Positions 1 through 64,000 of a stretch of DNA of 64,000 nucleotides are shown one piece after another (the first letter of the stretch is position 1; each line of letters starts with the position of its first letter). This stretch comes from Parcubacteria group bacterium (GTDB taxonomy: Bacteria; Patescibacteriota; Minisyncoccia; Moranbacterales; UBA11712). The DNA lies in contig JBAZXV010000004.1 of assembly GCA_041659685.1 (NCBI GenBank), positions 70,355 to 134,354 of the forward strand, given 5' to 3'. The position numbers were made by a program, and so were the translations under genes. The notes under the pieces were generated by a model. That model was not told the origin of the DNA and did not search any database. It was given only the letters and a program-made list of their open reading frames with translations.

Positions 1-642
1 GATGATGAAGCGGCGAAACCGATTTTGGATCTTATTGCCGCTCTTGATGAAAAAATTCCGGATCCGGTTCGTGATGTGGATAAGCCATTTATGATGCCTA
101 TCGAAGATATTTTTTCCATTGAAGGCCGTGGAACAGTGGTGACTGGAAGAATCGAAAGAGGAGTAGTAAATATCAACGAGGAAGTTGAAATTGTTGGAAT
201 CAGACCGACAACCAAAACTATTGTCACGGGAATTGAAATGTTTAACAAGACCCTTGATAAAGGCCAGGCTGGCGACAACGCCGGAGTCCTTCTTCGCGGA
301 ACAAAAAAAGAAGATGTGGAAAGAGGACAAGTTCTCGCAAAACCCGGATCAATCACTCCTCACACCGAATTTGAAGGGGAAATTTATATTCTCACCAAAG
401 AAGAAGGCGGAAGACACACCCCGTTTTTCAAAGGATACAAGCCGCAGTTTTATATCCGAACGACCGATGTTACCGGCGACGTTACTATTCCGGAAGGAAC
501 AGAAATGGTTATGCCTGGTGACACTGTCAATCTCGGCGTAAAACTTATGGCACCTGTAGCCATGGAAGAAGGAATGAGATTTGCGATCCGTGAAGGCGGA
601 AAAACAGTCGGAGCTGGAGTCGTCACAAAAATCGTTAAGTAA
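1..642 (+). CDS. tuf: Elongation factor Tu, C-terminal part (5' end outside window)
   Basis: Frame-1 translation from nt 1 gives the EF-Tu domain II/III sequence (…[18 protein letters not shown]…[17 protein letters not shown]). It sits directly upstream of rpsJ, as in the str/S10 region. Confidence 0.95.
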
Positions 643-739
643 CATTGGACATTCAACGCGCCCGGTGCCTGGCATTCTTCACGCACTGCGCTGGATTTGG
701 ATGTTTCGAAGGTTGAATTATTTAAAAATTTTAATATTC

Positions 740-806
740 ACCCCCACACCAATCTTAGTCATTTTCAGGCGGGAAAAATCAATTTGATTAGGATTGGCGT
801 GGGGGT
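740..806 (+). promoter_or_regulatory. S10-operon leader hairpin (15-bp stem, one mismatch, ~37-nt loop)
   Basis: ACCCCCACACCAATC (740-754) pairs with GATTGGCGTGGGGGT (792-806) at 14 of 15 positions. It ends ~15 nt before the rpsJ ATG. Confidence 0.35.
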
Positions 807-820
807 ATACCAAATTTCAG

Positions 821-1159
821 ATGGCAACAAAGAAGCAGCAACCAGAAGAAGAGGCGAAGCCCAGGATCAGGATAAAGATCAAGGCTTACGATCATAAGGT
901 TATTGATCGCAGCGCGCGCCAAATTGTGGAAACGGCAGAGCGAACGGGAGCGGAGATTTCCGGACCGGTGCCTTTGCCGACTCAGATTCGCAAATACACG
1001 GTGAACAAATCAACCTTCGTTCACAAGGACAGTCGTGACCAGTACGAGATGAGAATCCATAAAAGACTGATTGATATTTTCAGTCCCAATGCGAAAACCA
1101 TCGATAGTTTAACCAATCTTGATCTTCCTGCAGGTGTGGACATTGAAATCAAGATGTAG
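821..1159 (+). CDS. rpsJ: 30S ribosomal protein S10
   Basis: Conserved S10 sequence ([15 protein letters not shown]…[11 protein letters not shown]). ATG at 821 is preferred over the TTG at 794 used by the ORF track. Confidence 0.95.
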
Positions 1160-1194
1160 TATGCTAATTTTCGCGGATGAAAAAACGAATTAAC

Positions 1195-1222
1195 GCGAAT
1201 AATTTTATTCAAATACATTCGC
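1195..1222 (+). repeat. GCGAAT/ATTCGC stem-loop, copy 1 (loop AATTTTATTCAAATAC)
   Basis: A 6-bp stem GCGAAT…ATTCGC around a 16-nt loop. It is nearly identical to the element at 12032-12057 (stem GCGAAT…ATTCGT, loop AATTATTCAAATTA). Confidence 0.4.
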
Positions 1223-1368
1223 TTGAGCATTTGCGAGCATTCGCATGCAGAACTAGTTAAAGTCCCGCTTAGCGGGATACTAAGCTAGCCTTAAAATCCC
1301 CTTTGGGTTTTAGCTGGTTTGAAGCCAGTTTTTTATTTGATAATTTAAGGTGAAAAACGGAAGCGAGT

Positions 1369-1938
1369 ATGGCCAAGTTTATATTCGGAAAAAAGCTCGG
1401 AATGAGCACTATATATGATGAAAAGCAAGGGGCGCTGAATGTCACCCTGGTTCAGTGTGATCCAAATACGGTGTCTCAGGTCAGAACCGCTGAGAAAGAC
1501 GGATACGAAGCAGTTCAGGCCGGACTGCCGAATCCCAAAGCCAAGGGAAAATTTTCAAAGATAAGAGAATTTAAGAGCGAAATTAAAGACATTAAAGCCG
1601 GTGACGAGCTCAATATTGATCAGTTTGAAATCGGGAATAAAGTGAAGGTCTCCGGAATCACCAAGGCCAAGGGATTTCAGGGAGTGGTAAAGCGCCACGG
1701 TTTCAAGGGATCTCCAAAATCTCACGGTCACAAGCATGACCTTCGCGCACCAGGTTCAATTGGAGCGACTTACCCCGAGCATGTCATCAAAGGAAAAAGA
1801 ATGGCCGGACGGATGGGGGGAAAAAGAGCTTCCTCTGTTAATTTAAAAATAGTGGATATCGATAAAGATAATAATATTTTATTTCTCAAGGGAGCTGTTC
1901 CGGGAGTAAGGGGAAGAATTGTCGAGATAACGGCATAA
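1369..1938 (+). CDS. rplC: 50S ribosomal protein L3
   Basis: L3 family sequence (MAKFIFGKKLGMSTIYDE…GKRMAGRMGG…). Position after rpsJ. Confidence 0.95.
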   Translation: MAKFIFGKKLGMSTIYDEKQGALNVTLVQCDPNTVSQVRTAEKDGYEAVQAGLPNPKAKGKFSKIREFKSEIKDIKAGDELNIDQFEIGNKVKVSGITKAKGFQGVVKRHGFKGSPKSHGHKHDLRAPGSIGATYPEHVIKGKRMAGRMGGKRASSVNLKIVDIDKDNNILFLKGAVPGVRGRIVEITA

Positions 1939-1957
1939 TTTTTCCGAAAACTATCTT

Positions 1958-2602
1958 ATGATCAAGTTTCCAGTATACAATCTAGAGGGCAAAAAAGTTA
2001 AGGAGATCGAACTGGCCGACTCTGTTTTTGCAGTTTCGAAAAATGACGCGCTTCTTCACCAGATATATGTTTCGCAATATGCTAATCGCCGGCAGGTTCT
2101 TGCTCACACAAAGGATCGGGCGGAAAGAGCCGGTTCGGGAAAGAAGCCCTGGAAGCAGAAGGGTACGGGACGGGCAAGAGTGGGTTCGGTTCGGACTCCT
2201 GTATGGAGAAAGGGAGGAATTGTTTTTGGTCCGAACAAAGAAAGAAATTTCAAAAAAGATGTTCCGAAAAAAATGAAAAGAAAAGCTCTCTCCGTAGTGC
2301 TGTCGGAAAAAGTAAAGGATAAGGAAATGTTTTTGTTTGAAAATTTCAAGATGAAAGAGATCAAGACGAAATTCGCGAAACAGGCGATTGACAGTTTAAA
2401 TATCAAGGGGAGCATACTTTTTGGATTCAGTAAAAGCGAAAAAGAGATGAAAAGAGCGAGTCGGAATATTGTGAAAACAAGCAATATTGACGTCGAAAAT
2501 CTGAATGTTTTTGATATATTGAATCATAAGTACCTCGTGATGAGCGAAGAGGGAGTAAAAACTTTGGAAAATAGTTTTAAGCCGGGTAAAAATAAGAATT
2601 AA
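1958..2602 (+). CDS. rplD: 50S ribosomal protein L4
   Basis: L4 family (…QIYVSQYANRRQVLAHTKDRAERAGSGKKPWKQKGTGRAR…). Operon order. Confidence 0.93.
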   Translation: MIKFPVYNLEGKKVKEIELADSVFAVSKNDALLHQIYVSQYANRRQVLAHTKDRAERAGSGKKPWKQKGTGRARVGSVRTPVWRKGGIVFGPNKERNFKKDVPKKMKRKALSVVLSEKVKDKEMFLFENFKMKEIKTKFAKQAIDSLNIKGSILFGFSKSEKEMKRASRNIVKTSNIDVENLNVFDILNHKYLVMSEEGVKTLENSFKPGKNKN

Positions 2603-2622
2603 TCCGCATTTCAAAGTGCGAA

Positions 2623-3114
2623 TTGAAATTTCGAAAAAAAATGGGAATTTTTGATAAGATAATCGGAAAAAAAGAAGAAGAGAAAGCGGTTGAAAAGCCG
2701 AAGAAGGCTGTTGCGGACAAGCCTGCGAAAGTTAAGGAAGAGAAGAAGGAAAAGCCGGTTCAGAAAAAAACGCCGGAAAAACCGAAGGCAGTCAAACCGT
2801 CAGGAAAGAAAAAAGTAAAAAAAGAGGATAACTTCGCCCACGAAATTATTTTAGAGCAAATCATTTCGGAGAAATCAACGGCGCTTGGCGTTCAGAACAA
2901 ATATGTTTTTAGGGTTAGAAAAGACGCCGGCAAGCACCAGATTAAGGAAGCGATTGAAGGATATTATGCCGTAACAGTAGTCGGGGTAAACACGATTAAA
3001 ATCAGCCCCAAAAAGAGAATTGTCGGCAGAACGATCGGATATAAGAAGGGATTCAAGAAAGCGATAATAACTCTTCAAGCGGGCGATACGATCGCGGCGG
3101 CGGAAGGGGTTTAA
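2623..3114 (+). CDS. rplW: 50S ribosomal protein L23 with a ~70-aa lysine/glutamate-rich N-terminal extension
   Basis: The C-terminal 95 aa are canonical L23 (…YVFRVRKDAGKHQIKEAIEGYYAVTVVGVNTI…). The N-terminus is KEKP-rich low complexity. Confidence 0.9.
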   Translation: MKFRKKMGIFDKIIGKKEEEKAVEKPKKAVADKPAKVKEEKKEKPVQKKTPEKPKAVKPSGKKKVKKEDNFAHEIILEQIISEKSTALGVQNKYVFRVRKDAGKHQIKEAIEGYYAVTVVGVNTIKISPKKRIVGRTIGYKKGFKKAIITLQAGDTIAAAEGV

Positions 3115-3174
3115 TAACAAATAACATAAGCGTAAGAAAATTGTCGCTCTGCGGCAACAATTATCGATAATAAT

Positions 3175-3996
3175 ATGCCAGTTAAGATATATAAAAAAAC
3201 TACTCCCGGACGCAGGCAGATGTCGGTCAATAAGCTGGAAGAAAAATTCGGAAAACCGGAGAAAAGTTTGACATATTTCATAAAGAGAGATAAAGGCCGC
3301 TCGGGCGGAAAAATTTCAGTTCGCCACAAGGGAGGCGGTCACAAGCGCCTGTATAGAGAGATTGATTTCAAGATGGATAAAATCGGCGTTCCGGCTGTTG
3401 TCGACAGAATTGAAAGGGATCCCAACCGCAGTGCCTGGATTGCGCTTATCAAATATGCCGATGGAGAGAAAAGATATATTATCGCCACCGAAGGACTGGT
3501 TGCGGGAAAAAAGATTCTGACAAGCGAAAAGGCTGATATTCAAAGAGGAAATCGGGCAATACTGAGGAATATTCCAGTTGGAACCCAAGTTTCCATGGTT
3601 GAAATGTCTCCTGGAAAAGGCGCCCAGCTTGCGAGAAGCGCGGGAACATCGGTGACAATCATGTCTCTTGAGGCAAATAAAGTTCAACTCAAGCTTTCAT
3701 CCGGTGAAATAAGATTGGCAAGCGGAAATTGTTGGGCCACAATCGGACAGGTGAGTAATTATCTCCATAATACAGTAATGATAGGGAAAGCCGGGCGGTC
3801 TCGCTGGCTTGGAATCAGGCCTACGGTTCGAGGGTCAGCCATGAATCCCGTTGATCATCCGCACGGAGGAGGAGAAGGCAGGCAGGGAATCGGTCTTAAG
3901 CATCCGAAAACTCCGTGGGGGAAGCCGGCTCTTGGCAAAAAGACCAGAAAAAAGTATAAGTATAGCAATAAGTTTATTCTCAAGAGAAGAAAGTAG
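3175..3996 (+). CDS. rplB: 50S ribosomal protein L2
   Basis: L2 signature (…GRSGGKISVRHKGGGHKRLYR…HPHGGGEGR…). Confidence 0.96.
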   Translation: MPVKIYKKTTPGRRQMSVNKLEEKFGKPEKSLTYFIKRDKGRSGGKISVRHKGGGHKRLYREIDFKMDKIGVPAVVDRIERDPNRSAWIALIKYADGEKRYIIATEGLVAGKKILTSEKADIQRGNRAILRNIPVGTQVSMVEMSPGKGAQLARSAGTSVTIMSLEANKVQLKLSSGEIRLASGNCWATIGQVSNYLHNTVMIGKAGRSRWLGIRPTVRGSAMNPVDHPHGGGEGRQGIGLKHPKTPWGKPALGKKTRKKYKYSNKFILKRRK

Positions 3997-4017
3997 AATT
4001 ATTAACATATTATCTGT

Positions 4018-4353
4018 ATGGCGCGGAGTTTAAAAAAAGGTCCTTACGTGGACGAAAGGTTAATCAAAAAAATTCAGGACAAAAAGCCGGGCGACAAGTC
4101 GGTTATTAAAACTTGGTCAAGAAGCTCGACGACTACGCCTGAAATGGTTGGTTTCACCTTCGGTGTCCATAACGGCAAGGATTTTATTTCTGTTTTTATT
4201 ACCGAGGAAATGATCGGACACAAACTGGGAGAATTTTCGCCGACCCGGAAATTCGTCCGGCATGGCGGGAAGATGCAAAAGGAGCAGGAAGCGGCGGCGG
4301 TCCAAAGAGAATCTGGTGCGTCAAAAACGGCCGTTGCGGGAGGCAAAAAATAA
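4018..4353 (+). CDS. rpsS: 30S ribosomal protein S19 with a short C-terminal extension
   Basis: S19 core ([15 protein letters not shown]…[13 protein letters not shown]). Confidence 0.95.
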
Positions 4354-4391
4354 GGGATCGGAACTAATTTTATTTAGATAATTGACCAACA

Positions 4392-4943
4392 ATGCAAGTT
4401 TCAGCCAAGTTAAACAATTACAGAAAGTCGCCGAGAAAAGTCCGTCTTGTGGCAGGGATGCTTAAGGGGCTTTCGGTGAAAGATGCTCAGAATCAACTGA
4501 AGTTCACTATCAAGGGTTCGGCGCCGAGTTTTGAAAAATTACTGAAAAGCGCTGTTGCCAATGCCGAGAATAATTTTGGTTTGGATAAGGATAATTTATT
4601 TGTAAAGGATGTCATGGTGAACGAAGGCTCTAAGCTGAAAAGATGGCTGCCGAGAGCTCACGGACGGGCAAGTCTGATCCTGAAAAGAACAAGTTATATT
4701 GAAATTACGCTTGAGGAGATTGTTGAGGGAAAAGGGAGAAAAAAAGTAAAAAAGCAGGAAATAAAGGAAATAAAGGAAGCAACCGGCAAGCCGAAAAAAG
4801 AGAAGAAAGAGACAGAAGAGACAAAGGAAGAAAAAAAAGACATAGTAAAAGAAAGAGTTGACAAAGAATTCAGGGATGATAGAAAAAAAGCGGAAGAATC
4901 AAAGGGATTTTTAAAGAAAGTGTTTAGAAGAAAGAGTATGTAA
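4392..4943 (+). CDS. rplV: 50S ribosomal protein L22 with a ~70-aa KE-rich C-terminal extension
   Basis: L22 core (…RKVRLVAGMLKGLSVKDAQNQLKF…RAHGRASLILKRTSYIEITL), then EKKEIKE low-complexity sequence. Confidence 0.92.
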   Translation: MQVSAKLNNYRKSPRKVRLVAGMLKGLSVKDAQNQLKFTIKGSAPSFEKLLKSAVANAENNFGLDKDNLFVKDVMVNEGSKLKRWLPRAHGRASLILKRTSYIEITLEEIVEGKGRKKVKKQEIKEIKEATGKPKKEKKETEETKEEKKDIVKERVDKEFRDDRKKAEESKGFLKKVFRRKSM

Positions 4944-5012
4944 TTTGAAATGAGCAAAGGGCGATGAACAAAGATTGAAATATTGTTCATTGTTCATTGA
5001 TCACTGATAACA

Positions 5013-5654
5013 ATGGGACAGAAAGTAAATCCACGCGGGCTTCGAATCGGAATAACAAACACATGGAGGTCAAGGTGGTTCAGTAAAAAAGAATATGCCA
5101 AACAGCTTCGGGAAGATATCAGAATTCGCCGGATGGTCGAAGAGCGTCTTCGCAATGCGGCAGTCGGAGGAGTGGACATTGAAAGATCATCGGGTATGGT
5201 GAAGATAATCGTAAAAACGGCTCGTCCCGGAATTATTATCGGAAGAGGCGGAACCGGCATTGAAGACCTCAAAAAATCCATCAAAGACAAATTTTTCAAA
5301 AGCAAGAAAACGGAACTGAGAGTTGAGGTTGAGGAAATAAAGAATAGCGAAGAAAACGCCCAAGTGGTGGCTCGGAACGTAGCTGAACAGCTTGAAAGAA
5401 GAATTCCCTTTAGAAGAATCTTAAAGGGGATACTGGATCAGGCTATGGAAGCCCACCGGATCAAGGGAATAAAGATTGAGATATCAGGAAGGCTTGGCGG
5501 GGCGGATATGTCGAGGCGGGAATGGCTGTCCAGAGGAACGCTTCCTCTTCACACGCTGAGAGCGGACATAGATTTTGCCAAGGCGATAGCCCAGACGACT
5601 TTCGGAGTAATTGGAATTAAGGTTTGGATATATAGAGGAGAAAAATTTGAATAA
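5013..5654 (+). CDS. rpsC: 30S ribosomal protein S3
   Basis: S3 N-terminus MGQKVNPRGLRIG… with KH and S3-C domains. Confidence 0.96.
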   Translation: MGQKVNPRGLRIGITNTWRSRWFSKKEYAKQLREDIRIRRMVEERLRNAAVGGVDIERSSGMVKIIVKTARPGIIIGRGGTGIEDLKKSIKDKFFKSKKTELRVEVEEIKNSEENAQVVARNVAEQLERRIPFRRILKGILDQAMEAHRIKGIKIEISGRLGGADMSRREWLSRGTLPLHTLRADIDFAKAIAQTTFGVIGIKVWIYRGEKFE

Positions 5655-5753
5655 TGCAAATAGTCGCGAATGATAAGAACGAATGGATGCAAATGAATTA
5701 TTTGGATGCATTCGGAAAAAAATCCGCGATAATTCGCATGATATAAAGAAGTT

Positions 5754-6161
5754 ATGTTAATGCCCAAGAAAGTAAAACATAGAAAGCACCAGCGAGGCGG
5801 AAAAATACCGAATAAAGCCAAGAAAGGGACGGAAGTCAGTTTTGGAAGCATCGGTCTCAAGTCGCTGGAAGCGGGGCTTATTTCCTCAAGGCAAATTGAG
5901 GCGGCCAGACGCGCAATGACAAGATATGTGCAGAGGGGCGGAAAAATATGGATAAGAATTTTCCCCGATAAACCGATGACAAAGAAAGGAGACGAAACTC
6001 CGATGGGAAAAGGCAAGGGAAGCGTAGATCATTTTGTGGCGGTGGTAAGGCCCGGAAGAATAATTTTCGAGATGGACGGGGTTACTAATTCCATTGCCAG
6101 GCAGGCATTGAAGCTTGCGTCGGACAAGTTAAGCGTTAAAACGAGGATAGAAGAAAGATAA
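5754..6161 (+). CDS. rplP: 50S ribosomal protein L16 (the second ATG at 5760 may be the true start)
   Basis: L16 family (…KHRKHQRGG…[44 protein letters not shown]…). Confidence 0.94.
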
Positions 6162-6198
6162 ATTTCGGAAAAAGATTTTTACATGAATATTTCAATAT

Positions 6199-6396
6199 AT
6201 GAAAATCAAGGAAATTAAAGGAAAAAATGACAACGAACTCAGAAAAGACCTCAGCGATCTTCGCAATAAGGAGACTAAGATGAGGCTCGATATTTCAGGA
6301 AAGCAGATGAAAAACCACCGTGAAATACGGGAGATTAAAAAAGGGATTGCCCGGATCATGACGGTTTTATCGAAAAGAAAAGGACAGAATAAATAA
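6199..6396 (+). CDS. rpmC: 50S ribosomal protein L29
   Basis: 65 aa; MKIKEIKGKNDNELRKDLSDLRNKETKMRL… helical L29 pattern. Position between L16 and S17. Confidence 0.9.
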   Translation: MKIKEIKGKNDNELRKDLSDLRNKETKMRLDISGKQMKNHREIREIKKGIARIMTVLSKRKGQNK

Positions 6397-6411
6397 TGTA
6401 AGATCAATTTA

Positions 6412-6669
6412 ATGGAAAAGAATGACCAAAAATCCAATAAAGCCAAGAGAGTTATGACAGGAACTGTGGTAAGCGACAAGATGGAAAAAACTGCGGTAGT
6501 GGCAGTTAATATTTTCAAAACCCACCCCAAATATCTCAAGAAATACCTGGCCACGAAGAGATACAAGGCTCATGATAGTGAAAATCGTTTCAAAGTGGGG
6601 GATAAGGTCAAGATAGTGGAGACAAAACCCATGAGCAAAGGCAAAAAATGGCAAGTGATATACGAATAA
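6412..6669 (+). CDS. rpsQ: 30S ribosomal protein S17
   Basis: S17 OB-fold sequence (…RVMTGTVVSDKMEKTAVVAV…KAHDSENRFKVGDKVKIVETKPMSK…). Confidence 0.93.
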   Translation: MEKNDQKSNKAKRVMTGTVVSDKMEKTAVVAVNIFKTHPKYLKKYLATKRYKAHDSENRFKVGDKVKIVETKPMSKGKKWQVIYE

Positions 6670-6685
6670 TTAGCAACAGAAAGTT

Positions 6686-7051
6686 ATGATTCAAGCTGAG
6701 ACAAAATTGAGAGTTGCGGACAATACCGGCGCAAAAATGGTTAAGTGCTTCAAGGTTCTTGGTGGAACGCGCAGGCGTTATGCCCAGATCGGGGATGTTA
6801 TTGTGGCTTCCGTAAAAGAGGCCGAACCGCGCGGAATGGTCAAGAAAAAAGCGGTTGTTAAGGCTGTGATTGTCAGGCAAAAAAAAGCTTTGCGAAGAAA
6901 AGATGGTTCTTATATTCGATTTGATGACAATGCGGTTGTGATAGTTGACGGAATGGAGCCGAAAGGAACAAGAATATTCGGGCCAATAGCGAGGGAAATA
7001 AGAGATAAAGGATATATGAAGATTATATCTCTGGCTCCGGAAGTTTGGTAA
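6686..7051 (+). CDS. rplN: 50S ribosomal protein L14
   Basis: [17 protein letters not shown]…; highly conserved L14. Confidence 0.96.
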
Positions 7052-7107
7052 TCGCTTATTGATGCCGTCGGTGAATTCCGAAGGCGCGGCAAGAATAATG
7101 AAAAACT

Positions 7108-7413
7108 ATGAAAATTAGAAAAAACGACCAAGTTAAAATTTTATCGGGAAAGGACCGGGGAAAAACCGGCAAGGTGTTGCGTGTTTTTCCGGACGACGGC
7201 AGGATTATCGTTGAAGGGCTTAATCTGGTCAAAAAACATTCTCGTCCCCGAAAACAGGGAGAAAAAGGCCAGAGAGTAACCATTCCGGCTTCGATTAATG
7301 CTTCAAATCTCATGCTGGTTTGTCCGAAGTGTTCCAAATCGTCACGGGTAGGATTTAAAATAAGCGGAAAAAATAAGTTTCGCGTTTGTAAAAAATGTCA
7401 GAGCGAAATCTAA
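7108..7413 (+). CDS. rplX: 50S ribosomal protein L24 with a C-terminal CxxC…CxxC zinc-ribbon extension
   Basis: KOW domain (KIRKNDQVKILSGKDRGKTGKVLRV) plus the C-terminal tail …VCPKCSKSSRVGFKISGKNKFRVCKKCQSEI. Confidence 0.92.
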   Translation: MKIRKNDQVKILSGKDRGKTGKVLRVFPDDGRIIVEGLNLVKKHSRPRKQGEKGQRVTIPASINASNLMLVCPKCSKSSRVGFKISGKNKFRVCKKCQSEI

Positions 7414-7418
7414 TACAT

Positions 7419-7961
7419 ATGAATAATTTACTGAAAAAATATAATAAGGAAGTCGTTCCCAAGTTCAAGGAAAAATTTGAGGAAAGAAATATTTTGTCGA
7501 TCCCGCGAATTTCCAAAGTCGTCCTCAATTGCGGACTTGGAAAATATCTTAAGGAAAAAGAAGCAGTTGACGAAATTGTTCAGGGACTTCGGGATATTTC
7601 CGGACAGATGCCTGTCCTTACCAAGGCTAAGAAGTCGATTTCCGGATTCAAAATTCGCCAGGGACAGGAAGTGGGGGTTGTTGTGACTCTTCGCGGAGAA
7701 AGAATGTGGAGTTTTCTGGACAGGCTTATCAGTTCTGCCCTCCCCCGAATCAGGGACTTCCGAGGAATTGATCCGAAGAATTTCGATAAAACCGGAAATT
7801 TGAATCTGGCAGTCAAAGAACATACTGTGTTTCCGGAAATCATGGCGGAAAATGCAAAGAATATTTTCAGTTTTCAAGTTACGGTTGTTACGACGGCAAA
7901 AAAGAGAGAAGAGGGGATAGAAATAATTAAGATGTTGAGATTTCCTATTAAAAGCGAATAA
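7419..7961 (+). CDS. rplE: 50S ribosomal protein L5
   Basis: [20 protein letters not shown]… matches the L5 N-terminus. The ATG at 7419, just after the L24 stop, is preferred over the overlapping ATG at 7395. Confidence 0.93.
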
Positions 7962-7972
7962 TTAAAAGAATT

Positions 7973-8158
7973 ATGGCAAAAACATCAGTTCGGGCCAGGG
8001 CTCAAAAAAAACCGAAGTTTTCCACACGTATTGTCCGGCGTTGCTGGAAATGCGGAAGAAAACGCGGATATATGCGTGATTTTGAGCTGTGCCGCATTTG
8101 TTTTCGGGAACTGGCGAGCAACGGAGAAATTCCCGGAGTAAAGAAATCAAGCTGGTAA
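7973..8158 (+). CDS. rpsN: 30S ribosomal protein S14, zinc-binding type Z (61 aa)
   Basis: …[24 protein letters not shown]…; C4 zinc-ribbon S14. Confidence 0.93.
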
Positions 8159-8261
8159 ATGTTATTAGAACGCGCGAATGCAGTTAGTCAGGCGCAAAAA
8201 ACATCAACGAATTTGTAAATAGCAGATTAGCATAAAATTAGTATATTATCATTACATCATT

Positions 8262-8666
8262 ATGTTGGACCCAATTAGCGATATGTTGACCAGAATAAGA
8301 AATGCCTCGAGAGCCGGCCATCCGGAAGTCTCTATGCCGTCCTCAAAATTCAAGACGGCTATTGCTGAAATACTGCTCAAGAAAAGGTTTATTGAGAAAT
8401 TTGCAGTGGAAGAAAACGAAGGGAAAAAGCAGTTGCGGATATCTTTAAGGTATATCCGTGATGAGAAGGGACGGAAGCAGTCGTTCGTTCAGGAATTAAG
8501 AAGGGTCAGCCGGGAAGGTCAAAGGATATACACGAAAAAAGGAAAAATTCAAAGTGTGAAAAACGGGTTTGGTTTTTCAATTGTTTCAACCTCTAAGGGC
8601 ATGATGACCGACAAAGAAGCCCGAAGATCAGGTGTTGGCGGAGAAGTTATTTGCGAAGTTTGGTAA
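8262..8666 (+). CDS. rpsH: 30S ribosomal protein S8
   Basis: MLDPISDMLTRIRNA…; conserved S8. Confidence 0.95.
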   Translation: MLDPISDMLTRIRNASRAGHPEVSMPSSKFKTAIAEILLKKRFIEKFAVEENEGKKQLRISLRYIRDEKGRKQSFVQELRRVSREGQRIYTKKGKIQSVKNGFGFSIVSTSKGMMTDKEARRSGVGGEVICEVW

Positions 8667-8680
8667 ATAATCGCGTAGCA

Positions 8681-8733
8681 CATAAAGCATAACGCATAAC
8701 AAGCCATTTTGCGTTACGAGCTATGAGTTACGA
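8681..8733 (+). repeat. CATAACGCATAAC-family imperfect hairpin repeat, copy 1 (others at 14139-14206 and 62581-62662)
   Basis: CATAAAGCATAACGCATAAC followed by a partially complementary GCGTTACGAGCTATGAGTTACGA. The same CATAACGCATAACGC core occurs three times in the window, each just 3' of a gene. Confidence 0.45.
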
Positions 8734-8744
8734 TTTACATGAAA

Positions 8745-9290
8745 ATGTCTAGAATTGGAAAAAAATTAATAACCGTTCCGGAAGGAGTGGAAGTTAAAAT
8801 CGACAAGCGACAAATTTCCGTCAAGGGGCCGAAAGGCGCGCTCGATTTTGAATTTCACCCGGATGTGAAGGTGGAGATTGGAGAAAAAGAGATAAAGGTG
8901 GATATTCTGAAAAAAACTAAATTGGCGAGATCGCTTTGGGGTCTGACACGGATTCTCATTTCCAATATGATAGAAGGAGTGACCAAAGGATATGAAAAAA
9001 AACTGGAGCTCCAGGGAGTAGGATATCGAATGGCGGTCCAAGGAAAAAAAATGAATATGGCTCTCGGCTTTTCTCATCCCGTCGAAGTGGATATTCCGGA
9101 AGAACTTGAAGTAAAGATTGAAAAAAATATTGTGATTGTTTCTGGAATCGACAAGCAAAAAGTCGGGCAATTTGCTGCTTCAGTCAGGTCTCTCAAGAAG
9201 GTTGAACCGTATAAGGGAAAAGGGTTTCGATATGTCGGAGAGATAGTGAGAAAGAAAGCCGGAAAAAAAGCGGTGTCCGCCGAGAAATAA
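8745..9290 (+). CDS. rplF: 50S ribosomal protein L6
   Basis: MSRIGKKLITVPEGVEVKID…; L6 tandem domains. Confidence 0.94.
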   Translation: MSRIGKKLITVPEGVEVKIDKRQISVKGPKGALDFEFHPDVKVEIGEKEIKVDILKKTKLARSLWGLTRILISNMIEGVTKGYEKKLELQGVGYRMAVQGKKMNMALGFSHPVEVDIPEELEVKIEKNIVIVSGIDKQKVGQFAASVRSLKKVEPYKGKGFRYVGEIVRKKAGKKAVSAEK

Positions 9291-9297
9291 TAAATTT

Positions 9298-9648
9298 TTG
9301 AAAGGTATGAATAAATTGCAAATGAGAAAAAAAAGGGCGAAACGTGTCAGGGCGAAAGTGAAAGGGACGACCCTCTTTCCGAGGCTTTGCGTTTTTAGGA
9401 GCAACCACTATATCTACGCTCAAATCATTGACGATGAGAAAAATGCGACTTTAGCGGCGTTTGACAGCCGGGAGTTGAAAAACTCCAAAAATGATATTGA
9501 AGCGGCTCGAAAAACAGGGGAAGAAATTGCCAAAATCGCCAAGGCGAAAAAAGTGGAGCAGGTTGTTTTCGACAGAAAAGGTTATAAATATCATGGAAAA
9601 GTGAAAGCATTGGCCGAAGGGGCAAGAAAAGAAGGGCTGAAATTTTAA
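9298..9648 (+). CDS. rplR: 50S ribosomal protein L18
   Basis: …RLCVFRSNHYIYAQIIDDEKNATLAAF…; L18 family. Confidence 0.92.
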   Translation: MKGMNKLQMRKKRAKRVRAKVKGTTLFPRLCVFRSNHYIYAQIIDDEKNATLAAFDSRELKNSKNDIEAARKTGEEIAKIAKAKKVEQVVFDRKGYKYHGKVKALAEGARKEGLKF

Positions 9649-9692
9649 CAACAATTAATTTTTTTATTTTTTGATCGCTGATCATCGAAATT

Positions 9693-10190
9693 ATGGCTAA
9701 GAAAAAATTTACAAATCGGAGAGAAAAACCTGAATATGACCAAAAGCTTCTTGATCTTGCGCGTGTAACCCGCGTTGTTAAAGGCGGGCGCCGCTTTCGT
9801 TTCCGCGCTGTTTTGGTGATTGGAAACAGAAACGGAAAGGTTGGAATCGGTGTTTCAAAGGGAAACGATGTCAGCGAGGCGGTCAGAAAAGCTTATAATG
9901 CAGCGAGAAAAAAAATTGTTCAGATAAAGCGGCACAACAACACAATTGCCTGCAATGTTGAAGCCAAGAGCGGAAGCGCAAAAGTGCTTCTCAAGCCCGC
10001 TAAACCCGGGAGGGGAATTGTAGCCGGCGGCGCGGTAAGGGCAATCGTGGAACTCTCAGGCATCAGGGACATTGTTTCGAAATCGATGGGTTCTTCAAAC
10101 AAGTTAAGTGTTGCAAGAGCCACGATTGATGCGCTTGAAAGAGTGAAGTCTATAAGCGGAAGGCAACTTGCCGAGGAACAAACGAAATAA
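9693..10190 (+). CDS. rpsE: 30S ribosomal protein S5
   Basis: …VTRVVKGGRRFRFRAVLVIGNRNGKVGIGVSKG…; S5 dsRBD and C-domain. rplO follows directly, with no rpmD (L30) between them. Confidence 0.95.
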   Translation: MAKKKFTNRREKPEYDQKLLDLARVTRVVKGGRRFRFRAVLVIGNRNGKVGIGVSKGNDVSEAVRKAYNAARKKIVQIKRHNNTIACNVEAKSGSAKVLLKPAKPGRGIVAGGAVRAIVELSGIRDIVSKSMGSSNKLSVARATIDALERVKSISGRQLAEEQTK

Positions 10191-10224
10191 AGAGGAATTA
10201 ATCGAAGTAGAACCATAGAAATAT

Positions 10225-10692
10225 ATGCAAATTCAAGACCTTAAGTTGAAAAAGAGAAAAATCCGAAAAAGAATCGGACGAGGAGGAAAAAAAGGCACCT
10301 ATTCGGGACGCGGCATGAAAGGGCAGAAATCGCGATCCGGAGCAAGCGTCAACCCTATTTTTGAAGGCGGACGATCCACTCTTATCGAGCATCTTCCAAA
10401 AGTGAGGGGATTTAAGTCTCTTTATCCCAAAAATCAAGTCGTCAATCTTGAGGATCTTGAGAAAAATTTTTCTGACGGAGAAACGGTTAATCCTCAGACT
10501 TTGCGCGATAGGCGATTAATTAGTAAAATAAAGATGCCGGTTAAGATTTTGGGCGATGGAAAAATCAGTAAAAAATTGACGATTGAAAAGTGTCTTGTGT
10601 CGAAAAGCGCCGGAGAGAAGATTGAAAAATCCGGGGGAAAAATTACCAGTGATCAACAAACAAAAAACAGTGAACGGGAAAAAAGCGAATAG
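10225..10692 (+). CDS. rplO: 50S ribosomal protein L15
   Basis: …RKRIGRGGKKGTYSGRGMKGQKSRSG…; L15. Confidence 0.93.
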   Translation: MQIQDLKLKKRKIRKRIGRGGKKGTYSGRGMKGQKSRSGASVNPIFEGGRSTLIEHLPKVRGFKSLYPKNQVVNLEDLEKNFSDGETVNPQTLRDRRLISKIKMPVKILGDGKISKKLTIEKCLVSKSAGEKIEKSGGKITSDQQTKNSEREKSE

Positions 10693-10725
10693 TCGCTGTT
10701 CGTTGGTTATTGCTCACTGAAGTAT

Positions 10726-11997
10726 ATGCTTCAAAAAATTACTCAAGTGTTCAAGATTAAAGAACTTCGCAACAAGATCCTCTTTGTTTTGGGGATTTTA
10801 GTTGTTTTTAGGGTTGCGGCCAATATCCCCGTTCCGGGCGTAAATGTCGATCAGCTTCGGAATTTCTTTGAAAACAATCAATTCTTCGGCCTGCTCAATA
10901 TGTTTTCCGGCGGCGGACTCCGGAATATTTCGATTGTAATGCTCGGAGTCGGTCCTTATATCACCGCCTCGATTATTATGCAGCTTCTAACGATGATTGT
11001 TCCGCGCCTTGAGCAGATTTATAAGGAAGAAGGAGAAGCCGGCCGGCAGAAGTTCAATATGTGGACAAGATGGCTGACGGTTCCTTTGGCGGCTCTTCAG
11101 ACCTTTGCCATGATCAACTTGTTTCGTTCCCAGGGCATTTTTGGTTCTCTCACCGCGCTTCAACTGGGAACAATCATAGCGACGGCAACCGCCGGAACTG
11201 TTTTTCTGATGTGGCTGGGGGAGCTTATTACCGAGAAAAACATCGGAAACGGGGTTTCGCTTATAATCTTTGCCGGAATTGTCGCCGGTCTGCCCACCTC
11301 TCTCTCGAGGCTTTTTGTCGTGTGGGAGCCTTCCATGCTGTTTACCTATCTTGGTTATCTTGTTTTTGCAATTCTTGTGATCGCCGGAGTGGTTTTCGTC
11401 ACTGAAGGCCAGAGGAATATTCCCGTCTCATACGCCAAGCGAATAAGGGGAAACAGAGTCTATGGAGGAACTTCGACCCATCTTCCGCTTCGGGTGAATC
11501 AGGCCGGGGTGATACCGATTATTTTTGCCATGTCAATCATGCTTTTTCCCGGGATGATAGCCAACTTTTTCATCCACGCTTCAAATCCTGCCGTTGCCAA
11601 TTTGGCCAATATGGTCAATAACCTTTTTAAGAACCAATGGTTTTACGGGGCGGCCTATTTTGTTCTCGTAGTTCTCTTTACTTATTTTTATACCGCGGTC
11701 ACTTTTGATCCGAAAAATATTTCCGAGAATCTTCAAAAACAGGGAGGATTTGTTCCCGGGATACGGCCGGGACAGGCGACCTCGGAATATCTTCACAGGG
11801 TGCTCAACCGCATCACCCTTGCAGGAGCCTTCTTTTTGGGCGCCATCGCCGTTTTGCCTTTCATTGTCCAGGGGATCACCAATATTCAATCTCTTACGAT
11901 CGGCGGAACGGGACTTCTTATCGTAGTGAGTGTCGTAATTGAAATAATGAAGCAGATCGAATCCCAGATGATAATGAGGGATTATGAAGGATTCTAG
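10726..11997 (+). CDS. secY: Preprotein translocase subunit SecY
   Basis: 423 aa, 10 TM segments, with SecY motifs (…GVGPYITASIIMQLL…, …GGTGLLIVVSV…). Confidence 0.95.
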   Translation: MLQKITQVFKIKELRNKILFVLGILVVFRVAANIPVPGVNVDQLRNFFENNQFFGLLNMFSGGGLRNISIVMLGVGPYITASIIMQLLTMIVPRLEQIYKEEGEAGRQKFNMWTRWLTVPLAALQTFAMINLFRSQGIFGSLTALQLGTIIATATAGTVFLMWLGELITEKNIGNGVSLIIFAGIVAGLPTSLSRLFVVWEPSMLFTYLGYLVFAILVIAGVVFVTEGQRNIPVSYAKRIRGNRVYGGTSTHLPLRVNQAGVIPIIFAMSIMLFPGMIANFFIHASNPAVANLANMVNNLFKNQWFYGAAYFVLVVLFTYFYTAVTFDPKNISENLQKQGGFVPGIRPGQATSEYLHRVLNRITLAGAFFLGAIAVLPFIVQGITNIQSLTIGGTGLLIVVSVVIEIMKQIESQMIMRDYEGF

Positions 11998-12031
11998 AAC
12001 GCGAATTACCGCGGATGGCAAACGATTATGC

Positions 12032-12057
12032 GCGAATAATTATTCAAATTAATTCGT
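12032..12057 (+). repeat. GCGAAT/ATTCGT stem-loop, copy 2
   Basis: Near-identical to 1195-1222 (shared GCGAATAATT(T/A)TATTCAAAT). It sits in the secY-map spacer. Confidence 0.4.
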
Positions 12058-12061
12058 CGAC

Positions 12062-12832
12062 ATGATGATAATCAAGTCAAAGGAAGAAATCGAAATAATG
12101 CGCGAAGGCGGGCGGATTTTGGCCGAAACGCTTCAGAGAGTCGGTGAAAAGATAAAATCTGGCATCAGTGCGTTTGAACTGGACAAGCTTGTAAAGGAGC
12201 TTGTTTTTTCTATGGGCGGACGGCCTTCATTTCTTGGGTATAAGCCGGGCGGATACGGCGAAGGGTATCCGGCGGCGCTTTGCGTTTCCGTGAATGATGA
12301 AATTGTCCATGGTTTGCCTTTGGAAAATAAAATTATCCAGGAAGGGGATCTGGTAAAACTTGATCTCGGAGTCGAATATAAAAAATTAAACACGGATGCA
12401 ACGATCATGGTCGGGGTCGGAAAACTTTCCGATACGGCAAAGAAAATTATGGAGGTGACGAGAGAATGTCTGGACTTTGGAATTAAGGAAATCAGACCGG
12501 GCAATAGATTGAGTGATTACGGACGAGCGGTTCAAAATCATGCTGAAAAAAACGGTTTTACGGTTGTCCGGGATCTGGTCGGGCATGGAGTCGGAAAAGA
12601 AGTCCATGAATCGCCTCAGATTCTGAATTATTATCATAAAAGACTTGGAAACATGGAGCTTAAAGAGGGTATGACGCTTGCGCTTGAGCCGATGGTTAAC
12701 GAAGGAGATTATGAAATTGTTTTGGCTGAAGACGGTTGGACTTATAAAACCGCGGACGGGAAATTGAACGGGCATTGGGAGCACACGGTGGCGGTGACAA
12801 AGAACGGATGCGAAATATTAACAAAGATTTAG
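12062..12832 (+). CDS. map: Methionine aminopeptidase, type I
   Basis: Pita-bread fold motifs (…VHGLP…DLGVEY…HGVGKEVHE…LEPMVN…). It follows secY directly, with no adk. Confidence 0.93.
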   Translation: MMIIKSKEEIEIMREGGRILAETLQRVGEKIKSGISAFELDKLVKELVFSMGGRPSFLGYKPGGYGEGYPAALCVSVNDEIVHGLPLENKIIQEGDLVKLDLGVEYKKLNTDATIMVGVGKLSDTAKKIMEVTRECLDFGIKEIRPGNRLSDYGRAVQNHAEKNGFTVVRDLVGHGVGKEVHESPQILNYYHKRLGNMELKEGMTLALEPMVNEGDYEIVLAEDGWTYKTADGKLNGHWEHTVAVTKNGCEILTKI

Positions 12833-12837
12833 TCTTC

Positions 12838-13263
12838 ATGGATGATAAAATATTGGGCATAGACTACGGTCAGTCGAAAATTGGCCTTGCGATGGCGGAC
12901 AATGAGACGCGGATGGCTTTTTCCTATGGAATGCTTAAAAATGACAAGGATTTCCTTCAAAAATTGGCAGAAATTATTGAAAAGGAAAATATTTCAAAAG
13001 TGATAATCGGAATTTTGAGCGGTTCAATTATGCCCCGGCGAGACCAGGAAAAGGATGCGAACAAACCGCTGTCTGAAAGCGAAAAACTGGGCGAATTTCT
13101 TAAAAATAAGCTAAAGATGGAAGTTGAATACCAAAACGAAATGTTTACAACCCGCGAAGCGCAGCGAAATCTAATAGAAAAAGGCGCGAAGAAAATAAAA
13201 AGATATGACGATCAGGAAGCGGCAAGGATCATACTGCAATCGTGGTTGGATAAAAAGGGATAA
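12838..13263 (+). CDS. ruvX: Putative pre-16S rRNA nuclease / Holliday-junction-resolvase-like YqgF (RuvX)
   Basis: MDDKILGIDYGQSKIGLAMAD… matches the RuvX/YqgF N-terminal acidic motif. ATG at 12838, just after the map stop, is preferred over the overlapping ORF-track start at 12775. Confidence 0.75.
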   Translation: MDDKILGIDYGQSKIGLAMADNETRMAFSYGMLKNDKDFLQKLAEIIEKENISKVIIGILSGSIMPRRDQEKDANKPLSESEKLGEFLKNKLKMEVEYQNEMFTTREAQRNLIEKGAKKIKRYDDQEAARIILQSWLDKKG

Positions 13264-13312
13264 TATGATAAAATAAGTAAGAAGGAATAGCGATGGGGTA
13301 AAGCTGAAAACC

Positions 13313-13340
13313 GAAAAACCAGAATCGTTTTTCCTTTTTC
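13313..13340 (+). terminator. Rho-independent terminator candidate (7-bp stem GAAAAAC/GTTTTTC, then a T-run)
   Basis: Perfect 7-bp inverted repeat with a 7-nt loop, followed by CTTTTTCGTTGTTGATTTT. Confidence 0.45.
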
Positions 13341-13385
13341 GTTGTTGATTTTGCTTTTTTAATTTTACTTTTTATTTTTGTGTTT

Positions 13386-14162
13386 ATGCCTGAAACAAAA
13401 AACAATCCCTATCTCTCTGTCATCATTCCGTCCTATAAGGAAGGAAGAAGGCTGGGAAACAATCTCAAAGAAATTAAGGATTATCTTCAAGATAAAAACT
13501 TCGAATATGAAGTCCTTATTGTGGTTGACGGATCTCCTGACAATACGGCGGAGGTGGCAAGAAGCTACAAAGACAAATTTGAGAGTTTGCGTGTTGTTGA
13601 AAATAAAAAAAATCACGGGAAGGGATATGTAGTTCGCCAGGGGCTTCTGGAAGCAAAGGGAGATGTCCGGGTTTTTCTTGATGCTGACGGTTCGACTTCG
13701 ATCAACCATCTGAATACTTTTCTGCCGCAATTCAAGAAAGGATACGATGTCGTTATTGGTTCCCGCGACATAAAGGGAGCTTATATTCAAGTGCATCAGC
13801 CTAAATATCGGGAAACAATGGGCGACATGGGAAATTGGCTTATTCGAATAGTCCTGGGGCTTTGGAGTTATCCGGACACGCAGTGCGGATTTAAGATGCT
13901 AAATGCCAAAGCGGCCGAGGAGGTTGCCAGCCGAATGGTGGTGGACCGTTTCGGGTTCGACTTCGAGCTCATCGTCCTTGCAAAAAAAATGGGGTTTAAG
14001 ATTAAGCAAATGCCTGTCCGCTGGATGAATGAGGAAGGATCAACTGTCAGCCTAACTGGGAAAAACGGATTTACCCAGGTAATAATCGATCTTTTCAAGA
14101 CAAAATGGAGATTAATGACTGGGCAGTATAAAATCTCAAAACGCAAAACGCATAACGCATAA
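13386..14162 (+). CDS. Family 2 glycosyltransferase (dolichyl-/polyprenyl-phosphate sugar synthase-like)
   Basis: LSVIIPSYKEGRRL…EVLIVVDGSPDNTAEVA…FLDADGS…; GT2/DPM1-like DxD architecture. Confidence 0.8.
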   Translation: MPETKNNPYLSVIIPSYKEGRRLGNNLKEIKDYLQDKNFEYEVLIVVDGSPDNTAEVARSYKDKFESLRVVENKKNHGKGYVVRQGLLEAKGDVRVFLDADGSTSINHLNTFLPQFKKGYDVVIGSRDIKGAYIQVHQPKYRETMGDMGNWLIRIVLGLWSYPDTQCGFKMLNAKAAEEVASRMVVDRFGFDFELIVLAKKMGFKIKQMPVRWMNEEGSTVSLTGKNGFTQVIIDLFKTKWRLMTGQYKISKRKTHNA

Positions 14163-14206
14163 CGCAATTAAAAAAGCGTTCCGCGTTTTATGTTCTACGT
14201 TATGTG
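14139..14206 (+). repeat. CATAACGC-family imperfect hairpin repeat, copy 2 (overlaps the GT2 stop)
   Basis: AAACGCAAAACGCATAACGCATAACGC … GCGTTCCGCGTTTTATGTTCTACGTTATGTG; the arms are partially complementary. Confidence 0.45.
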
Positions 14207-14209
14207 AAA

Positions 14210-15226
14210 ATGGAGGAAAATAAAAAAGAAAAACCGAAAAAAATATCCGAATTACGCCGCGATCTTATTACCGGAGATTGGGTCGTTATCGCATTGGGAA
14301 GAGGCAAGAGGCCGGGAGAATTTATAAAAAAAAGAGAACCTTACCCCGCCCTGCAGGATAAATGTTTTTTTTGCTTTCCGGAAGAGATGGGACAGGAAAA
14401 GGACGTCCTGATTTTTCGCCAGTCGGACGGAGATTGGAGTCTAAGGGTAATTCCGAATAAATATCCGGCATTTTCGCGAAATCAGTCGGCAAAATCATAT
14501 GAGGAAGGCCCGTATTTTGCAATGAACGGCGTTGGCTATCACGAGGTTATAGTCACCCGCGATCATTTTCGTCAGATAGCCAATCTTGATCCCATAGAAG
14601 TGGCCGAAATTATTGATGCTTATCAGGACCGCTACCTGAATCTGATGAACAAAAAGTCGGTTAACTATATTGAAATATTTCACAATCACGGACGGGAAGC
14701 GGGGGCTTCGGTAGAGCATCCTCACTCCCAACTGATGGCCATTCCGGTCGTTTCGCCCGGCGTCAAAATGGAACTTGAGGGCGCGGAAGCATATCACAAA
14801 AACACGAGAAAATGCGTTTATTGCACAATTGTCGACTGGGAGCTCAAGGACAGGAAAAGATTGATTTTTGAAAACGATAATTTTCTTGCCTTCTGCCCGT
14901 TCTCTTCAAGAGCCGCTTTTGAAGTATGGGTCATGCCAAAAGCTCATAAGCCCTATTTTGAGCGAATAACAAATGAAGAAAAAATCGATCTTGGCGAAGC
15001 GCTGCAAAAATCCGTGAGTTTGATATATAAAACCCTGGAAGATCCCGCTTATAATTTTTATCTCCATACTTCTCCCTGTGATGGCAAGGACTATCCTCAT
15101 TATCATTGGCATATCGAAATCCTTCCCCATACGGCCACTTGGGCCGGGTTTGAGCTTTCGACGGGTATTGAAATTTCAACGATTGAGCCGGAACATGCGG
15201 CGGAAGAATTGAGGAAACAAACTTAA
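14210..15226 (+). CDS. galT: Galactose-1-phosphate uridylyltransferase (HIT superfamily)
   Basis: CFFCFPEE…HPHSQLMAIPVV…HYHWHIEILP…; GalT-type HIT motifs. Confidence 0.8.
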   Translation: MEENKKEKPKKISELRRDLITGDWVVIALGRGKRPGEFIKKREPYPALQDKCFFCFPEEMGQEKDVLIFRQSDGDWSLRVIPNKYPAFSRNQSAKSYEEGPYFAMNGVGYHEVIVTRDHFRQIANLDPIEVAEIIDAYQDRYLNLMNKKSVNYIEIFHNHGREAGASVEHPHSQLMAIPVVSPGVKMELEGAEAYHKNTRKCVYCTIVDWELKDRKRLIFENDNFLAFCPFSSRAAFEVWVMPKAHKPYFERITNEEKIDLGEALQKSVSLIYKTLEDPAYNFYLHTSPCDGKDYPHYHWHIEILPHTATWAGFELSTGIEISTIEPEHAAEELRKQT

Positions 15227-15313
15227 CACAAATTAAAAACGAATTAAACACAGATACGCAAATTAGCACAGATTTATTAGTGAAAAAAATCTGTGTTGAA
15301 TCTGTAATTTATA

Positions 15314-15796
15314 ATGCTGCATATAGATTATTCAACCTGGTTTCAAAATTTCCCCCCCGAATTGGCTACGTTCCTGATAGCAATGGTTCCAATCTCGGAA
15401 CTTCGGGCATCAATACCGATAGCGATGAAAGTCTATGAACTGCCGATTTGGTCAGCTTATCTCTGGTCCGTTTTGGGAAATCTTTTGCCGATGATTCTTA
15501 TTGTCCTCATATTGAGGCCGATTGCCGAATTTCTTTCAAGGCATTTTGTTTTTTTCCGAAAATTTTTTAGTTGGCTTTTTGAACATACCCGTCATCGCGG
15601 ACAAAAAAAATTTGAAAAATGGGGAGAATTTGCGGTTTTTATTCTAACAGCAACTCCCATCCCGCTCCTTGGCGGATGGACAGGACCTCTCGCGGCATTC
15701 GTGTTCGACGTAAAAATCAAAAAATCAATTCCGCTGATTGTTTTGGGATGCATGACCGCGGGCGCGATTGTGACGCTCATCACGCTATATTTCTAA
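15314..15796 (+). CDS. Small membrane protein, 'small multidrug export'-like (4 TM)
   Basis: 160 aa and hydrophobic. The N-terminal pattern resembles the COG2426/Sm_multidrug_ex family. Confidence 0.45.
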   Translation: MLHIDYSTWFQNFPPELATFLIAMVPISELRASIPIAMKVYELPIWSAYLWSVLGNLLPMILIVLILRPIAEFLSRHFVFFRKFFSWLFEHTRHRGQKKFEKWGEFAVFILTATPIPLLGGWTGPLAAFVFDVKIKKSIPLIVLGCMTAGAIVTLITLYF

Positions 15797-15830
15797 TCAT
15801 TCCTAAAGCTCGGCTTTAGGAATAAAAAAT

Positions 15831-16598
15831 ATGAATAAAAAACTCGTGGTCGGAAATATGAAGATGAATCCCGTTTCACCGGTTGAATTTGGTCGTTATC
15901 TTGACGGATTGGAAAAAGAAACCAAGGGAGAAGATTTTGAACGGGCAGAAATCGTAATTTGTCCGCCGGCTGTGTATTTCCGGCAGTTTTTGGAGCGGAA
16001 ATTCAAGAACGTGAAACTTGGGGCGCAGGACGTTTTTTGGGAATATCAAGGCGCCTACACGGGGCAAATTTCGGCCGGGATGATAAAGGCGAATGGCGCG
16101 CAATACGCGATTGTCGGGCACAGCGAGCGGCGAAAATATTTCGGAGAAAACGAAGAGGTTATCAATTTGAAACTGAAAGCGATTCTCAAAAACGGGTTGC
16201 GGGCAATTCTATGCATCGGCGAAAATATGGAGGAAAGAAGAAGCAACCAAACTGTCGAAGTGATAAAAAAACAGCTAAAGGGAGCGGTGGATGGCGTAGG
16301 ATCGGGGAAAATAGAATATGTGGATATCGTTTACGAGCCCAGTTGGTCTGTCGGCTCGGACAATGTTCCGGCGTCAGATGAAATATTAGAGGCAAAACTT
16401 ATCATTAAAAAAATATTAGCTGAAATATACGGCCATAAAGCCATGGAAAGAGTCCGAATACTTTATGGCGGCAGTATCGCGGTGCGTTTTGCAAATCAAG
16501 TCTGCATTAATCCCGCCATGGACGGCGGTCTTATCGGGCGGGAAAGCCTTGTGCCTTACGATTTCATAAAGATTGCAAAAGTGATCAACGAATCGTAA
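15831..16598 (+). CDS. tpiA: Triosephosphate isomerase
   Basis: …VVGNMKMN…IVGHSERR…YEPSWSVGSD…GGS…; TIM catalytic Lys, His and Glu motifs. Confidence 0.88.
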   Translation: MNKKLVVGNMKMNPVSPVEFGRYLDGLEKETKGEDFERAEIVICPPAVYFRQFLERKFKNVKLGAQDVFWEYQGAYTGQISAGMIKANGAQYAIVGHSERRKYFGENEEVINLKLKAILKNGLRAILCIGENMEERRSNQTVEVIKKQLKGAVDGVGSGKIEYVDIVYEPSWSVGSDNVPASDEILEAKLIIKKILAEIYGHKAMERVRILYGGSIAVRFANQVCINPAMDGGLIGRESLVPYDFIKIAKVINES

Positions 16599-16685
16599 TG
16601 AACATAATATTTACTGTAAAAATTTGATATTTAAATTTTTAATTGCAATACCGATAAAGTTCGGTGTTCAGAATTTATAAAAATT

Positions 16686-17537
16686 ATGCTGGCAAACGTA
16701 AAGGACATTTTATTGGAGGCGCAGGAAAATGGTTATGCCGTCGGGGCCTTTAATACTCCCGATATGGAAGTGACTCAGGCTATTGTGCGGGCGGCGGTCA
16801 AAAAGAATACGCCTGCAATCATTCAGGTCACCGAAAAAACGCTAAGCTACGCCGGGGACAGCGTGATAATAGAAGTTATTAAGGCGGTAATTGAAAAAGA
16901 ATCAGGATCAATTCCGATCGGCCTCCATCTTGATCACGGGAAAAGCTTTGATATCGTCGCCCGGGCGGTTGAACTTGGCATGACTTCGGTAATGATCGAT
17001 GCCTCCGAATACAGCCTTCAGGATAATATTTCCATAACGAAAAGAGTGGTTGATTTCGCTCACCCGAAGGGAGTTGATGTTCAGGCGGAAATCGGAAAAG
17101 TCCCGCATCTTGGAGGAATGGATCCCAATCCCGACTGGGACAAATTCATGACTGATCCGCTGGAAGCCAAATGGCTTGTCGAAGAAACAGGAATCGATGC
17201 ATTGGCGGTTGGTATCGGGAATGCTCATGATTTTTTCAGAGAGCGTCCAGAGCCGGATTGGGAGCGGCTGGAAACAATAAGAAAGCTTTTGCCAAAGACT
17301 CCTATAATCTTGCATGGAGCCAGCGATTGGGTGAATCACAAGGTCACGGAAGCCGTAAAAAGAGGGGTAGTTTGCTTTAATGTTGACACGGATATCAGGG
17401 TGGCTTTCAATACGGTTCTCTGCCAATTCACTCATGACAAATGCGAAGTCATCGATCCGAGAAAAGTCCTGGCGGAGGCGCGGGACGCGGTCCAAAAAGT
17501 CGTGGAAAGAAAGATAGAAATGTTTCGAAACTCTTAA
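16686..17537 (+). CDS. fba: Class II fructose-/tagatose-bisphosphate aldolase
   Basis: …GYAVGAFN…IQVTEKTL…LHLDHG…HGASD…; class II aldolase motifs. Confidence 0.88.
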   Translation: MLANVKDILLEAQENGYAVGAFNTPDMEVTQAIVRAAVKKNTPAIIQVTEKTLSYAGDSVIIEVIKAVIEKESGSIPIGLHLDHGKSFDIVARAVELGMTSVMIDASEYSLQDNISITKRVVDFAHPKGVDVQAEIGKVPHLGGMDPNPDWDKFMTDPLEAKWLVEETGIDALAVGIGNAHDFFRERPEPDWERLETIRKLLPKTPIILHGASDWVNHKVTEAVKRGVVCFNVDTDIRVAFNTVLCQFTHDKCEVIDPRKVLAEARDAVQKVVERKIEMFRNS

Positions 17538-17538
17538 A

Positions 17539-19146
17539 ATGAATACCCAAACCGACATCAAAATAGCAAATAAATTAAAATCGACTTCAAAAATTTTATC
17601 TTTTTTTGTTTTTTTAACCGGCCTTGCCGCGCTGATCGGATGGCAGTTTAACATCGAAATCCTCAAAAGAATATATCTAAATTTTCCCGTAATTGCTCCA
17701 AATACGGCCTTTTCTTTCATTCTGGTCGGTGCGGCTTTGTTATTTTTTTCATTGAATGGCAAGGCGGCCAGAAGAATCCAGCCGCTGTTTTTCTTTCTTT
17801 CTTTCATTGTGTTTCTTGTCGGACTGTTGACTTTAATTGAATACCTGATCGGACTGGACTTAAAGATCGATAAAACATTTTTTGCCCAAAAGATGGGAGA
17901 AAAAGTGGTGCGCATGTCGCCGCAGAGCGCGCTTAATTTTATCGCCGTTGGCTTGTCTCTTCTGTTCTTCTCCCGAAACACAAAGAGAGCGATAACCATA
18001 GGCCAGTCGATTATTATCCTGACCGGTTTTATCTCTTTGGTATCGCTTTTGGGTTTCGTTTACAATATATCCGCCCTGTACACGATTTCCACATATAAAG
18101 GAATGGCGGCTCATACGGCGGTTTCTTTTGTGGCAATCTTTGCCGGAATTCTGTTTTTGCGTCCGGAAGCGGGATTTATAAGAGTATTTTGCGGAAAGGA
18201 ACTGAGCGGCCATGTGTCAAGGAGGCTGTTTTTAATTTTGCTCTTTCTTCTTTTTTTGGAGGTTGTCGTCATGGATCTTCAAAGAATCGGGTTATATAAT
18301 TCTTCTTATGAATCGTTGATTCACCTGATTGTTGTTGCGACAATCTTCGCATATCTTATTTTTATTACGTTTCGGTCTCTCGACAAGCTAGCCGAAGCAG
18401 AACGGGATATTGCCCATGCGCGTGAAGTCGACAGAGCCAAGACGGAATTCGTCTCTCTTGCTTCTCATCAACTGAGAACACCACTGACATCTGTTTCATG
18501 GTTCACGGAAATGCTTCTTAATCAGGAGGTCGGGGGGCTTAATGAGAAACAAAGAGAGTATCTTTCTGAAATATACATTGGCAATCGAAGGATGATCGAT
18601 CTTGTAGATGACATATTAAACACGTCGCGAATTGATATGGGAACCCTGCTTGTTGATCCAAAGATTATTGATTTGAAAGAAATCATCGGAAGTGTTCTGG
18701 GAGAGCTCAATCCTTTGATCCGGAACAAGGAGATAAGCGTGGCTGAAAATTTCGAAAACGACCTTCCGAAAATAAAGGCCGATCCCGAACATATAAGGAT
18801 CGTTATGCAAAATCTGATATCAAACGCCCTAAAATATACCCCTCCAAAAGGAAAGATCGAGGTGACTTTAGTCAAAGAAAGCGGCAATGTCCTTATAAAA
18901 ATCAAGGATAACGGATATGGGATTCCAGAAGGCCAGCAAGGAAAAATATTCACAAAAATGTTCAGGGCTGATAATATACGGACAAAGGACACGGAAGGAA
19001 CCGGTCTGGGATTATATATTGCAAAAGCTATTGTGAAACAATCCGGAGGGCGGATCTGGTTCGAATCCGACGAAAAGAAAGGAACGATTTTTTATGTCAG
19101 CTTGCCAATAAACAAAGTTAACCGTAAAAATAATAAAAAATCTTAA
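17539..19146 (+). CDS. Sensor histidine kinase with an N-terminal ~8-TM membrane domain
   Basis: HisKA H-box (ASHQLRTPLTSV) plus HATPase_c N/G boxes (NLISNALKYT…GTGLGLYIAK). It overlaps the fba stop by 1 nt. Confidence 0.85.
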   Translation: MNTQTDIKIANKLKSTSKILSFFVFLTGLAALIGWQFNIEILKRIYLNFPVIAPNTAFSFILVGAALLFFSLNGKAARRIQPLFFFLSFIVFLVGLLTLIEYLIGLDLKIDKTFFAQKMGEKVVRMSPQSALNFIAVGLSLLFFSRNTKRAITIGQSIIILTGFISLVSLLGFVYNISALYTISTYKGMAAHTAVSFVAIFAGILFLRPEAGFIRVFCGKELSGHVSRRLFLILLFLLFLEVVVMDLQRIGLYNSSYESLIHLIVVATIFAYLIFITFRSLDKLAEAERDIAHAREVDRAKTEFVSLASHQLRTPLTSVSWFTEMLLNQEVGGLNEKQREYLSEIYIGNRRMIDLVDDILNTSRIDMGTLLVDPKIIDLKEIIGSVLGELNPLIRNKEISVAENFENDLPKIKADPEHIRIVMQNLISNALKYTPPKGKIEVTLVKESGNVLIKIKDNGYGIPEGQQGKIFTKMFRADNIRTKDTEGTGLGLYIAKAIVKQSGGRIWFESDEKKGTIFYVSLPINKVNRKNNKKS

Positions 19147-19169
19147 TTTCCTTAATCAGCAATAAAAAA

Positions 19170-19550
19170 ATGGATGACAAAAAAATTCTAATTATCGAGG
19201 ATGAGCTTCCGATGCTCAAGGCTCTCGCGGATAAGTTTTCGCGGGAAGGTTTTTCTGCGATTGAAGCCAGAAATGGAGAAGAGGGACTTAGGATAGCGCT
19301 CGAGACTAAGCCGGATCTCATTGTTCTTGATCTTATCATGCCGGTAATGGACGGGAAGGCGATGATGGAAAAACTTCGCCAAGATGAATGGGGAAAGAAA
19401 GTGCCGATTATAATTCTCACCAACCTCAACCCGGATGACAAGACTCTTAATGAAATTCTTGCCAGCGGCCCGGCCAATTATTTCATAAAATCGAAATGGA
19501 AACTTGAAGATTTGGTCGGAAAAGTGAAAAAAGAGCTGGGAGCGAAATAG
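19170..19550 (+). CDS. Response regulator, stand-alone receiver (CheY-like) domain
   Basis: 126 aa; …ILIIEDE…DLIVLDLIMP…K…; the phospho-acceptor Asp context is present and there is no output domain. Confidence 0.85.
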   Translation: MDDKKILIIEDELPMLKALADKFSREGFSAIEARNGEEGLRIALETKPDLIVLDLIMPVMDGKAMMEKLRQDEWGKKVPIIILTNLNPDDKTLNEILASGPANYFIKSKWKLEDLVGKVKKELGAK

Positions 19551-19624
19551 AGCTTTGCCAAGGCTTAGTCTTGGCAAAATCAAAAAGAGCAGGCTTATCC
19601 AAAAATTTAATGTTGGGAAATAGA

Positions 19625-19654
19625 AAAAGGGCAGATATAAGGATCTGTCCTTTT
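19625..19654. terminator. Bidirectional Rho-independent terminator (A-run / 8-bp stem / T-run)
   Basis: AAAAGGGCAGAT-ATAAGG-ATCTGTCCTTTT; it lies between the convergent genes at 19170-19550 and 19675-20220. Confidence 0.55.
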
Positions 19655-19674
19655 GTTTCTAAGATGAGTATATT

Positions 19675-20220
19675 TTAGAAAAATGACTTAAGTCTGATAA
19701 AACCGATTGCAATCAATCCTCCGGCGAGAGCCGTGAAAAGTTGCGGCCATTGCATCATGGCGATAAGGGGGCTTGCGACTTTCAGAAGCTGTGAAGTAAT
19801 TGCAAAGAGAACTAAAAACTTGATGAATGACGCGGAAATAACGCCTGCTAAAAGGTGTTTTTTGAAAACGTAAAAAGCGGAAACAAGGATAACGTTTGAT
19901 AAAATGATATACGGGATCAACATTGCCATGGGGGCGGGAAGAAGGCCGCGCATGAGAGCGACGGATGACGGCAAGATGGCGATCAAAAGCGTGTTGGCGA
20001 TTCCGACTCGCCAAACGGCGAGAAAAAGAATCGCATTCACGATTGTTCCGGTGATCCACTGATTATGGGGAGTATGGGCGAGAAGCGCCGGAAAAATAAC
20101 GGCAGCGGCAGTGAGGGTAAGGGTCCAGGCGACATCTTTGGCTTGATAGGTAGTAACCGGAAAAGACGCGGTAGTTGTTTTTTCTTGGGCGTTTTTCATT
20201 TTTTCTATCTCAAAACTCAA
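19675..20220 (-). CDS. Integral membrane protein (5-6 TM; possibly an ECF-transporter S-component-like substrate-binding subunit)
   Basis: 181 aa, hydrophobic and Trp-rich; no catalytic motif recognised. Confidence 0.35.
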   Translation of the reverse strand: MSFEIEKMKNAQEKTTTASFPVTTYQAKDVAWTLTLTAAAVIFPALLAHTPHNQWITGTIVNAILFLAVWRVGIANTLLIAILPSSVALMRGLLPAPMAMLIPYIILSNVILVSAFYVFKKHLLAGVISASFIKFLVLFAITSQLLKVASPLIAMMQWPQLFTALAGGLIAIGFIRLKSFF

Positions 20221-20227
20221 ATCTCAA

Positions 20228-20334
20228 ATTTCAAAGCCACAGCTCAAAGCTCAAAATTATGATTTTGAATTTTAAGTTGTAGTTTTGAGTTTTGAATTTT
20301 GCGCTTTGAGTTTTTTTAGGGTTATCTTAAGTAT
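20228..20334. repeat. Tandem CTCAAA(N) repeats forming a ~45-bp imperfect inverted repeat in a divergent promoter region
   Basis: CTCAAAACTCAAATCTCAAATTTCAAAGCCACAGCTCAAAGCTCAAAATT … AATTTTAAGTTGTAGTTTTGAGTTTTGAATTTTGCGCTTTGAGTTT. Confidence 0.5.
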
Positions 20335-20385
20335 TTCCATTATACATTATTTTTTATTTTACTGAAAATATGTTAAAATATTTAC

Positions 20386-20826
20386 ATGTCCATCCAAAAA
20401 ATACTGCTTCAATACGAACCGGAACCGGAAAATCTTTTGAGGGCGATAAAAGACATAAACAAAGAGCAAAAATACATAAGCGAAAAAGATTGCCGGGAAA
20501 TTTCAAAATATTTTTCCCTCCCTTTGGCGCGGGTTTTCAGCCTTGCCAGCTTCTTTGACTTGATAAAGTTTCATCCGGAGCGAAAGAAAATAATAAAGGT
20601 CTGCTCTGGCGGTCCATGCGTCATGGAAAGATCTCTTGAAATTATCCGTCAGATCGAAATGCTTCTCAAAATCGAAGCGGAAAACGATGCTTCTCCAAAA
20701 GTGAAGCTGGAAATCATGAGCTGTCAGGGTCTCTGCGATCGCGGACCTATCATGATGATAGACGATCAGGTGTTTGAAAAAGTGAAGCCGGAAATGGTGG
20801 ACGATATCATACTTAATTATCTGTGA
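20386..20826 (+). CDS. NuoE/HoxE-like thioredoxin-fold [2Fe-2S] ferredoxin subunit
   Basis: …VCSGGPCVMERS…MSCQGLCDRGPIMMID…; 4-Cys NuoE pattern. Confidence 0.8.
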   Translation: MSIQKILLQYEPEPENLLRAIKDINKEQKYISEKDCREISKYFSLPLARVFSLASFFDLIKFHPERKKIIKVCSGGPCVMERSLEIIRQIEMLLKIEAENDASPKVKLEIMSCQGLCDRGPIMMIDDQVFEKVKPEMVDDIILNYL

Positions 20827-20831
20827 GCCAG

Positions 20832-22088
20832 ATGCAAATAATCACAAAAAATTGGGACAAAATAGATCCGTTCAGGATTGAAGATTATATACAAGCCGGC
20901 GGCTATGCATCTCTCAGAAAGTCCATCCGGGAAATGGACCGGGAGGATGTTATTTTGCAAATAAAAGAATCGGGCCTGCGCGGCCGCGGCGGAGCCGGTT
21001 TTCCGACGGGAGAAAAATGGGAATACTCGGCAAAAACCAATTCGGATGCGAAATATATGATCTGCAATCTCGACGAATCGGAGCCGGGAGTTTATAAGGA
21101 CCGGATAATTGCAGAAAAGAATCCCCACCAAATTATCGAGGGACTCTTGATCGGAGCCTATGCAATCGGGGCGAAAAAAGCCTATATTTATCTGAATGGA
21201 CATTACAGGGAAGCGGCGGAAATATTGAAAATTGCTCTCGATCAGGCGCGCGATAAGGAATTTGTCGGAAAGGGAATAATGGGCAGCGCGGTCGACGTTG
21301 ATGTGGAAATATTCCAGGGTGCCGGAGCTTATATTTGCGGCGAAGAAACGGCGCTTATCAACACTATCGAAGGAAAAAGAGGGGAACCGAAACTCAAGCC
21401 TCCGTTTCCGCCCGTATGCGGACTTTTCGGTAAGCCGACGATTGTTAACAATGCGGAGACCTTGGCAAATGTTGCATATATAATCAAGCGAAGCGCGAAA
21501 ACATTTTCTCAAATCGGGCCGAATTCTTCTCCCGGGACAAAATTATTTCTGCTGGAAGGAGCGGTAAAAAACAAAGGAGTGGTGGAAGCGCCTCTTGGAA
21601 CAACCGCGGAAGAATTAATATTCAATTCCCTTTACGGAGGCGGAATGGTGAGCGGAAAGGAATTTTGGTTTGCGCAGATCGGCGGAGCTTCGGGACGCCT
21701 TATGCCGCGCGGAAAACTGGATCAGACGCTAACATATGGGAACTGCGAATATCCGATCGGAGCGGGTTCGATTTTGGTTGTGGATAAGATGGCGGATATT
21801 AAAGATTTTCTCTATTCCTGGGCTGGTTTTTTTCATCGGGAATCCTGCGGAAAATGCGTGCCTTGCCGCGAAGGAACATTCCGGCTTTGGGAAATAGCCA
21901 AAAGAATGAAAAACAACGATTTGCGCGAAAAAGACAGGGAAAACATCAAGGATATATTGTGGACGCTTTCCAATACGACTTTCTGTCCCCTGGGAAATTT
22001 TGCGGCGACGGCCTGGAGCGACGCAGTGAAGATGTTTGAGAAAGAAATATTTCCAAACACGAATAAAACGAATAATGACACGAATTGA
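20832..22088 (+). CDS. NuoF-like NAD(P)H-binding flavoprotein subunit (FMN, [4Fe-4S])
   Basis: …GLRGRGGAGFPTGEKWEY… (NADH/FMN site) and a C-terminal ESCGKCVPCREGT [4Fe-4S] motif. Its start overlaps the NuoE stop (GTG 20823 or ATG 20832). Confidence 0.82.
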   Translation: MQIITKNWDKIDPFRIEDYIQAGGYASLRKSIREMDREDVILQIKESGLRGRGGAGFPTGEKWEYSAKTNSDAKYMICNLDESEPGVYKDRIIAEKNPHQIIEGLLIGAYAIGAKKAYIYLNGHYREAAEILKIALDQARDKEFVGKGIMGSAVDVDVEIFQGAGAYICGEETALINTIEGKRGEPKLKPPFPPVCGLFGKPTIVNNAETLANVAYIIKRSAKTFSQIGPNSSPGTKLFLLEGAVKNKGVVEAPLGTTAEELIFNSLYGGGMVSGKEFWFAQIGGASGRLMPRGKLDQTLTYGNCEYPIGAGSILVVDKMADIKDFLYSWAGFFHRESCGKCVPCREGTFRLWEIAKRMKNNDLREKDRENIKDILWTLSNTTFCPLGNFAATAWSDAVKMFEKEIFPNTNKTNNDTN

Positions 22089-22141
22089 ACTAATGTTTTT
22101 TCGTTGTATTAGTGTTAATATTCGTTAAATTAGTGTTTATT

Positions 22142-23899
22142 ATGCAGATTAAAATCAACAATAAATCATATCCGGCTGACGAAGGGGAAACTATTCTTTC
22201 CGTCTGCAAGCGAAACGGAATTCGGATTCCGACTCTTTGCGCGCATCCGGATCTTCTCCCTTCCGAAGGCGTTTGCCGGATGTGCCTTGTGGAAACGAAT
22301 CAATCGAAGGGTCTGGTGCCGTCTTGCGCTCAAAAAGTTTGCGAAGGACTGGAAGTGCAGACGGAGACGGAAAACGTGAATAGAGCCAGAAAAATTAATC
22401 TGGAGCTTCTTTGGGCGGATCACGCGGGAAAGTGCGCTTCGTGCAAAAGAAACGGGCGTTGCGAGCTTCAAAACCTGGCTCAGATTTTCGATATTGAAGC
22501 TTTTAAGTTCACACCCCGAAGAAAAGAATTAAAAAGCAGGGATGAACTTGATTTACTGAAAGACAATTGGTCGCATGTGGCGGTTGATGAAAAAAATTCA
22601 TGCATTTCGCGCGATAGCGAGTATTGCATCGAATGCCGCCGGTGTATCCGGGTTTGCCGGGATATTCAAACGGTCGAGGCTTATGGATTCAATTACCGAA
22701 GCTCGCGGACAAATGTGGGAACGCCTCATGAAATTCCGCTCGACTGTATTTTTTGCGGGCAATGCAGCGCGGTTTGCCCCACGGCGGCGATAACCGAAAA
22801 AGATGAGACCGCCAAATTTGAAAAGGCGCTGGCTGATCCCGGAAAAATGGTGATAGTCCAAACCGCTCCGTCGGTGCGTTTCACTTTCTCAGAGGAGTTC
22901 GGGGAAAAGCCGGGAACGTTTTGGGAGGGAAAACTGGTTGCTTCTCTCAAGGAGCTTGGTTGCGACAAGGTCTTCGATACAGTTTTGGGAGCGGATCTTA
23001 CAATTATCGAAGAGGCAAACGAGCTTATCCGAAGAGTCAAAAAGGGAGGAAAGCTTCCGATGTTCACCAGCTGCTGTCCCTCCTGGGTCCTTTATGTCGA
23101 GAAATATTACCCGGAATTTATCCCTAATCTTTCGACCTGCAAATCTCCTCAGCAGATGCTCGCGCCTTTGATCAAGACCTACTATGCCAATAAAGAAAAA
23201 ATAAATCCGGAAAACATAGTTTCCGTTTCGATTATGCCATGCACGTCAAAAAAGTATGAAGCGGAGCGAAAAGAAATGAAGGCCAGCGGCTGTCAGGATG
23301 TCGATATTGTTCTCACGATACGGGAACTCGCCCGGTTAGTGAGAAAAAATAAAATAAATCCATCGAAACTCAAGGACAAAAAATTTGATCCGGCGCTCGG
23401 CATATCAACAGGAGCGGGAGTCATCTTTGGCGCCAGCGGGGGAGTGATGGAGGCGGCTCTTCGAACGGCGGTGGAAACCATATCCGGCGCGGAGCTAGCG
23501 AAGCTCGATTTTGAGGTCGTTCGAGGAGAAGAAGGAATCCGCTGCGCGGAAATCGAGATTGAAAATATGAAGCTTCGGGTGGCGGTGGCGCATGAGATCC
23601 GAAATGCGAAAAAAATTCTTGAGGATCTCAAGGCGGGAAAAGTTCACTATGATTTTATTGAAGTCATGGCCTGCCCGAACGGGTGCATAGGCGGCGGGGG
23701 CCAGCCAGTCCCGACATCCCCGGCGATTCGAAAAGCCCGCATAGAAAGCGTGATGTCCCGCGACAGAGGAATGCCGCTTCGAAAATCGCACGAAAATCCG
23801 TTAGTGAAAAAAATATACAAGGAATTTTTGGGAAAACCCGGAGGCGAAAAAGCGGAAGAAATGCTCCACACGAAATACATTAACCGAAAGAAAAAATAA
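22142..23899 (+). CDS. hydA: [FeFe]-hydrogenase catalytic subunit (HydA/HndD-type: N-terminal 2Fe-2S and 4Fe-4S ferredoxin domains plus the H-cluster domain)
   Basis: H-cluster signatures L1 (FTSCCPSWV), L2 (MPCTSKKYE) and L3 (EVMACPNGCIGGGGQP), plus N-terminal Cys clusters. Confidence 0.9.
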   Translation: MQIKINNKSYPADEGETILSVCKRNGIRIPTLCAHPDLLPSEGVCRMCLVETNQSKGLVPSCAQKVCEGLEVQTETENVNRARKINLELLWADHAGKCASCKRNGRCELQNLAQIFDIEAFKFTPRRKELKSRDELDLLKDNWSHVAVDEKNSCISRDSEYCIECRRCIRVCRDIQTVEAYGFNYRSSRTNVGTPHEIPLDCIFCGQCSAVCPTAAITEKDETAKFEKALADPGKMVIVQTAPSVRFTFSEEFGEKPGTFWEGKLVASLKELGCDKVFDTVLGADLTIIEEANELIRRVKKGGKLPMFTSCCPSWVLYVEKYYPEFIPNLSTCKSPQQMLAPLIKTYYANKEKINPENIVSVSIMPCTSKKYEAERKEMKASGCQDVDIVLTIRELARLVRKNKINPSKLKDKKFDPALGISTGAGVIFGASGGVMEAALRTAVETISGAELAKLDFEVVRGEEGIRCAEIEIENMKLRVAVAHEIRNAKKILEDLKAGKVHYDFIEVMACPNGCIGGGGQPVPTSPAIRKARIESVMSRDRGMPLRKSHENPLVKKIYKEFLGKPGGEKAEEMLHTKYINRKKK

Positions 23900-24003
23900 T
23901 ATTACATCAACAATAATTATGCCATAGTCCGTCCTCAATAATGTTTCATCTTCAGGCAGGCATAATTATAGAACAGAGATTTTTTTGATATTCTCCAAAA
24001 TTG

Positions 24004-24046
24004 AAATAGAGCAGTCGGCCGCGCGGGGTCAACTGCTCTATTTTTG
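24004..24046. terminator. Bidirectional terminator hairpin (12-bp perfect stem AAATAGAGCAGT / ACTGCTCTATTT, GC-rich loop)
   Basis: Lies between convergent hydA (+) and the HD-domain gene (-). A T-run follows on the + strand. Confidence 0.55.
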
Positions 24047-25852
24047 TTCGAATTCCCTCCTTCCCAGCTCTTCTTTTTGAAAGATTCGGAGTTTTTCCGC
24101 GGCTTCCGGCTGGATTTCGGTGTTCTCGAGGTAATGCAGAAACAACGCCTTTTCCAGGGTTACGATTGATTGGATATGCCCAGCTTCTTCAGGACAGGCC
24201 TCAGAATAGGGACAAATTTTCCCTTCCGGAGTCCGGACGAGAAAATGGGTGGCCGGCTTGATTCGGCCGCGAGTGTCCTCGATTGTGACAAAAAAGTTGC
24301 CATCCTTAATGATTTCGGCTTCTCTTTTTTTTGCAGCTTCGAGCGACGCAAAAGTTTCAGTAGTGATTCGGCCGAGGGCGTGAGAGGCATGAAAAGCAAA
24401 AGGAACGCCTGTGAATTTAGAAACGATCCCTTCCAGATCCCTATCCGTTATTTGATAAAGCAGGCTTCTGTTGATAAGTTTTTTGGCATAGAGATAGCTG
24501 AGAACGCATTTAGCCAGAATCGCTTCGAAAGAACGGGCGTAAGCGTTGAAATAGAAGTTTTTGCACATCAACGCGCGCCCATGCATTGCATCGCCCAATT
24601 TTTTTGGGTTAAGAAAGACAACTTCCTGGCCTACGATTTTAACCGAATCCCAAGCTGAATAGAGAGGTGGTTGAATACCGGATCTCCATTGGATTTCCCG
24701 ATAGTCTTCGGAGTAAATAAGCTTCATTCCCGTATCAAAACGGTTGAGGAAGATGCTTGTATCGCGGGATGAATAAGCTAATTTGTCCGCCACATCGAGA
24801 ATTTTCCCGCAGAGGCCCAAACCGCGGACGCTCTGAAAAATGATCTCCTCGATGAGGTTCAGCGACTCGCAAACCTTTTTCCATCCGGCTGAATACAACT
24901 TAATGTATTCGGGCAAATTTCTTTCCTCGCAAAAATAATCCGGGTCGATTATTTTTGTTCCGTCGCCCCCGGCCGGGGTGGCCAGATCATGAATGAGGGC
25001 GGCGACAGCGAGACTCTTGAAAAGCTTTTTTGGAAGAATGTGCCGGTTGTTATAGAGGATGAGGAGCATTATCACATATGTATCCATACTGTGAACAAAA
25101 CGCGTATGGATGAATCCTTGTGAGTAGGTCCGGCTCGGGTCCATTAAATTGGAAAGTTGCAGAATTCCCATAAGTCTTCTGAGATAAAGAACCTTGTCAA
25201 TAGCCGCGAAAAGTCCGTTATCGTTCAGTAGATAACTTATGCCGGTGAAGGGCAGGTTGGGAACAAGCCACGGCTGGTCAAAACGGTTTACCGCGCCTTT
25301 GGCCCGAAGATCTCCCCGGACGGCTTTGGGCATTTTTTTCATCCAGGCAGGCTCGTTAAGAGTTTTCAATCTTTTGTCCGAAAAGCCATCGTTATTAAGG
25401 CGAAAATATTCCCAATAGATTTCGCCAAGTCTCTCGAGAAACATCCGGAACAAGTTTCTTGCCGCGACTCTGATGTCCTCCTCATCCCATTCAAGCGACA
25501 GTTTATTTTGTTTAAACGCGCGAAAATGAGAGTCAAACTTGTCAATTGCCGGGATCAAAAAATGTAATTTTTCGATCTTCTCCGCCCAATATCTTAAGAA
25601 ATAGGGAAGATTGATGATGTCGGTAAACTTTTCATAACGGATTATCTGCTGAGGCATGAGCCACACGTCACCAATAGGGAGACAGCGGGTCATTTTAGTG
25701 AGATAATCGGCCGTAATCCACTCGGGATGATGCGGCATGATCCCGTCTCCTTTTCTGGGAATTTGGTTTGTGAATATTTTGCTGTCAAAGAGCAGCAATA
25801 ATCGATAATAGCGCAAAAATTCCCGTTTGTCCAGAAAAAAAGAAACTGCCAA
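24038..25852 (-). CDS. HD-domain phosphohydrolase, dGTPase/SAMHD1-like motifs, with a ~240-aa uncharacterised N-terminal region
   Basis: …TRFVHSMDT…(~35 aa)…ALIHDLATPAGGDG… parallels dGTPase RLTHSMEV…HDIGNPPFGH. 604 aa; an alternative start lies at ~25738. Confidence 0.55.
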   Translation of the reverse strand: MAVSFFLDKREFLRYYRLLLLFDSKIFTNQIPRKGDGIMPHHPEWITADYLTKMTRCLPIGDVWLMPQQIIRYEKFTDIINLPYFLRYWAEKIEKLHFLIPAIDKFDSHFRAFKQNKLSLEWDEEDIRVAARNLFRMFLERLGEIYWEYFRLNNDGFSDKRLKTLNEPAWMKKMPKAVRGDLRAKGAVNRFDQPWLVPNLPFTGISYLLNDNGLFAAIDKVLYLRRLMGILQLSNLMDPSRTYSQGFIHTRFVHSMDTYVIMLLILYNNRHILPKKLFKSLAVAALIHDLATPAGGDGTKIIDPDYFCEERNLPEYIKLYSAGWKKVCESLNLIEEIIFQSVRGLGLCGKILDVADKLAYSSRDTSIFLNRFDTGMKLIYSEDYREIQWRSGIQPPLYSAWDSVKIVGQEVVFLNPKKLGDAMHGRALMCKNFYFNAYARSFEAILAKCVLSYLYAKKLINRSLLYQITDRDLEGIVSKFTGVPFAFHASHALGRITTETFASLEAAKKREAEIIKDGNFFVTIEDTRGRIKPATHFLVRTPEGKICPYSEACPEEAGHIQSIVTLEKALFLHYLENTEIQPEAAEKLRIFQKEELGRREFEQK

Positions 25853-25889
25853 GAGGCAGCCGGATTAAGCGATAAACATAATATTTTCG

Positions 25890-26819
25890 CTATAATTGCC
25901 CTTCAATAGCCGCTCGGACGATTCCCTGGGTAATATTGTTGTTGCTCGGAAGTTCGAAATGGAGACCTGTTTTTTCTGCGATGAGAAGGACGTTGGCAAG
26001 GCCGATAACAGCGGCCGAAGCAAAGCCGGGAAGAGCCGGGGAAAGCTTCAGACGCTCCGCCTCGGTCATTTTTCTGTTCATTTCGTAATATTTTCGGGTT
26101 ACCGAAAGGTCAACCCGGAACGGATGGGATTTTGAATAGCGGTAAGGCTTCATCGGAATTCCAATGGCCTTATAAAAATCAATGACAGCGCTTGATCCGT
26201 GAAGGTAGGGAACATTTGGAGAAAATTTCACATCAAGATCCGAGATTTCATCTTGGATTGCCTTTTCGATATTGAAAATATCCTCATCCGAAAAAGGGTC
26301 GCTGGTTTGAAAGTTCTCTTTTAGGCGGAAGACGCCGATCTGGAGAAGCTTATGTCCACGCAGATTGTTTTTTGTCCCGAACATGAATTGAATGGAACCG
26401 CCTCCGATATCGATGGCGGCGATTTCCATATTTTCAGGAAAATCGGCTGTGATTCCTTTCCAATAAAGTTCGGCCTCTCGCTTTTGCGAAATGACGACCG
26501 GAAGGATCCCGACAGCTTCGGATATTTTTTTGAGAACCGCCTCCTTGTTTTTGGCTTTGCGGAGAGCTTCAGTGGAAATAATATGAATTTCGCAGGCTCC
26601 GTGGTGTTTGGCTTTCGAGAGGAAATTTTTAAGTGCTTTGATATTCTTTTCCAAGGGTTCGTCCAAAATGGTTTCAGAAGCGTCCAGCATTCCTTTTCCC
26701 GGGCAAGGCTCGATCCTTTCCTGATGCAGGATTCGGAATTCGCCGCTGTCCGCCGTTTCAACAATGAGCGATTTCACGCTTCCGGTTCCAAGGTCGATTA
26801 TGGCGAATTTTTTGGGCAT
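25890..26819 (-). CDS. Ppx/GppA family phosphatase (exopolyphosphatase / pppGpp phosphohydrolase-like)
   Basis: N-terminal MPKKFAIIDLGTGSVKSLI… and …EIAAIDIGGGSIQF… actin-like ATPase phosphate motifs typical of Ppx/GppA. Confidence 0.8.
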   Translation of the reverse strand: MPKKFAIIDLGTGSVKSLIVETADSGEFRILHQERIEPCPGKGMLDASETILDEPLEKNIKALKNFLSKAKHHGACEIHIISTEALRKAKNKEAVLKKISEAVGILPVVISQKREAELYWKGITADFPENMEIAAIDIGGGSIQFMFGTKNNLRGHKLLQIGVFRLKENFQTSDPFSDEDIFNIEKAIQDEISDLDVKFSPNVPYLHGSSAVIDFYKAIGIPMKPYRYSKSHPFRVDLSVTRKYYEMNRKMTEAERLKLSPALPGFASAAVIGLANVLLIAEKTGLHFELPSNNNITQGIVRAAIEGQL

Positions 26820-26970
26820 TTTTTCATACTACAGATAATTTTTCGCAATCTATTTTATATTCAAATGTTAGCAGGAAAGAATGGGAAATTCAATGAATTT
26901 TTTTTGCAAGTGCTTTTCTTCAGCATAAAATGGGCGAATTGAGCTTCTGAATTACGTCGCCTAATATTTT

Positions 26971-26999
26971 TTGACAAGAGTATTTATTATGTTATGATA
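26971..26999 (+). promoter_or_regulatory. Sigma70-type promoter candidate (TTGACA-N16/17-TATGAT) for the GC-rich gene at 27054
   Basis: TTGACAagagtatttattatgtTATGATaat lies ~55 nt upstream of the GGAGGAGG Shine-Dalgarno and the ATG. Confidence 0.45.
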
Positions 27000-27053
27000 A
27001 TTAACCGCTCTTAGCGGAGTTGTTTAATTTCATTTCTTAGCACGGAGGAGGAT

Positions 27054-28298
27054 ATGTCGGACGTTGAAGAAGCAATTCAAAAAAGGTTGGATGATTTTCG
27101 TGTGTTAGCTAATCAGCTCTTCGACCTAACTAGGGGAGAGGCTTTTCACAAGGACGATATCCCCTGGCATGGACAGCTGAAGGTTGACAAAAAGGATGCT
27201 ACGCGTCTTTTAAAGACCCTTGCCGGAAACGTCCACGGTTTTCTGAAGCAACAGGGAGGGGAAAAACCCTGGGCATGGACTCTGGAGGCTAAAAAAATAA
27301 AAGAAAGGGGAAAAAGCTTTATTGATGAATGGCCGAAAAAACAGACGGTGGTCGAAGAGGCGGCGCCCGCAGCACCCGCCGGACCCGCCAGCGACCAGCC
27401 TGATGCAGCCGCAGATTCTCCGAGTCCGGAAGTAAAGCCGCAAGTGGATGGTCCCGTGGATTTAGTCGTTAGCGACCGCCTCGGTCCGATTGTCGGTCCT
27501 TTGAATCAACCGCCGGCACTGGATGATTTAGGCAAGCCGCTCCTGACGGCGCCGGAAACGGACCTCACAGCGAAAGCAGAGGCCGTGCCTGAGGCCATCG
27601 TATTCTCTGCGCCCACGCCGCTTCGGCCGCTGTTCTTGACTCCCGATGAAATACCGGTGTTTGAAATGCTGGAGGCAGCGCCTAACCTTCTGGGAATTGC
27701 CTGGTTTAATGAGATGGGTCTGGCGGGAGTGCGCCTTGACCTCTTTCTGGCCAAAATGCGCGATGTCGGCATCATGGCCAACGGGCCCGAAGGGAACGGC
27801 GAAGGGGAAAAAATAGTCTTCTCCAGCTTGGCTTACAGCCAGTATCAGGGGAACTATTTCAAGATCTCCACCTCGGTGGCCCTGGATAAGTTCAGGAACG
27901 ATCTTCAACAGCTGCTGGATGAGCAGGCAGTCCTGAAGGGGCAACTGAAGGATAAGGAAGCCGAAGCCAATCGGGCCACGGAAAAACTTAAGAGCATGAT
28001 TGGGGCTCTGGATGTTGCAAAGCTTGATGCCCGAGAAGCGCGGTGCAGGTTAGAAGAAGCTGAGACCTTGGAAAAGGAGGCTCTGGATCGGAAAAACGAT
28101 GCCGATCAGGAGCAGCAAATTGCAGAAGCGGCCCTGACTGCTATAGAAAAGGAGATAGCGGCGGCCGACCTGGAAAACCGCATTGCGGCATTCCAGGAGT
28201 TCGAGATGACGGCTGTGCAGTTGGATCAGCGCCACTCCGAGGCCTGCCATTATAGGTACTTAAACTATCTCATCAGCCCCGCGGGGAAGGAGGTCTGA
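27054..28298 (+). CDS. Hypothetical protein: globular N-terminal domain, Pro/Ala-rich linker, C-terminal coiled coil. Its GC content is anomalously high.
   Basis: 414-aa ORF with a strong SD and a TGA stop. It is ~60% GC against the ~40% background, with a clean hydrophilic heptad pattern at the C-terminus. Confidence 0.6.
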   Translation: MSDVEEAIQKRLDDFRVLANQLFDLTRGEAFHKDDIPWHGQLKVDKKDATRLLKTLAGNVHGFLKQQGGEKPWAWTLEAKKIKERGKSFIDEWPKKQTVVEEAAPAAPAGPASDQPDAAADSPSPEVKPQVDGPVDLVVSDRLGPIVGPLNQPPALDDLGKPLLTAPETDLTAKAEAVPEAIVFSAPTPLRPLFLTPDEIPVFEMLEAAPNLLGIAWFNEMGLAGVRLDLFLAKMRDVGIMANGPEGNGEGEKIVFSSLAYSQYQGNYFKISTSVALDKFRNDLQQLLDEQAVLKGQLKDKEAEANRATEKLKSMIGALDVAKLDAREARCRLEEAETLEKEALDRKNDADQEQQIAEAALTAIEKEIAAADLENRIAAFQEFEMTAVQLDQRHSEACHYRYLNYLISPAGKEV

Positions 28299-28435
28299 TG
28301 ACCAAAGCCAAAGGGCCCTCGAGAGGAACTATTTCCGGACATTTCCGGAAAATATCTCTTGGGGGCCGCTTTTTATATCCGAATTGACGAAAACAATAAA
28401 AAAAGATATTTTTAATATAATAATATAATCATTTA

Positions 28436-29884
28436 ATGTTAATATTTATGGAAGATGCCAAAATTCTCAGAAATTTTCTTGAAATTCCCTATGATGAGCT
28501 TGAAAAAATGAACTTTGAAGCGGGAGAGAAGGCGAAAAAAATGAAACCGGAAGAACTGGAAAAAGAACATCGAAATTATCTTGAAAAAGAGAAAAGAATC
28601 AAAGCGGTAACGGTTTGCTTTTCGGATATCGAAGGGCGCTTTCACATGATTGATTACGATAAAAATTTTCTACTGCGTTCGGCGGAGAACCTTACTTTTG
28701 ACGGGTCTTCGATTCGGGGGTACAGCGCGCTTTCGGAATCAGACCTGCGCCTAAAGATTGACTGGCCAAGCTTTCGCTGGCTTCCGTCCGATGTCTTCGG
28801 TCCGGGAAAAATTATTTTATTTGCTTTTGTCCTGAACCGTGACCGGTCGCTTTATCCTTCCGACTTTCGCGGACGTCTCAAAGAATATGCCGAAGAACTC
28901 AATAAAAAGGAAGGCATCACCGCCTATGTTTCAGCCGAAGTGGAGGGATTCTTGGTTGACGGAAAGCAAGCCGAGCAGAAATACGCCGAAACGCATGAAT
29001 TCAAACTGATTTCAAGCGGAGGATATTATCATTCTCTTCCTCTCGGAAGGCTTCGAAGCTTCATTGATCAGGCGGCCGAGGCGCAAAGGGCGATGGGATT
29101 CCGAAATGAGAAAGATCACCCGGAAGTGGCGCCATCGCAGTTTGAACTCAACTTTACCTATGAAGATGCGCTCCGGGCTTGCGATATGATTCAGCTCTAT
29201 AAGCTTGTTTGCCGCCAAGTGGCGAATAATATGGGAATGACGGCAACATTTCTTCCCAAACCCACGACTCAAATCAACGGCAGCGGCATGCATCTTAATT
29301 TTTCTCTTTTCAAAGGCGGAAAAAATATCTTTTACGAAAAAAATGGAAAAGAAGGCGTCTCCCAAGCGGCCTGGGACATAATCCTCAGAATTTTGAATCA
29401 CGCGCCGGAACTTTGTCTTATTCTCAACTCAAGCGTAAATGCCTATCGCCGGCTTGATCCGAAATTCGAAGCGCCGAATCAAATCAAGGTGTCATCAATA
29501 GACAGGGGATCGATGATCCGCATTCCGGTCGGTGACGAAAAAAGCACTCGCCTCGAGATTAGGTCCGTGGCCCCGGACGCCAATCCCTATCTCACGATTT
29601 ATTCGCTTCTCAAAACCGCTTTTGAAGGGAAGAAGCTGAAAAAAGATTCGGGCAAGCGAGACCGGTTGCGATTCCTTCCCGGGACAATCAACGACGCAAT
29701 CAAAATTTTCAAAGCCAGTGATTTTGTCGGTGAGATTTTGGGGGAGGAAAACAAGGAAAAATATCTTTCGCCGAAACAGGAGGTGGCCGACCGCAGTCCT
29801 CGAGAACTTGGAAAAACAGTGAAAACTTCGGAAATAATATATCACCACGAAGTCACAAACCAGATTCTTTGGAATCAATTTTAG
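28436..29884 (+). CDS. Glutamine synthetase family protein (GlnA-like catalytic domain)
   Basis: …GSGMHLNFSLF…, …NAYRRLDP…, …SIDRGSMIRIP… match GS catalytic-domain motifs. Confidence 0.75.
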   Translation: MLIFMEDAKILRNFLEIPYDELEKMNFEAGEKAKKMKPEELEKEHRNYLEKEKRIKAVTVCFSDIEGRFHMIDYDKNFLLRSAENLTFDGSSIRGYSALSESDLRLKIDWPSFRWLPSDVFGPGKIILFAFVLNRDRSLYPSDFRGRLKEYAEELNKKEGITAYVSAEVEGFLVDGKQAEQKYAETHEFKLISSGGYYHSLPLGRLRSFIDQAAEAQRAMGFRNEKDHPEVAPSQFELNFTYEDALRACDMIQLYKLVCRQVANNMGMTATFLPKPTTQINGSGMHLNFSLFKGGKNIFYEKNGKEGVSQAAWDIILRILNHAPELCLILNSSVNAYRRLDPKFEAPNQIKVSSIDRGSMIRIPVGDEKSTRLEIRSVAPDANPYLTIYSLLKTAFEGKKLKKDSGKRDRLRFLPGTINDAIKIFKASDFVGEILGEENKEKYLSPKQEVADRSPRELGKTVKTSEIIYHHEVTNQILWNQF

Positions 29885-29982
29885 TGTTTAGGCAAAATAA
29901 AAATCCCTTTTGAGGATCTAAGATATATATTTGGGGGAGGGGGGAGCGCCGAGATTCCGGGCCCCCCTTGCTTACCTTAATT

Positions 29983-30501
29983 TCAGGCGGGAAGTGCCAA
30001 AACGCAAGCGCAGTCGGGGTGGGGCAATAAGATCGAGTTGGCATAATTAAGCAGATTCTCTGCTTTCGGGACCCTTAAGAGTTCTGACTCTGTTCTGACC
30101 AGCATTAATCTTCTGCCTTTAAATATAACGCTGGCTCCCTGATCATGATTTTCTGATTCGGGTTGCCAGCAGGCTGAAAAGAATATGCTTTTGCCTCCAT
30201 TTCGAGGGTAGTTAACCCAGTGGACAGGCAATTCGAAAGCATAGTCGAGCGCGGATTTTAAGAACAAGGACTTGTAATTCTTATTTCCGCAAACGACCGG
30301 GCCCTTATGCAGTTCGGCATGGCTTAATATAGCTCTGCCCAGTGCTGCTGCGGCCGTGAAATGATCAAGGCCGTTACCGACTTCCACCCAATAGATGCCT
30401 TTTCTTGTAGGATGGAATCCAAGATCTAGATACGGAATAATACTTTGTTGCGTCTGTGGCATGCTTGCCAACCTCCCGCTGTAAGGTTTTAAATGGTGCA
30501 T
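29983..30501 (-). CDS. Hypothetical protein (172 aa)
   Basis: ORF with GC slightly above background (~48%). It lies next to the tRNA cluster and no confident family call was possible. Confidence 0.35.
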   Translation of the reverse strand: MHHLKPYSGRLASMPQTQQSIIPYLDLGFHPTRKGIYWVEVGNGLDHFTAAAALGRAILSHAELHKGPVVCGNKNYKSLFLKSALDYAFELPVHWVNYPRNGGKSIFFSACWQPESENHDQGASVIFKGRRLMLVRTESELLRVPKAENLLNYANSILLPHPDCACVLALPA

Positions 30502-30618
30502 CCTTTTTGTTGATTAGCATTATGAACGATTGCTTGTTGTCAGTCAAACTTTGATTTTTCAATGATTACGTAATTATTGACAAATTAGTAAAAATCATAT
30601 ACTATTATTTTGTTTTAC

Positions 30619-30692
30619 AGCGGGGTAGAGCAGTCCGGTAGCTCGGGTGGCTCATAACCACCAGGTCGTGGGTTCAAATCCCACCCCCGCAA
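30619..30692 (+). tRNA. tRNA-Met (anticodon CAT) with an unpaired A1·A72
   Basis: Cloverleaf: acceptor GCGGGG/CCCCGC, U8, D-stem GAGC/GCTC, anticodon loop CTCATAA, T-loop TTCAAAT, discriminator A; no encoded CCA. Confidence 0.8.
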
Positions 30693-30797
30693 CAAGCGTC
30701 CGCAAATAATAACGAAGCACGAAAGTGCTAATGTTTTTATTTGATATAATTTAGAACCTCCTATACAATACTAAGCGAAAACATAACGGAGTGCTCT

Positions 30798-30908
30798 ATG
30801 GCTAAATCAAAAAAGAGAATAGAGGCGCGCAATCTAAGGAAAAAAGGCTTAAGTATAAGAGAAATTGCTGAAAAAATTGAAGTGTCCAAAAGCTCGGTAA
30901 GTATTTAG
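30798..30908 (+). CDS. Helix-turn-helix DNA-binding ORF (36 aa), ended by a TAG that is in frame with the downstream 171-aa ORF
   Basis: MAKSKKRIEARNLRKKGLSIREIAEKIEVSKSSVSI*. A TGATATAAT -10 element and a GGAG SD lie upstream. Confidence 0.4.
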   Translation: MAKSKKRIEARNLRKKGLSIREIAEKIEVSKSSVSI

Positions 30909-30959
30909 TGCGCAGATATTGAGTTAACGAAAGGACAGGCCGAAAAGCTTCACGAACAA

Positions 30960-31475
30960 ATGGTCAAGGGCGGATATTTGGGACGGCTCAAGGGCGCGCG
31001 TATTCAAAAAGAAAATAAGCGACGGAAGATAAGGTATTTTTCCGAAAGGGGAAAACGCGATATTAAGCAGATAAAAAAACGAGAGTTATTTATCGCCGGA
31101 CTCGCTTTATACTGGGGTGAAGGAAGTAAAAAAGATCCGAGAGTAAGGTTTTATAACTCCGATCCGGAGATTGTCAGGTTCATAATGAAATGGTTCAGAA
31201 ATATTTTGAATGTTGCGGAAGATAGATTTATAATGTATGTCACAATAAACAGGATTCACAATGATAGGCTGGATGATGTGAATAAATACTGGTCTGAAAA
31301 AACCAACATATCGATCGGGCAATTCAGAAAACCTATTCTCATAAAAGCAAAAAATGAAAAGATTTACGATAATCATTTTCAACACTACGGAACTCTGTGC
31401 GTAAGGATTGCAAAAAGTTCAAGTTTATTCTATCAAATCATGGGTTGGCTGGAGGCTCTTGGCAAAACGAAGTAA
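30960..31475 (+). CDS. Putative LAGLIDADG-type homing-endonuclease-like protein (single-motif, 171 aa)
   Basis: …ELFIAGLALYWGEGSKKDPRVRFYNSDPEIVRFIMKWF… resembles the LAGLIDADG helix plus β-hairpin/helix core, and the size matches I-CreI-like enzymes. It is in the same frame as the upstream HTH ORF. Confidence 0.4.
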   Translation: MVKGGYLGRLKGARIQKENKRRKIRYFSERGKRDIKQIKKRELFIAGLALYWGEGSKKDPRVRFYNSDPEIVRFIMKWFRNILNVAEDRFIMYVTINRIHNDRLDDVNKYWSEKTNISIGQFRKPILIKAKNEKIYDNHFQHYGTLCVRIAKSSSLFYQIMGWLEALGKTK

Positions 31476-31482
31476 AAATTTT

Positions 31483-31556
31483 GGCAGGGTAGCTCAGCCG
31501 GTTAGAGCGCGGGTATCATAAACCTGAGGTCGCGAGTTCGAGTCTCGCCCCTGCTA
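31483..31556 (+). tRNA. tRNA with anticodon CAT (second CAU tRNA: Ile2/lysidine-type or Met)
   Basis: Acceptor GGCAGGG/CCCTGCT (G1·U72), D-stem GCTC/GAGC, anticodon loop ATCATAA, T-loop TTCGAGT, discriminator A. Confidence 0.75.
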
Positions 31557-31581
31557 CAAATACAAAAATTGAAGAATGTGA

Positions 31582-31595
31582 GGCGTAGCTCAGTT
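31582..31595 (+). repeat. 14-nt duplicate of the tRNA-Asp 5' end (acceptor and D-arm fragment)
   Basis: GGCGTAGCTCAGTT is identical to nt 4-17 of the tRNA-Asp that starts 51 nt downstream; the sequences then diverge. Confidence 0.6.
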
Positions 31596-31645
31596 TCTAG
31601 TGTATTAGTAGGCAATCCATTTAAAATAACAAATTTATATAATTT

Positions 31646-31719
31646 GGGGGCGTAGCTCAGTTGGTTAGAGCGTCTGCCTGTCACGCAGAAGGTCGCCGGT
31701 TCGAGCCCGGTCGTCCCCG
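31646..31719 (+). tRNA. tRNA-Asp (anticodon GTC)
   Basis: Acceptor GGGGGCG/CGTCCCC, D-stem GCTC/GAGC, anticodon loop CTGTCAC, T-loop TTCGAGC, discriminator G. Confidence 0.85.
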
Positions 31720-31860
31720 CATCATTTTTGAGGCTTATTTATGGCCTCTTTTTTGATAGAGATAAGGAACTACGGACATTGTCTTTACAAAACGTCAGTG
31801 TCCTGCTAATTTTCCAGTATTCTTAAATACAAGGGTCAGCAGACCAAAGGGAGGAAAACT

Positions 31861-32367
31861 TTGCCAGTACTTACAAGTGAAATCCAAGGCGAACGGAAAA
31901 GGCTGAAGAAAAAGATCCAGCGTCAACGTCCTCAAAGTGACTTGCGCTGGTTCCATGGAGTTCTCCATGACTTTGGTCCTCGGAGAAGCGTGGGATCCGG
32001 TACTATCCACGGCTTCGGCACTTTGAGAGTTAGGACGAACCTTACCGAACCCCAGCCTCTTCCGGGTGTCAAGATGCTGCCGAAAGACGGAGGCACGACA
32101 CGTTTTTTCAGTGAGGTTAATCCGCCCAGATTCCACTATCCGCCGGCGGAGGAATTCCGCTCACGCGCCGCTTTTGTGATCAGGCAACCGGTGAAGATTC
32201 CAGTCAGTATCAGGTATGCCGACCTTCCACGGGCATTTGATCTTGATGGTGAGTGCTTTGATTGCCATCATTATCCCAACTACGCGCAGGAGCGCAATAC
32301 TATCGATCGCGGCCGCATGCAAGTCATCATTTGCAGCGCTTGCGGCAAGGCCCAGAGGCCTCGTTAA
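31861..32367 (+). CDS. Hypothetical GC-rich ORF with a C-terminal CxxC…CxxC zinc-ribbon-like motif
   Basis: 168-aa ORF of ~55% GC immediately 3' of tRNA-Asp (…CFDCHHYPNY…ICSACGKAQ…). Whether it is coding is uncertain. Confidence 0.3.
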   Translation: MPVLTSEIQGERKRLKKKIQRQRPQSDLRWFHGVLHDFGPRRSVGSGTIHGFGTLRVRTNLTEPQPLPGVKMLPKDGGTTRFFSEVNPPRFHYPPAEEFRSRAAFVIRQPVKIPVSIRYADLPRAFDLDGECFDCHHYPNYAQERNTIDRGRMQVIICSACGKAQRPR

Positions 32368-32616
32368 CAACGAGGTTAAGCATCAATAATTTTTGCGGGG
32401 GGACCGACGAAGTCGGTTCCCTCGCCCAGCAGTTTTGATTCCTACGATGGGATTTTTTTATTTCATCAACACTTTTATCTTATCAATAGTCATGGAAAGG
32501 CTCTCCCTGTTATTCAACATACTGGTCGAAAGCTGTTTCAAAAGTTTTCCTGCCGTATTTCACAATTTCCGTCAATAACAAAAGCACTCCAACGAGGAGT
32601 GCTTTTGTTATCCTTC

Positions 32617-32853
32617 CTACTTCTCCTCTTTTTCTTCCTTCATTTCTTCCGGCATTTTGTCGATCATATCTTTCATCTCCCGGATGAATGAAAGCTTGGC
32701 CTCAAGCATCTTTTCCTTCTTTCTGAGCATTGCCCCCATAAAATCCTTTTTCATCTTCTTCGGCCACTGATGCCCGTGACCCATGCATCCCATCCAGCCT
32801 TCTCCCGATTCCATCTCTTCGCCCTCTTCGCCGCTTTGATATTCTTTGTACAT
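32617..32853 (-). CDS. Small Met/His/Glu-rich hypothetical protein (~78 aa)
   Basis: MYKEYQSGEEGEEMESGEGWMGCMGHGHQWPKKMKKDFMGAM…EEMKEEKEEK. The ATG at 32853 is preferred over the longer ORF-track start. Confidence 0.35.
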   Translation of the reverse strand: MYKEYQSGEEGEEMESGEGWMGCMGHGHQWPKKMKKDFMGAMLRKKEKMLEAKLSFIREMKDMIDKMPEEMKEEKEEK

Positions 32854-32884
32854 AGTTTTAAAAAATATTATTAAAATCTTCGAC

Positions 32885-32908
32885 CTTTCGTAATTATGAT
32901 TACGAAAG
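32885..32908. promoter_or_regulatory. Perfect 10-bp inverted repeat CTTTCGTAAT-N4-ATTACGAAAG (operator-like)
   Basis: Lies in the divergent region between the small Met/His-rich gene (-) and rlmN (+). Confidence 0.4.
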
Positions 32909-32996
32909 AAAAAATTTTTTGTTTCAGAAAAATATTTCTTGAGAAATTGCCGGGTTGGTGATAGCATTACTCTGTTTGCAGATAAGGCGTGAACCC

Positions 32997-33019
32997 TTCC
33001 TAACATCTAATGTTAGGAA
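32997..33019. promoter_or_regulatory. Perfect 10-bp inverted repeat TTCCTAACAT-N3-ATGTTAGGAA (operator-like), ~30 nt upstream of rlmN
   Basis: Exact palindrome read from the sequence. Confidence 0.4.
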
Positions 33020-33046
33020 AACGCCAGAAGGCTAATAAAGAAAACA

Positions 33047-34045
33047 ATGAATCTCTCAAAAATTGAGGAAATTTTCAAAAATGAGCCGGCTTTTCGCCTC
33101 GCGCAAGCGCGCAAGGCGGTTTTTCATGATTTGATTAAAGACTGGAACGAGGCGACGACGCTTTCGAAAAATATCCGTGAAAAACTGCAAAAAGTTGCGC
33201 CTCTCGAAATCAAAGGCGAAATGTTTTCTTCAAAAGACGGCCGCACGGTGAAGGCGGCGATGAAACTCGAAGACGGACTCACCGTTGAAACGGTGCTCAT
33301 GAAACACACCGGCAAGCGCAATACGATTTGCGTTTCTTCGCAGGTTGGCTGTCCGTTGGGATGTTTGTTTTGTGTGACGGGTTCCATGGGATTCAAAAGA
33401 AATCTCACCGCATCCGAAATTCTCGATCAGGTACTGTTTTTTGCGCGAAAACTAAAAAATACTGATGAGAAGATAACCAACATCGTTTTCATGGGCATGG
33501 GCGAGCCCTTTCTCAATTGGGAAAACGTGAAAAAAGCCGTTGAAATTCTGAATGATCCGAATTCCTTCGGCATCGGAGCGCGAAAAATTTCTGTTTCAAC
33601 GGCCGGCATCACAGAGGGTATTGAAAAATTGGCCGAGGAATTTCCGCAAAGCAATTTGGCCATTTCGCTCCATGCGCCGGATGATTTGCTCCGCTCGGAG
33701 ATCATGCCGGTGAACAAAAAATATCCGCTTCAAAAAATATTCAAGGCAGTGGATGAGTATATCGCCAAAACCAACCGCAAAGTCATGTTTGAATATGTCA
33801 TGCTGAGTGGCGTGAATGATTCCGAAAAGCAGGCCGAAGAACTGGCGAAATTACTAAAAAAACCTTTATATATGCTTAATCTCATTGCCTATAACCCGAA
33901 TGGAAAATTTGAATCGTCCTCGCCCGAGAAAATCCTGAAATTCAAAAATATTTTGGAAAAAGCCGGAATTTTCACCACTCAAAGATACCGCTTCGGGACG
34001 GACATTGAAGCGGCTTGCGGGCAGTTGGCCCACAGAAAGAGATAG
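33047..34045 (+). CDS. rlmN: 23S rRNA (A2503-C2) / tRNA methyltransferase RlmN (radical SAM)
   Basis: CVSSQVGCPLGCLFCVTG (CxxxCxxC) and RlmN-family context (…GMGEPFLNWENV…, …C-terminal …EAACGQL). Confidence 0.85.
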   Translation: MNLSKIEEIFKNEPAFRLAQARKAVFHDLIKDWNEATTLSKNIREKLQKVAPLEIKGEMFSSKDGRTVKAAMKLEDGLTVETVLMKHTGKRNTICVSSQVGCPLGCLFCVTGSMGFKRNLTASEILDQVLFFARKLKNTDEKITNIVFMGMGEPFLNWENVKKAVEILNDPNSFGIGARKISVSTAGITEGIEKLAEEFPQSNLAISLHAPDDLLRSEIMPVNKKYPLQKIFKAVDEYIAKTNRKVMFEYVMLSGVNDSEKQAEELAKLLKKPLYMLNLIAYNPNGKFESSSPEKILKFKNILEKAGIFTTQRYRFGTDIEAACGQLAHRKR

Positions 34046-34112
34046 TCTATTCGAAAGAATCGAAAAAGAACCCGTCGAACGGGCTCTTTTTGCTATTCAT
34101 TATATTCCAAGC

Positions 34113-34511
34113 TTACTCTGTCGTTTTTCCGTCGAACTCATCCGTTTTATCGTTCATGGCGTCCTCTTTTGTGGCGTGGACGACTCCGTCCCGGTGTTCA
34201 GGCGGGGAATAAACTGTATAAAGCCTCATCGGAGAATCAAGCGAGGTATTGATGATGTTGTGCTTTGTTCCGGCCGGAATGACAATTGCGAAATCATCTT
34301 CAATTTCGTGATCTATATCATCAAGAACGGCTTTTCCTTTCCCTTCCTCTATCCTGATGAACTGATCGAGCGCGTGCGTTTCTTCGCCGATTTCTTCATT
34401 GGGCTTGAGAGTCATCACCACTAGCTGGCTGTTTTTGGCTGTATAAAGAACTTTTCGGAAATTCTCGTTTTCCCTGGTTTCTTTTTCTATGTTGGCGACA
34501 TAGCCTTTCAT
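34113..34511 (-). CDS. Cupin-domain protein
   Basis: 132 aa; …PNEEIGEETHALDQFIRIEEGKGKAVLDD…VIPAGTKHNI… two-motif cupin pattern. Confidence 0.6.
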   Translation of the reverse strand: MKGYVANIEKETRENENFRKVLYTAKNSQLVVMTLKPNEEIGEETHALDQFIRIEEGKGKAVLDDIDHEIEDDFAIVIPAGTKHNIINTSLDSPMRLYTVYSPPEHRDGVVHATKEDAMNDKTDEFDGKTTE

Positions 34512-34644
34512 ATTTTCATCTTAATGCTTATACTAATAATATAACATACAAAAGCAATTTTTCTTTCATTGATTCTTTTCCGGTAAATATTTTCCCGTAT
34601 TAATGACAAAAAAAGAAGAGTATATTCGCAAAGAGAATAATTAA

Positions 34645-35250
34645 TTGTTTGATATGATTAAAGCCATTATATTCGATCTCTCGGAAGTATATTTGCGCGG
34701 CCTTTTGGGGACGCACGAAATATTGACAAAGAGGCTCAAGAAAAAAATTGAATCAACGGAACTTCTCACTAAGGATACAAAAAAATTTTTCGAGGGGAAG
34801 ATGACGGAAGATGAATTTTGGCGGACTCTTCGAAACAAGAGCAAATGGGATATCCGGGTGAAAGAGCTCAAAAAAATAGTCCGCATGAATTTCGGCGAAA
34901 TCGAGGGAACTCGGGAAATTATCGAAAAACTTAAGAAAAGGGGATACAAGCTTGGATTATTGTCGGTGCACACCAGGGAATGGGTTGCGCATTGTGAAAA
35001 AAGGTTTGATTACCACAGGCTTTTTCATTCAATAATGTATTCTTTCGAAGCGGCTGTCTGCAAGCCGGAAAGAAAAGCCTATGAGCTCATACTTGAGAAA
35101 ATAAATTCCGAGCCCGGGGACTGTCTTTTTATCGACGATAATCTGGAAAATCTCGTAGCGGCGGAAAAATTAGGGATAAAAACCATTCATTTCAAATCAG
35201 CCGTCCAGCTGAAAAGAGATTTAAAGAAGATGGGCGTAAAAATCAAGTAA
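34645..35250 (+). CDS. HAD-superfamily hydrolase
   Basis: Motif I IIFDLSEV and motifs III/IV …FIDDNLENL…. Confidence 0.65.
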   Translation: MFDMIKAIIFDLSEVYLRGLLGTHEILTKRLKKKIESTELLTKDTKKFFEGKMTEDEFWRTLRNKSKWDIRVKELKKIVRMNFGEIEGTREIIEKLKKRGYKLGLLSVHTREWVAHCEKRFDYHRLFHSIMYSFEAAVCKPERKAYELILEKINSEPGDCLFIDDNLENLVAAEKLGIKTIHFKSAVQLKRDLKKMGVKIK

Positions 35251-35398
35251 AATCTTTATCCGCCTTAGCGTAAAATCACAAGAAGTTCAAGTTCGGGGGT
35301 TTCGTTTTCTGTTGAAAACAGGGGATTGCCGGTTGCTAAAATGAAAAAGGGACAGCTTGCGGGCCGCCCCTTTTTTTGACAGTTTCAGCTCCCTTGAA

Positions 35399-36232
35399 TT
35401 AGTGTGTGTAAAATCGCACGCTCAAAAGAGCCGTCAAGATCATGGCGATTCCGCCGTCCATCCATACGAACTTTGGAGCCACGTTAACCCCTTGCAAAGA
35501 TTTGATGGCAAACCAGGCAAGCCATCCCGTCCCTCCTAAGAATAAAATCCAGACAATTGCTGATTGAGGCGCATACTTCAGTGAATATAAAAACATACAT
35601 ATAGCCACAATCAGTGCTCCTCCTCCAATTTTCGTGGTTGCGATGATGCCAAGCTTCATAACCATAGTAAATCTCTCCCCCTTGTTGGCCTCGCGATCAA
35701 CTGTATCCTTAAACACCTCGCGAGTGAGGTATGTAAAGAATGCAGCGATAATCACAGGAATCACAATAGGGTTGAGGTGATGACCCGAGAACCATCCCAT
35801 CAGTAATGGCGTTATGCACACCAAAGCAATTGAGATATTCTTCCAGGGCCAATATTGGTCCAGGAATTTGGCATACAAAAACATAATCGTGACCGCATTC
35901 AAAATTGCGATTATGATGCAGGCCGCCGGCAAAAAGACCGCAGAAATCAGTATTGAGATCGCGAAACCGACTGCTCCGGCGCAAAGCACCTGCCTCGGAT
36001 TTTTTATGTATACCGGATCCCAATGCTTCTTGGCATAAACCTTTCGGCAACGGCCGTAGTGCCATACGCTTGCGCCCCAAATTGAAAAAAACATTGATAT
36101 ACCCGCCGCCGCCTTTGTCATTGTGAACCAAGCTGGGCCGTCGGAAAGTAATGCAATGATGTAGGAGGCAAAACCCCCCAAAGCGCACTGAGTCAATCTG
36201 GATATTTTTCTCCAGTATTTAAATGTACTCAC
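35399..36232 (-). CDS. Polytopic membrane protein, possibly a UbiA-family prenyltransferase
   Basis: 277 aa, ~8 TM; a D-x-x-D-x-E-A-N stretch (FKDTVDREAN) resembles a UbiA Asp-rich motif. Confidence 0.35.
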   Translation of the reverse strand: MSTFKYWRKISRLTQCALGGFASYIIALLSDGPAWFTMTKAAAGISMFFSIWGASVWHYGRCRKVYAKKHWDPVYIKNPRQVLCAGAVGFAISILISAVFLPAACIIIAILNAVTIMFLYAKFLDQYWPWKNISIALVCITPLLMGWFSGHHLNPIVIPVIIAAFFTYLTREVFKDTVDREANKGERFTMVMKLGIIATTKIGGGALIVAICMFLYSLKYAPQSAIVWILFLGGTGWLAWFAIKSLQGVNVAPKFVWMDGGIAMILTALLSVRFYTH

Positions 36233-36448
36233 GGAATTCCCCCCTTATTTTCATTGGTGTCTTAGTCTTTGTTTAGCGAAATTATTGCGGCATGTCAATC
36301 TTTTTGTTCTTTATCATATACCTACGGGGGAAATTTATGGCTCTGTTCCGGGAAATTCCATCCAAAACCGAAAAATATTTTGCGTCCGGAATTAATTTCC
36401 GTTGTATTAACAAACAGGACGCAGGGCCTGAATCAAAAACGGATTTTG

Positions 36449-36457
36449 TGCTATAAT
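36449..36457 (+). promoter_or_regulatory. Extended -10 promoter element TGCTATAAT upstream of the DUF4012-like gene
   Basis: TGnTATAAT consensus ~70 nt upstream of the ATG at 36525. Confidence 0.4.
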
Positions 36458-36524
36458 CCAAAAGTAAAAATAAACGCTTCACTCGACAATAAAAATCGGT
36501 AGTCAAAAAGAATCAAATGTTTTT

Positions 36525-37955
36525 ATGGAGGATCAATCTCATTCCGGGAAGGACAGGAACATAATAAAAATAATAAAGAGGTATCTTACCCTTAAAATAA
36601 CATTAGCCATTATTCTGGCAGTGGCGATCACAGGAACCGCTTTTCTTTTTTTGTATGCCAAAAATCACAAGGGGATGATCGGAGTGAAAGCGCTTTCGGC
36701 CATAAGTTCGATTTCCAAATTCCTGCCGATTCCTCAAGACGAACAGAAGGAAATTGATGTGCTTAACGAACTGGTCGGAGAATTTTCGAAAAACGACGAC
36801 AAAGAGAGGGTTTTTCTCGTTCTCCTTCAGAATAATATGGAATTGCGCCCCGGAGGGGGATTCCTCGGCCAGTATGCCGTCATAAAGATAAAAAACAGAG
36901 AGGTGACATCAACATTTCTTGAAGATGCCAACCTGCTTGACCGGAGAATTACCGCCAAGGTTGCTCCCCCTTATCCGCTGAAGCGAATGATGCAAATAAA
37001 GAGATGGAAGTTCAGGGACTCGAATTTTTCGCCTGATTTTCCGGCCAACGCCGAAAAGGCCAAATATTTTCTTGGTCTTGGCGGGCAAGCCGGAAAATTC
37101 GACGGCGTGATTGCCGTTAATGCCCAGGTCTTCAATGATATACTTGCAATTACCGGGCCTGTTTCCGTCCCCGGCTATTCCCAGACATTTACCGGTTCAG
37201 ACGGAGCCTTGAAGCTTGAAGAACTGGTGGAGAAGCAATATATTATTGATCCGGAGCTCGACACTGAGAATCGGAAAATGATAATGAAAAAAATGGCGCC
37301 CATAATAATTTCCAAATTGACCGCTCTCAATAATATTCCCAAAATTGCTAATTTTGTTCACTCCGAATTCAAAAATAGGAATATCATGGTTAATTTCGAA
37401 GATTCAAATCTCCAGTCGCTTGCCGAAAGCGTTCATTGGGACGGAAGCGTGGCGGATGACTGGGGATCGGACTATTTGATGACGGTTGACGCCAACATGG
37501 GATCCCTGAAGACTGATTATTATATTAAACGGGAAATCTCCTACGATGTTGATTTTACGGCGCAAAAACCGATTGTGACTCTTCATATCCTGTATAAAAA
37601 TACGGCATCTCAGGCTGACTGGCGCACGAGCGATTATCATACTTATCTTCGCGTTTATGCGCCGGAAGGATCAAATCTTCTTGAAAAGAAGATGGCATCC
37701 AGTCTGACTGACGGAAACGAGTTCGGGAAAAAATATTTCGGTTTCATTGTGCATGCCACGATTGCGAATCAGACTGACGTGATGATAAAATATGAACTGC
37801 CGGAGCAGCTAAACAATGCTGATTACCGCCTGCTCATTCAGAAGCAATCCGGAGCCGGGGATGTGCCGGTCAAGGTTCATTTGAAAACGGAAAACGGGGA
37901 ATTTAACCAGGAGCAGACACTGAGCAGTGATCTGAAATTCCAGTTTGAGAATTAG
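36525..37955 (+). CDS. Membrane-anchored DUF4012-like protein
   Basis: N-terminal TM, then …NNMELRPGGGFLGQYAV…, which resembles the DUF4012 core motif. Confidence 0.5.
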   Translation: MEDQSHSGKDRNIIKIIKRYLTLKITLAIILAVAITGTAFLFLYAKNHKGMIGVKALSAISSISKFLPIPQDEQKEIDVLNELVGEFSKNDDKERVFLVLLQNNMELRPGGGFLGQYAVIKIKNREVTSTFLEDANLLDRRITAKVAPPYPLKRMMQIKRWKFRDSNFSPDFPANAEKAKYFLGLGGQAGKFDGVIAVNAQVFNDILAITGPVSVPGYSQTFTGSDGALKLEELVEKQYIIDPELDTENRKMIMKKMAPIIISKLTALNNIPKIANFVHSEFKNRNIMVNFEDSNLQSLAESVHWDGSVADDWGSDYLMTVDANMGSLKTDYYIKREISYDVDFTAQKPIVTLHILYKNTASQADWRTSDYHTYLRVYAPEGSNLLEKKMASSLTDGNEFGKKYFGFIVHATIANQTDVMIKYELPEQLNNADYRLLIQKQSGAGDVPVKVHLKTENGEFNQEQTLSSDLKFQFEN

Positions 37956-38107
37956 CGCGGTGAAGATTCGGAAGAGAAAGAATAATAAGTTATCCAGAAC
38001 AATATTTATCCCCCTCTGCAGAAAACCATGAGCGTAAACTCGGGGAGCTCCATATTCAAAACAGCCGGATCCGGCTGGCTTATCGCGCAGATCAGCCGCC
38101 GGGTTTT

Positions 38108-38136
38108 TTGATTTTTTCTTCCGGAGACAGTATATT
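38108..38136 (+). promoter_or_regulatory. Consensus promoter TTGATT-N17-TATATT (family member 1), upstream of the patatin gene
   Basis: TTGATTttttcttccggagacagTATATTTTAG; shares an extended AGTATATTTTA block with three other sites. Confidence 0.5.
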
Positions 38137-38209
38137 TTAGTTAGGGAAGTGAAATTTTTCTGACTTAAAAAATCGGAAAAAATAAAAAATACAGCGAGGA
38201 GGACATTCG

Positions 38210-39031
38210 GTGACAAAAGCTCTGGTGGTTGGTTCGGGCGCTATGTTCGGCGCCTACGGCGCCGGAGTTACTGCCGAATTGGGCAGGCAATTGGGATCAG
38301 AATACTTTGATTCCATATATGCATCTTCAGTTGGTGTGTATGCCGCTTCTTTTTTTGCGGCCGGCCAGCATGAAGTTTGCGAGGAAACGTGGCGGCGGCA
38401 TGTTAACGGGCGAAAGCTCATCAATTTGTTTCGAATTCGGAACGCTTTGAAACTTCACTATCTCGAAAAGATCTTCCAGGACAGACGTTCTTTTTTGGAT
38501 ATTGATGCGTTATTTTGTTCCCGGGTCCGGCTCACTTATGTCTTAACGCGTTTGCAGGACGGAAAAGCTGTCTATCATATGCCGACTCATGCAAATATTT
38601 TTCGGTGCATGACAGCCTCTGCGGCGACGCCAATTCTCCACGGCGCCGTCAGGATTGGCAACGAAATGTTTTTTGACGGAGCTTTTAGCGATCCGCTTCC
38701 CGTCAAAAAGGCCCTTGAAGACGGTGCCGAACTGGTTGTTGCGGTCAGTAACAAACAGCAGGGATTCCGTATCGCAAGATCCTTTCAGGTGCTGGGGATC
38801 ATATGCAGAATCATATCAAAAACGGTATCCCGGCTCGTATGCGACTTTGAGGCTCTTGTGCGCGAAACGGAAGAGGCCTTGAATGATCCGCGCGTGATAG
38901 TTATTCGTCCATCGGCAGACCTGCCTCTCAGGAGCACGATCGACACCGACCGACGGCGTCTTAACGAAACCATTGATCTGGGTATCAAAGATGCCCGGTC
39001 AGCCCTTGAATTCATCAGAAATCACAAATAA
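38210..39031 (+). CDS. Patatin-like phospholipase
   Basis: Oxyanion Gly-rich loop (VVGSGAMFGAYGAGV), GxSxG-like nucleophile (YASSVG) and catalytic Asp (FFDGAF). Confidence 0.75.
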   Translation: MTKALVVGSGAMFGAYGAGVTAELGRQLGSEYFDSIYASSVGVYAASFFAAGQHEVCEETWRRHVNGRKLINLFRIRNALKLHYLEKIFQDRRSFLDIDALFCSRVRLTYVLTRLQDGKAVYHMPTHANIFRCMTASAATPILHGAVRIGNEMFFDGAFSDPLPVKKALEDGAELVVAVSNKQQGFRIARSFQVLGIICRIISKTVSRLVCDFEALVRETEEALNDPRVIVIRPSADLPLRSTIDTDRRRLNETIDLGIKDARSALEFIRNHK

Positions 39032-39165
39032 AGGACCCGGCTTTGCGCCCGGTCCTTTAAAAAAATCACTTAGACACCGAGTGTCTAAGTAGCGGCCAAT
39101 CGCCATTTGAAAAGCGGGCGGTGCTTGGAATCCTTGAGGATTCTTCGCAACGCGCCCGCTTTGAG
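39029..39165. terminator. Cluster of three strong hairpins between convergent genes, including a nested stem-in-stem element
   Basis: Hairpin 1 is AAAGGACCCGG…CCGGTCCTTT plus an A/T run; hairpin 2 is CTTAGACAC-CGA-GTGTCTAAG; hairpin 3 is AAAGCGGGCG…[GGAATCC-TTGA-GGATTC]…CGCCCGCTTT. Confidence 0.45.
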
Positions 39166-39178
39166 TTTAAGGTCGCTG

Positions 39179-39727
39179 TCAGACGGCTGATTTCGGCACC
39201 TCAGTCAGTCGGACCAATTGCTTGACAAAATCAACCTCATAAACCTGCCCCTCCGCAGACTTTAATTCCTTAATGAGTCCGGCATCCTTGAGGAGGTGAT
39301 TCGTGAATTCGCCACCGCCGAAGACAAGCAGCACTCGGGCAAGCTTAGAATCCGCAATTTTCAGCAACTCCCATAAATGAATCCAGGGGCTGAAGCATGT
39401 GGATTTGGTCAGTCCCAGGTACTCATTTCCCTGAACAAAGTCGCCCGAGGCGAGAATGCGGTCTTTGCTGTTCTTCAGGTTTGCGTCGGGAGCGCCAAGG
39501 AAGAGGGACGCCGTTCTGGTGATTCCCCCGGTGGTTCCGTAAAGATGCTCCTGGAAAAATTTGTAGACGGACAGGAATCTTTGACCGGTCCCATGGGCGA
39601 TGTGCACAAATTTAGTGCCGATGATGATGCGAAGCGGCACCAGTATCTCCCCAAGACGCTTCATGCCCTCTTCCGTCAAACCCGGGTCACCCTTCTCATA
39701 AAATCTGTCGGGGTGGGTGATAACCAA
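39179..39727 (-). CDS. Hypothetical protein; divergent histidine-phosphatase-fold-like paralogue of the 48180 gene
   Basis: LTEEGMKRLGEIL and VLLVFGGGEFTNHLL align with LSESGKKQAKELGK and VAIVAHQAPQLALDVLL of the 48180-48728 protein. The canonical RHG motif is absent. Confidence 0.3.
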   Translation of the reverse strand: MVITHPDRFYEKGDPGLTEEGMKRLGEILVPLRIIIGTKFVHIAHGTGQRFLSVYKFFQEHLYGTTGGITRTASLFLGAPDANLKNSKDRILASGDFVQGNEYLGLTKSTCFSPWIHLWELLKIADSKLARVLLVFGGGEFTNHLLKDAGLIKELKSAEGQVYEVDFVKQLVRLTEVPKSAV

Positions 39728-39883
39728 AACTAGCGGCAGTCCACGTTCTTTATATGATTTCCTTCAAAACTTGTTTCCTCCTTAAATTTACTAAAATATT
39801 GAAAAAGGTGCACTTTCGGGCACGATTGCCCTAAGCTTTATATTTTATCATATTTAAGATGATATGTCAATGACAACGTAATG

Positions 39884-39912
39884 TTGATTTATTCGCTTGA
39901 AAATAGTATATT
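39884..39912 (+). promoter_or_regulatory. Consensus promoter TTGATT-N17-TATATT (family member 2)
   Basis: TTGATTtattcgcttgaaaatagTATATTTTA; ~100 nt upstream of the 40011 gene. Confidence 0.5.
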
Positions 39913-40010
39913 TTAAATAGATGCAGGACGAGGTTGAATCTATGCCGAAGAAGTATTGCATGGTAATATGAGATTAAGTAAGATTCTTTTAATTTATTAA
40001 CAAAAAAACA

Positions 40011-40661
40011 ATGGAGGAAAAACAAAAAGGCCAATCCGGGCAAAAACCGGCTGAGCAAACTCCGGCAGGGCAACAGCCCCAAAAGAGCAGTAGCAGCAAC
40101 GTGATAGTAATCGTCATAGTGGTTATTGTCGTTTTTGGAATTGTAGCGCTTGCCGGCGGCTATTTCGTAGTGCGCAGCTTTAAAGCGAAGGTGTCCCAAA
40201 AGATCGGAGAAAATGTTATGGAAAAAATGATTGAAAAAGGCACGGGCCAAAAAGCAGACGTAAGCTCTGACGGAAAATCAGTCAGTGTTGAAACCGACTC
40301 GGGAACATTTTCCGCTTCCGATGAGGGCACCATCAAATTGCCGTCCGATTTTCCTTCCGATGTGTTTGTTTATGGAGATGCAAAAATAACCTTTGCCACT
40401 TCCACAGTGGCCAATCCGGCGGACGGGACCAAGGCCAGTTACATGATTGGATATATGGTGAATCAAAGCGTGAGCGACGCAGTGAATAAATACAGAAAGG
40501 AGATGGCCAAAAACGGCTGGATAAAGGAAACAGAGGCCGACTACGGAGCAATGATGATAAGCTTCAAAAAAGGCGATAGGGAAGCTTTGGTTACGATTTC
40601 CGAAAATCAGGACGGCCAAAAAGGCACAACGGGAGTTTCCTTGTCTGTTTCGGAAAATTAA
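40011..40661 (+). CDS. Membrane-anchored hypothetical protein (Q/P-rich N-terminus, single TM, extracytoplasmic domain)
   Basis: A hydrophobic stretch (NVIVIVIVVIVVFGIVALAGGYFVV) followed by a Ser/Thr-rich domain. Confidence 0.5.
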   Translation: MEEKQKGQSGQKPAEQTPAGQQPQKSSSSNVIVIVIVVIVVFGIVALAGGYFVVRSFKAKVSQKIGENVMEKMIEKGTGQKADVSSDGKSVSVETDSGTFSASDEGTIKLPSDFPSDVFVYGDAKITFATSTVANPADGTKASYMIGYMVNQSVSDAVNKYRKEMAKNGWIKETEADYGAMMISFKKGDREALVTISENQDGQKGTTGVSLSVSEN

Positions 40662-40744
40662 TTTCTGCCAATTCCAATCCCGCTTTTTAGGGAACAAATA
40701 AAAAATCACAACGAAAGGGCTGGGCAATGCGCCGGCCTTTTTTG

Positions 40745-40773
40745 TTGATTTTTCGGCCTGGAAATAGTATATT
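40745..40773 (+). promoter_or_regulatory. Consensus promoter TTGATT-N17-TATATT (family member 3)
   Basis: TTGATTtttcggcctggaaatagTATATTTTAG. A terminator-like hairpin lies just upstream (~40716-40745). Confidence 0.45.
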
Positions 40774-41053
40774 TTAGGTATAAATACGTATTTTGTTACG
40801 TAGCGCCGCGAAGCATAATTCAGCATTTTCCCACGGCCGTGTAATTTTGCTAAATTGTAAAACATCAAGTTAAAAGCTGTTTTCTGCTCGGTATTGGACG
40901 CTGACGGGAAACGCGTCCAAATCGTCCCCGGCAAATCCGTGGCGGAGGTTGAAGGGAGGATGTCTTAGGTTCCTTATTCACAAAAAAAATTCCTCCAATC
41001 CAGTTGTCTGGATAACTGGATAATCCGCTAAAATCCCGCCGGTAATAATCAAT

Positions 41054-41728
41054 GTGCAAACAATTATGAAAACATATCTCAAAGATTTTGAAAAAATGGC
41101 GAAGAGGGAGATTGCGTATATTCCTCTCGGCACTTTGGAATGGCACGGGAATCATCTGCCGATTGAAACGGATTATCTCGTCGCGGTGAAATTATGCGAG
41201 GGATTGGCAAAGAAGAAACCCGGTTATATTCTTCCGCCGATATATCTCGGAACGGATAAGCATAAATTTGTCAAAGGGCAAAAGTTTGTCGGCATGGATC
41301 GGCATCTTGGGAAAAAACTGCCCGGCAATTTATATTATCTAGAGCCAGCCCTTTTTGAAAAAATGCTGACGGGGCTCGTGAAAAATCTCATTGTTCACGG
41401 ATTCAAGAGAATATACGGCATCGCAGCCCACACCGGTGGCGGACAAATGGCGGCGCTCGCCAGAGTCGCGAAGAAGATTCCAGAGCTCAAAATCATAAAT
41501 CCTTGGGAAAATATTAGCATCGATATGCAGCACGCTGAAGAAAACGAAACTTCTGTTTTTTGGGCCTGCTATCCCGAAGAGGAAAAAATAAGCCGAAAAA
41601 TGAAAATTCCTCTCTCGGACGATTGTTTCCGATTTTACGGCCGCGATGTGCGGAGGAGAGCGTCGTTAAAGCTAGGAAAAAAAATGCTAAACGAAGCGTT
41701 GAGAGATTGTTTGGAGGAAATAAAATAA
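41054..41728 (+). CDS. Creatininase-family amidohydrolase
   Basis: …IAYIPLGTLEWHGNHLPIETD… matches the creatininase-family metal-binding motif. Confidence 0.7.
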   Translation: MQTIMKTYLKDFEKMAKREIAYIPLGTLEWHGNHLPIETDYLVAVKLCEGLAKKKPGYILPPIYLGTDKHKFVKGQKFVGMDRHLGKKLPGNLYYLEPALFEKMLTGLVKNLIVHGFKRIYGIAAHTGGGQMAALARVAKKIPELKIINPWENISIDMQHAEENETSVFWACYPEEEKISRKMKIPLSDDCFRFYGRDVRRRASLKLGKKMLNEALRDCLEEIK

Positions 41729-41746
41729 ATAATTCGGAATTATATA

Positions 41747-42241
41747 ATGTCAAAGCTGAATATCGTTGATGAAGACGACAACGTAATCGGAATAGAAGAT
41801 CGCAAAAAAGCGAAAAAAGAGAGCTTCTATCGCGTTTCGGCCCTTTGGGTCACCAATTCGCGCGGGGAAATTTTGCTCGCTCGCCGGCATCGAAGCAAAA
41901 CGCACGATCCTTTGAAATGGGGTCCGGCGGTTTCGGGGACTGTCGAAGCGGGGGAAAGTTATGAAGAAAATATTTTGAAAGAAGCGGAAGAAGAATTGGG
42001 TCTCAAGAATATCCATCCAAAAATCGGGCCGAAAATAAAAATGGAAGTTGAATATCATTATTTTGTCCAGTGGTTCACTTTGGGGATTGAAAAGGATGCC
42101 AGCGATTTCGAGATACAAGAAGACGAAGTCGTAGAGATTAAATGGTTTCCAAAAAAAGATTTAATTTCTGAATTGCAAAACAGTTCTGAAAACTTCACGC
42201 CGGGATTGCGCGCGGTCAGTAAATTATTTTTAGGGGAATAA
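41747..42241 (+). CDS. NUDIX hydrolase
   Basis: Nudix box GPAVSGTVEAGESYEENILKEAEEELGL. Confidence 0.8.
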   Translation: MSKLNIVDEDDNVIGIEDRKKAKKESFYRVSALWVTNSRGEILLARRHRSKTHDPLKWGPAVSGTVEAGESYEENILKEAEEELGLKNIHPKIGPKIKMEVEYHYFVQWFTLGIEKDASDFEIQEDEVVEIKWFPKKDLISELQNSSENFTPGLRAVSKLFLGE

Positions 42242-42246
42242 ATTTT

Positions 42247-43176
42247 ATGGCCACTATCGAAGATTCCGAAAAATTGAATGCTCGAAAAAAATCGCCCGAT
42301 GAGTTGCATCAGGAAAGAGTGAGATCGCCAAAATCGAGAGAACAAACAGGAAAACCTGAACCGTGGTCTGAGGCGGCGCTTGGAGCGGGAAAAATAACCG
42401 AGTCGCAACTCGAAATATATAATTTTGTCTATGACGAGCATGTAAAAATCAGTTTTCTCTTGCACGGGGACGCCGATCAAAGGCAAATGGACGACCGGGC
42501 GCTTCTCCGGCAGATATATACGCGGGCGGCGAAAAAATTTGGCGTCAGCGAAAAGGAGGCTGAAATGATATTTCTTCGACTTGAAAATTTTCGGGTGGAT
42601 TACCGTCCGCCGGTTCATAATGATTTCAGTCCGGAAGCGATCGAGCGCAATATGCCGAGGTATCTTGGATACTACCGGGAATGCAAAGAAGGTTTGATTA
42701 TCGGAGCGGCAATGAATAGAAACTATGCAGTATCATGGCGTCAGGAGCCATTCCAAGTGGGTTGCACAGCTTTGACGCTTGATGCCGACTTTCCTGACGA
42801 TCAGCCGGTGATTCACTACGGGGCGAATTTCAAGCCGACCAAGGATTGGACCAAGTATCATGAAAAACATTGCGCGGAGAGACACGCTATCGAAAGCGCG
42901 CTTGCGTATGACGTGAAATTGATTATTGCAATTGTAATCGTCTCAAGAGAACACGATAAAGGAGACGATGAAAACAAGCCGTCAGAAGTATTGCATTCAT
43001 GCCTCGCGTGCCGCAGAATGTATCGGGATTTACTGAAACGCGGTCTTTTGCGCGAGGATAGTATGATTTGTTTTGTGAATGATTCAGAAGTTGATGAGGA
43101 AGGCAAGCCGACGAAGATTCAGGAAATGACCGTCAAAGAACTTTTGGACTTATATAAAGACGATCCGGAAGATTAG
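42247..43176 (+). CDS. Protein with a C-terminal cytidine/deoxycytidylate-deaminase-fold zinc-binding domain (HAE…SCxxC) and a ~130-aa uncharacterised N-terminal region
   Basis: …HCAERHAIESA… (H-[AC]-E) and …LHSCLACRRM… (CxxC) are separated by ~45 aa, as in the CDA fold. Confidence 0.55.
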   Translation: MATIEDSEKLNARKKSPDELHQERVRSPKSREQTGKPEPWSEAALGAGKITESQLEIYNFVYDEHVKISFLLHGDADQRQMDDRALLRQIYTRAAKKFGVSEKEAEMIFLRLENFRVDYRPPVHNDFSPEAIERNMPRYLGYYRECKEGLIIGAAMNRNYAVSWRQEPFQVGCTALTLDADFPDDQPVIHYGANFKPTKDWTKYHEKHCAERHAIESALAYDVKLIIAIVIVSREHDKGDDENKPSEVLHSCLACRRMYRDLLKRGLLREDSMICFVNDSEVDEEGKPTKIQEMTVKELLDLYKDDPED

Positions 43177-43256
43177 GCGCGGAAGCAAGTGAAGGTTTTT
43201 AGGAATCGTAATGTTAGATAGAAAAGATTAAAGCCCCATCCATTCAGACGGGGCTT

Positions 43257-44447
43257 TTATTTACTTCCTTTCCTTGTAGCCGCAAAAGCAAAGCCTGCGA
43301 CAAGAAGCAGAAAAATGCCATTAGTACTCAGTGCCATAGAGCAACCGAAATTACTGGCCAAGCTTCCCATGGCAAAATGTCCCAGGGCCGTTCCTCCGTT
43401 TGTGGCCGCGATGAGTATTCCCGAAACCCTGCCTCGCATTTCCTGTCCGACTATTATTTGAATCAATATTTTTGCCGTCAGGGAACTGATTGCGAATCCC
43501 GCCCCGGACAAAAACAAGAGCCCGAAGCCGCTAATCAAACTGGGAACCAGCATGGGTAACAGGAAAAGAGAGATTCCGGCAAAAAAAGAACCGCCGGCGA
43601 TAAGGCACGGACTTAATTCTTTTTTAAGGACCAAAAAGGAGCCGACTCCAGACCCCAATCCCACGAAAGCAAAGAGCCATCCAAGCGTGCCGGGACCCGC
43701 GTTAAGCAGATCAACGGAAAAATTCGGCAGGATCGGCCGATAGGCAAATCCCGCTACAGCGATTAAAGCAGACAAAATCAGGTAAAGCCGGGTTTTTGGT
43801 TCGGTGGCCGAATATTTCATTCCGGACCAAAACATTTCAAACGGATTTGCGACCAAGGATCTTCGGCTTCTTTTCGCGATAATCATCGGCAAGGTGGCAA
43901 TAACTGCCAGAAAGGAGACGCCGTTGATCACAAATATCCAGCCGATGCCCGTAAAAGTTAATAAGAATCCGGCTATACCGGGTCCGATTACCTTTGCCAT
44001 CTGGCCAATGATGTTTGATATCGTCATTGCTGACTTGATTCGGCAGTTTCCGACTATTTCCGGAATAAATGCCATTCTGGCGGGTCTGTCAATAGCACTG
44101 GCGACTCCCAGAAAAAAAGCCAAAATGACAATGATCGGCAACGATGCTTTTTCTGTGATTACCAAAAATCCGAGCAGAAAAGCCTGGATCATTTGGGCTG
44201 ATTGGGTAATATACAAAATGTTCTTTTTCTTGAATTTATCCGCGATTATTCCCCCTAAACAAACCAGAAATGCGCTTGTTATCAGGGGGAGGCCGGATAC
44301 GATTCCCACCCAGAAAGATGAATGGGTTATCTTGAGAACCAGCCAGGTTAAGGCAACATATTGCAGCCATGATCCCGTGAAGGAAATGGCTTGGCCGGTC
44401 AGAAAAAGACGAAAATTCCGCGTGGCTATTTTTTTGTCCAAGAACAT
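43257..44447 (-). CDS. MFS transporter
   Basis: 396 aa, 12 predicted TM, MFS-like loop motifs. Confidence 0.75.
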   Translation of the reverse strand: MFLDKKIATRNFRLFLTGQAISFTGSWLQYVALTWLVLKITHSSFWVGIVSGLPLITSAFLVCLGGIIADKFKKKNILYITQSAQMIQAFLLGFLVITEKASLPIIVILAFFLGVASAIDRPARMAFIPEIVGNCRIKSAMTISNIIGQMAKVIGPGIAGFLLTFTGIGWIFVINGVSFLAVIATLPMIIAKRSRRSLVANPFEMFWSGMKYSATEPKTRLYLILSALIAVAGFAYRPILPNFSVDLLNAGPGTLGWLFAFVGLGSGVGSFLVLKKELSPCLIAGGSFFAGISLFLLPMLVPSLISGFGLLFLSGAGFAISSLTAKILIQIIVGQEMRGRVSGILIAATNGGTALGHFAMGSLASNFGCSMALSTNGIFLLLVAGFAFAATRKGSK

Positions 44448-44517
44448 TTCCTCCTTATGATATTTCCGGCATTTTTACCGGATACTATATGCTATATTAC
44501 AGTCCGTCTTGCGTCAA

Positions 44518-44546
44518 TTCTGCCGCATTGATTTTTCTCATTGAAA
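44518..44546 (+). promoter_or_regulatory. Consensus promoter TTGATT-N17-TATATT (family member 4), upstream of the csaA-like gene
   Basis: TTGATTtttctcattgaaaatagTATATTTAAC. Confidence 0.5.
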
Positions 44547-44566
44547 ATAGTATATTTAACTTATAA

Positions 44567-44914
44567 ATGCACAAAACTATGGCAACTATTGAAGATTTTC
44601 ACAAGATGGACATTAGGGTTGGGAAAATCATTGAAGTCGAGGATTTTCCGGAAGCCCGAAAACCGATGTATAAGATCACGATCGATTTCGGCTCGGAGAT
44701 TGGCGTAAAAAAATCGTCGGTCCAGCTGGTTACGCTCTATAAAAAAGAAGAGCTCATGGGCAAAGTTATTTTGGGCGTCGTTAATTTCCCGCCCCGCCAA
44801 ATTGGTCCGTTTCTTTCCGAAGTCCTCACCCTCGGCGTCCCGGACAAGGAAGACAATTGCGTCCTCATTGTCCCCGAAAAAGACACGGCGGAAATCGGCG
44901 GGAGGTTATTTTAA
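44567..44914 (+). CDS. tRNA-binding protein (CsaA/Trbp111-like OB-fold domain)
   Basis: …DIRVGKIIEVEDFPEARKPMYKITIDFGSE…; the start may be the ATG at 44579. Confidence 0.75.
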   Translation: MHKTMATIEDFHKMDIRVGKIIEVEDFPEARKPMYKITIDFGSEIGVKKSSVQLVTLYKKEELMGKVILGVVNFPPRQIGPFLSEVLTLGVPDKEDNCVLIVPEKDTAEIGGRLF

Positions 44915-44918
44915 GTGA

Positions 44919-45482
44919 TTGAACAAACTCATGCAAAGATTAAGTATTGTTAACGAAAATGACGAAGTGGTCGGAGAGGAGACTCGCGAAAATATCCACA
45001 AAAAAGGGCTGCTTCACAGGGAAGTCCATGTCTGGGTCTATAATAACAAGGAAGAGCTGCTTTTTCAGGAAAGGTCTATGATTAAGGATACCTATCCGGG
45101 GCTGTTTGATGTTTCTGTCGGCAGTCATGTTGAGATCGGTGAGGAATACGAAAGGACTGCATTAAGGGAGTTGGAGGAGGAAACTGGAATAAAGGCGAGG
45201 AAAAATGATCTGACTTTTATTGCGAGCATAAGAGGAAACATTATTGATGAACTCACTGGAATGAAAAATAACTCAATAAAAAAGATATATGCTTTTCGTT
45301 TTGACGGGAACGTGGAAGATTTAAAGGTTGAAGACGGAGAAGCGGTGAGTCTAAGATTTTTTCCAATAGAAAGGATTTTGAATTTATCGGAAGAGGAGAG
45401 CAAAAAATTTACACCTGAAATGATGAGCGAAGAATTTAGGGATGTTTTCAGAAAAATAAAGTTATTGGCGCTGAAAAAATAA
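44919..45482 (+). CDS. NUDIX hydrolase
   Basis: Nudix box …SVGSHVEIGEEYERTALRELEEETGI…. Confidence 0.8.
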   Translation: MNKLMQRLSIVNENDEVVGEETRENIHKKGLLHREVHVWVYNNKEELLFQERSMIKDTYPGLFDVSVGSHVEIGEEYERTALRELEEETGIKARKNDLTFIASIRGNIIDELTGMKNNSIKKIYAFRFDGNVEDLKVEDGEAVSLRFFPIERILNLSEEESKKFTPEMMSEEFRDVFRKIKLLALKK

Positions 45483-45486
45483 AGTT

Positions 45487-46083
45487 ATGAATTTTTCCAA
45501 GGAAATATACCAAAAAATTTGGGATGCGGCGTTGCCATATCAAGATAAAAGGGATGACGCGGGACATGCGGAGATTGTTACAAATTTCGCTCTGAAACTT
45601 TGCAAAATAGAAGACGTGAATGAGGAAATTGTTATTCCCGCGGCTATTTTGCATGACATCGGTTGGAGCCAGCTATCTGACAAAGAAAGATTCGTTATAT
45701 TTTATAAAAAAGCCACAAAAGAAGAGATGCTGCATATCCGCCTTCGTCACCAAGAAGAAGGAGTGAAATTGGCTAAAAAAATATTGGAAGATGTTGGTTA
45801 TACTTCGGGATCAATTCGGAAAATAGTTGAAATAATTTCCGAGCATGATACGCGTAAAGTATTTTTGTCCAAGGAAGATGGAATCATGAGAGACGCGGAC
45901 AAATTATGGTGTTTTAGCAAATTGGGTCTTGGCGCTGACCATAGGAGAAGGAAAGAAGGATTTTCTTCCTATTTCAAACAATTGAAGGAAAATATTGATA
46001 ACAGATCATTTTTCTTTTCCGAATCAGCAAGGAAAATAGCACGGAAGGAAATTGAAATAAATAAAAAAGGACTTGGTTTTTAA
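45487..46083 (+). CDS. HD-domain phosphohydrolase
   Basis: …ILHDIGW…EHD…; HD motifs. Confidence 0.7.
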   Translation: MNFSKEIYQKIWDAALPYQDKRDDAGHAEIVTNFALKLCKIEDVNEEIVIPAAILHDIGWSQLSDKERFVIFYKKATKEEMLHIRLRHQEEGVKLAKKILEDVGYTSGSIRKIVEIISEHDTRKVFLSKEDGIMRDADKLWCFSKLGLGADHRRRKEGFSSYFKQLKENIDNRSFFFSESARKIARKEIEINKKGLGF

Positions 46084-46095
46084 ATTTATGGCAAT

Positions 46096-46179
46096 ATGAG
46101 TGAAAAAATATTTTTCCAAAATTCAAACGGCGTGAAACTTTATTGCAATCTTGAAAAATTCTGGACTGAATGTGCATGA
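46096..46179 (+). pseudogene. 27-codon fragment duplicating the N-terminus of the alpha/beta-hydrolase gene at 47383
   Basis: MSEKIFFQNSNGVKLYCN… against MHQKIFFQNSNGLKLCGV…. The ~30-nt core TTCCAAAATTCAAACGGC(G/C)TGAAACTT is near-identical. Confidence 0.55.
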
Positions 46180-46249
46180 TCATGAGACTATTAGTTTTGG
46201 AAGAGTAATTTTCGCACAATAAGTTGATAATTAAAATATTTGTTGTTTT

Positions 46250-47380
46250 ATGGTGCATATTGAACGTCCAACATTTCTAGCGGATCAGGCAGAGATTGAG
46301 AATGAAAGATTGGCAGACGGACAGCAAGTGAAAGTTGTCGAACTCTCAAGTGTCAGTCAAGTAACTGCAGAAAAAGTTCCGAACGGTTATGTTCTCAAGC
46401 AATACAAATGGCCGGAATTTGATATGTCCTGGACGGATATTTTTGAGGGCGACGATCTGATTAATCCGTATACCCATCGAACGGCGAAAGCATACGAAAG
46501 ATTGAAAAAATCCGGTCCGCAAGAAGATGAACCCCTAACTAAAGATATAATCAAAGCTGTTCAGGAGCAGTATGAAAAAGAAGATTCCATATCATCCTCC
46601 AGGGATAACGAAAAATTTGAAAAAGAGCAGCCGGATCGACACGCCTATCTCTTGCAAATGAGAGAAAAATTACAAAACCCGGAATATGTGGCAAAGGCGG
46701 TCGAAGCCTGGAGATTTCCAAATATAGCCAAAAGGTTGCATAAAAGGAATAAAGGGTTGCAACAATTTTTTAGCTCTCACGGATTGCCAGATCTGATTGT
46801 TCCGACAAATATTGTTGTGGGAGCGGAAAGGAACGAGATTGATGAAAGCAGAGACGGACCGAAACATTTATATGAAATCCAGCCCAGAATTAATTCATTG
46901 GCTTTGCCTGAGTCAGTATTGAATGGAGCTTACGTTGTCTATCACGGCGCAAACATCGGCATGCTTTATTTTAGGGCTTTAAGCCCGGATCAATTGAAGA
47001 AGCAAATTGAAATTCAGAGCTCAGAACTCTCGGAATATCTCAGCAGAAGTTTGTCTTTGGAACAACTTAATAAAATAAGAAATGAAATTAGCAATCTTAT
47101 AAATGCTGCCAAACAACTTCCGCTTGAGATCGGAAAAATTCCTTATGATATTTTGATGCTAAAAAATATTCTAATTACTAAAAACGGGCTAAGGATTATC
47201 GACACGAATCGGTTGATTGCTTTTCCGGAAGGGGATATTGTGGATTGGATGCAAGAAACGGTAGTGCCCGGTGATAATATTTCTGATTTTGATTTATCTC
47301 AAACCAAAATGGCTTGTTTGCAAAATTATCAGCGAATGGTGGATTTTTGGGAGCATATAAAAATAAAGATCGAAAATTGA
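46250..47380 (+). CDS. Hypothetical protein with a protein-kinase-like (APH/Kdo-kinase-like) C-terminal catalytic-loop pattern
   Basis: …YDILMLKNILITKNGLRIIDTN… resembles the D-x4-N catalytic loop plus a downstream Asp. Flanked by duplicated hydrolase-gene sequence. Confidence 0.35.
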   Translation: MVHIERPTFLADQAEIENERLADGQQVKVVELSSVSQVTAEKVPNGYVLKQYKWPEFDMSWTDIFEGDDLINPYTHRTAKAYERLKKSGPQEDEPLTKDIIKAVQEQYEKEDSISSSRDNEKFEKEQPDRHAYLLQMREKLQNPEYVAKAVEAWRFPNIAKRLHKRNKGLQQFFSSHGLPDLIVPTNIVVGAERNEIDESRDGPKHLYEIQPRINSLALPESVLNGAYVVYHGANIGMLYFRALSPDQLKKQIEIQSSELSEYLSRSLSLEQLNKIRNEISNLINAAKQLPLEIGKIPYDILMLKNILITKNGLRIIDTNRLIAFPEGDIVDWMQETVVPGDNISDFDLSQTKMACLQNYQRMVDFWEHIKIKIEN

Positions 47381-47382
47381 TG

Positions 47383-48141
47383 CATCAAAAAATTTTCTTC
47401 CAAAATTCAAACGGCCTGAAACTTTGCGGGGTTTTGTCGAATCCGGCGGATGATGTCTCAAGGCCGATTATGATCCTTTGCCACGGGTTCACGAGGAGCA
47501 AGGACACTAGAACCTACCCGATCCTTGAAAAACTCATCAATGAAAAAAATATAGCGACTTTCCGCTTTGATTTTTTCGGACATGGGGAAAGCGAAGGAAA
47601 ATTTGAGGATATCACAATTTCAGAAGGTGTTGATGATATTTTGCGTGCGATTGATTATCTCAAAAGTCTTGGATACTCAAAAATGGGTTTGTTTGGGAGC
47701 AGTTTTGGCGGAGCGGCGAGCATAATCGCGGCTTCAAAGACCAAGGACCTTTCGCTTCTAGCCTTGAAATCGCCGGTCGCGGATTATATGGAAAGAGAAA
47801 TTGGAAAAGGAAATAAAAAGGAGTTGGAAGAATGGAAGAATAAGGGGTATAAAGATTATTTCGACAGTAAGGGGAACAAATTCAAATTGAACTATACATT
47901 TTTCGAGGATTTTAAGAATAACGACGGCTATAAAGCGGGTAAAAATATTTCGATTCCGACATTGATCGTCCACGGTGACGCGGACACATCGGTTCCAATC
48001 GAACAAAGCGATAAACTGGTTGAAATTCTCCCAAACGGTAAGCTGGAAATAATTCCCGGAGCCGACCATCATTATTCCAATCCGGAACATTATCAGAAAC
48101 ATTTGGATTTGATTGTGGATTTTATTTCTAAAAATATCTAA
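47383..48141 (+). CDS. Alpha/beta hydrolase (dienelactone-hydrolase / S9-like)
   Basis: …ILCHGF…, nucleophile elbow GLFGSSFGG, catalytic …VHGDADTSVP… and …GADHHY…. Its ATG overlaps the upstream TGA stop. Confidence 0.75.
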   Translation, partial: HQKIFFQNSNGLKLCGVLSNPADDVSRPIMILCHGFTRSKDTRTYPILEKLINEKNIATFRFDFFGHGESEGKFEDITISEGVDDILRAIDYLKSLGYSKMGLFGSSFGGAASIIAASKTKDLSLLALKSPVADYMEREIGKGNKKELEEWKNKGYKDYFDSKGNKFKLNYTFFEDFKNNDGYKAGKNISIPTLIVHGDADTSVPIEQSDKLVEILPNGKLEIIPGADHHYSNPEHYQKHLDLIVDFISKNI

Positions 48142-48179
48142 TCCTCCAAAATCCCGCCGGGATAATTTAAATAAAACTT

Positions 48180-48728
48180 ATGCCAATCAAAATAACATAT
48201 TTTGTCCATGGAACTACCCTGGATAATGAGCAAGATTTAGCAACTGGATGGCAGCCGGGAGAATTATCCGAATCAGGGAAAAAACAAGCGAAAGAACTCG
48301 GTAAAATTGTTGCTGACAAAAAATTCGATGTCGTATTTTGTTCAGACCTGAAGCGGTCCATTGATTCGGCTGAATTGGGATTTGGCGATCGATATAAAAT
48401 TATAGAAGATAAGAGATTAAGGGAGGCAAACTATGGTGATTTTACGGGAAAGCCGGCCGAGATTTTCAAAAAAAAGCCGATCGAATATATCGAAAAAAAA
48501 TTTCCAAACGGAGAAAGCTATCAGGACGTGGAAAAAAGAATGAATGATTTTCTGAAATTTTTGAAAGGAAACTTCGATGGAAAACATGTCGCGATTGTGG
48601 CACATCAGGCTCCGCAGCTGGCGCTGGATGTACTGCTTAAAGGCAAAACTTGGAATGAAGCGATTGTCGAGGACTGGCGAAATACGAAAAATTGGCAACC
48701 TGGATGGGAATATTTTATTAAAAACTAG
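48180..48728 (+). CDS. Histidine-phosphatase (phosphoglycerate-mutase-like) family protein, non-canonical
   Basis: …ITYFVHGTT…, …VAIVAHQ…; the canonical Arg is replaced. Confidence 0.6.
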   Translation: MPIKITYFVHGTTLDNEQDLATGWQPGELSESGKKQAKELGKIVADKKFDVVFCSDLKRSIDSAELGFGDRYKIIEDKRLREANYGDFTGKPAEIFKKKPIEYIEKKFPNGESYQDVEKRMNDFLKFLKGNFDGKHVAIVAHQAPQLALDVLLKGKTWNEAIVEDWRNTKNWQPGWEYFIKN

Positions 48729-49003
48729 ACTCAATCAGTCTCAAAATCCCGCCTTTTTAATATATGGAAATTTCAAAAGAAACATCAAAACTGAATATTG
48801 ATGGCCGGAAAGAAAAAACGCCCGAGCCGGATTTTGTCGGCGTTTATAAGAAGAGACTAGCTATGGCAAAACCCGTTGCCGAGCCGGAAAGGGAGCTTAC
48901 CGCTTTTGACTACAGGGACACAGGACTGAAATCCATTGAAAAAAGAATTCCCGTGGTTGTGTTCGAGTGGGGATAAGAAAAGGATCCCGAATATAACCTT
49001 TGG

Positions 49004-49558
49004 ATGTTTTCCGAAAACGATCCCGCGAAGAGATTGAGCCACGAAATAATTCGCGATGATCTGAGCAGTCAAATCGGGCAGAATAATGAGAATTTAGGGC
49101 TGGGGCCGTTTTCGGCTTATATCCTTATCGGTTCAAAAGGCGGAGATGATACGGAAAAAACAACGTATCTCGCGGTGCACGAAAGTTTTGCCCGCATAAT
49201 CGAAATGGAAAACCAGGAACCGGCCAATAATGCCTTCATAAAGAAATGGCAGGACTTTCTTGAAAAATATAATGTTGATTCGATTATCGGGGAATTCAAG
49301 TCCTCACTTCCAGTGGGAAAGCGATCTAAGCGCGGTAATCCGGAAGAGGTTTTGAATGTCGATATTGTGGGGCGAATGATGGAAAACACGGAACTCATGA
49401 AAATCGCAAAAGAAGCGCATTTGACGAACTACGGGGTGATGAGGCTTTTTCTCGAATATTATGCCGCCAAAAAAATTAATCGCAATTATGATTGCCGGGC
49501 AAACGCTGCGAGGCTGGCAGAAGAGACGAAAGAGCATCCTTATGAAAGACAGGATTAG
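49004..49558 (+). CDS. Hypothetical protein
   Basis: 184-aa ORF in a co-directional gene run; no recognisable family. Confidence 0.45.
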   Translation: MFSENDPAKRLSHEIIRDDLSSQIGQNNENLGLGPFSAYILIGSKGGDDTEKTTYLAVHESFARIIEMENQEPANNAFIKKWQDFLEKYNVDSIIGEFKSSLPVGKRSKRGNPEEVLNVDIVGRMMENTELMKIAKEAHLTNYGVMRLFLEYYAAKKINRNYDCRANAARLAEETKEHPYERQD

Positions 49559-49588
49559 GATAATGTTAATTTTAAAAATTAATAATCC

Positions 49589-49870
49589 ATGCTGCCATTA
49601 ATTATAAACTACAGCGCCCTGATAGCCTTTTCTTTTTTTACAATTGATATTGTTGTCCAAATATTCCATATCCACAAAATAAAATCCTCAAGAGATATTT
49701 CCATAAAGGGATCTGTAATCAGGGCTGTTGCCGCTTATATTCTGTTGGTTAAATATTATTCCGTTAATGATATTTTTTTGGAGATCGGGCAAACGGTGTT
49801 TACCCTTTCGCTCACCGCATACTTATTGATGATGATTTATTACAGGAAGGGCGCAGACCAACCGGAATAA
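49589..49870 (+). CDS. Small hypothetical membrane protein (2-3 TM)
   Basis: 93 aa, hydrophobic. Confidence 0.4.
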   Translation: MLPLIINYSALIAFSFFTIDIVVQIFHIHKIKSSRDISIKGSVIRAVAAYILLVKYYSVNDIFLEIGQTVFTLSLTAYLLMMIYYRKGADQPE

Positions 49871-49934
49871 ATTATTTTCTTGTCCTATCTCCTTCAAATT
49901 CCGCTGAAATATTAATTTTTTAAAGGATAATTAA

Positions 49935-50360
49935 ATGTCCGAAATGCATGGAGTTGAAAACTCAAGTGGAAATGAAATGAAACTGTATAGTTTTGAAGAA
50001 TTTTGCGAGCGGCAGGAAAATTTCTATACCATTTTTTTGCCGGAAATAAATTCTAAGATACTTGGAGAATTTCAAAAAGATAATCCGGAGCTGGCGGAGA
50101 AACTGATTGTTGAAATGGGCGTGGCTATCAAGGCGAATCTTGCCAAAGAAAATCCATTCAGAGTTAGCAAAATAATTGCTGAAGAATATCGAAAGAAAGG
50201 AGAACAGATCAGCGACGAAAAACTTATTAAGGAAGTGTCTTTACGCGAAGTATTTGGGCAAAAGAAGGCAATAGAGCCGTTTTTAGCGGATTTATACGAA
50301 GCCTATCTGATTCTTAGAAAAAAATATTCCAATAGGGAATTGAAATTGAAATATTGGTAA
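49935..50360 (+). CDS. Hypothetical protein
   Basis: 141-aa ORF; helical and charged. Confidence 0.45.
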   Translation: MSEMHGVENSSGNEMKLYSFEEFCERQENFYTIFLPEINSKILGEFQKDNPELAEKLIVEMGVAIKANLAKENPFRVSKIIAEEYRKKGEQISDEKLIKEVSLREVFGQKKAIEPFLADLYEAYLILRKKYSNRELKLKYW

Positions 50361-50434
50361 ATCCGCCTGCCTGATAAAATTTATTCTTCAAAAAATTCCC
50401 GCAAATAAGCCATGAAATTATATATTTTAACGCT

Positions 50435-51115
50435 ATGGAAAAAGAATCTCTAACCAGAAATCACTTATCCGCCACAAAAGAAAAATGGGAGGAAAAGCAT
50501 GGAAGCGGAGAATGGGCGGGCGGAAAGTGGGAAATAAAAAGAGTAATTGATTTTTTCGACCGATACAAAAAAGAGCTTGGCCGCGAGGTGCTGGATATCG
50601 GTTCCGGCTGCGGGCGCAATGCGGTTCCCTTGGCGAGAAGGGGACACGATGTTACCTGTCTAGAACTCACTGAGGAGGGGCTCAAAAAAACCAGAGTGAA
50701 ACTTGAGGCCGAGCAGCTTAAGGCGAATTTAGTTCAGGGGGATCAGAGCCGTCTGCCTTTTCAGAATGAAAAATTCGATTCAGTCGTCAGCGTCCAGTCT
50801 TTCCAATTCAATGTGACAAAGTGGGACGCCGAGAAATCTTTTGCGGAAGCGGCCAGAGTGTTGAAGCCGGACGGCATTTTTTTCTTGAGAGTCCGGTCGG
50901 AAGATTTTTTTGACGGCAACCACAAAATTTTCGATGAAGCGGGCAGTTTGGAGTCCAGAGGATATTCTCTGGCTGAAATCATGCATCTTGCGGCGGCCAA
51001 TAATATGGAAATTATCGAAGAACCGGTGGATTCATATAAGGATGACAAGGACGGAAATATTATTAGAAAAGGGCAGTGGAATATCGTGATGAGGAAAAAG
51101 AAAGTAAACCATTAG
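50435..51115 (+). CDS. Class I SAM-dependent methyltransferase
   Basis: Motif I VLDIGSGCGRNAVPLA; motif post-I/II …VTCLELTEEG…. Confidence 0.75.
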   Translation: MEKESLTRNHLSATKEKWEEKHGSGEWAGGKWEIKRVIDFFDRYKKELGREVLDIGSGCGRNAVPLARRGHDVTCLELTEEGLKKTRVKLEAEQLKANLVQGDQSRLPFQNEKFDSVVSVQSFQFNVTKWDAEKSFAEAARVLKPDGIFFLRVRSEDFFDGNHKIFDEAGSLESRGYSLAEIMHLAAANNMEIIEEPVDSYKDDKDGNIIRKGQWNIVMRKKKVNH

Positions 51116-51166
51116 AATTCCAATGGAATATTAAAATAAAATCAATAATTATTATTAAGCAAAAGT

Positions 51167-51922
51167 ATGCTGCTTGAAAACAAAACAGCGATTGTAACCG
51201 GTGCGGCGAAAGGTATCGGAAAAGGAATTGCTCTGGCTCTCGCGAAAGAGGGATCGAACGTCGTCGTTTCGGACATTGACCAAAAAGAATCAGAAACGGT
51301 GACTGAAGAAATCAAAAAAATAGGGCCGAAAGCACTCGCTGTCCAGTGCGATGTTTCCAAAAAAGAAGAAGTGGAAAATCTTTTCTCGAAAACTATTCAG
51401 GAATTCGGCCACGCCGATATTCTCGTCAACAACGCCGGAATTTATCCTTTTAAACCCTTTGTCGAGATGCAAGAATCCGATTGGGACAAGGTAATGAACG
51501 TGAATTTGAAAAGCATCTTTCTTTGCTCGAAGGAAGCCGCCAAAGTTCTGCCGGAAGGCGGGCGGATTGTGAATATTTCCTCCGTCGCCGCTTTTGTGGG
51601 ATTTGAAGGGCTAGTGCATTATTGCGCTACGAAAGGAGCCGTTAATGCGATGATCCGGGCGCTGGCGCTTGAACTTGCGCCGAAAAAAATCACCGTGAAC
51701 GCCGTGGCGCCGGGCGCTATCGACACTCCGGGCGCCAGTCAACCGGACCAGCCGAGAACTGCCGCCGAGGAAACCAGGAAACAAACCATTGCTATGATTC
51801 CTCTTTCCCGAATGGGTCAGCCCGAGGACATTGCCAATGCCGTTGTTTTTCTGGCTTCGGAAAAATCCGGTTATATTACCGGCCAAACGATCATTGTCGA
51901 CGGGGGATGGACTTTAAGATAA
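51167..51922 (+). CDS. SDR-family oxidoreductase (FabG-like)
   Basis: TGAAKGIGKGIA (TGxxxGxG), NNAG, and a Y-x3-K catalytic pair (…YCATKGA…). Confidence 0.85.
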   Translation: MLLENKTAIVTGAAKGIGKGIALALAKEGSNVVVSDIDQKESETVTEEIKKIGPKALAVQCDVSKKEEVENLFSKTIQEFGHADILVNNAGIYPFKPFVEMQESDWDKVMNVNLKSIFLCSKEAAKVLPEGGRIVNISSVAAFVGFEGLVHYCATKGAVNAMIRALALELAPKKITVNAVAPGAIDTPGASQPDQPRTAAEETRKQTIAMIPLSRMGQPEDIANAVVFLASEKSGYITGQTIIVDGGWTLR

Positions 51923-51953
51923 GAAGTTCGTAATTATTCATAACGGAAAACTT

Positions 51954-52712
51954 ATGGAAATCAGCCTCAAAAACAAAAATATTCTCGTGACGGGCGCCAG
52001 CCGGGGAATTGGGAAGGCAATTGCGGAAGAAACGGGAAAATCCGGAGCGCGAGTGGCGGTTCACTATGGAAAAAATAAGGCGGAAGCTGAAAAAATAGCC
52101 AAGGAAATCGGGAATAATTCACAAGCTTTCGGAGCAGACCTTGAAAAACCGGAGGAATGCAAAAATCTTTTCGAAAAAGTTGTAAAGGATTTTAGGCGCA
52201 TTGACGTTCTTGTGAATAATGCTGGTGTCGCAATATTATCTCCGCTCGACGGCGACAAATGGGTTGAGGCTTGGGATCGGACGATGGCAATCAATCTGCG
52301 ATCCGTTGGAATTCTTGCGCGTCTGGCTATTCAGCATTTTCGCAAAATAGGCGGAGGAAAGATTATTAATATAGCATCCCGCGCCGCATATCGGGGGGAT
52401 ACGGCGGAATACTTAGCCTACGCCGCTTCCAAGGGCGGAGTGGTTTCGCTCAGCAAATCCATCGCCAGGGATTTTGGAAAAGACAATATTGTGTGTTTTG
52501 CGCTGGCGCCGGGCTGGGTGCGGACTGACATGGCAAAGGAAGCTATGGATCAGGATGAATATGGCGAAGAGTTCGTTATGCAGGGGATCGCGCTCAATCG
52601 TCTCACTGAGCCGCGTGACATTGCGCCCATTGCCGCGCTTCTCGCGAGCGGGCTTGCGGATCACGCCACCGGAACGACGATTGACATCAACGCGGCGAGC
52701 TATGTCCACTAA
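51954..52712 (+). CDS. SDR-family oxidoreductase
   Basis: TGASRGIGKAIA, NNAG, …YAASKGG…. Confidence 0.85.
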   Translation: MEISLKNKNILVTGASRGIGKAIAEETGKSGARVAVHYGKNKAEAEKIAKEIGNNSQAFGADLEKPEECKNLFEKVVKDFRRIDVLVNNAGVAILSPLDGDKWVEAWDRTMAINLRSVGILARLAIQHFRKIGGGKIINIASRAAYRGDTAEYLAYAASKGGVVSLSKSIARDFGKDNIVCFALAPGWVRTDMAKEAMDQDEYGEEFVMQGIALNRLTEPRDIAPIAALLASGLADHATGTTIDINAASYVH

Positions 52713-52793
52713 TATTCTCCGAAATATCATTGCGACGAATACTTTCTCAACTCGGAAATACAGTCTTGTTATTGGCTACGGGGTAATGCTGTA

Positions 52794-52831
52794 TATTTCT
52801 TATCAGTAAACTAGTTTACTGATAAGAAATA
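52794..52831. promoter_or_regulatory. 38-bp near-perfect palindrome (core TATCAGTAAACTAGTTTACTGATA), copy 1, immediately upstream of the YerC-like gene
   Basis: TATTTCTTATCAGTAAACTAGTTTACTGATAAGAAATA is exactly self-complementary over 38 nt. Confidence 0.6.
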
Positions 52832-52856
52832 AAAAGTAATATTTAAGAGAAATATT

Positions 52857-53291
52857 ATGGCCGGTAAAGTGAAATACAATCAACTGACTGATTTTCAGAA
52901 AAAGAAATATCTGGGAGAATTTTATGATATGATTTCGCTTCTTGGGAGCAGGGAAGAAGTAAAAAAGTTTTTCAAGGATCTTCTGACCTTGAGTGAGGTC
53001 GTCATGATCTCTCGGAGAATTCAGATTGCGAAAATGCTTCTGGAAGGGAAAAGTTTCGAGGATATAAAAACAAAAATGAAAGTCGGGAGCAATACGATCA
53101 GTCATGTCGAAAGATGGCTCAACAACGGATTTGGGGGATATAAAGAGATAATTAAAAGGCACGAGAAAGATAGGGCGATGAAAAATGAGGAAATCGAAAA
53201 AAGGATGTCGGCAACTCCGTTTTCCTGGAAAGCGATCAAAAGAAAATACCCATTGCATTTTCTACTACTCAACGCTCTTGATAATAAATAA
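52857..53291 (+). CDS. TrpR-like / YerC-YecD family DNA-binding protein
   Basis: …LTLSEVVMISRRIQIAKMLLEGKSFEDIKTKMKVGSNTISHVERWL… matches the YerC/YecD (Trp-repressor-like) HTH. Confidence 0.65.
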   Translation: MAGKVKYNQLTDFQKKKYLGEFYDMISLLGSREEVKKFFKDLLTLSEVVMISRRIQIAKMLLEGKSFEDIKTKMKVGSNTISHVERWLNNGFGGYKEIIKRHEKDRAMKNEEIEKRMSATPFSWKAIKRKYPLHFLLLNALDNK

Positions 53292-53294
53292 CAT

Positions 53295-53324
53295 TTTTAT
53301 CAGTAAACTAGTTTACTGATAAAA
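53295..53324. promoter_or_regulatory. 30-bp perfect palindrome, copy 2 of the same core, between the YerC-like gene and the downstream MTase gene
   Basis: TTTTATCAGTAAACTAGTTTACTGATAAAA; the 24-bp core is identical to copy 1. Confidence 0.6.
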
Positions 53325-53354
53325 GAAAATATAAGTGATAACCTGCTTGCTAAA

Positions 53355-54176
53355 ATGTCGCGAGAGATAAAAAACAGGGATTCAGTTAAGAAAAAATATA
53401 TTAAATATTTAAACACCGTGCACGGGGCGAAGAAGTATAATGATTACAAGAAAATTCTCTACGGCCGGCCGGACTCGCTGGTCATTGAGCTTTTCCGGCG
53501 GATCTATCCTAATATTAAAGACCAAAAATCGTTGAAAATTTTGGATGTCGGCGGGGGAGATGGAAAGAGGTTGAAACTCCTATTCGATCTATTGTCAAAA
53601 AAGGGAATTGATGCTTCCGCAACGCTGGTTGAACCTTCGTCTGCTTTTGTCACGGAGCTCAAAAAATCCCTAAAATCCGCGAAAAAATATAATATTAGAG
53701 TTGCGAAAAGAAAATTCGAGGACTATTTTGAAAAAGGCGAGTATGATTTGATTTTATTCATTCACAGCATTTTTACCTTTAAAGGTTCGGTCTATCTCCA
53801 AAAAGCCAAAAAAATGCTGGCGAAAAACGGACTACTTATCGTAATGTCAAACGATCCGAAATCTTTCATTGCGGGGCTGAAAAAAATAACAGATGCGAAA
53901 TTTAGATCTGAGAGAAAAGAAATCGGATCAGTTCTCAGGGATCTGATAAATCATGGGTTTAAGCATAAAATTGAAAAATTCGATACAATTTTTAGAGACG
54001 CCACTAAGGACGATAAGATATCAGCTTCGGGAAAAAAGATTCTCGAATGGATATCTCTTTCGGATTATAAAGATATTAGTGGTAATATAAAAAGCAAGGC
54101 ATTATCATATTTCAAAGGAAAGACTATAAATAATCAGGTGAAGGAAAAAGAGATATTAATAAAATCAAGACAATGA
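53355..54176 (+). CDS. Class I SAM-dependent methyltransferase
   Basis: Motif I ILDVGGGDGKRL. Confidence 0.7.
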   Translation: MSREIKNRDSVKKKYIKYLNTVHGAKKYNDYKKILYGRPDSLVIELFRRIYPNIKDQKSLKILDVGGGDGKRLKLLFDLLSKKGIDASATLVEPSSAFVTELKKSLKSAKKYNIRVAKRKFEDYFEKGEYDLILFIHSIFTFKGSVYLQKAKKMLAKNGLLIVMSNDPKSFIAGLKKITDAKFRSERKEIGSVLRDLINHGFKHKIEKFDTIFRDATKDDKISASGKKILEWISLSDYKDISGNIKSKALSYFKGKTINNQVKEKEILIKSRQ

Positions 54177-54268
54177 TAAAAAAGTCACCTATTCGAATTG
54201 CAATGCTCTTATATGTGCATATATGAGAGTGAAAATATTTTGAGATAAAGAATAATTTTAATATTTTT

Positions 54269-54877
54269 ATGCTTAAAGCCGTTATTTTCGATTTCGACGG
54301 GGTGATTGCGGATACTTTCCAGCTGAATGTCAATATCTCCCGAGAGCAGAAGAAAAAATTTACCCTGAAAGAATTCCGCGATCATCACAACGGCAATGTT
54401 TGGGAAAAGCCGGTTATTCAATATACGAAAAAGAACTTGAAATATGGCTTTGCTGAATATCATTCTCGTCTGGATGGAAGCCTCCTGTTTCCCTTAAAAG
54501 ATCAGATCAAAAAACTCGCAAAAAAACACAAGCTGTTTATCATTTCCAGCAGTCCGGAGAGAAGCATTGAAAAATTTTTGAAGCTTGTAAATATTTCAAA
54601 ATACTTTGAAAAAGTTCTGGGATATTACGCGCATCAGTCAAAAGTTGAGAAATTTAAGATGATTTTTGCGAAGTATAAAGTGAAATCCGAAGAATGCGTC
54701 TTTGTGACTGATTCCTTGGGAGACTTGCGGGAAGCGAAAAAAGTTGAAGTGCCGACGATTGCCGTCACCTGGGGGTATCACGGAAAAACGAGGCTCAAAA
54801 AGGGATCGCCGGACATCATGATCCACAATTTCAAAGATCTTACGGGCGCCGTAAACAAAATAAGAATAACCTTATAA
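54269..54877 (+). CDS. HAD-superfamily hydrolase (β-phosphoglucomutase/phosphatase-like)
   Basis: Motif I VIFDFDGVIADT; …VTDSLGDL… motif IV. Confidence 0.75.
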   Translation: MLKAVIFDFDGVIADTFQLNVNISREQKKKFTLKEFRDHHNGNVWEKPVIQYTKKNLKYGFAEYHSRLDGSLLFPLKDQIKKLAKKHKLFIISSSPERSIEKFLKLVNISKYFEKVLGYYAHQSKVEKFKMIFAKYKVKSEECVFVTDSLGDLREAKKVEVPTIAVTWGYHGKTRLKKGSPDIMIHNFKDLTGAVNKIRITL

Positions 54878-54901
54878 TATTCGTGCCAGCAAACTAGTCC
54901 A

Positions 54902-56302
54902 ATGATGCGATTTTCATTGCTGTTGAGAATGAATTATTTGAGAGAGAAATCTATTATGGAAAAAGCCGAAGAAAAAAAATATCCCGCCAAACACCCCCTC
55001 GAAATTTGGAAAAGCCGGGAAGTAACAGATCTTCTCATTGAATTCTTCGGCGTGAATTTCAAAAAAGCGGGGCTTCCGGAAAAAATGGCGCGGGATCTTA
55101 TTCTTACGGCTTTCAAAAACCGAAAAACAGCGGATCGGGAAGGGCTAAGAAGGGTGTGTGAAAAAATAATGCTCGAAGCGAAAGACCGGGCGAAAAACCC
55201 GCCGGATGAAATTGATCCCATTGAGCTTTTTGACCTTAATGAAACGGAAATGTTTCTCGATATCGGAGCGAACAAGCTTGCGACAATCAATTATCTTGCC
55301 AAAAAACATAAAAATATAAAAAAATTAATCGGCATCGACACGATTCCGCAGAGAAGCAACTTTCACGAACCGCAAAAGAGTTCTTATTTTCAAGTTAGCC
55401 CGAAGGCAAAATCTTTTCCGATCAAAAAAGAATCGGTTGATTTCATCAATTTGCAATTCGTTTTTCATCATTTTCCCGATGCCGGGTCGATAAAGAGAAT
55501 GCTTTCGATTTGCAGAAAAATTCTGAAACCGGGCGGGATGATTCTCCTTTGGGAGGAATCATTCACGAAAAAATTTGATCCGGAAATGATAAAAATAAAC
55601 AGGCGGCTGGGAATCAAGACGGACAAAATTATTACGGAAAAGTTTTATTCTTTAAACGAAAAAAAACGCTGGGAATTCATTATCGCGAATGATTGGCTCA
55701 TCAATGTCAGCAGTTCGCACATGCCTTGGACCGGCCAATACAGAACTTGGCCGGAATGGGAGAAACTGATGTATGACGCCGGGTTCTATTTCAAAAAAAG
55801 CTATAATTTTGGCCTTCGCGCGAGCGGCCGCCTGAAGCAGGGAGCGCATATGATTGGGATGTTCAAAAAACTGAAAATCTTGAACGGATCGAATGTTTTT
55901 GTGAAAAATAGGAAATTAAAAAAGATTCTGTTTGTTCTTCGAGACAACAAGCCGAATATTCTTTACCCGGGAAAATGGGGAAATTTTGGCGGAGGGGTGG
56001 AAGAAGGAGAGTCTCCGCTTGAGGCAATTAAAAGAGAAATCAAAGAAGAGTCGAATATAAAAATTTCGAATTTTAAGCTTCTGGGAAAAGAAAAAGTCAC
56101 TCATATCTTGTGCGGTGAAAAATTTCCGCGGACTAGCCACTATTACATTGCTGAAACGGACGCAAAGCTTGGCGAGACAAAAATTTTCGAAGGGCAAAGG
56201 GCAAGATATTTCACGCTCAAAGAAATTCTTGCGAATAAAAATCTTGGCCCGGTAGCCCGAAAGATGATAAAAAAATATTATAAAGAAATAAGCAGTTTCT
56301 AG
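54902..56302 (+). CDS. Two-domain protein: N-terminal class I SAM-methyltransferase-like domain fused to a C-terminal NUDIX hydrolase
   Basis: MTase post-II motif …ILKPGGMILLWEE…; Nudix box …GKWGNFGGGVEEGESPLEAIKREIKEESN…. The start may be at 54959. Confidence 0.65.
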   Translation: MMRFSLLLRMNYLREKSIMEKAEEKKYPAKHPLEIWKSREVTDLLIEFFGVNFKKAGLPEKMARDLILTAFKNRKTADREGLRRVCEKIMLEAKDRAKNPPDEIDPIELFDLNETEMFLDIGANKLATINYLAKKHKNIKKLIGIDTIPQRSNFHEPQKSSYFQVSPKAKSFPIKKESVDFINLQFVFHHFPDAGSIKRMLSICRKILKPGGMILLWEESFTKKFDPEMIKINRRLGIKTDKIITEKFYSLNEKKRWEFIIANDWLINVSSSHMPWTGQYRTWPEWEKLMYDAGFYFKKSYNFGLRASGRLKQGAHMIGMFKKLKILNGSNVFVKNRKLKKILFVLRDNKPNILYPGKWGNFGGGVEEGESPLEAIKREIKEESNIKISNFKLLGKEKVTHILCGEKFPRTSHYYIAETDAKLGETKIFEGQRARYFTLKEILANKNLGPVARKMIKKYYKEISSF

Positions 56303-56523
56303 CTTGGATCAAATGAAAGAAATCTAAAGAGATATTGTTTCTTCTGACTGCTGGCATATTCCGGGCGGCAGTGTAAAAAAGGCGAAACAAAAATTGAAGT
56401 CCGGCAGCGACTTATATGCTTGTCGCCGGGTTGGAATAGAAGATGTAAATAATGAATTTACACGTTTTTTAATTAATGATATAATTTAAAATAATCGGGT
56501 AATAATTAATAATTATATAAAAA

Positions 56524-57567
56524 ATGAAAATAAAAACAAAGCAGGTGATTTTGGCGAGCATCGCCCTGATTGCCATGGTTGCGATGGCGGTGCCGGTTAT
56601 GGCTGAGCCAAATCAAGGAGATCAGAGAGAAATGCCGGGTCCGGATGACATGTTTTGGGCAATTTTTTCCCAGATGTCAACACCGGATGATACCGCAAAT
56701 TGCCTGGTCGCGCTTGATAACTACATAACCCAGCATCCGACTGATTTTAGCGAACCAGATGGAGATACGTCCCAGGCGCGCTCAGAAATGACGCAGATGT
56801 GTTCTCAAGTAGCGCAAATGAGAACTGAAATGGAAGGCGGCATGGCCGCTGACGGTGCGATTACTAATCTCTTCGATACGGAAAACACAAACTGGCACGC
56901 GATCAATAATCTGTATTTTCAGAAAAACGAAAACGGCGTGCCGATGGGACGAATTGGTTTTTCCAATACGATCGATTTCATGACTTATCGTTTCTTCAGT
57001 TTCATGAATAATTTCGGCAACCTTGTTCAGTTTAATGACGGATATATCAGCCTCAATGCCGCCATGGTGCCGGATATGATTAATTACGGAGCCACCCTTA
57101 CCATGTATGGCCTTGATTTTTCCGAGCAGCCTGATATCTATGTGTCAAACGGAGCAAATATGAGAAAGGCCGTCGAGGGAGCCGATATAAGCGGAATCAC
57201 TTGGGACGCGACGGCGAAAACTTTGTCTTTTACTCCGGGACATTTCAGTTCTTTCAAAGCGGTTGAAAAAGGATCGAAGTTAAAGGCAATGAAAATTTCG
57301 AGCGTAAAGAAAAAGACGATAAAATATAAGGCCGGAAAAACTTTCAAATTGACGGTAAAAGGCAAGAACCTCTATAAAAAAGGATCGGACGTTAGCTGTA
57401 CTCTCGGTTTTCAGCAAGCGGCCAAAGTTCGGTCGGCGAGAAACGGCAAAAAAGTCACCTGCACCTACGGCATGGACAGCTTTATTCAAGGATCCACTTA
57501 TCCTTTGACGATTTCCATTATTGGAAATGGCGAAGTGACTCGAACAAATGCGGTTCGAATAAAATAA
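56524..57567 (+). CDS. Secreted hypothetical protein (signal peptide)
   Basis: N-terminal MKIKTKQVILASIALIAMVAMAVPVMA with a cleavage-like site; an extended -10 TGATATAAT lies upstream. Confidence 0.55.
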   Translation: MKIKTKQVILASIALIAMVAMAVPVMAEPNQGDQREMPGPDDMFWAIFSQMSTPDDTANCLVALDNYITQHPTDFSEPDGDTSQARSEMTQMCSQVAQMRTEMEGGMAADGAITNLFDTENTNWHAINNLYFQKNENGVPMGRIGFSNTIDFMTYRFFSFMNNFGNLVQFNDGYISLNAAMVPDMINYGATLTMYGLDFSEQPDIYVSNGANMRKAVEGADISGITWDATAKTLSFTPGHFSSFKAVEKGSKLKAMKISSVKKKTIKYKAGKTFKLTVKGKNLYKKGSDVSCTLGFQQAAKVRSARNGKKVTCTYGMDSFIQGSTYPLTISIIGNGEVTRTNAVRIK

Positions 57568-57592
57568 TAAGATTGACTTGGTCTCTTATCAA

Positions 57593-57624
57593 AGAAACCT
57601 CCTGAATTTCGGGAGGTTTCTTTT
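57593..57624 (+). terminator. Rho-independent terminator (10-bp stem GAAACCTCC…GGGAGGTTTC plus TTTT)
   Basis: Perfect stem directly 3' of the 56524 gene. Confidence 0.65.
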
Positions 57625-57759
57625 GCGTCAGCCGGGGACAATTGATTGCAAAATTATTGAAGGAATAGTATAATTAAAAAAGAAAAAGTATTCGATCAGT
57701 TGGCTGTTTTTTTGAGCTATTTTAGCATAAGCATCCGCTTTTTAGGAGGCGGTATTTAG

Positions 57760-57788
57760 TTGCATTTGTCTTAAAAATCTGCTACAAT
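57760..57788 (+). promoter_or_regulatory. Sigma70-type promoter TTGCAT-N17-TACAAT
   Basis: Read directly from the sequence; ~60 nt upstream of the 57848 gene. Confidence 0.45.
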
Positions 57789-57847
57789 AACAAGAGTAAC
57801 ATAAGGAGTCCGCCTGGTTAAGCGCCGCAAAGCGGCAATTTCGCCCG

Positions 57848-58240
57848 GTGTCACCATTCAACGGAACAAAAATGACAATTCGCGCCTACCTTTGGGGAAT
57901 GAGGCTCAGCACAATAGTTGCGCTTTGCTGTCTGGGGGTCGTTATATATTATGTCAATCCGGCAAGAGACGGTTTGATCGGACAGGTTTTGTTTTATGTA
58001 AGTCTTTTCTTTTCGGTCACGGGGCTGGCCACACTGTTTTTATTTTGGCTCCGGAGGTTATTTTCCCGAAACGAAACTGCTTACCTTAATGTCGGAATCA
58101 GTTTTCGCCAAGGAATGCTGGTCGCGTTTGCCGTAACGGGAATGTTTATCCTTCAGAGTTTCCGATTTCTCATCTGGTGGGACGCGGGACTGGTAATAGT
58201 GGCGGCCTTGCTTATCGAGCTCTGGTTCCTATCTAAATGA
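57848..58240 (+). CDS. Small hypothetical membrane protein (4 TM)
   Basis: 130 aa, hydrophobic. Confidence 0.5.
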   Translation: MSPFNGTKMTIRAYLWGMRLSTIVALCCLGVVIYYVNPARDGLIGQVLFYVSLFFSVTGLATLFLFWLRRLFSRNETAYLNVGISFRQGMLVAFAVTGMFILQSFRFLIWWDAGLVIVAALLIELWFLSK

Positions 58241-58291
58241 ATTATGAAGTAGGAATTAGGAATTATGTATTCCAAATTGCATAATTCGTAA

Positions 58292-60367
<2,076 letters not shown>

Positions 60368-60438
60368 CAATTATTTCAAAAAAGCGTTTTTTCTATACTT
60401 TTTCTCTAAATAAATTGAATAAGTATTAAATAAAAAAT

Positions 60439-60897
60439 ATGGAAAATATGCAAGCCGGCCTGGCCGATGCTATGGAGGTCGTTCGAATAGGAGAAGAAAG
60501 GCTGAAGAAAGTATTAATGGAAATCAAAGATCCGGTTGGGTTATTGAAAGAAAGGGTGAATCAGGGAGTCGATCTTGGAAAATATGATTCAGAAATTCAA
60601 AAGGAAGTCATCGATGCTATGCAGGAAAGAGTTTATAGGGGAATAAAAGATTTGAATATCATTTCGGGAGGAGGGGATGATTTGGCTTCTCTTCCTCAGG
60701 CGCGGATGATATCCCAAGAGGATTATGAAAAATTAAACGCGTTATCCTTCGGTATTATCGGCGAGCTTTTGTCGGTCGTTGAGGAACGAGAACTTTCCGC
60801 GCAATCTTTCATCGTCGCCGGAACCGCCTACTATTATAATGTGACGATGAATAAAAGAGTTCAGCCGGGAAAAACTAAAAATCAGCCCGAACACTAA
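60439..60897 (+). CDS. Hypothetical protein
   Basis: 152-aa ORF. Confidence 0.45.
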   Translation: MENMQAGLADAMEVVRIGEERLKKVLMEIKDPVGLLKERVNQGVDLGKYDSEIQKEVIDAMQERVYRGIKDLNIISGGGDDLASLPQARMISQEDYEKLNALSFGIIGELLSVVEERELSAQSFIVAGTAYYYNVTMNKRVQPGKTKNQPEH

Positions 60898-61103
60898 TTT
60901 TTCTTATTATTAATTAATCCACCCTCTTAACATTAATTTTGCAGTGGTGAAGTATGACCGTAAAGTCTATAAATGGCCATTATAAGGCCATTTTTTGCTA
61001 TGTGAATTTTGCTATTGACTAATACCTATGATTATGCTACTATTAAGCATTGTCAATGAAATCATATTGGCAATGTTCCTAAAAATGAAGGAGGGTGCTT
61101 TGT

Positions 61104-61508
61104 ATGTATCCACAGCAAGTTTTTGAGGGTCGGAGAGGCAAGTTTTTTTTCTGTCGGGTTCCGGTTGAGTTTTGGCAGGAAGATATGTATCGCTATTCTC
61201 TCAACGAACCGATGCATGCCAGCGCTGAATATTCTGGCGAGAAACCTGAATGGGGATGGCCGACTAATGAAATAACTTTCCGCCTGCGTCCAAATACGGA
61301 AAAACCGCAAACGAGTTATTTCTATGCCGTAGGCTGGCTTGTTGAAGAAGAATCAAGGATTGATGACATCGATCCGGAGGAAGATATTCTCGTTTTTCTT
61401 TTTCTGGTAAAGAAATTGCACAGCGATAAATATCATTCCTATGATTGTTGGGAACGGAGGTTGATTTACACGGGTAATGATGATACATGGCACGAAAGTC
61501 TTTACTAA
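61104..61508 (+). CDS. Hypothetical protein
   Basis: ORF with an AAGGAGGG SD 11 nt upstream of the ATG at 61104 (the ORF track uses GTG at 61095). A terminator hairpin and a promoter-like TTGACT…TACTAT lie upstream. Confidence 0.45.
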   Translation: MYPQQVFEGRRGKFFFCRVPVEFWQEDMYRYSLNEPMHASAEYSGEKPEWGWPTNEITFRLRPNTEKPQTSYFYAVGWLVEEESRIDDIDPEEDILVFLFLVKKLHSDKYHSYDCWERRLIYTGNDDTWHESLY

Positions 61509-61687
61509 AAATCTGATGTAAGGAATTGCGGATGCAGGTCTGATTATGATTCAGTAGCTCCTAGCTCTTTTGAGAATAGTGTGTAAAGAAAGTAGAAAAA
61601 ATATATTAATTACCGTCACTATGCGTAGAGGCGGTCTTTTTTTACCTATTTGACAGGATTTTTAGAATGCTATAATATAACAACAGA

Positions 61688-61714
61688 TAAAAAAGCCCCC
61701 GAAAGGCTTTTTAA
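61688..61714. terminator. Bidirectional Rho-independent terminator (AAAAAGCC-CCCGAAA-GGCTTTTT)
   Basis: 8-bp stem flanked by an A-run and a T-run, 15 nt upstream of secE. Confidence 0.55.
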
Positions 61715-61728
61715 AAAAGGCTAAAAAA

Positions 61729-61923
61729 ATGGCGGAAAATAAAGTTGCTACATTTATAAAGGAAGCGCGCGGCGAACTCAAGAAGGTCAATTGGCCAACC
61801 AGGGACCAAACGATAAAATATACCGGAATGGTCATTGGCTTCAGTTTGTCAGTGGCGATTTTTCTCGGGGTTCTGGATTATTTTTTTGAGTATGTCCTGA
61901 GGACTGTGGTAATAAAATATTAG
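61729..61923 (+). CDS. secE: Preprotein translocase subunit SecE
   Basis: 64 aa, single C-terminal TM, …VNWPTRDQTIKYTGMVIGFSLSVAIFLG…; upstream of nusG. Confidence 0.85.
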   Translation: MAENKVATFIKEARGELKKVNWPTRDQTIKYTGMVIGFSLSVAIFLGVLDYFFEYVLRTVVIKY

Positions 61924-62030
61924 GAAGGTTTCATTTGGAAACGCAGTGCGGCGGTTATTTTTGAAAAAAATAGAAAGATTGGCGAAATTGGATTTTTTTG
62001 TTTTTTATTGTTTGATATTTTCAATAATTT

Positions 62031-62576
62031 ATGGCTAAACAAACTCAACATCACGGCCGCGCCTGGTATGCCATCCATACCTATTCCGGCTACGAAGACA
62101 ACGTGGCCAAGAACCTGAAGCAAAGAATTGAATCGCTTGATATGCAGGACAGGATTTTTGACGTGATGGTTCCTAAGGAAAAAAAGATCAAAATCAAGAA
62201 CGGGAAAAGGACGGTTATTGAAGACAGGATATTTCCCGGGTATGTTCTTGTGGAAATGGTTGTAACGGATGACTCATGGTATGTTGTCCGAAACACGCCG
62301 AATGTGACAGGTTTCATCGGTCTGGGAACAACTCCTACTCCGATTGCCCAGGAGGAAATAGACTCAATGAAGAAAAGAATGGGAGTCTCCGAACCAAAAT
62401 ATAAGATTGATGTTCAGAAAGGCGATGCGATTAAAATCGTGGATGGGCCGTTCAAGGAATTTGACGGAAAAGTTGACGTTATCGATGAGGCTCGCGGGAA
62501 AATAAAAGTGCTGGTTTCGATATTCGGGCGGGAAACGCCGGTGGAACTGGACTTTTTACAAATTAAGAAAATATAA
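62031..62576 (+). CDS. nusG: Transcription termination/antitermination factor NusG
   Basis: NGN domain (…WYAIHTYSGYEDNVAKNL…) and KOW (…GDAIKIVDGPFKEFDGKV…). Confidence 0.93.
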   Translation: MAKQTQHHGRAWYAIHTYSGYEDNVAKNLKQRIESLDMQDRIFDVMVPKEKKIKIKNGKRTVIEDRIFPGYVLVEMVVTDDSWYVVRNTPNVTGFIGLGTTPTPIAQEEIDSMKKRMGVSEPKYKIDVQKGDAIKIVDGPFKEFDGKVDVIDEARGKIKVLVSIFGRETPVELDFLQIKKI

Positions 62577-62580
62577 TTTT

Positions 62581-62662
62581 CGCATAACGCATAACGCGAA
62601 ACGCGACTCGCAAAAGGAAAAAAATTCCAGTTGAGTGTCGAGTTACGAGTTGCGGGTGTCGT
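62581..62662 (+). repeat. CATAACGC-family imperfect hairpin repeat, copy 3 (between nusG and rplK)
   Basis: CGCATAACGCATAACGCGAAACGCGACTCGC … GAGTGTCGAGTTACGAGTTGCGGGTGTCGTA. Confidence 0.45.
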
Positions 62663-62668
62663 AAAAAA

Positions 62669-63091
62669 ATGGCTAAACCAATCAAAACAGTTGTTAAATT
62701 GCAAATTAAAGCCGGGCAAGCCAATCCGGCTCCTCCTGTCGGCCCCGCCTTGGGCCAGCACGGTCTTAATATTCAGGATTTCTGCCTGAAATTCAACGAT
62801 GCAACGAAAGACAAAATGGGAAATGTGATTCCTGTTGAAATAACGGTTTATGAAGATCGCAGTTTTGATTTTATATTAAAAACTCCTCCGGCGGCTGAGC
62901 TTCTCAAAAAAGCGGCCAAAGTCGAAAAAGGAGCGGCGGATCCGCTGAAGCAAAAGGTGGGGACGGTAACAAAAGCCCAGGTTCGCCAAATTGCCGAAGC
63001 GAAAATGACGGATCTTAATGCCAACGATGTTGAGCAGGCAATGAAAATTATTGAGGGAACAGCGAGAAGCATGGGCATTAAAGTGGAATAA
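62669..63091 (+). CDS. rplK: 50S ribosomal protein L11
   Basis: …[30 protein letters not shown]…; conserved L11. Confidence 0.95.
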
Positions 63092-63100
63092 TATTTTTTG

Positions 63101-63180
63101 ATTTAAGAAATAAGATTTATGATTTATGAATCGATTTCTTCCTGAATTTCTTAAATCTTAAATCGTAAATCATAAATCGG
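63101..63180 (+). promoter_or_regulatory. Structured rplA leader with two overlapping, mutually exclusive or pseudoknotted helices (candidate L1 autoregulatory site)
   Basis: GATTTAAGAAAT (63101-63112) is complementary to ATTTCTTAAATC (63147-63158). GATTTATGATTTATG (≈63114-63128) is complementary to CGTAAATCATAAATC (≈63164-63178). Confidence 0.4.
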
Positions 63181-63186
63181 AATAAA

Positions 63187-63834
63187 ATGATCACAGAAAA
63201 TGACAAAAAAGAATATCCTATAACCGAAGCCATTGCTGAGGTAAAAAAGAACGCCAAAGCCAAATTCGACGAATCAGTCGAAGTTCATGTTCGGCTTTCC
63301 ATTGATCCGAAAAAATCAGACCAGCAGGTGCGCGGCGTGGCCGAGCTTCCGAATGGAACAGGCAAAAGCGTAAAGATTGCAGTGTTCACAACCACCGAAA
63401 AAAAAGCGGCCGAAGAAGCGGGTGCGGATACAGTCGGCGGAGAAGAGCTGATTGACAAGATAAAGTCTTCCGGAAAAATCGACGCGGACATTGCTATCGC
63501 CACTCCGGAGATGATGCCGAAGCTTGCGACGATCGCGAAAATATTGGGGCCGAAAGGACTGATGCCGAATCCGAAAAATAAGACCGTTACTCCGAAAGTA
63601 AAAGAAATAATAGAATCCCTGAAGAAAGGAAGAGCTGATTTCAAAAATGACAATTCGGGGAACATCCACCAGATTATCGGAAAAGTTTCTTTTGAAACGG
63701 AAAAGCTCGAAGGAAATTTCAAGTCATTTATTGAAGCGCTCAATAAATCGAAACCGGAAACACTCAAAGGAAAGCTTACGAAAAGCATTTCAATATGTTC
63801 CACAATGGGAAAATCTTACAGAGTATCTGCATAA
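63187..63834 (+). CDS. rplA: 50S ribosomal protein L1
   Basis: …VEVHVRLSIDPKKSDQQVRG…AIATPEMMPKLA…ILGPKGLMPNPK…; L1 family. Confidence 0.93.
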   Translation: MITENDKKEYPITEAIAEVKKNAKAKFDESVEVHVRLSIDPKKSDQQVRGVAELPNGTGKSVKIAVFTTTEKKAAEEAGADTVGGEELIDKIKSSGKIDADIAIATPEMMPKLATIAKILGPKGLMPNPKNKTVTPKVKEIIESLKKGRADFKNDNSGNIHQIIGKVSFETEKLEGNFKSFIEALNKSKPETLKGKLTKSISICSTMGKSYRVSA

Positions 63835-63888
63835 ATCGCAAAAAGTTCAAGAATGAAAATCTTGGACTTTTTGTTTCTCTTTCATATT

Positions 63889-64000
63889 ATGGAATCAAAA
63901 AAAATAATTATCGGCCTTGTCGGAGAAATGGGGTCGGGCAAAGACACAGTCGCTGAATATCTGAAAAACGAATGCGGGGCGCAGCTTTTCAGGTTTAGCG
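63889..64000 (+). CDS. P-loop nucleotide/nucleoside kinase-like protein, N-terminal fragment (3' end outside window)
   Basis: Walker A IIIGLVGEMGSGKDTVAEYL; dephospho-CoA-kinase- or cytidylate-kinase-like. Confidence 0.5.
   Translation, partial: MESKKIIIGLVGEMGSGKDTVAEYLKNECGAQLFRFS

What the first reader, a model, noticed from the sequence alone, without database searches (positions are those of the whole stretch)
30619..33046. tRNA hotspot: tRNA-Met(CAU), a homing-endonuclease-like gene, a second tRNA(CAU), a tRNA-Asp fragment and tRNA-Asp, with GC-shifted ORFs on either side
Three intact tRNAs sit within 1.1 kb. Between and beside them lie features typical of integration hotspots:
- a LAGLIDADG-like ORF with its own TGATATAAT promoter;
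- a 14-nt duplicate of the tRNA-Asp 5' end 51 nt upstream of the intact gene;
- a ~55% GC ORF (31861-32367) immediately 3' of tRNA-Asp in a ~40% GC genome;
- a slightly GC-elevated ORF (29983-30501) 5' of tRNA-Met.

Together these suggest a decayed or mosaic integrated element, or a homing-endonuclease landing site. A comparable arrangement is the free-standing homing-endonuclease genes in the T4 tRNA cluster.
Basis: partly seen in the sequence, partly recalled or inferred. Interest (0 to 1): 0.7.

Follow-up and report, generated by a model that had tools for sequence, protein, structure and literature searches.

The report
Homing-endonuclease gene nested among tRNAs
Three tRNA genes of an ultra-small (CPR) bacterium enclose a broken copy of an unannotated DNA-cutting "selfish" gene whose relatives sit between tRNA genes in every CPR bacterium and large-phage contig sampled here, while the rest of the "hotspot" is ordinary gene-content variation and not an integrated element.

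Summary
Three tRNAs (initiator-type CAU, elongator-type CAU, Asp) lie within 1.1 kb, and the 14-nt tRNA-Asp duplicate and the 53.5% GC ORF are real.

The endonuclease-like gene is longer than reported: 30798-31475, 225 codons, with an N-terminal HTH and a C-terminal LAGLIDADG fold. An in-frame TAG replaces a Trp (W37) that is invariant in 54 aligned homologs, so this copy is a pseudogene.

The closest relative (L001) has the same three tRNAs but no such gene. Seven more distant CPR homologs (45-75% identity) all sit in the same slot: tRNA-fMet, gene, tRNA(CAU), tRNA-Asp. In four of them the ORF stops on the tRNA's own U8-A9-G10. Seventeen remoter homologs on IMG/VR viral contigs all lie inside or next to tRNA arrays.

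I read this as a free-standing LAGLIDADG homing-endonuclease family specialised on tRNA clusters. Within CPR it has been resident for a long time, because its divergence tracks host genes.

The GC-rich ORF is a genuine small zinc-ribbon protein gene of a rare family. It lies in a variable slot between tRNA-Asp and rlmN, and its GC3 looks native. There is no integrase and no att-type repeat, so the "decayed integrated element" reading is not supported.

The parts
29983..30501 (-). ORFan (172 aa; NCBI tag WC831_03735) in the variable slot between glnA and tRNA-fMet
   Evidence: The only hit among 5.8 billion proteins is itself. No Pfam, NCBIfam, PHROG or PADLOC family. GC 47.4%, z = 1.0. L001 carries two ORFs in this slot, and neither blastn nor tblastn links them to it.
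30577..30605 (+). Promoter-like site (TTGACA, 17 nt, TACTAT) 13 nt upstream of tRNA-fMet
   Evidence: Consensus scan, 10 of 12 matches. Function is inferred.
30619..30693 (+). Initiator-type tRNA(CAU)
   Evidence: ARAGORN and Rfam, 62 bits, with a non-standard 1:72 pair (A/A). Identical over all 75 nt in L001 and L099.
30716..30739 (+). Terminator-like hairpin plus T-run after tRNA-fMet
   Evidence: An equivalent hairpin and T-run is present in L099 and L103, and one can be read in L001.
30741..30769 (+). Promoter (TTGATA, 17 nt, TACAAT) of the endonuclease gene, tRNA(CAU) and tRNA-Asp unit
   Evidence: The same -35 and -10 geometry is visible in the HE-bearing loci L099, L101, L103 and L108. 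In L001 a TTGATT-17-TAAAAT promoter drives the tRNAs directly.
30752..30798 (+). Hairpin. The 5' arm lies between -35 and -10, the -10 is in the loop, and the 3' arm covers the ribosome-binding site up to the A of ATG. It is weak in this copy.
   Evidence: The same architecture appears in the MFE or centroid fold of all 7 loci. Own-arm duplex energy averages -11.2 kcal/mol against -6.5 for arms swapped between loci; 6 of 5040 permutations do as well. The window copy is only -6.1 kcal/mol, z = 0.17.
30798..31475 (+). HTH-LAGLIDADG homing-endonuclease-type gene, 225 codons, disrupted by an in-frame TAG at 30906-30908 (W37 to stop)
   Evidence: More than 320 homolog clusters of about 225 aa. LAGLIDADG-type motif GLALYWGEG with an invariant Glu. 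AF2 model pLDDT 92.
31483..31557 (+). Elongator-type tRNA(CAU) (Met or Ile2 not resolved), 7 nt after the ORF stop codon
31582..31595 (+). 14-nt copy of the tRNA-Asp 5' end: relic of a truncated second tRNA-Asp
   Evidence: Exact repeat, none expected by chance. It aligns with the start of the L001 tRNA-Asp. L101 has a longer truncated 5' half at the same place, followed by the same ATTTAAAATA leader.
31646..31720 (+). tRNA-Asp(GTC)
   Evidence: 70 bits. Identical to the L001 tRNA-Asp.
31730..31757 (+). Terminator of the tRNA operon. Synteny with L001 ends just after its T-run.
31776..32470 (+). Self-contained transcription unit: promoter-like TTTACA, 17 nt, TAATTT; leader hairpin; GGAGG; TTG-start ORF 31861-32367 (168-aa zinc-ribbon protein); 3' hairpin 32395-32425
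   Evidence: The homologous module on the unrelated 1-kb contig L081 is 77% identical over the aligned 1.1-kb stretch, and similarity ends at about 32470. Within the ORF, indels are 42 and 6 nt and differences at codon positions 1/2/3 are 28/19/53. No Rfam family. 41 distant relatives among 1.84 billion cluster representatives.
32617..33006 (-). Small acidic protein gene, with a bidirectional terminator hairpin at 32575-32611
   Evidence: 40% identical homolog in L001 at 7173-7466 (-), inside that genome's 8-kb insert. Hairpin: (I5).

Best explanation
The locus is a tRNA cluster conserved across the eight related CPR loci compared here. It consists of tRNA-fMet with its own promoter and terminator, followed by a second promoter that drives tRNA(CAU) and tRNA-Asp.

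A free-standing homing-endonuclease-type gene sits in the leader of that second unit. It encodes an N-terminal HTH and one LAGLIDADG domain, so it probably acts as a homodimer. Its family is specialised on tRNA gene clusters and always abuts the next tRNA.

The likely mechanism is inferred, not shown. The enzyme cuts gene-less alleles at the junction between the leader and the tRNA 5' end. Repair then uses the near-invariant flanking tRNA genes as homology arms and copies the gene in. Insertion splits the target, so occupied alleles become immune.

Expression appears to be restrained by a hairpin that hides the ribosome-binding site in read-through transcripts. The gene's own -10 lies in the loop of that hairpin.

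Within CPR the gene has been inherited vertically for a long time and is occasionally lost (L001) or inactivated. The window copy is inactivated by a TGG-to-TAG mutation.

The two slots flanking the tRNA cluster, glnA to tRNA-fMet and tRNA-Asp to rlmN, are ordinary variable regions filled with small lineage-specific genes. One of these is a real zinc-ribbon protein gene of unknown function.
For: Shown:
- tRNAs.
- Full ORF with a nonsense codon at an invariant Trp.
- An empty site exists in the closest relative.
- The same slot is occupied in 7 of 7 distinct CPR contexts, although the flanking protein genes differ.
- The ORF stop is 7-16 nt before the tRNA, or is the tRNA's own UAG at positions 8-10 in 4 of 7 loci.
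- All 17 full-length or near-full-length relatives on IMG/VR viral contigs lie inside or next to tRNA arrays. Some of those tRNAs are on the opposite strand, so the link is at the DNA level (profile E = 1e-13 to 1e-43; GLYWGEG or GLYMGDG retained).
- Divergence tracks host genes: RlmN 78% vs HE 73%, GatA 52% vs 51%, hydrogenase 75% vs 61%.
- The hairpin arms co-vary between loci.
- The zinc-ribbon ORF is coding.
- The content between tRNA-Asp and rlmN varies: zinc-ribbon gene here, DUF3850 in L099, NUDIX in the P0007 contig, 8 kb in L001.
Against: - No cleavage activity or target site is known for any member.
- Within CPR the distances look vertical, which is not the incongruent pattern expected of an actively homing element.
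- Only one empty site (L001) was available.
- The hairpin test rests on 7 related sequences that fall into a few sequence types, so relatedness inflates its significance.
- The viral status of the IMG/VR contigs was taken from that collection. One contig checked showed further endonuclease genes but no structural phage genes within the 20 kb examined.
- The TAG could be a minority variant or an assembly error.
Confidence: 0.6

Rival explanations
1. The HTH-LAGLIDADG protein is no longer a selfish nuclease. It is a domesticated DNA-binding regulator in the manner of WhiA, kept by CPR bacteria to control or protect the tRNA(CAU) and tRNA-Asp operon in whose leader it sits.
For: - Length is uniform at about 225 aa across more than 320 clusters.
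- Divergence tracks host housekeeping genes in three pairs.
- The position and the expression signals are conserved.
- The HTH resembles resolvase- and transposase-type DNA binders.
- WhiA as a domesticated LAGLIDADG protein is described in PMC3984707.
Against: - The Glu/Asp at the catalytic position of the LAGLIDADG motif is invariant in 54 CPR members and kept in 17 of 17 viral relatives. From my own knowledge, WhiA has lost it.
- The gene is dispensable: it is absent in L001 and broken in the window, two of three lineages that are about 77% identical in RlmN.
- Remote relatives sit among many different tRNAs in viral contigs, some on the opposite strand. That fits a DNA-targeting mobile gene better than an operon-specific regulator.
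Confidence: 0.25
2. The region is the decayed remnant of an element that integrated at the tRNA genes (a genomic island or prophage). The tRNA-Asp fragment is an att scar and the GC-rich ORF is cargo.
For: - Gene content 3' of tRNA-Asp differs among all relatives, and the break point lies right after the tRNA-Asp terminator.
- There is a partial tRNA-Asp duplicate.
- In L088 a tRNA-Asp is followed by DpnI, an AIPR protein and a homolog of the zinc-ribbon gene.
- The zinc-ribbon module occurs in a different context in L081.
Against: - No integrase, recombinase or transposase lies between 25.9 and 35.3 kb.
- The duplicate is a 5' piece upstream of the intact gene, with only 50 nt between them. 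It is not a 3' piece at the far end of an insert.
- A similar truncated 5' half with the same leader exists in the distant L101, so it is old.
- The 700-nt module has no terminal repeats or target duplication.
- Its GC3 of 0.55 is native-like.
- The small acidic gene next to it is shared with L001.
Confidence: 0.1
3. The GC-rich stretch 31760-32450 is a structured non-coding RNA and not a protein gene.
For: - The + strand folds better than its shuffles, z = -4.1.
- The predicted protein looks odd and is Arg-rich.
- The stretch lies next to tRNA genes, as some large ncRNAs do (own knowledge).
Against: - No Rfam family, even at E <= 10.
- Against the L081 homolog all ORF indels are multiples of three (42 and 6 nt), and differences concentrate at codon position 3 (28/19/53).
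- A GGAGG lies 6 nt before a conserved TTG start.
- There are 41 distant protein homologs with invariant CxxC...CxxC.
Confidence: 0.03

Closest known systems
Phage T4 SegB and other free-standing homing endonuclease genes in phage tRNA clusters ('intronless homing')
   Same: A free-standing endonuclease gene lies between tRNA genes. It is present or absent among relatives. The expected outcome is preferential inheritance of the tRNA region (PMC2330249; pathway reviewed in PMC3984707).
   Different: SegB is a GIY-YIG enzyme, whereas this family is HTH plus LAGLIDADG. It occurs in cellular CPR chromosomes as well as viral contigs. It is fixed at one slot across deep divergence, abuts or overlaps the next tRNA, and no activity has been shown.
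Single-motif or two-domain LAGLIDADG homing endonucleases (I-CreI, I-CeuI, I-DmoI, I-Tsp061I)
   Different: Those enzymes are encoded in introns or inteins. This one is intergenic and carries an extra N-terminal HTH joined by a long helix. Pfam LAGLIDADG models do not detect it.
WhiA (DUF199), a LAGLIDADG scaffold with an HTH that acts as a transcription factor
   Different: WhiA has two degenerate LAGLIDADG domains and a C-terminal HTH. Here there is one domain that keeps the acidic residue, and the HTH is N-terminal. The gene is dispensable in close relatives.
tRNA-targeting integrative elements (genomic islands, prophages)
   Same: Variable gene content lies directly 3' of a tRNA gene, and a partial tRNA duplicate is present.
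   Different: There is no integrase and no 3'-end att repeat. The duplicate is a 5' piece upstream. The inserts are single small genes.
T4-style translational control in which a hairpin hides the ribosome-binding site of read-through transcripts and an internal promoter lies inside the hairpin (I-TevI, T4 late genes; from my own knowledge, not checked in a paper here)
   Same: The 5' arm lies upstream of the -10, the 3' arm covers the ribosome-binding site and the start codon, and the -10 is in the loop.
   Different: This is computational evidence from 7 loci only. The promoter is a sigma-70-like match, not a phage late promoter. The hairpin is weak in the window copy.

Membership tests
LAGLIDADG endonuclease superfamily | Motif helix ending in a conserved acidic (Asp/Glu) metal-binding residue | tested here: met
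   GLALYWGEG, with Glu108 invariant in 54 sequences. It aligns with the Glu of I-DmoI's GLYVAEGDK. Viral relatives have GEG or GDG.
LAGLIDADG endonuclease superfamily | Alpha-beta-beta-alpha-beta-beta-alpha core fold | tested here: met
LAGLIDADG endonuclease superfamily | Detected by curated sequence models (Pfam LAGLIDADG_1/2/3) | tested here: not met
   No LAGLIDADG Pfam hit at E <= 0.1. Precomputed Pfam lists only HTH families for the homologs. NCBIfam and PHROGs match only the HTH part.
LAGLIDADG endonuclease superfamily | Site-specific DNA cleavage of a long target leaving 4-nt 3' overhangs | not testable with these tools
   Needs enzyme assays.
Free-standing homing endonuclease gene (intronless homing) | Not inside an intron or intein | tested here: met
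   The gene is intergenic between two intact tRNAs. No group I or II intron model matches anywhere in the window.
Free-standing homing endonuclease gene (intronless homing) | Presence/absence polymorphism at the same site among related genomes | tested here: met
   L001 has an 88-nt spacer with a promoter directly before tRNA(CAU). The window and L099 carry the gene there. This rests on a single empty site.
Free-standing homing endonuclease gene (intronless homing) | Horizontal spread: gene tree incongruent with host tree | tested here: inconclusive
   Within CPR the pairwise identities track host genes in 3 pairs. At superfamily level the gene is shared between CPR chromosomes and viral tRNA arrays. 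No trees were built.
Free-standing homing endonuclease gene (intronless homing) | Cleaves the gene-less allele near the insertion point | not testable with these tools
   Needs an experiment.
tRNA-integrated genomic island or prophage remnant | Integrase or recombinase gene adjacent to the tRNA | tested here: not met
   Pfam and NCBIfam scans of the ORFs between 25.9 and 35.3 kb find none.
tRNA-integrated genomic island or prophage remnant | Direct repeat of the tRNA 3' part marking the distal end | tested here: not met
   The repeat search finds no 3'-end copy. The only tRNA-derived repeat is the 5' 14-mer, 50 nt upstream of the gene.
tRNA-integrated genomic island or prophage remnant | Foreign base composition of the cargo | tested here: inconclusive
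   The zinc-ribbon gene is 53.5% GC (z = 2.4), but its GC3 of 0.55 is close to rlmN's 0.53. The excess sits in codon positions 1 and 2.

The most novel reading that the evidence does not exclude
HTH-LAGLIDADG proteins of this type form an undescribed superfamily of free-standing homing endonucleases whose ecological niche is the tRNA gene array. They occur in large uncultivated phages and in CPR bacteria. In CPR one clade has settled in the leader of the tRNA(CAU) and tRNA-Asp operon. There it borrows the tRNA's universal U8-A9-G10 as its stop codon and is kept quiet by a ribosome-binding-site-masking hairpin. tRNA genes would serve at once as the conserved target, as homology arms for repair, and as the processing signal that ends the mRNA.
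Probability: 0.45. Interest if true: 0.65.

Novelty: new variant of a known kind. Interest (0 to 1): 0.55.

Why it matters
Free-standing homing endonuclease genes in tRNA clusters are textbook material for T-even and T5-like phages. There they are GIY-YIG or HNH enzymes.

Here a LAGLIDADG-type family that no curated library recognises shows the same habit. It does so in 7 of 7 CPR chromosomal contexts and 17 of 17 viral-contig contexts.

If these proteins are active, they would be compact, probably homodimeric nucleases with targets in or beside highly conserved tRNA genes. That bears on three things:
- how tRNA arrays are exchanged between phages;
- why contigs of this gene family are so often only about 1 kb long (possibly assemblies breaking at the flanking tRNAs; not tested);
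- the search for new long-target nucleases.

The ORF-tRNA overlap raises a testable question about how RNase P processing interacts with translation termination.

For annotation, the window copy should be called a pseudogene of a 225-aa protein, not a 171-aa hypothetical protein.

Tried and rejected
- Structured RNA in the GC-rich stretch. Rfam at gathering threshold and at E <= 10 found only the tRNA. The fold z-score was suggestive, but the codon-position and indel pattern shows the stretch is coding.
- Group I intron relic in tRNA-Asp. This idea was prompted by PMC13011429. No intron model matches, and the insert is only 50 nt.
- A shared flanking gene remnant between the window (32470-32616) and L081. 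tblastn found nothing.
- The search for related loci with the zinc-ribbon alignment failed because the alignment is too divergent. A degenerate DNA pattern was used instead. Its single viral hit (L083) is a chance match inside a tail-fibre-like ORF. Of the 15 metagenome hits, 8 are family members, one of them (L092) a fragment of the window's own gene.
- Defence-island reading of L001's 8-kb insert. Neither Pfam nor PADLOC gave hits.
- GenBank phages. No relative of the CPR member or of two viral members in 50,697 records.
- An alternative genetic code that would read through the TAG. All three stop codons end long ORFs, so this is rejected.
- Exact-sequence look-up of the window's RlmN and of P0002 found nothing.
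- None of the 80 rlmN-anchored genome loci carries the endonuclease gene. Only L001 has the complete trio, so the sample of empty sites is one.
Full report
**Source and setting.** The window is from a CPR (Patescibacteria) genome. Two of its ORFs are identical to NCBI proteins WC831_03735 and WC831_03745 of a 'Parcubacteria group bacterium' MAG on a 135-kb contig. The closest species-level genome found is a Candidatus Moraniibacteriota MAG (L001), with RlmN about 77-78% identical (tblastn 78%; global alignment 77.4%). Window GC is 43.2%.

**Observation.**
- ARAGORN and Rfam agree on three + strand tRNAs: CAU at 30619-30693, CAU at 31483-31557, and Asp(GTC) at 31646-31720.
- The first has an A1xA72 mismatch and A11:U24. 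It is near-identical to E. coli tRNA-fMet by my recollection, so I treat it as initiator-type.
- The second is elongator-type. Whether it is Met or Ile2 was not resolved.
- The 14-mer GGCGTAGCTCAGTT occurs at 31582-31595 and again inside tRNA-Asp, with none expected by chance.
- The ORF 31861-32367 is 53.5% GC (z = 2.4). The ORF 29983-30501 is 47.4% GC (z = 1.0), which is no higher than glnA or rlmN.

**The endonuclease-like gene.**
- Translating upstream of the 171-aa ORF shows one continuous frame, 30798-31475. It is interrupted only by TAG at 30906-30908.
- More than 320 homolog clusters of about 225 aa exist, almost all from CPR metagenomes. All 54 aligned homologs have Trp at the TAG position.
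- TAG ends 12 of 38 long ORFs in the window, so it is a true stop. The window copy is therefore a one-mutation pseudogene. At best it is a split gene whose C-terminal part could restart at the near-invariant Met55.
- Curated libraries see only the N-terminal HTH.
- A family profile matches I-DmoI in the PDB (E = 0.002). The family's invariant G-E-G falls on I-DmoI's A-E-G.
- I conclude that this is an HTH plus a single LAGLIDADG domain. The structural scores are modest.

**Comparative anatomy.**
- L001 has the same trio (tRNA-fMet and tRNA-Asp 100% identical), but only 88 nt separate tRNA-fMet from tRNA(CAU). That spacer contains a terminator-like hairpin and a TTGATT-17-TAAAAT promoter 10 nt before the tRNA.
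- In the window the same -35 position (TTGATA, 30741) is followed by TACAAT, a 28-nt leader, the 678-nt ORF, and then tRNA(CAU) after 7 nt. The gene therefore lies in the leader of the tRNA(CAU) and tRNA-Asp unit.
- I looked up seven further homologs, 45-75% identical to one another. DNA was available for six (P0008, P0025, P0034, P0115, P0116, P0064). Together with the window these give seven distinct contexts, and each has the order tRNA(CAU), gene, tRNA(CAU), tRNA-Asp. The flanking protein genes differ: hydrogenase, GatCA, gyrB, a Na/Ca exchanger, and glnA here.
- The ORF stop lies 7-16 nt before the second tRNA in three loci. In four loci the stop codon is the tRNA's own U8-A9-G10, an overlap of 10-12 nt.
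- None of the 80 rlmN-anchored CPR loci carries the gene. Only L001 among them has the full trio, so L001 is the only empty site I could examine.

**Vertical or horizontal inheritance.**

| Pair | Host gene identity | Endonuclease identity |
|---|---|---|
| window vs L099 | RlmN 78% | 73% |
| L101 vs L108 | GatA 52% | 51% |
| L099 vs L103 | hydrogenase 75% | 61% |

Within CPR the gene thus looks like a long-term resident that diverges with its host or slightly faster. It has been lost in L001 and broken in the window, that is in two of three lineages that are about equally related.

A scan of IMG/VR viral contigs with the family alignment found 17 remote relatives. By tblastn they are 25-43% identical. 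Profile E-values run from 1e-13 to 1e-43. All but one truncated copy are full length or nearly so, and all keep the HTH and GLYWGEG or GLYMGDG. They lie on contigs of 25-497 kb.

Every one of them lies inside or next to a tRNA array. At least eleven have a tRNA within about 80 nt of an ORF end, several abut or overlap the next tRNA (L111 by 10 nt), and the most distant case is 930 nt, beside the truncated copy L125.

In several loci the neighbouring tRNAs are on the opposite strand. The association therefore cannot be explained by co-transcription alone.

One such contig, examined over 20 kb, has 18 tRNAs, an HNH endonuclease touching a tRNA-Lys, and two other LAGLIDADG ORFs. No relative exists in 50,697 GenBank phage records.

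**Expression signals.** In all seven CPR loci a hairpin joins a segment between the -35 and -10 (GAAC...) to the bases just upstream of the ATG. The -10 lies in the loop. The arm sequences differ between loci but stay complementary. Own-arm duplexes average -11.2 kcal/mol against -6.5 for arms swapped between loci, and only 6 of 5040 permutations do as well. The loci fall into a few related sequence types, so this is suggestive and not proof.

My inference is as follows. Read-through transcripts from tRNA-fMet would have their ribosome-binding site masked. Transcripts started at the internal promoter would not. This is the arrangement I recall for T4 I-TevI and the T4 late genes. The hairpin is weakest in the window's dead copy.

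**The tRNA-Asp fragment.** The window's upstream context (caaatacaaaaattgaagaatgtgaGGCGTAGCTCAGTT) aligns with L001's short spacer plus the start of its tRNA-Asp. The fragment is therefore the original 5' end, followed by about 50 nt and a complete gene.

L101 is a distant occupied locus. It has a longer truncated tRNA-Asp 5' half at the same place, with a 16-nt insertion and a 4-nt anticodon deletion. It is followed by the same ATTTAAAATA-type leader and an intact tRNA-Asp. The simplest reading is a decaying first copy of an old tandem tRNA-Asp pair. A scar of break repair cannot be excluded. It is not an att site of the usual kind, because it is a 5' piece lying upstream.

**The GC-rich ORF.**
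- No Rfam family matches.
- A 66% identical protein (P0001) is encoded on an unrelated 1-kb contig, L081. The DNA alignment shows similarity from a TTTACA-17-TAATTT promoter-like site, through a small leader hairpin, GGAGG, a conserved TTG start and the ORF, to a strong 3' hairpin. Similarity ends at about 32470.
- Within the ORF the indels are 42 and 6 nt. Differences fall 28/19/53 on codon positions 1/2/3. The stretch is a protein gene.
- A profile search of 1.84 billion representatives finds 41 small proteins that share DGECxxCxxYPN...CxxCG..MRP and often an N-terminal ERKKxKK...RWFGG motif.
- The model is a helix, a hairpin and a C-terminal zinc ribbon. It has no informative structural neighbour.
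- GC3 of 0.55 equals that of neighbouring core genes. The excess GC is due to amino-acid composition.
- In L088 a homolog lies 3 kb downstream of a tRNA-Asp, after DpnI and an AIPR gene. Function remains unknown. I would guess a nucleic-acid-binding accessory protein.

**Flanking variability.** Between the tRNA-Asp terminator and rlmN there are:
- in the window, the zinc-ribbon gene plus a small acidic gene;
- in L099, a DUF3850 gene;
- in the P0007 contig, a NUDIX gene;
- in L001, 8 kb of unknown genes that include a 40% homolog of the small acidic gene.

Between glnA and tRNA-fMet the window has an ORFan and L001 has two other ORFs. No integrase, transposase or att-type repeat is present. 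These are ordinary variable slots beside a conserved tRNA cluster.

**Verdict.** The integrated-element reading is not supported.

It also could not see that the window's copy is dead.

Whether the CPR clade still homes or has been domesticated is open. I put about 0.6 on a resident selfish endonuclease and about 0.25 on domestication.

Noticed in passing
window 27054-28298 (+): 414-aa ORF that is the strongest GC anomaly in the window: 54% overall, and 300-nt windows reach 64%. It has an Ala/Pro/Asp-rich low-complexity middle and a coiled-coil-like C-terminus. No family in Pfam or NCBIfam, and no counterpart in L001.
   Followed up: partly
L088 3673-7200 (Ga0172379_10015649): In a second CPR contig from the same sample, tRNA-Asp is followed by DpnI, a small ORF, an AIPR abortive-infection protein and a zinc-ribbon family member. 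This is a defence-type variable island 3' of tRNA-Asp.
   Followed up: partly
L101 about 4845-4925: Truncated pseudo-tRNA-Asp: a 5' half with a 16-nt GC-rich palindromic insertion and the anticodon deleted. It lies just upstream of the intact tRNA-Asp and is preceded by an AT-rich palindrome.
   Followed up: partly
L103 4669-4678; L106 3181-3190; L108 3170-3181; L109 3169-3178; viral L111 2163-2172: The endonuclease ORF ends on the UAG formed by tRNA positions 8-10. RNase P cleavage at the tRNA 5' end would therefore strip the stop codon from the mRNA.
   Followed up: partly
L127 1-20672 (IMGVR_UViG_3300033388_006651): 18 tRNAs in 20 kb. An HNH endonuclease gene ends 17 nt from a tRNA-Lys, and there are two further LAGLIDADG ORFs (phrog_11023). 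This is a tRNA region crowded with homing-endonuclease genes of several families.
   Followed up: partly
homolog list: A large share of family members sit on contigs of only 0.9-1.3 kb. That is what one expects if the conserved tRNAs on both sides break metagenome assemblies.
   Followed up: no
window 30693, 31557, 31720: None of the three tRNA genes encodes the 3' CCA. Some homologous loci (L101, L106, L108) do encode it.
   Followed up: no
L068 20628-20780; L062 17748-17942: In two Gracilibacteria genomes the two CAU tRNAs lie next to each other with no gene between them: 1 nt apart on the same strand in L068, 43 nt apart and convergent in L062.
   Followed up: no

Follow-up and report, generated by a model that had tools for sequence, protein, structure and literature searches.

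An HTH gene with a distantly LAGLIDADG-like domain, lodged between tRNA genes and interrupted by a single TAG codon in a Parcubacteria bacterium

The locus and its interrupted reading frame

The window (the whole stretch of 64,000 nucleotides that was analysed) contains an interrupted gene set between two tRNA genes, with all of the features described here on the + strand. Upstream, and outside the gene, a sigma-70-like promoter (TTGACA-17-TACTAT, 30577..30605) precedes an initiator-type tRNA(CAU), that is, tRNA-fMet (30619..30693), with the 5' sequence AGCGGGG and an A1/A72 mismatch. This tRNA, 100% identical to that of locus L001, precedes the gene in every close relative. It is followed on its 3' side by a short terminator-like hairpin with a T-run (30716..30738), kept in L001 and L007, and by a promoter-like site of the gene's own (TTGATA-17-TACAAT, 30741..30769), whose -35/17/-10 layout also precedes most members of the protein family described below. 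The alignment of upstream regions (A5) places a hairpin before the start codon (30754..30796), with its 5' arm, GAACCTCC (30754-30761), within the promoter spacer and its 3' arm, GGAGTGCTC (30788-30796), overlying the ribosome-binding region.

Downstream, an elongator-type tRNA(CAU), Met or Ile2 (31483..31557), starts 7 nt past the stop codon of the gene; most family members have such a tRNA on their 3' side. Next comes tRNA-Asp(GUC) (31646..31720), which completes the conserved fMet / tRNA(CAU) / Asp cluster, and a terminator-like hairpin with a T-run (31730..31757) closes the unit. The spacer between tRNA(CAU) and tRNA-Asp is enlarged in the window (88 nt vs 21 nt in L001) and holds an exact 14-nt copy (31582..31595) of the 5' part of tRNA-Asp (31648-31661). 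Location of the gene within an intron could be ruled out, as both flanking tRNAs are complete and the window contains no Rfam intron.

The gene opens at ATG 30798. Its codons 1-36 (30798..30905) encode a three-helix HTH DNA-binding domain, according to a Pfam search and an AF2 model; an in-frame TAG follows (30906..30908), and the rest (30909..31475) consists of codons 38-225 and a TAA (31473-31475), and encodes a long helix (residues ~45-88) and a LAGLIDADG-like alpha/beta domain (residues 94-225), modelled with pLDDT 92-93. The annotated ORF of 171 aa takes Met55 of the full frame (ATG 30960) as its start and is open to the same TAA. We could thus confirm the claim of an earlier note on this DNA that the HTH ORF (30798-30908) and the 171-aa ORF share one frame and are split only by the TAG.

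When the TAG is read as W, the frame gives a protein of 225 aa. The earlier note had proposed inspecting homologous loci for an intact fused ORF, and the 225-aa protein matches more than 300 such fused database proteins of ~225 aa from end to end (E down to 1e-121, 100% coverage), from which it follows that the two ORFs are one gene and that their adjacency is not due to chance. The column of the TAG is occupied by Trp in 109/109 homologues (alignments A1 and A2), and where the two nearest relatives read ATT TGG TGT, the window reads ATT TAG TGC. The TAG is a single G-to-A nonsense change of the invariant Trp37 codon, TGG. It is not a case of recoding, which the earlier note had already thought unlikely, and TAG is a genuine stop elsewhere in the window: of its 73 non-overlapping ORFs with 120 aa or more, 19 (26%) have TAG as their stop, against 41 with TAA and 13 with TGA.

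Programmed read-through or suppression of the TAG, by which the full-length protein would still be made, was one of three options in the earlier note. The downstream frame is perfectly preserved, and a homing endonuclease would require trace expression only; but a stop at codon 37 is found in 0/109 homologues, TAG is a common terminator in the window, there is no suppressor tRNA among the tRNAs of the window and no conserved read-through context was seen, so that we find this explanation hardly credible. A second option was that two modules are translated separately: an HTH peptide of 36 aa and, from Met55, a 171-aa nuclease or dimerisation domain devoid of HTH, with the short form active by itself or inhibitory. 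Met55 is indeed nearly invariant among close relatives, and gene-calling programs frequently place the start there, intact genes included. Against this, the homologues are consistently a single fused ORF, no Shine-Dalgarno-like sequence is found within 15 nt upstream of ATG 30960, and the 36-aa fragment breaks off before the third HTH helix is complete, W37 being part of the missing end. We also considered whether database proteins starting at Met55 might be independent N-terminal truncations, and rejected it: in the case examined (L213) the ORF of 225 aa is intact and the Met55 start is an artefact of start calling, which speaks against two modules as well. Database entries of ~170 aa should therefore not be taken as truncations, and separate translation of the two parts appears very improbable.

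The window copy retains every other residue that is invariant or nearly so (alignments A1 and A2), and dN/dS is 0.057-0.112 for the pairs that include it, the same as for other pairs; the family is under purifying selection. Because of this conservation of residues and the dN/dS of 0.06-0.11, the inactivation must be very recent, or else the TAG is an allele or an assembly variant. Recent inactivation, the remaining option of the earlier note, is the best fit, given the change from TGG to TAG at an invariant Trp and nothing else decayed. That the gene is intact in the organism, and the TAG a consensus error or a minority allele from metagenome assembly, seems to us rather unlikely. The codon is one base away from the expected TGG, the copy is without further decay and its exact sequence occurs in one assembly only (P0004, one contig), but consensus-level substitution errors are rare in short-read assemblies, and the deposited annotation took the TAG as a stop and lists the 171-aa ORF. 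A fresh nonsense mutation is nothing out of the ordinary, and the interest lies more in the gene family than in the interrupted copy.

The protein family and its two domains

Members of the family are Patescibacteria proteins of ~225 aa that databases label as hypothetical or as HTH transcriptional regulator. The family comprises 585 clusters at 50% identity with E <= 1e-30, and overall hundreds to thousands of clusters, and more than 90% of its copies are intact. An HTH joined to a single LAGLIDADG-like motif, which the earlier note had thought an unusual architecture, is instead the norm of this large family.

The HTH assignment was borne out. Pfam HTH_23/HTH_38 match 107/109 family members, with a best E of 2e-8, although the window protein alone gives E = 4e-4, below the Pfam cut-off; in the AF2 model the helices span residues 2-15, 20-27 and 31-37.

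The LAGLIDADG assignment held in part: the family has a weak profile match to a LAGLIDADG enzyme, I-DmoI, but no Pfam LAGLIDADG model recognises it. I-DmoI is the sole match of the family profile among solved structures (E = 7e-4, or 0.012 with a broader profile), and hhalign of the profile against I-DmoI gives E = 7e-5 with a probability of 62%. Foldseek returns LAGLIDADG matches with probabilities of 0.96-0.99, yet with E of 0.03-0.15 and TM of 0.3-0.42, and the PADLOC 'HEase' model matches at E = 0.011. On the other side, Pfam LAGLIDADG_1/2/3 and WhiA gave no match at E <= 10 with the window protein and 10 distant members, and no Pfam LAGLIDADG or WhiA model appears among the 25 most often matched of 138 families for the 109 close members. 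Searches of PHROGs and NCBIfam returned matches at the level of the HTH only, hhalign of the family profile against I-CreI found nothing, and a database search with the C-terminal fragment of I-DmoI as query gave no matches. The earlier note had made its reading depend on LAGLIDADG similarity in the 171-aa product, and this similarity, to I-DmoI, is found, weak as it is. We conclude that the C-terminal domain is only distantly LAGLIDADG-like; no Pfam model recognises this nuclease-like domain.

The LAGLIDADG-like helix region (FIAGLALYWGEGS, 31092-31127) overlaps the motif GLALYWGEGSK (residues 101-111, 31098..31130), which is supported by HMM alignment, hhalign and invariant columns. Its GLALYWGEG ends, as a LAGLIDADG-type helix does, in an acidic residue followed by Gly, and family members show no or almost no variation in GLxLYWGEG. 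Both the HMM alignment and hhalign pair E108 and K111 with E117 and K120 in the active site of I-DmoI, and within the family these two residues are invariant or more than 90% conserved; E108 and G109 are invariant in both alignments (109 and 77 sequences). This conservation is consistent with nuclease activity of the family proteins. Between beta3 and beta4 the model shows a helix and a strand that the canonical alpha-beta-beta-alpha-beta-beta-alpha core does not have.

Association with tRNA genes and signs of mobility

The family has a regular tRNA context. In 68/86 related loci a same-strand tRNA starts between -77 and +80 nt from the stop of the gene; in 37 of these the ORF extends into the tRNA sequence, and 25 have their stop exactly at the tRNA's U8-A9-G10. 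Close relatives are placed between tRNA-fMet and a second tRNA(CAU), other relatives adjoin, divergently, a tRNA-fMet with a group I intron, and distant paralogues precede tRNA-Lys, Gln, Ile, Phe, Arg and Asp. Some loci (L039, L072) have two copies of the gene, each before a tRNA, and family members are also found in the tRNA arrays of huge phage-like contigs. The tRNA context, the most informative feature, had been missed in the earlier note; no description of such a regular tie of this family to tRNAs was found in the literature searched.

The insert shows presence/absence polymorphism, since at least 94 metagenomic fMet-tRNA(CAU) sites are without the gene, with spacers of 0-61 nt and one outlier of 115 nt. 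The flanking protein genes vary between loci, and the GC content of the gene is 34-41%, against 43% for the window. Among the empty loci listed there is no closely related pair of occupied and empty sites: they share only the tRNAs with the window, with the one exception of L190, which has a weak rlmN match (65% DNA and 57% protein identity). In the clade of the window, the gene diverges in step with rlmN (74% vs 79% identity), and the type of arrangement tracks protein similarity; because of both, long vertical inheritance is equally compatible with the data. A C33 variant of the initiator anticodon loop was tried as a marker of occupied loci (target-site immunity) and rejected, being present in 5/23 occupied vs 27/92 empty loci.

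A group I intron in the tRNA-fMet (position 33/34) beside the gene was found in 18 loci with Rfam RF00028, and in ~29 relatives once ARAGORN intron calls are added. The tRNA-fMet of the window (30619-30693) is intron-less.

For the hairpin before the start codon, 75% of the cells of alignment A5 are paired, vs 37-49% with slid partners, and the covariation score is 0.287 vs 0.10-0.15, with numerous G-U pairs. RNAalifold gave no consensus structure for the upstream region, and the hairpin rests on the proposed structure and these controls. Its fold energy is -6.1 kcal/mol in the window vs -13 to -17 in relatives; we did not count the weaker window hairpin as decay, as it is partly common to the nearest relatives, L210 and L212.

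Possible function and comparison with known systems

The reading that we favour, and hold to be reasonably probable, is that of a free-standing homing-endonuclease-like gene of tRNA operons, freshly disabled in the window by a nonsense change. The family protein would begin with an HTH, joined by a long helix to one divergent LAGLIDADG-like nuclease domain that has acidic and lysine active-site residues. The gene, with its putative promoter, fills the spacer between tRNA-fMet and the second tRNA(CAU) and ends at or inside the downstream tRNA; because it ends there, it probably forms the 5' leader of the tRNA precursor, from which we infer co-transcription of the two. In the window, the one G-to-A change of the Trp37 codon to TAG would mean that the full-length HTH-nuclease protein is no longer made, an event that would be very recent, because nothing else has decayed in this copy. 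Homing of the gene, and a target at these tRNA loci, would follow from the same reading. The empty sites, the varying flanks and the GC content of the gene are insert-like, and relatives show features typical of homing genes: the group I intron in the adjacent tRNA-fMet, a place in the tRNA arrays of huge phage-like contigs, and the upstream hairpin with its internal promoter. Against homing, the high proportion of intact copies is unusual for a purely selfish element, and the intron-less tRNA-fMet at loci of the window's type raises the problem of how self-cutting would be avoided.

Alternatively, the protein might be a domesticated host regulator on a LAGLIDADG scaffold, whose HTH binds the promoter region of the tRNA-fMet / tRNA(CAU) operon, the window copy being a loss-of-function allele. 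The model for this is WhiA (DUF199), a domesticated regulator with two degenerate LAGLIDADG domains, a C-terminal HTH and its catalytic residues lost. Like WhiA, the family combines a LAGLIDADG-type fold and an HTH in a bacterial chromosomal gene under purifying selection; unlike WhiA, it has a single domain, an N-terminal HTH and E108 and K111 retained, and the Pfam searches of the window protein and the family gave no match to the WhiA model. The gene arrangements (first in the unit, or divergent from the tRNA with ~100 nt between) are classic for local regulators, and strong purifying selection (dN/dS 0.06-0.11), the many intact copies, a divergence resembling that of a housekeeping neighbour and the database names all fit such a role. 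Nevertheless, the metal-binding Glu and the Lys that match E117 and K120 of I-DmoI vary little or not at all, at least 94 such tRNA clusters exist without the gene, paralogues stand before many different tRNAs and in phage-like contigs, and the promoter's inverted repeat shows covariation that includes G-U pairs and so looks like an RNA hairpin and not a fixed operator. We regard a regulator as an unlikely but not negligible alternative.

As in I-DmoI and other LAGLIDADG enzymes, a helix ending in G-E-G is followed in the family by a beta hairpin and a helix, and E117 and K120 of the second domain of I-DmoI align with the family's acidic residue and the Lys three residues on. The family shares with I-CreI and I-ShaI a single domain per chain, which in those two enzymes implies a homodimer; I-ShaI is a single-domain LAGLIDADG enzyme of CPR rRNA insertions (PMC11270868). 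Unlike LAGLIDADG enzymes, the family has an N-terminal HTH and a 44-residue helix before the domain, no Pfam LAGLIDADG match and, in the model, the additional elements between beta3 and beta4. Unlike those of the I-DmoI/I-ShaI group, the gene is encoded neither in an intron nor in an intein, and is associated with tRNA rather than rRNA.

In genomic setting the family resembles T4 SegB (and also segA-G and mobE), as a free-standing gene in a tRNA gene cluster. SegB is a phage GIY-YIG enzyme, whereas the family is LAGLIDADG-like and lies on Patescibacteria chromosomes, and its gene, unlike that of SegB, abuts or overlaps the 5' end of a tRNA. The segB gene lies between tRNA-Arg and tRNA-Ile, and its product targets the tRNA intergenic region (PMC2988022).

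For the relatives with an intron-bearing tRNA-fMet, a further parallel is the arrangement in which a free-standing endonuclease gene lies beside a gene with an endonuclease-less group I intron, as in cyanophage psbA / F-CphI and Aeh1 mobE, known as collaborative homing. The likeness extends to ~29 relatives, in which the gene stands ~80-120 nt from a tRNA-fMet with an ORF-less group I intron (33/34); it is not applicable to the window, where the tRNA-fMet has no intron. The term collaborative homing occurs in PMC2988022.

We tentatively extend the homing reading, as a possibility that we hold at lower confidence, to a hitherto undescribed group of free-standing homing endonucleases that have specialised on tRNA operons, both in Patescibacteria and in some huge phages. 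Their genes would insert as 5' leaders of tRNA precursors, harmless through RNase P processing, would often stop at the U8-A9-G10 of the tRNA and, in many lineages, would give mobility, by collaborative homing, to the ORF-less group I intron of tRNA-fMet. If so, the tRNA 5' leader would join introns and inteins as a third 'safe harbour'. The inference that Patescibacteria tRNA introns are immobile for want of endonuclease genes (PMC13011429) could then no longer be maintained. An active endonuclease would, moreover, add a compact HTH-plus-single-LAGLIDADG architecture to the known site-specific nucleases, account for presence/absence variation seen within the tRNA-fMet / tRNA(CAU) / tRNA-Asp cluster in Patescibacteria and offer a possible cause of the spread of the tRNA-fMet group I intron.

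Finally, the upstream region of the family, with its promoter-like site and proposed hairpin, has a counterpart in T4 I-TevI, segB and mobE, where an internal promoter lies within a hairpin which, on read-through transcripts, sequesters the ribosome-binding site (PMC2988022).

An interrupted member of a large family

In the window, 36 codons (MAKSKKRIEARNLRKKGLSIREIAEKIEVSKSSVSI), read directly from the sequence, run from the ATG at 30798 to a TAG at 30906-30908, beyond which the same frame stays open until a TAA at 31473-31475; the annotated 171-aa ORF starts at an ATG internal to this frame (30960), and its database entry (P0004) is a hypothetical protein from a MAG of the Parcubacteria group. 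That the helix-turn-helix (HTH) ORF and the downstream ORF share one frame broken by a single TAG, as an earlier note had proposed, is confirmed by the sequence and by homologues of about 225 aa that align end to end. With Trp restored at the TAG, the 225-aa product matched 321 database proteins at E <= 0.001. Nearly all of the best 120 of these 321 are about 225 aa long and cover the whole query, with E down to 1e-121, so that the check for a fused ORF at homologous loci came out positive; among the same 120, named sources are mostly Moranbacteria, Parcubacteria and Patescibacteria MAGs. A profile search against 1.84 billion cluster representatives gave 585 clusters at E <= 1e-30 and 3,584 at E <= 1e-10, and a scan of GTDB species genomes gave 470 loci, on contigs with Patescibacteria-type names or from evidently mislabelled MAGs. 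The family is large and uncharacterised, and its HTH plus LAGLIDADG-like architecture, previously thought unusual, is typical of it and not unique to the window. Broken copies make up less than 10% and comprise the window gene, a frameshifted copy (L069) and a few truncated ones.

A tally of non-overlapping window ORFs of at least 120 aa showed 41 ending in TAA, 19 in TAG and 13 in TGA (n = 73), and rlmN (33047-34045) terminates at TAG with the length expected from its homologue. Since all three stops are in use and rlmN ends at TAG, TAG is a normal stop in this genome, in agreement with the earlier note. Recoding of TAG is unsupported: no homologue has a stop at this position and ARAGORN found only tRNA-Met, tRNA-Met and tRNA-Asp in the window, observations that also argue against programmed read-through.

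Every homologue in alignments of 24 and 109 sequences carries Trp at the TAG column, where the third HTH helix ends. ATT TAG TGC in the window corresponds to ATT TGG TGT in its two closest relatives (84% and 83% identity). The stop therefore differs from an invariant Trp codon by a single G-to-A transition. The window copy keeps all other invariant or nearly invariant residues of both alignments, and dN/dS (Nei-Gojobori) in window-containing pairs (0.057-0.112) is not above that of intact-gene pairs, so that the nonsense change is very recent relative to the divergence of the family. Alternatively, the TAG may reflect variation within the population or an error in the assembly consensus. The 171-aa part might also be translated independently from ATG 30960, and a start at the equivalent of the conserved internal Met55 is common among database entries of the family (products of about 170 aa: P0144, P0215, P0233, P0236, P0240, P0242, P0243, P0259, and locus L213, 256-933). 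However, the window sequence has no Shine-Dalgarno-like sequence before this ATG, and in L213, the single case opened, the complete 225-aa ORF is intact, so that its Met55 start is a start-calling artefact; family entries of about 170 aa need not be truncations.

Domain composition and nuclease likeness

Pfam HTH_23 and HTH_38 match the N-terminus of 107 of 109 members (best E = 2e-8), the window sequence itself scoring below threshold. For the nearest intact homologue, AlphaFold2 predicted (pLDDT 91.7) three short helices at residues 2-37, one helix of 44 residues at 45-88 and an alpha/beta domain at 94-226, and the C-terminal 137 residues of the window protein were modelled with pLDDT 92.8 and pTM 0.86. 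In the C-terminal region, the sole match of the family profile among all PDB sequences is I-DmoI (E = 7e-4). A broader 77-sequence profile reached I-DmoI at E = 0.012, and hhalign of the broad profile with the I-DmoI C-terminal domain gave E = 7e-5 (probability 62%, 54 columns). Foldseek matched I-DmoI chains with a probability of 0.96-0.99 but E of 0.06-0.15 and TM of 0.3-0.42, with similar E-values for unrelated alpha/beta folds, and the PADLOC 'homing endonuclease' model matched at E = 0.011. Pfam LAGLIDADG models found nothing among the members tested, and I-CreI was unmatched by the family profile. Of the two domain assignments made earlier, that of the HTH thus stands, while the evidence for LAGLIDADG likeness of the C-terminal domain is consistent but weak.

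The most telling detail for this likeness is a putative active-site correspondence. The HMM alignment places GLaLYWGEGsK over the second I-DmoI motif, GLYVAEGDK, so that E108 matches E117 and K111 matches K120; I-DmoI structures with these two residues altered (E117A and K120M) are among the Foldseek matches. Across sequences down to 30% identity, E108 and G109 never vary and K111 is kept in more than 90%. We infer a C-terminal nuclease domain of the LAGLIDADG type, divergent and with a single motif, that probably forms homodimers by analogy with I-CreI and I-ShaI (PMC11270868).

Association with tRNA genes and tRNA-fMet introns

The gene lies between an initiator-type tRNA(CAU) (30619-30693; 5' AGCGGGG, base 1 mismatched to A72) and an elongator-type tRNA(CAU) (31483-31557), the latter followed by tRNA-Asp (31646-31720). 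The same order is repeated in relatives (48-84% identity) with unrelated flanking protein genes. A same-strand tRNA starts at -77 to +80 nt from the gene stop in 68 of 86 fetched loci; in 37 of those 68 the ORF enters the tRNA, and in 25 loci it ends exactly at the tRNA's own U8-A9-G10 (GTAGCTCAG). For loci whose stop codon is part of the tRNA, processing by RNase P would yield an mRNA that lacks a stop. Distant members (30-37% identity) likewise precede tRNA-Lys(CUU), Gln(UUG), Ile(UAU), Phe(GAA), Arg(UCU) and Asp, and two loci (L039, L072) hold two paralogues each, every copy immediately 5' of a tRNA. The family also occurs in 3 IMG/VR contigs, two of which (372-497 kb) carry the gene within a tRNA array (Asn, Asn / gene / Glu, Glu). 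The member in L207 / L208 (3001-3690; huge, high-GC, phage-like contigs of 497 and 372 kb) has 229 aa and overlaps at its 3' end the adjoining tRNA-Glu on the other strand.

Eighteen of the 86 loci lack a downstream tRNA. In most of these, Rfam RF00028 matches above its gathering score and reveals an opposite-strand group I intron some 100 nt 5' of the gene. ARAGORN with introns allowed, together with exon inspection, placed it in tRNA-fMet at position 33/34. The 5' end of the intron-bearing tRNA is mostly 78-120 nt from the gene ATG (outliers: L061, 246 nt; L077, apparent overlap). In 8 further loci a divergent intron-bearing tRNA-fMet coexists with a downstream tRNA(CAU), and the gene is paired with an intron-containing tRNA-fMet in 18 loci by Rfam, or about 29 with ARAGORN calls. 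The introns are ORF-less (minus strand, ~2090-2440, in L028, L030, L031, L033-L035, L047, L051, L052, L054-L056, L059, L063, L073, L076 and L077; 134-383 in L061), which suggests a family member as their free-standing endonuclease partner; these loci are best compared with collaborative homing, in which an ORF-less intron and a free-standing endonuclease act together. The window locus is occupied, and its tRNA-fMet is intron-less. A recent survey ascribed a largely immobile state of Patescibacteria tRNA introns to their lack of endonuclease genes, but searched only intron interiors (PMC13011429), and a gene beside the intron-bearing tRNA-fMet bears on that conclusion.

When metagenomes were scanned for an fMet 3' end with a tRNA(CAU) 5' end no more than 61 nt further on, at least 120 DNA stretches were obtained, of which at least 94 are ARAGORN-confirmed sites where the gene is absent and the spacer is 0-61 nt (one ARAGORN-measured outlier, 115 nt). 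In many of them tRNA-Asp follows, and several have the A1-type initiator of the window. The gene-carrying segment of about 790 bp is thus a presence/absence feature of a conserved tRNA cluster. Because no close DNA-level relative of the window is found among the sampled empty sites, and because divergence from L001, a family-bearing locus of the window's clade, is roughly in step for the gene (74% identity) and the neighbouring rlmN (79%), recent gain or loss is not demonstrated; the pattern is compatible with long vertical inheritance under purifying selection.

U33 is near-universal in tRNA anticodon loops. Patescibacteria initiator tRNAs often have a CCCAUAA loop, with C33 and not U33 (L018, L019, L020, L022, L025, L040 and 27 of 92 distinct empty loci, L087-L206), and A72 faces A, U or C at base 1. 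The frequency of C33 showed no difference between gene-carrying and gene-free loci. In L212, the relative second closest to the window, the expected tRNA-fMet region (~40-110) looks interrupted, an extra GC-rich hairpin separating the T-arm sequence.

Transcription, function and flanking sequence

A sigma-70-like promoter (TTGATA-17-TACAAT, 30741-30769) precedes the gene, and the same -35/17/-10 layout is found before most family members. GAACCnnnn in the promoter spacer is complementary to nnnnGGTTC directly before the ATG. In a 34-sequence alignment, 75% of the cells of this 12-pair helix are paired, against 37-49% for slid partners, and its covariation score is 0.287, against 0.10-0.15, with 0 of 500 shuffles reaching the observed level; RNAalifold predicted no structure for the region. 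The frequent G-U pairs point to an RNA on the coding strand, and the hairpin is also kept in loci with a divergent upstream neighbour. Since its 5' arm lies upstream of the -10 box, it is possible only on read-through transcripts, for example from the near-consensus promoter of tRNA-fMet (30577-30605), where it would hide the ribosome-binding region. T4 I-TevI, I-TevII, I-TevIII and segB and Aeh1 mobE have the same hairpin arrangement (PMC2988022).

Terminator-like hairpins follow tRNA-fMet (30716-30738, short) and tRNA-Asp (31730-31757). None was found in the window between the gene and tRNA(CAU), so that the gene is probably the 5' leader of a tRNA(CAU)-tRNA(Asp) precursor. The three tRNAs may form two transcription units with read-through between them.

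WhiA is a domesticated regulator on a nuclease scaffold, and the main rival explanation is that the family likewise regulates the tRNA operon, a view favoured by its stable position, strong purifying selection and regulator-like gene arrangements. Against it stand the conservation of the catalytic residues, the large number of empty sites, paralogues preceding diverse tRNAs and copies in phage-like contigs. Under the best-supported reading, the window gene belongs to a LAGLIDADG-like family of free-standing homing-endonuclease genes that inhabits tRNA operons, and is a newly disabled copy or a disabled allele; this agrees with the inactivated HTH-LAGLIDADG-like gene suggested in the earlier note. 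The nearest functional counterpart of the family is T4 SegB, whose gene, for a free-standing endonuclease, is flanked by two tRNA genes and whose target is the tRNA intergenic region (PMC2988022). The TAG mutation itself is ordinary; the part worth following up is the tight, previously unremarked association of the family with tRNA genes and tRNA-fMet group I introns.

Around tRNA-Asp, a 14-nt exact repeat of its positions 3-16 (GGCGTAGCTCAGTT) occurs 66 nt upstream (31582-31595 vs 31648-31661), and the spacer before this tRNA is 88 nt in the window and 21 nt in L001; the 14-nt copy may be the scar of a rearrangement or a lost insert. In another locus (L065) a family member lies directly 5' of tRNA-Asp. 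Between tRNA-Asp and rlmN there is a GC island (31900-32350; 55% GC vs a window mean of 43%), in which Rfam found nothing even at E <= 1 and the sole ORF (31861-32367; 168 aa, TTG-initiated) is unconvincing. L001 has a DUF3850 gene in this interval instead.

Follow-up and report, generated by a model that had tools for sequence, protein, structure and literature searches.

The locus examined here raises the question of why one promoter-like sequence recurs before several different genes. It may be the ordinary housekeeping promoter of the organism, the mark of a shared regulon, or a cassette spread by recombination. The DNA belongs to the metagenome-assembled genome (MAG) of an uncultured, Moranbacteria-like member of the Parcubacteria, within the candidate phyla radiation (CPR).

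Four copies of one module

An exact pattern search of the window, by which we mean the whole 64-kb stretch of DNA analysed, with TTGATTT-N14-AGTATATTT (geometrically TTGATT, a 17-nt spacer and TATATT) returned four matches, all on the + strand, at 38108-38137, 39884-39913, 40745-40774 and 44528-44557. Dinucleotide-preserving shuffles (n=100) gave a mean of 0.21 matches at two or fewer mismatches, and none held four. These results bear out the four repeated promoter-like sites reported in the first-pass annotation, with TTGATT, a 17-nt spacer and TATATT at 4/4, and its naming of the downstream genes (patatin, a membrane-anchored protein that belongs to the AF_1845 family, creatininase family and csaA-like). 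Several details of that description required amendment: its N16 formula has no match, the true gap being N14; the fourth site, placed at 44518-44546, lies at 44528-44556 and reads AGTATATTTAAC, not AGTATATTTTA; the spacer ends needed correction at site 3, whose spacer ends GGAAATAG; and the label "consensus" was too generous for promoters with only 9/12 matches to TTGACA/TATAAT. The sequence that it described as a further, -10-only copy near 19664 does exist (GAGTATATTTTAG at 19666-19678), but we rejected it as a promoter since it has no -35 element and overlaps the stop codon of a minus-strand ORF (19675-20220). A sixth occurrence of AGTATATTT, at 34686, was rejected as lying within a HAD-hydrolase ORF (34645-35250).

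Each of the four copies is intergenic, lies 5' of a + strand gene and shares its orientation, and the genes so headed (patatin, AF_1845, creatininase, tRNA_bind) are not paralogous. Pairwise identity among the copies is 26-33/41 (63-80%), and their likeness spans ~41 nt with a sharp onset at TTGATTT between flanks that are not alignable; copies 3 and 4 additionally have a downstream TATAAAT in common. Copy 1 (38108-38148, +) carries its -35 TTGATT at 38108-38113 and, after the 17-nt spacer, its -10 TATATT at 38131-38136, with a predicted start A at 38143. It lies 5' of a patatin-like phospholipase gene (38210-39031, +; PF01734) that begins with GTG after GAGGAGG and whose ortholog in the related lineage L181 is likewise preceded by a module copy. 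Copy 2 (39884-39924, +; -35 at 39884-39889, -10 at 39907-39912, predicted start A at 39919) lies 5' of the AF_1845-family gene (40011-40661, +; 216 aa), which is identified by a precomputed PF27226 annotation on an identical Logan contig and has orthologs in L056 and L181. Back to back with copy 2 is a canonical divergent promoter candidate, TTGACA-N17-TAAAAT with TG (39842-39870, -; 11/12 matches), which points toward a minus-strand ORF at 39179-39727.

A terminator-like hairpin and T-run (40713-40742, +) ends directly at copy 3 (40745-40785, +; -35 at 40745-40750, -10 at 40768-40773, predicted start A at 40780). The + strand operon beyond it (41066-43176) comprises the creatininase-family gene (41066-41728), a NUDIX gene (41747-42241) and a 309-aa ORF (42247-43176). 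In the ~286-nt leader separating copy 3 from the creatininase gene sits a probable remnant of a csaA-like gene, from its 3' end (40891-40989, +; a weak match, E ~3e-4). Copy 4 (44528-44568, +; -35 at 44528-44533, -10 at 44551-44556, predicted start A at 44563) heads a second + strand operon (44579-46083) of a csaA-like tRNA_bind gene (44579-44914), a NUDIX gene (44919-45482) and an HD-domain gene (45487-46083). With the csaA ATG at 44579, its leader would be ~16 nt long and lacks a Shine-Dalgarno sequence. Back to back with copy 4 is another divergent promoter candidate, TTGACG-N17-TAGCAT (44489-44517, -), for an MFS transporter gene at 43257-44447.

Relation to ordinary promoters

All four sites have the features of sigma-70 (RpoD) promoters: TTGATT (4/6) and TATATT (5/6) at a spacing of 17 nt, in an intergenic position and co-oriented with a gene. 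Extended -10 sigma-70 promoters (TGnTATAAT) have been described in E. coli and in Gram-positive bacteria, and the module resembles these in its TTGA-type -35, 17-nt spacing, TAnnnT -10 and predicted start ~7 nt downstream, and in the TG at -15/-14 that is present in 15/15 copies from relatives. It differs from them in that the window copies read TA rather than TG (T-A-G-TATATT) and in that its -35 is fixed as TTGATTT rather than TTGACA. Unlike ordinary promoters, it is also conserved across species at both spacer ends and in the three bases after the -10 element.

The remainder of the window provides the comparison with the organism's own promoters. The next-best matches to the motif in 64 kb carry 3-4 mismatches of 16, giving a bimodal mismatch spectrum; a position weight matrix (PWM) scan of the window recovers only the four copies, and by these two scans the module is absent from the other 57 kb. 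The remaining promoter candidates of the window have a canonical form, pairing TTGACA, TTGACT, TTGACG or TTTACA with TAnnAT (the good ones being TTGACA/TTGACT-N17), and include the tRNA-Met promoter at 30577 and candidates at 26971, 39870 (-), 56457, 61015 and 61650. A search of 185,579 species genomes yielded 49 matches, all scattered singletons and within chance expectation. The first-pass annotation had held that its reading would fall if the motif were simply the generic housekeeping promoter of this organism; with TTGACA-type candidates elsewhere and no further match under three mismatches in 64 kb, that scenario is largely refuted. We regard the module as a special conserved promoter class, distinct from the organism's ordinary promoter, because related species carry it, over 35-45 bases, ahead of the same gene families.

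Conservation across related lineages

Fifteen further copies, with consensus TTGATTTTTCCGCTTGGAAATGGTAGATTTTAGtTATAAAT, were found in eight related lineages (L052, L055, L056, L057, L071, L181, L182 and L183). These relatives were reached via the creatininase gene and their loci were examined over +/-10 kb around it, and the gene content of any "regulon" is therefore biased by sampling. All 15 copies are intergenic, and 14 lie directly 5' of creatininase, NUDIX, patatin, UMPH-1 or radical-SAM genes, the last being an orphan; with the window copies included, 18/19 have a gene directly downstream. In the relatives, either 12 nt or 23-26 nt separate the end of the -10 element from the ATG. Within the +/-10 kb loci the module occurs only from -3.0 to +4.9 kb of the creatininase gene, an 8-kb zone. 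The order of the cluster's gene families differs in every lineage, and the module copies stand at the heads of units.

A gapless alignment of the 19 sites has a mean column identity of 72%, with TTG, TTT, the A-run and TA..TT invariant or nearly so. TTGATTT is invariant in 17/19 copies, and TAnnTT with 17-nt spacing is kept in 18/19, the exception being a decayed L183 copy at 9904 (GCGGGT). Information content is 0.9-1.5 bits at each of the spacer and post -10 positions, and a conserved TA lies exactly 7 nt downstream of the -10 element. The conserved block ends sharply at the module edges, and upstream flanks are not alignable across species. Over bases 1-31, copy 3 is identical to the L057-L060 copy at 30/31 positions, while the creatininase proteins are only 72% identical; its spacer variant CGGCCTGG also occurs at the orthologous sites of L057 and L056, and copies 2 and 4 have other spacers. 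The proposal that identity extends beyond the needs of sigma-70 is correct, and it gains strength from the retention of the whole module, spacer included, in relatives with unalignable flanks. The module has what is expected of a regulon site: it is conserved beyond sigma contacts, common to several units and retained in orthologous promoters. The window copies nevertheless have a signature of their own, with TA in 4/4 where 15/15 relatives' copies have TG (Fisher p = 2.6e-4), and they share TATATT where the relatives' -10 hexamers vary.

A possible shared operator or a reused promoter

Our preferred reading, which we hold with about even confidence, takes all four to be functional sigma-70 (RpoD)-type promoters of one conserved module family of ~35-45 nt, specific to a Moranbacteria-like CPR clade and probably including the operator of a shared regulator. 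RNA polymerase holoenzyme would read TTGATT as the -35 and TATATT as the -10 element across the fixed 17-nt spacer, with TGnTAnnTT presumably acting as an extended -10 element in the relatives, and transcription would start at the conserved T/A step 7 nt 3' of the -10 element. Small accessory enzymes (creatininase family, NUDIX, patatin, csaA and AF_1845, and in relatives UMPH-1 and RlmN-like radical-SAM) make up a cluster whose order is locally shuffled, and every copy would head a single transcription unit there. Beyond the sigma contacts, conservation takes in an invariant T-run that follows TTGA, with GRAAAT and TTT flanking the -10 element on its 5' and 3' sides; these bases most likely form the operator of a putative shared regulator, and the units would therefore be co-regulated. 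Promoter activity, start sites and the existence of the regulator are claims that we infer from sequence.

Within the spacer, the T-tract and A-tract form a TTTTC-N5-GRAAA dyad with 93% complementarity in register versus 42-76% when the partner columns are slid. Pairing and covariation of the dyad were no better than in shuffles in either register, and column composition alone explains the complementarity; the dyad could reflect a DNA-shape or composition preference instead of an operator. The module shares with repressor-controlled, spacer-operator regulon promoters a dyad-like conserved spacer element common to several units of a gene cluster, and differs from them in that its dyad is simply a T-tract opposite an A-tract and in that a cognate regulator was not found in the cluster ORFs. 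In none of the lineages examined was a transcription factor or extra sigma gene found within or close to the cluster, and neither the window's cluster ORFs nor those of the relatives contain a helix-turn-helix or regulator domain. Of the two origins first proposed, a regulon with its own transcription factor or alternative sigma factor and a spread promoter cassette, each retains part of its case: finding the module ahead of the same families in many lineages speaks for selection or a regulon, for which neither a regulator nor an alternative sigma gene was found, and the TG-to-TA change common to the four window copies speaks for concerted evolution or reuse. The shared TA is what concerted evolution or recent copying would be expected to leave, and counts against independent selection.

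Promoter reuse without a dedicated regulator is accordingly the strongest alternative, and we consider it possible though doubtful. Here, one good promoter would have been copied locally during shuffling of the variable cluster by duplication, illegitimate or short-homology recombination or gene conversion, its likeness being maintained through concerted evolution and selection for promoter strength. The differing gene-family order with module copies at unit heads, the TA and TATATT common to the window copies, the lack of a regulator gene in the cluster, and the links between copies 3 and 4 (a common TATAAAT, and a csaA-like remnant after copy 3 with csaA apparently driven by copy 4) are all consistent with reuse. 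Such reuse has been described under the name of putative mobile promoters (PMP; Matus-Garcia, Nijveen and van Passel 2012; PMC3575422), which must share 80% identity or more across 50 nt or longer between -150 and -50. As with PMP, highly similar sequences lie upstream of non-homologous genes in one genome with no known mobile element; the module, however, falls short of the PMP identity threshold, at 63-80% over 41 nt that include the -10 element, and its retention before orthologous genes in other species points to selection over recent movement. The CGGCCTGG variant that copy 3 shares with its orthologous sites, but not with copies 2 and 4, spans lineages, and homogenisation would therefore be limited to ~10 nt. 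Furthermore, to explain 30/31 identity across species whose proteins are 72% identical, the spacer must be under purifying selection, of which a plain promoter has no need, and 0/19 copies revert from TTGATTT to the better TTGACA.

A second, dedicated sigma-70-family factor with preferences (TTGATTT; TGnTAnnTTTT) slightly unlike those of the housekeeping sigma is improbable. The prevalence of TTGATTT against TTGACN at the other promoter candidates and the fixed spacing would suit such a factor, but the elements are of group-1 type (TTGA.., TGnTA...T) and unlike the consensus patterns of ECF, sigma-28, sigma-54 and sigma-H, strong conservation inside the spacer is atypical of recognition by sigma only, and Pfam annotations of ~200 kb of Moranbacteria DNA contain no sigma gene. 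A non-promoter role, as recombination or attachment sites, miniature mobile elements or a structured RNA/DNA element, is very improbable. Although the copies stand at junctions of shuffled gene units and the spacer has dyad symmetry, strict orientation and the regular distance to the start codon in relatives fit a promoter. The module resembles Correia elements, ERIC and REPIN as a repeated intergenic sequence able to supply neighbouring genes with promoters, yet differs in its ~41-nt length, in lacking terminal inverted repeats or a hairpin, and in occurring as four copies in a single orientation within 6.5 kb. We rejected a MITE, REP or Correia-like element for lack of terminal inverted repeats, a hairpin or flanking target duplication (flanking homology is also absent), and a structured hairpin for lack of compensatory changes and of a matching Rfam family. 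Scarcely credible is a generic housekeeping promoter, which the sigma-70 geometry and similarly shaped promoter-like sequences in other Patescibacteria (L016, L024, L033) would allow, and against which stand the window scans, the TTGACA-type tRNA and other promoter candidates, the confinement of the relatives' modules to the 8-kb zone and the chance-level matches elsewhere.

A bolder and rather unlikely extension of the shared-operator reading is that the module may be a portable "promoter plus junction" unit with which these CPR bacteria, whose genomes are tiny, shuffle and independently express accessory enzyme genes in a dedicated variable region between the rlmN-like gene and gyrB, and that it may also be the operator for what would be the first CPR-specific regulon to be defined. 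If true, that regulon might serve host-dependent nucleotide and lipid scavenging (NUDIX, HD, HAD, UMPH-1, patatin), and a putative regulator co-evolving with the module would explain the change from TG to TA in all four copies of this lineage.

To our knowledge, Moranbacteria have not been grown in pure culture, and our literature search found no published description of their promoters or regulons. A sharply delimited promoter module conserved across species offers a concrete, testable handle on both: it predicts four start sites and co-regulated units of poorly understood hydrolases, may act as DNA bait for finding a regulator, and flags a hypervariable stretch of accessory genes in Moranbacteria genomes. 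Should it prove to be only a reused promoter, it would still illustrate cleanly how a promoter is reused, with concerted evolution, where the genome is reduced.

A promoter-like module and its setting in the window

Sequence reading combined with pattern searches confirmed a real promoter-like module, with solid statistical support and conservation across lineages. The exact pattern TTGATTT-N14-AGTATATTT occurs four times in the window, at 38108, 39884, 40745 and 44528 (copies 1 to 4), on the plus strand only, compared with a mean of 0.21 matches at up to two mismatches in 100 dinucleotide-preserving shuffles, none of which reached four. The first-pass annotation, which had proposed four near-identical consensus promoters, is borne out in substance and corrected in detail: its N16 formula returns no match, N14 being correct, and its fourth coordinate fell 10 nt too far left, the true site ending in TTTAAC rather than TTTTA. 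Every copy combines TTGATT, a 17-nt spacer and TATATT. The similar stretch spans about 41 nt, with pairwise identities of 26-33/41, and its onset is abrupt at TTGATTT, with flanks that lack homology. The mismatch spectrum across the 64-kb window is bimodal, with four sites at zero and all others at no fewer than 3-4 of 16, and a PWM built from all family members recovers the same four sites and no others. The sequence that the annotation had listed as a further, -10-only copy is present, at 19667, but it runs across the stop codon of an ORF on the minus strand and does not stand as a promoter; a -10-only match at 34686 was likewise rejected as a promoter because it falls within the ORF of a HAD hydrolase.

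The four copies lie between genes, in the orientation of the next gene, and head respectively a patatin gene (38210), a gene for an AF_1845-family protein (40011), a unit of creatininase-family, NUDIX and 309-aa ORFs (41066-43176) and a unit of csaA-like, NUDIX and HD-domain genes (44579-46083). Copy 1 comes after a GC-rich stretch that closes with a T-run, and a terminator-like hairpin immediately precedes copy 3. Copies 2 and 4 stand back to back with canonical candidate promoters on the minus strand (39870, TTGACA-17-TAAAAT; 44517, TTGACG-17-TAGCAT). No riboswitch or leader RNA was found in the 5' leaders of the copies. Judged from their sequence and setting, the four sites are very probably genuine promoters; that they are something else altogether we hold to be highly improbable.

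Several neighbouring features were recorded alongside. The copy 2 leader contains a small upstream ORF (MPKKYCMVI and stop, 39943-39972) with a GAGG ribosome-binding site, and the AF_1845 gene itself has an A-rich leader that lacks a Shine-Dalgarno sequence and is conserved in the related contig L056. Two plus-strand ORFs, 39377-39733 and 34005-34424, were set aside as antisense artefacts opposite a 182-aa minus-strand ORF (39179-39727) and a minus-strand Cupin_2 gene (34113-34511), respectively; one of the two is called as a gene on the Logan contig from SRR18595301, which matches window 37519-47101 at 100% identity, and the other gave tblastn matches. The 182-aa ORF has a near-consensus candidate promoter on one side (39870-39842) and a terminator-like site on the other (39091-39067). 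The window creatininase-family protein shares 100% identity with a Parcubacteria group bacterium MAG protein, its next relatives being Candidatus Moranbacteria, which assigns the window to a candidate phyla radiation (CPR) bacterium. An exact-protein look-up of the patatin returned no record.

Module copies in related lineages and a shuffled cluster

Contigs of relatives (L-numbered), chosen by creatininase homologues at 60-85% identity, yielded 15 further module copies in eight lineages. In L057-60, at 72% protein identity, the module precedes a NUDIX-creatininase unit and agrees with window copy 3 in 30/31 positions over bases 1-31. Copies precede the creatininase gene in L055, a radical-SAM gene in L071, and both kinds of gene in L056; L181 has four (before creatininase 1, NUDIX, patatin and creatininase 2), L052 has one before a radical-SAM gene and one before a UMPH-1-creatininase unit, L183 has one before UMPH-1 and a decayed one before creatininase, and L182 has one before creatininase and one orphan. 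The module was not found in L184, a lineage at 50% identity. All 15 copies are intergenic and all but the orphan are co-oriented with the next gene; the orphan (L182 9299-9340) sits between two minus-strand genes with no plausible downstream ORF, and may be a relic or the driver of an antisense or short RNA.

The 19 sites, four from the window and 15 from relatives, align gaplessly to the consensus TTGATTTTTCCGCTTGGAAATGGTAGATTTTAGtTATAAAT with a mean column identity of 72%, and the DNA upstream of the module is unalignable between lineages. In relatives the distance from the end of the -10 element to the ATG is 12 nt or 23-26 nt, leaving near-leaderless or short leaders, mostly devoid of a Shine-Dalgarno sequence, and a conserved TA lies exactly 7 nt past the -10 element, at the expected start position. 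The idea of a further, overlapping promoter built on the downstream TATAAW was rejected, as its -35 would be TTGRAA with a 15-nt spacer and the ATG would be too close in several relatives; the conserved TA in this region is better read as the start site. Within loci of +/-10 kb, every module falls in the zone from -3.0 to +4.9 kb around the creatininase gene. Extension past the window in the same genome reached only a 2.4-kb contig. Strain variants (L050, L051-54 and L057-60) are 99.9-100% identical, so polymorphism provides no gauge of constraint.

Gene order within the cluster differs in every lineage, with module copies heading units drawn from shuffled families: creatininase, two NUDIX types, the 309-aa ORF, patatin, AF_1845, UbiA, radical SAM, csaA, HAD, UMPH-1 and cupin. 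Within the 286-nt leader between copy 3 and creatininase, window 40891-40989 encodes VLDADGKRVQIVPGKSVAEVEGRMS and a stop, which resembles the csaA C-terminus (46% over 24 aa against the window csaA; tblastx E = 2.4e-4 against the L055 csaA) and is probably a gene remnant, left by decay of a csaA-like gene at its 3' end. Of the window copies, 3 and 4 form the closest pair (33/41), and an intact csaA follows copy 4. Together, the remnant, the intact gene and this top similarity point to a past duplication of module and csaA.

Conservation beyond sigma-70 needs and a probable concerted change

The proposal that identity exceeds what sigma-70 requires holds across the 19-site family. TTGATTT is retained in 17/19 copies, with reversion to the better TTGACA in 0/19; both spacer ends (TTTTC...GRAAAT) and the TTT just past the -10 element are conserved, and positions beyond sigma contacts carry ~0.9-1.5 bits each. 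The spacer dyad TTTTC-N5-GRAAA, a T-tract facing an A-tract, is 93% complementary in register compared with 42-76% when partner columns are slid. No covariation beyond shuffles was found in either register, and a hairpin or cruciform is therefore rejected; the pattern is what one would expect of a palindrome bound by a protein, or of a simple preference in DNA shape. We consider the chances evenly balanced that the module is a promoter with an embedded operator for a putative shared regulator, under which the units would be co-regulated.

The extended -10 TG is present in 15/15 relatives' copies and in 0/4 window copies (Fisher p = 2.6e-4), all four of which read TA and then G-TATATT-T. The -10 hexamers of the relatives vary (TAGATT, TAGGTT, TATATT, TAACTT, TAAGTT, TAGGCT and a decayed GCGGGT). 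Canonical promoter candidates of the window still use TG, so the housekeeping sigma is presumably unchanged and the four window copies would have changed in concert. Copying or gene conversion could account for this, as could co-evolution with a factor that recognises the TG/TA position. An account by local reuse of a promoter and concerted evolution, in which no dedicated regulator takes part, is possible but less probable; the copy 3 spacer variant CGGCCTGG, common to the orthologous copies in L057 and L056, argues against wholesale recent replacement. That a dedicated second sigma factor reads the module is unlikely. The module would work as sigma-70 promoters do, the relatives' copies being of the extended -10 type. 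A search of the cluster turned up neither a regulator gene nor a sigma gene in any of the lineages examined.

Ordinary promoters, wider searches and known systems

Apart from the module, the strongest candidate promoters of the 64-kb window are of canonical type, among them TTGACA-17-TACTAT at 30577 before tRNA-Met, TTGACA-16-TATGAT at 26971, TTTACA-17-TATAAT with TG at 56457, TTGACT-17-TACTAT at 61015 and TTGACA-17-TAATAT at 61650. Because promoter candidates elsewhere are canonical and the window holds only four module sites, as the bimodal mismatches and the PWM also indicate, the scenario of a generic housekeeping promoter, which the first-pass annotation had named as fatal to its proposal, fails, and we regard it as exceedingly improbable.

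A strict 19-base window-type pattern, which demanded AGTATATTT and was blind to the relatives' TG-type copies, gave 49 scattered single matches, within chance expectation, in a 185,579-species genome collection that does not include the window's species. A metagenome scan with a degenerate pattern gave at least 120 matches, the bulk of them unrelated promoters rich in A and T, plus a repeat from the human gut; among the matches listed, L071 was the only relative. Promoter-like sites of the same architecture in other Patescibacteria contigs (L016 ~3430-3462, minus; L173 4545, plus; L033 359-388, minus; L024 7419-7448, minus) are within the scan's chance expectation. A Yanofskybacteria site lies 12 nt before a HAD-hydrolase ATG, its metagenomic counterpart having TG where the genome has TA, and a Moraniibacteriota MAG site lies 24 nt before a glycosyltransferase ATG.

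Elsewhere in the window, many intergenic spacers are long imperfect hairpins, some inside ribosomal-protein operons (5655-5753, 8667-8738, 20225-20330, 58241-58318, 62577-62668 and 63092-63186), with arms of short tandem repeats (for example CATAACG CATAACG ... CGTTACG AGCTATG AGTTACG) and RNA folding z-scores of -2.5 to -5.9 against shuffles. At 30619-31557, two distinct tRNA-Met genes (83% identical) stand either side of a split ORF, comprising a 36-aa helix-turn-helix-like fragment (30798-30908) and a 171-aa ORF (30960-31475) that contains LYWGEGSK, a LAGLIDADG-like motif; it may be a decayed homing endonuclease inserted there.

The putative mobile promoters described by Matus-Garcia, Nijveen and van Passel (PMC3575422) are similar to the module, yet it falls short of their operational threshold (identity of 80% or more along 50 nt or more), and it shows none of the traits of miniature mobile elements or Rfam families. 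In the library searched, the single paper naming both Moranbacteria and promoters deals with a different topic, and the top-ranked Patescibacteria/CPR papers contained no relevant account. Read from sequence, the module is a putative lineage-specific promoter or regulon motif, of moderate interest as a feature of an uncultured CPR lineage that yields specific, testable predictions.
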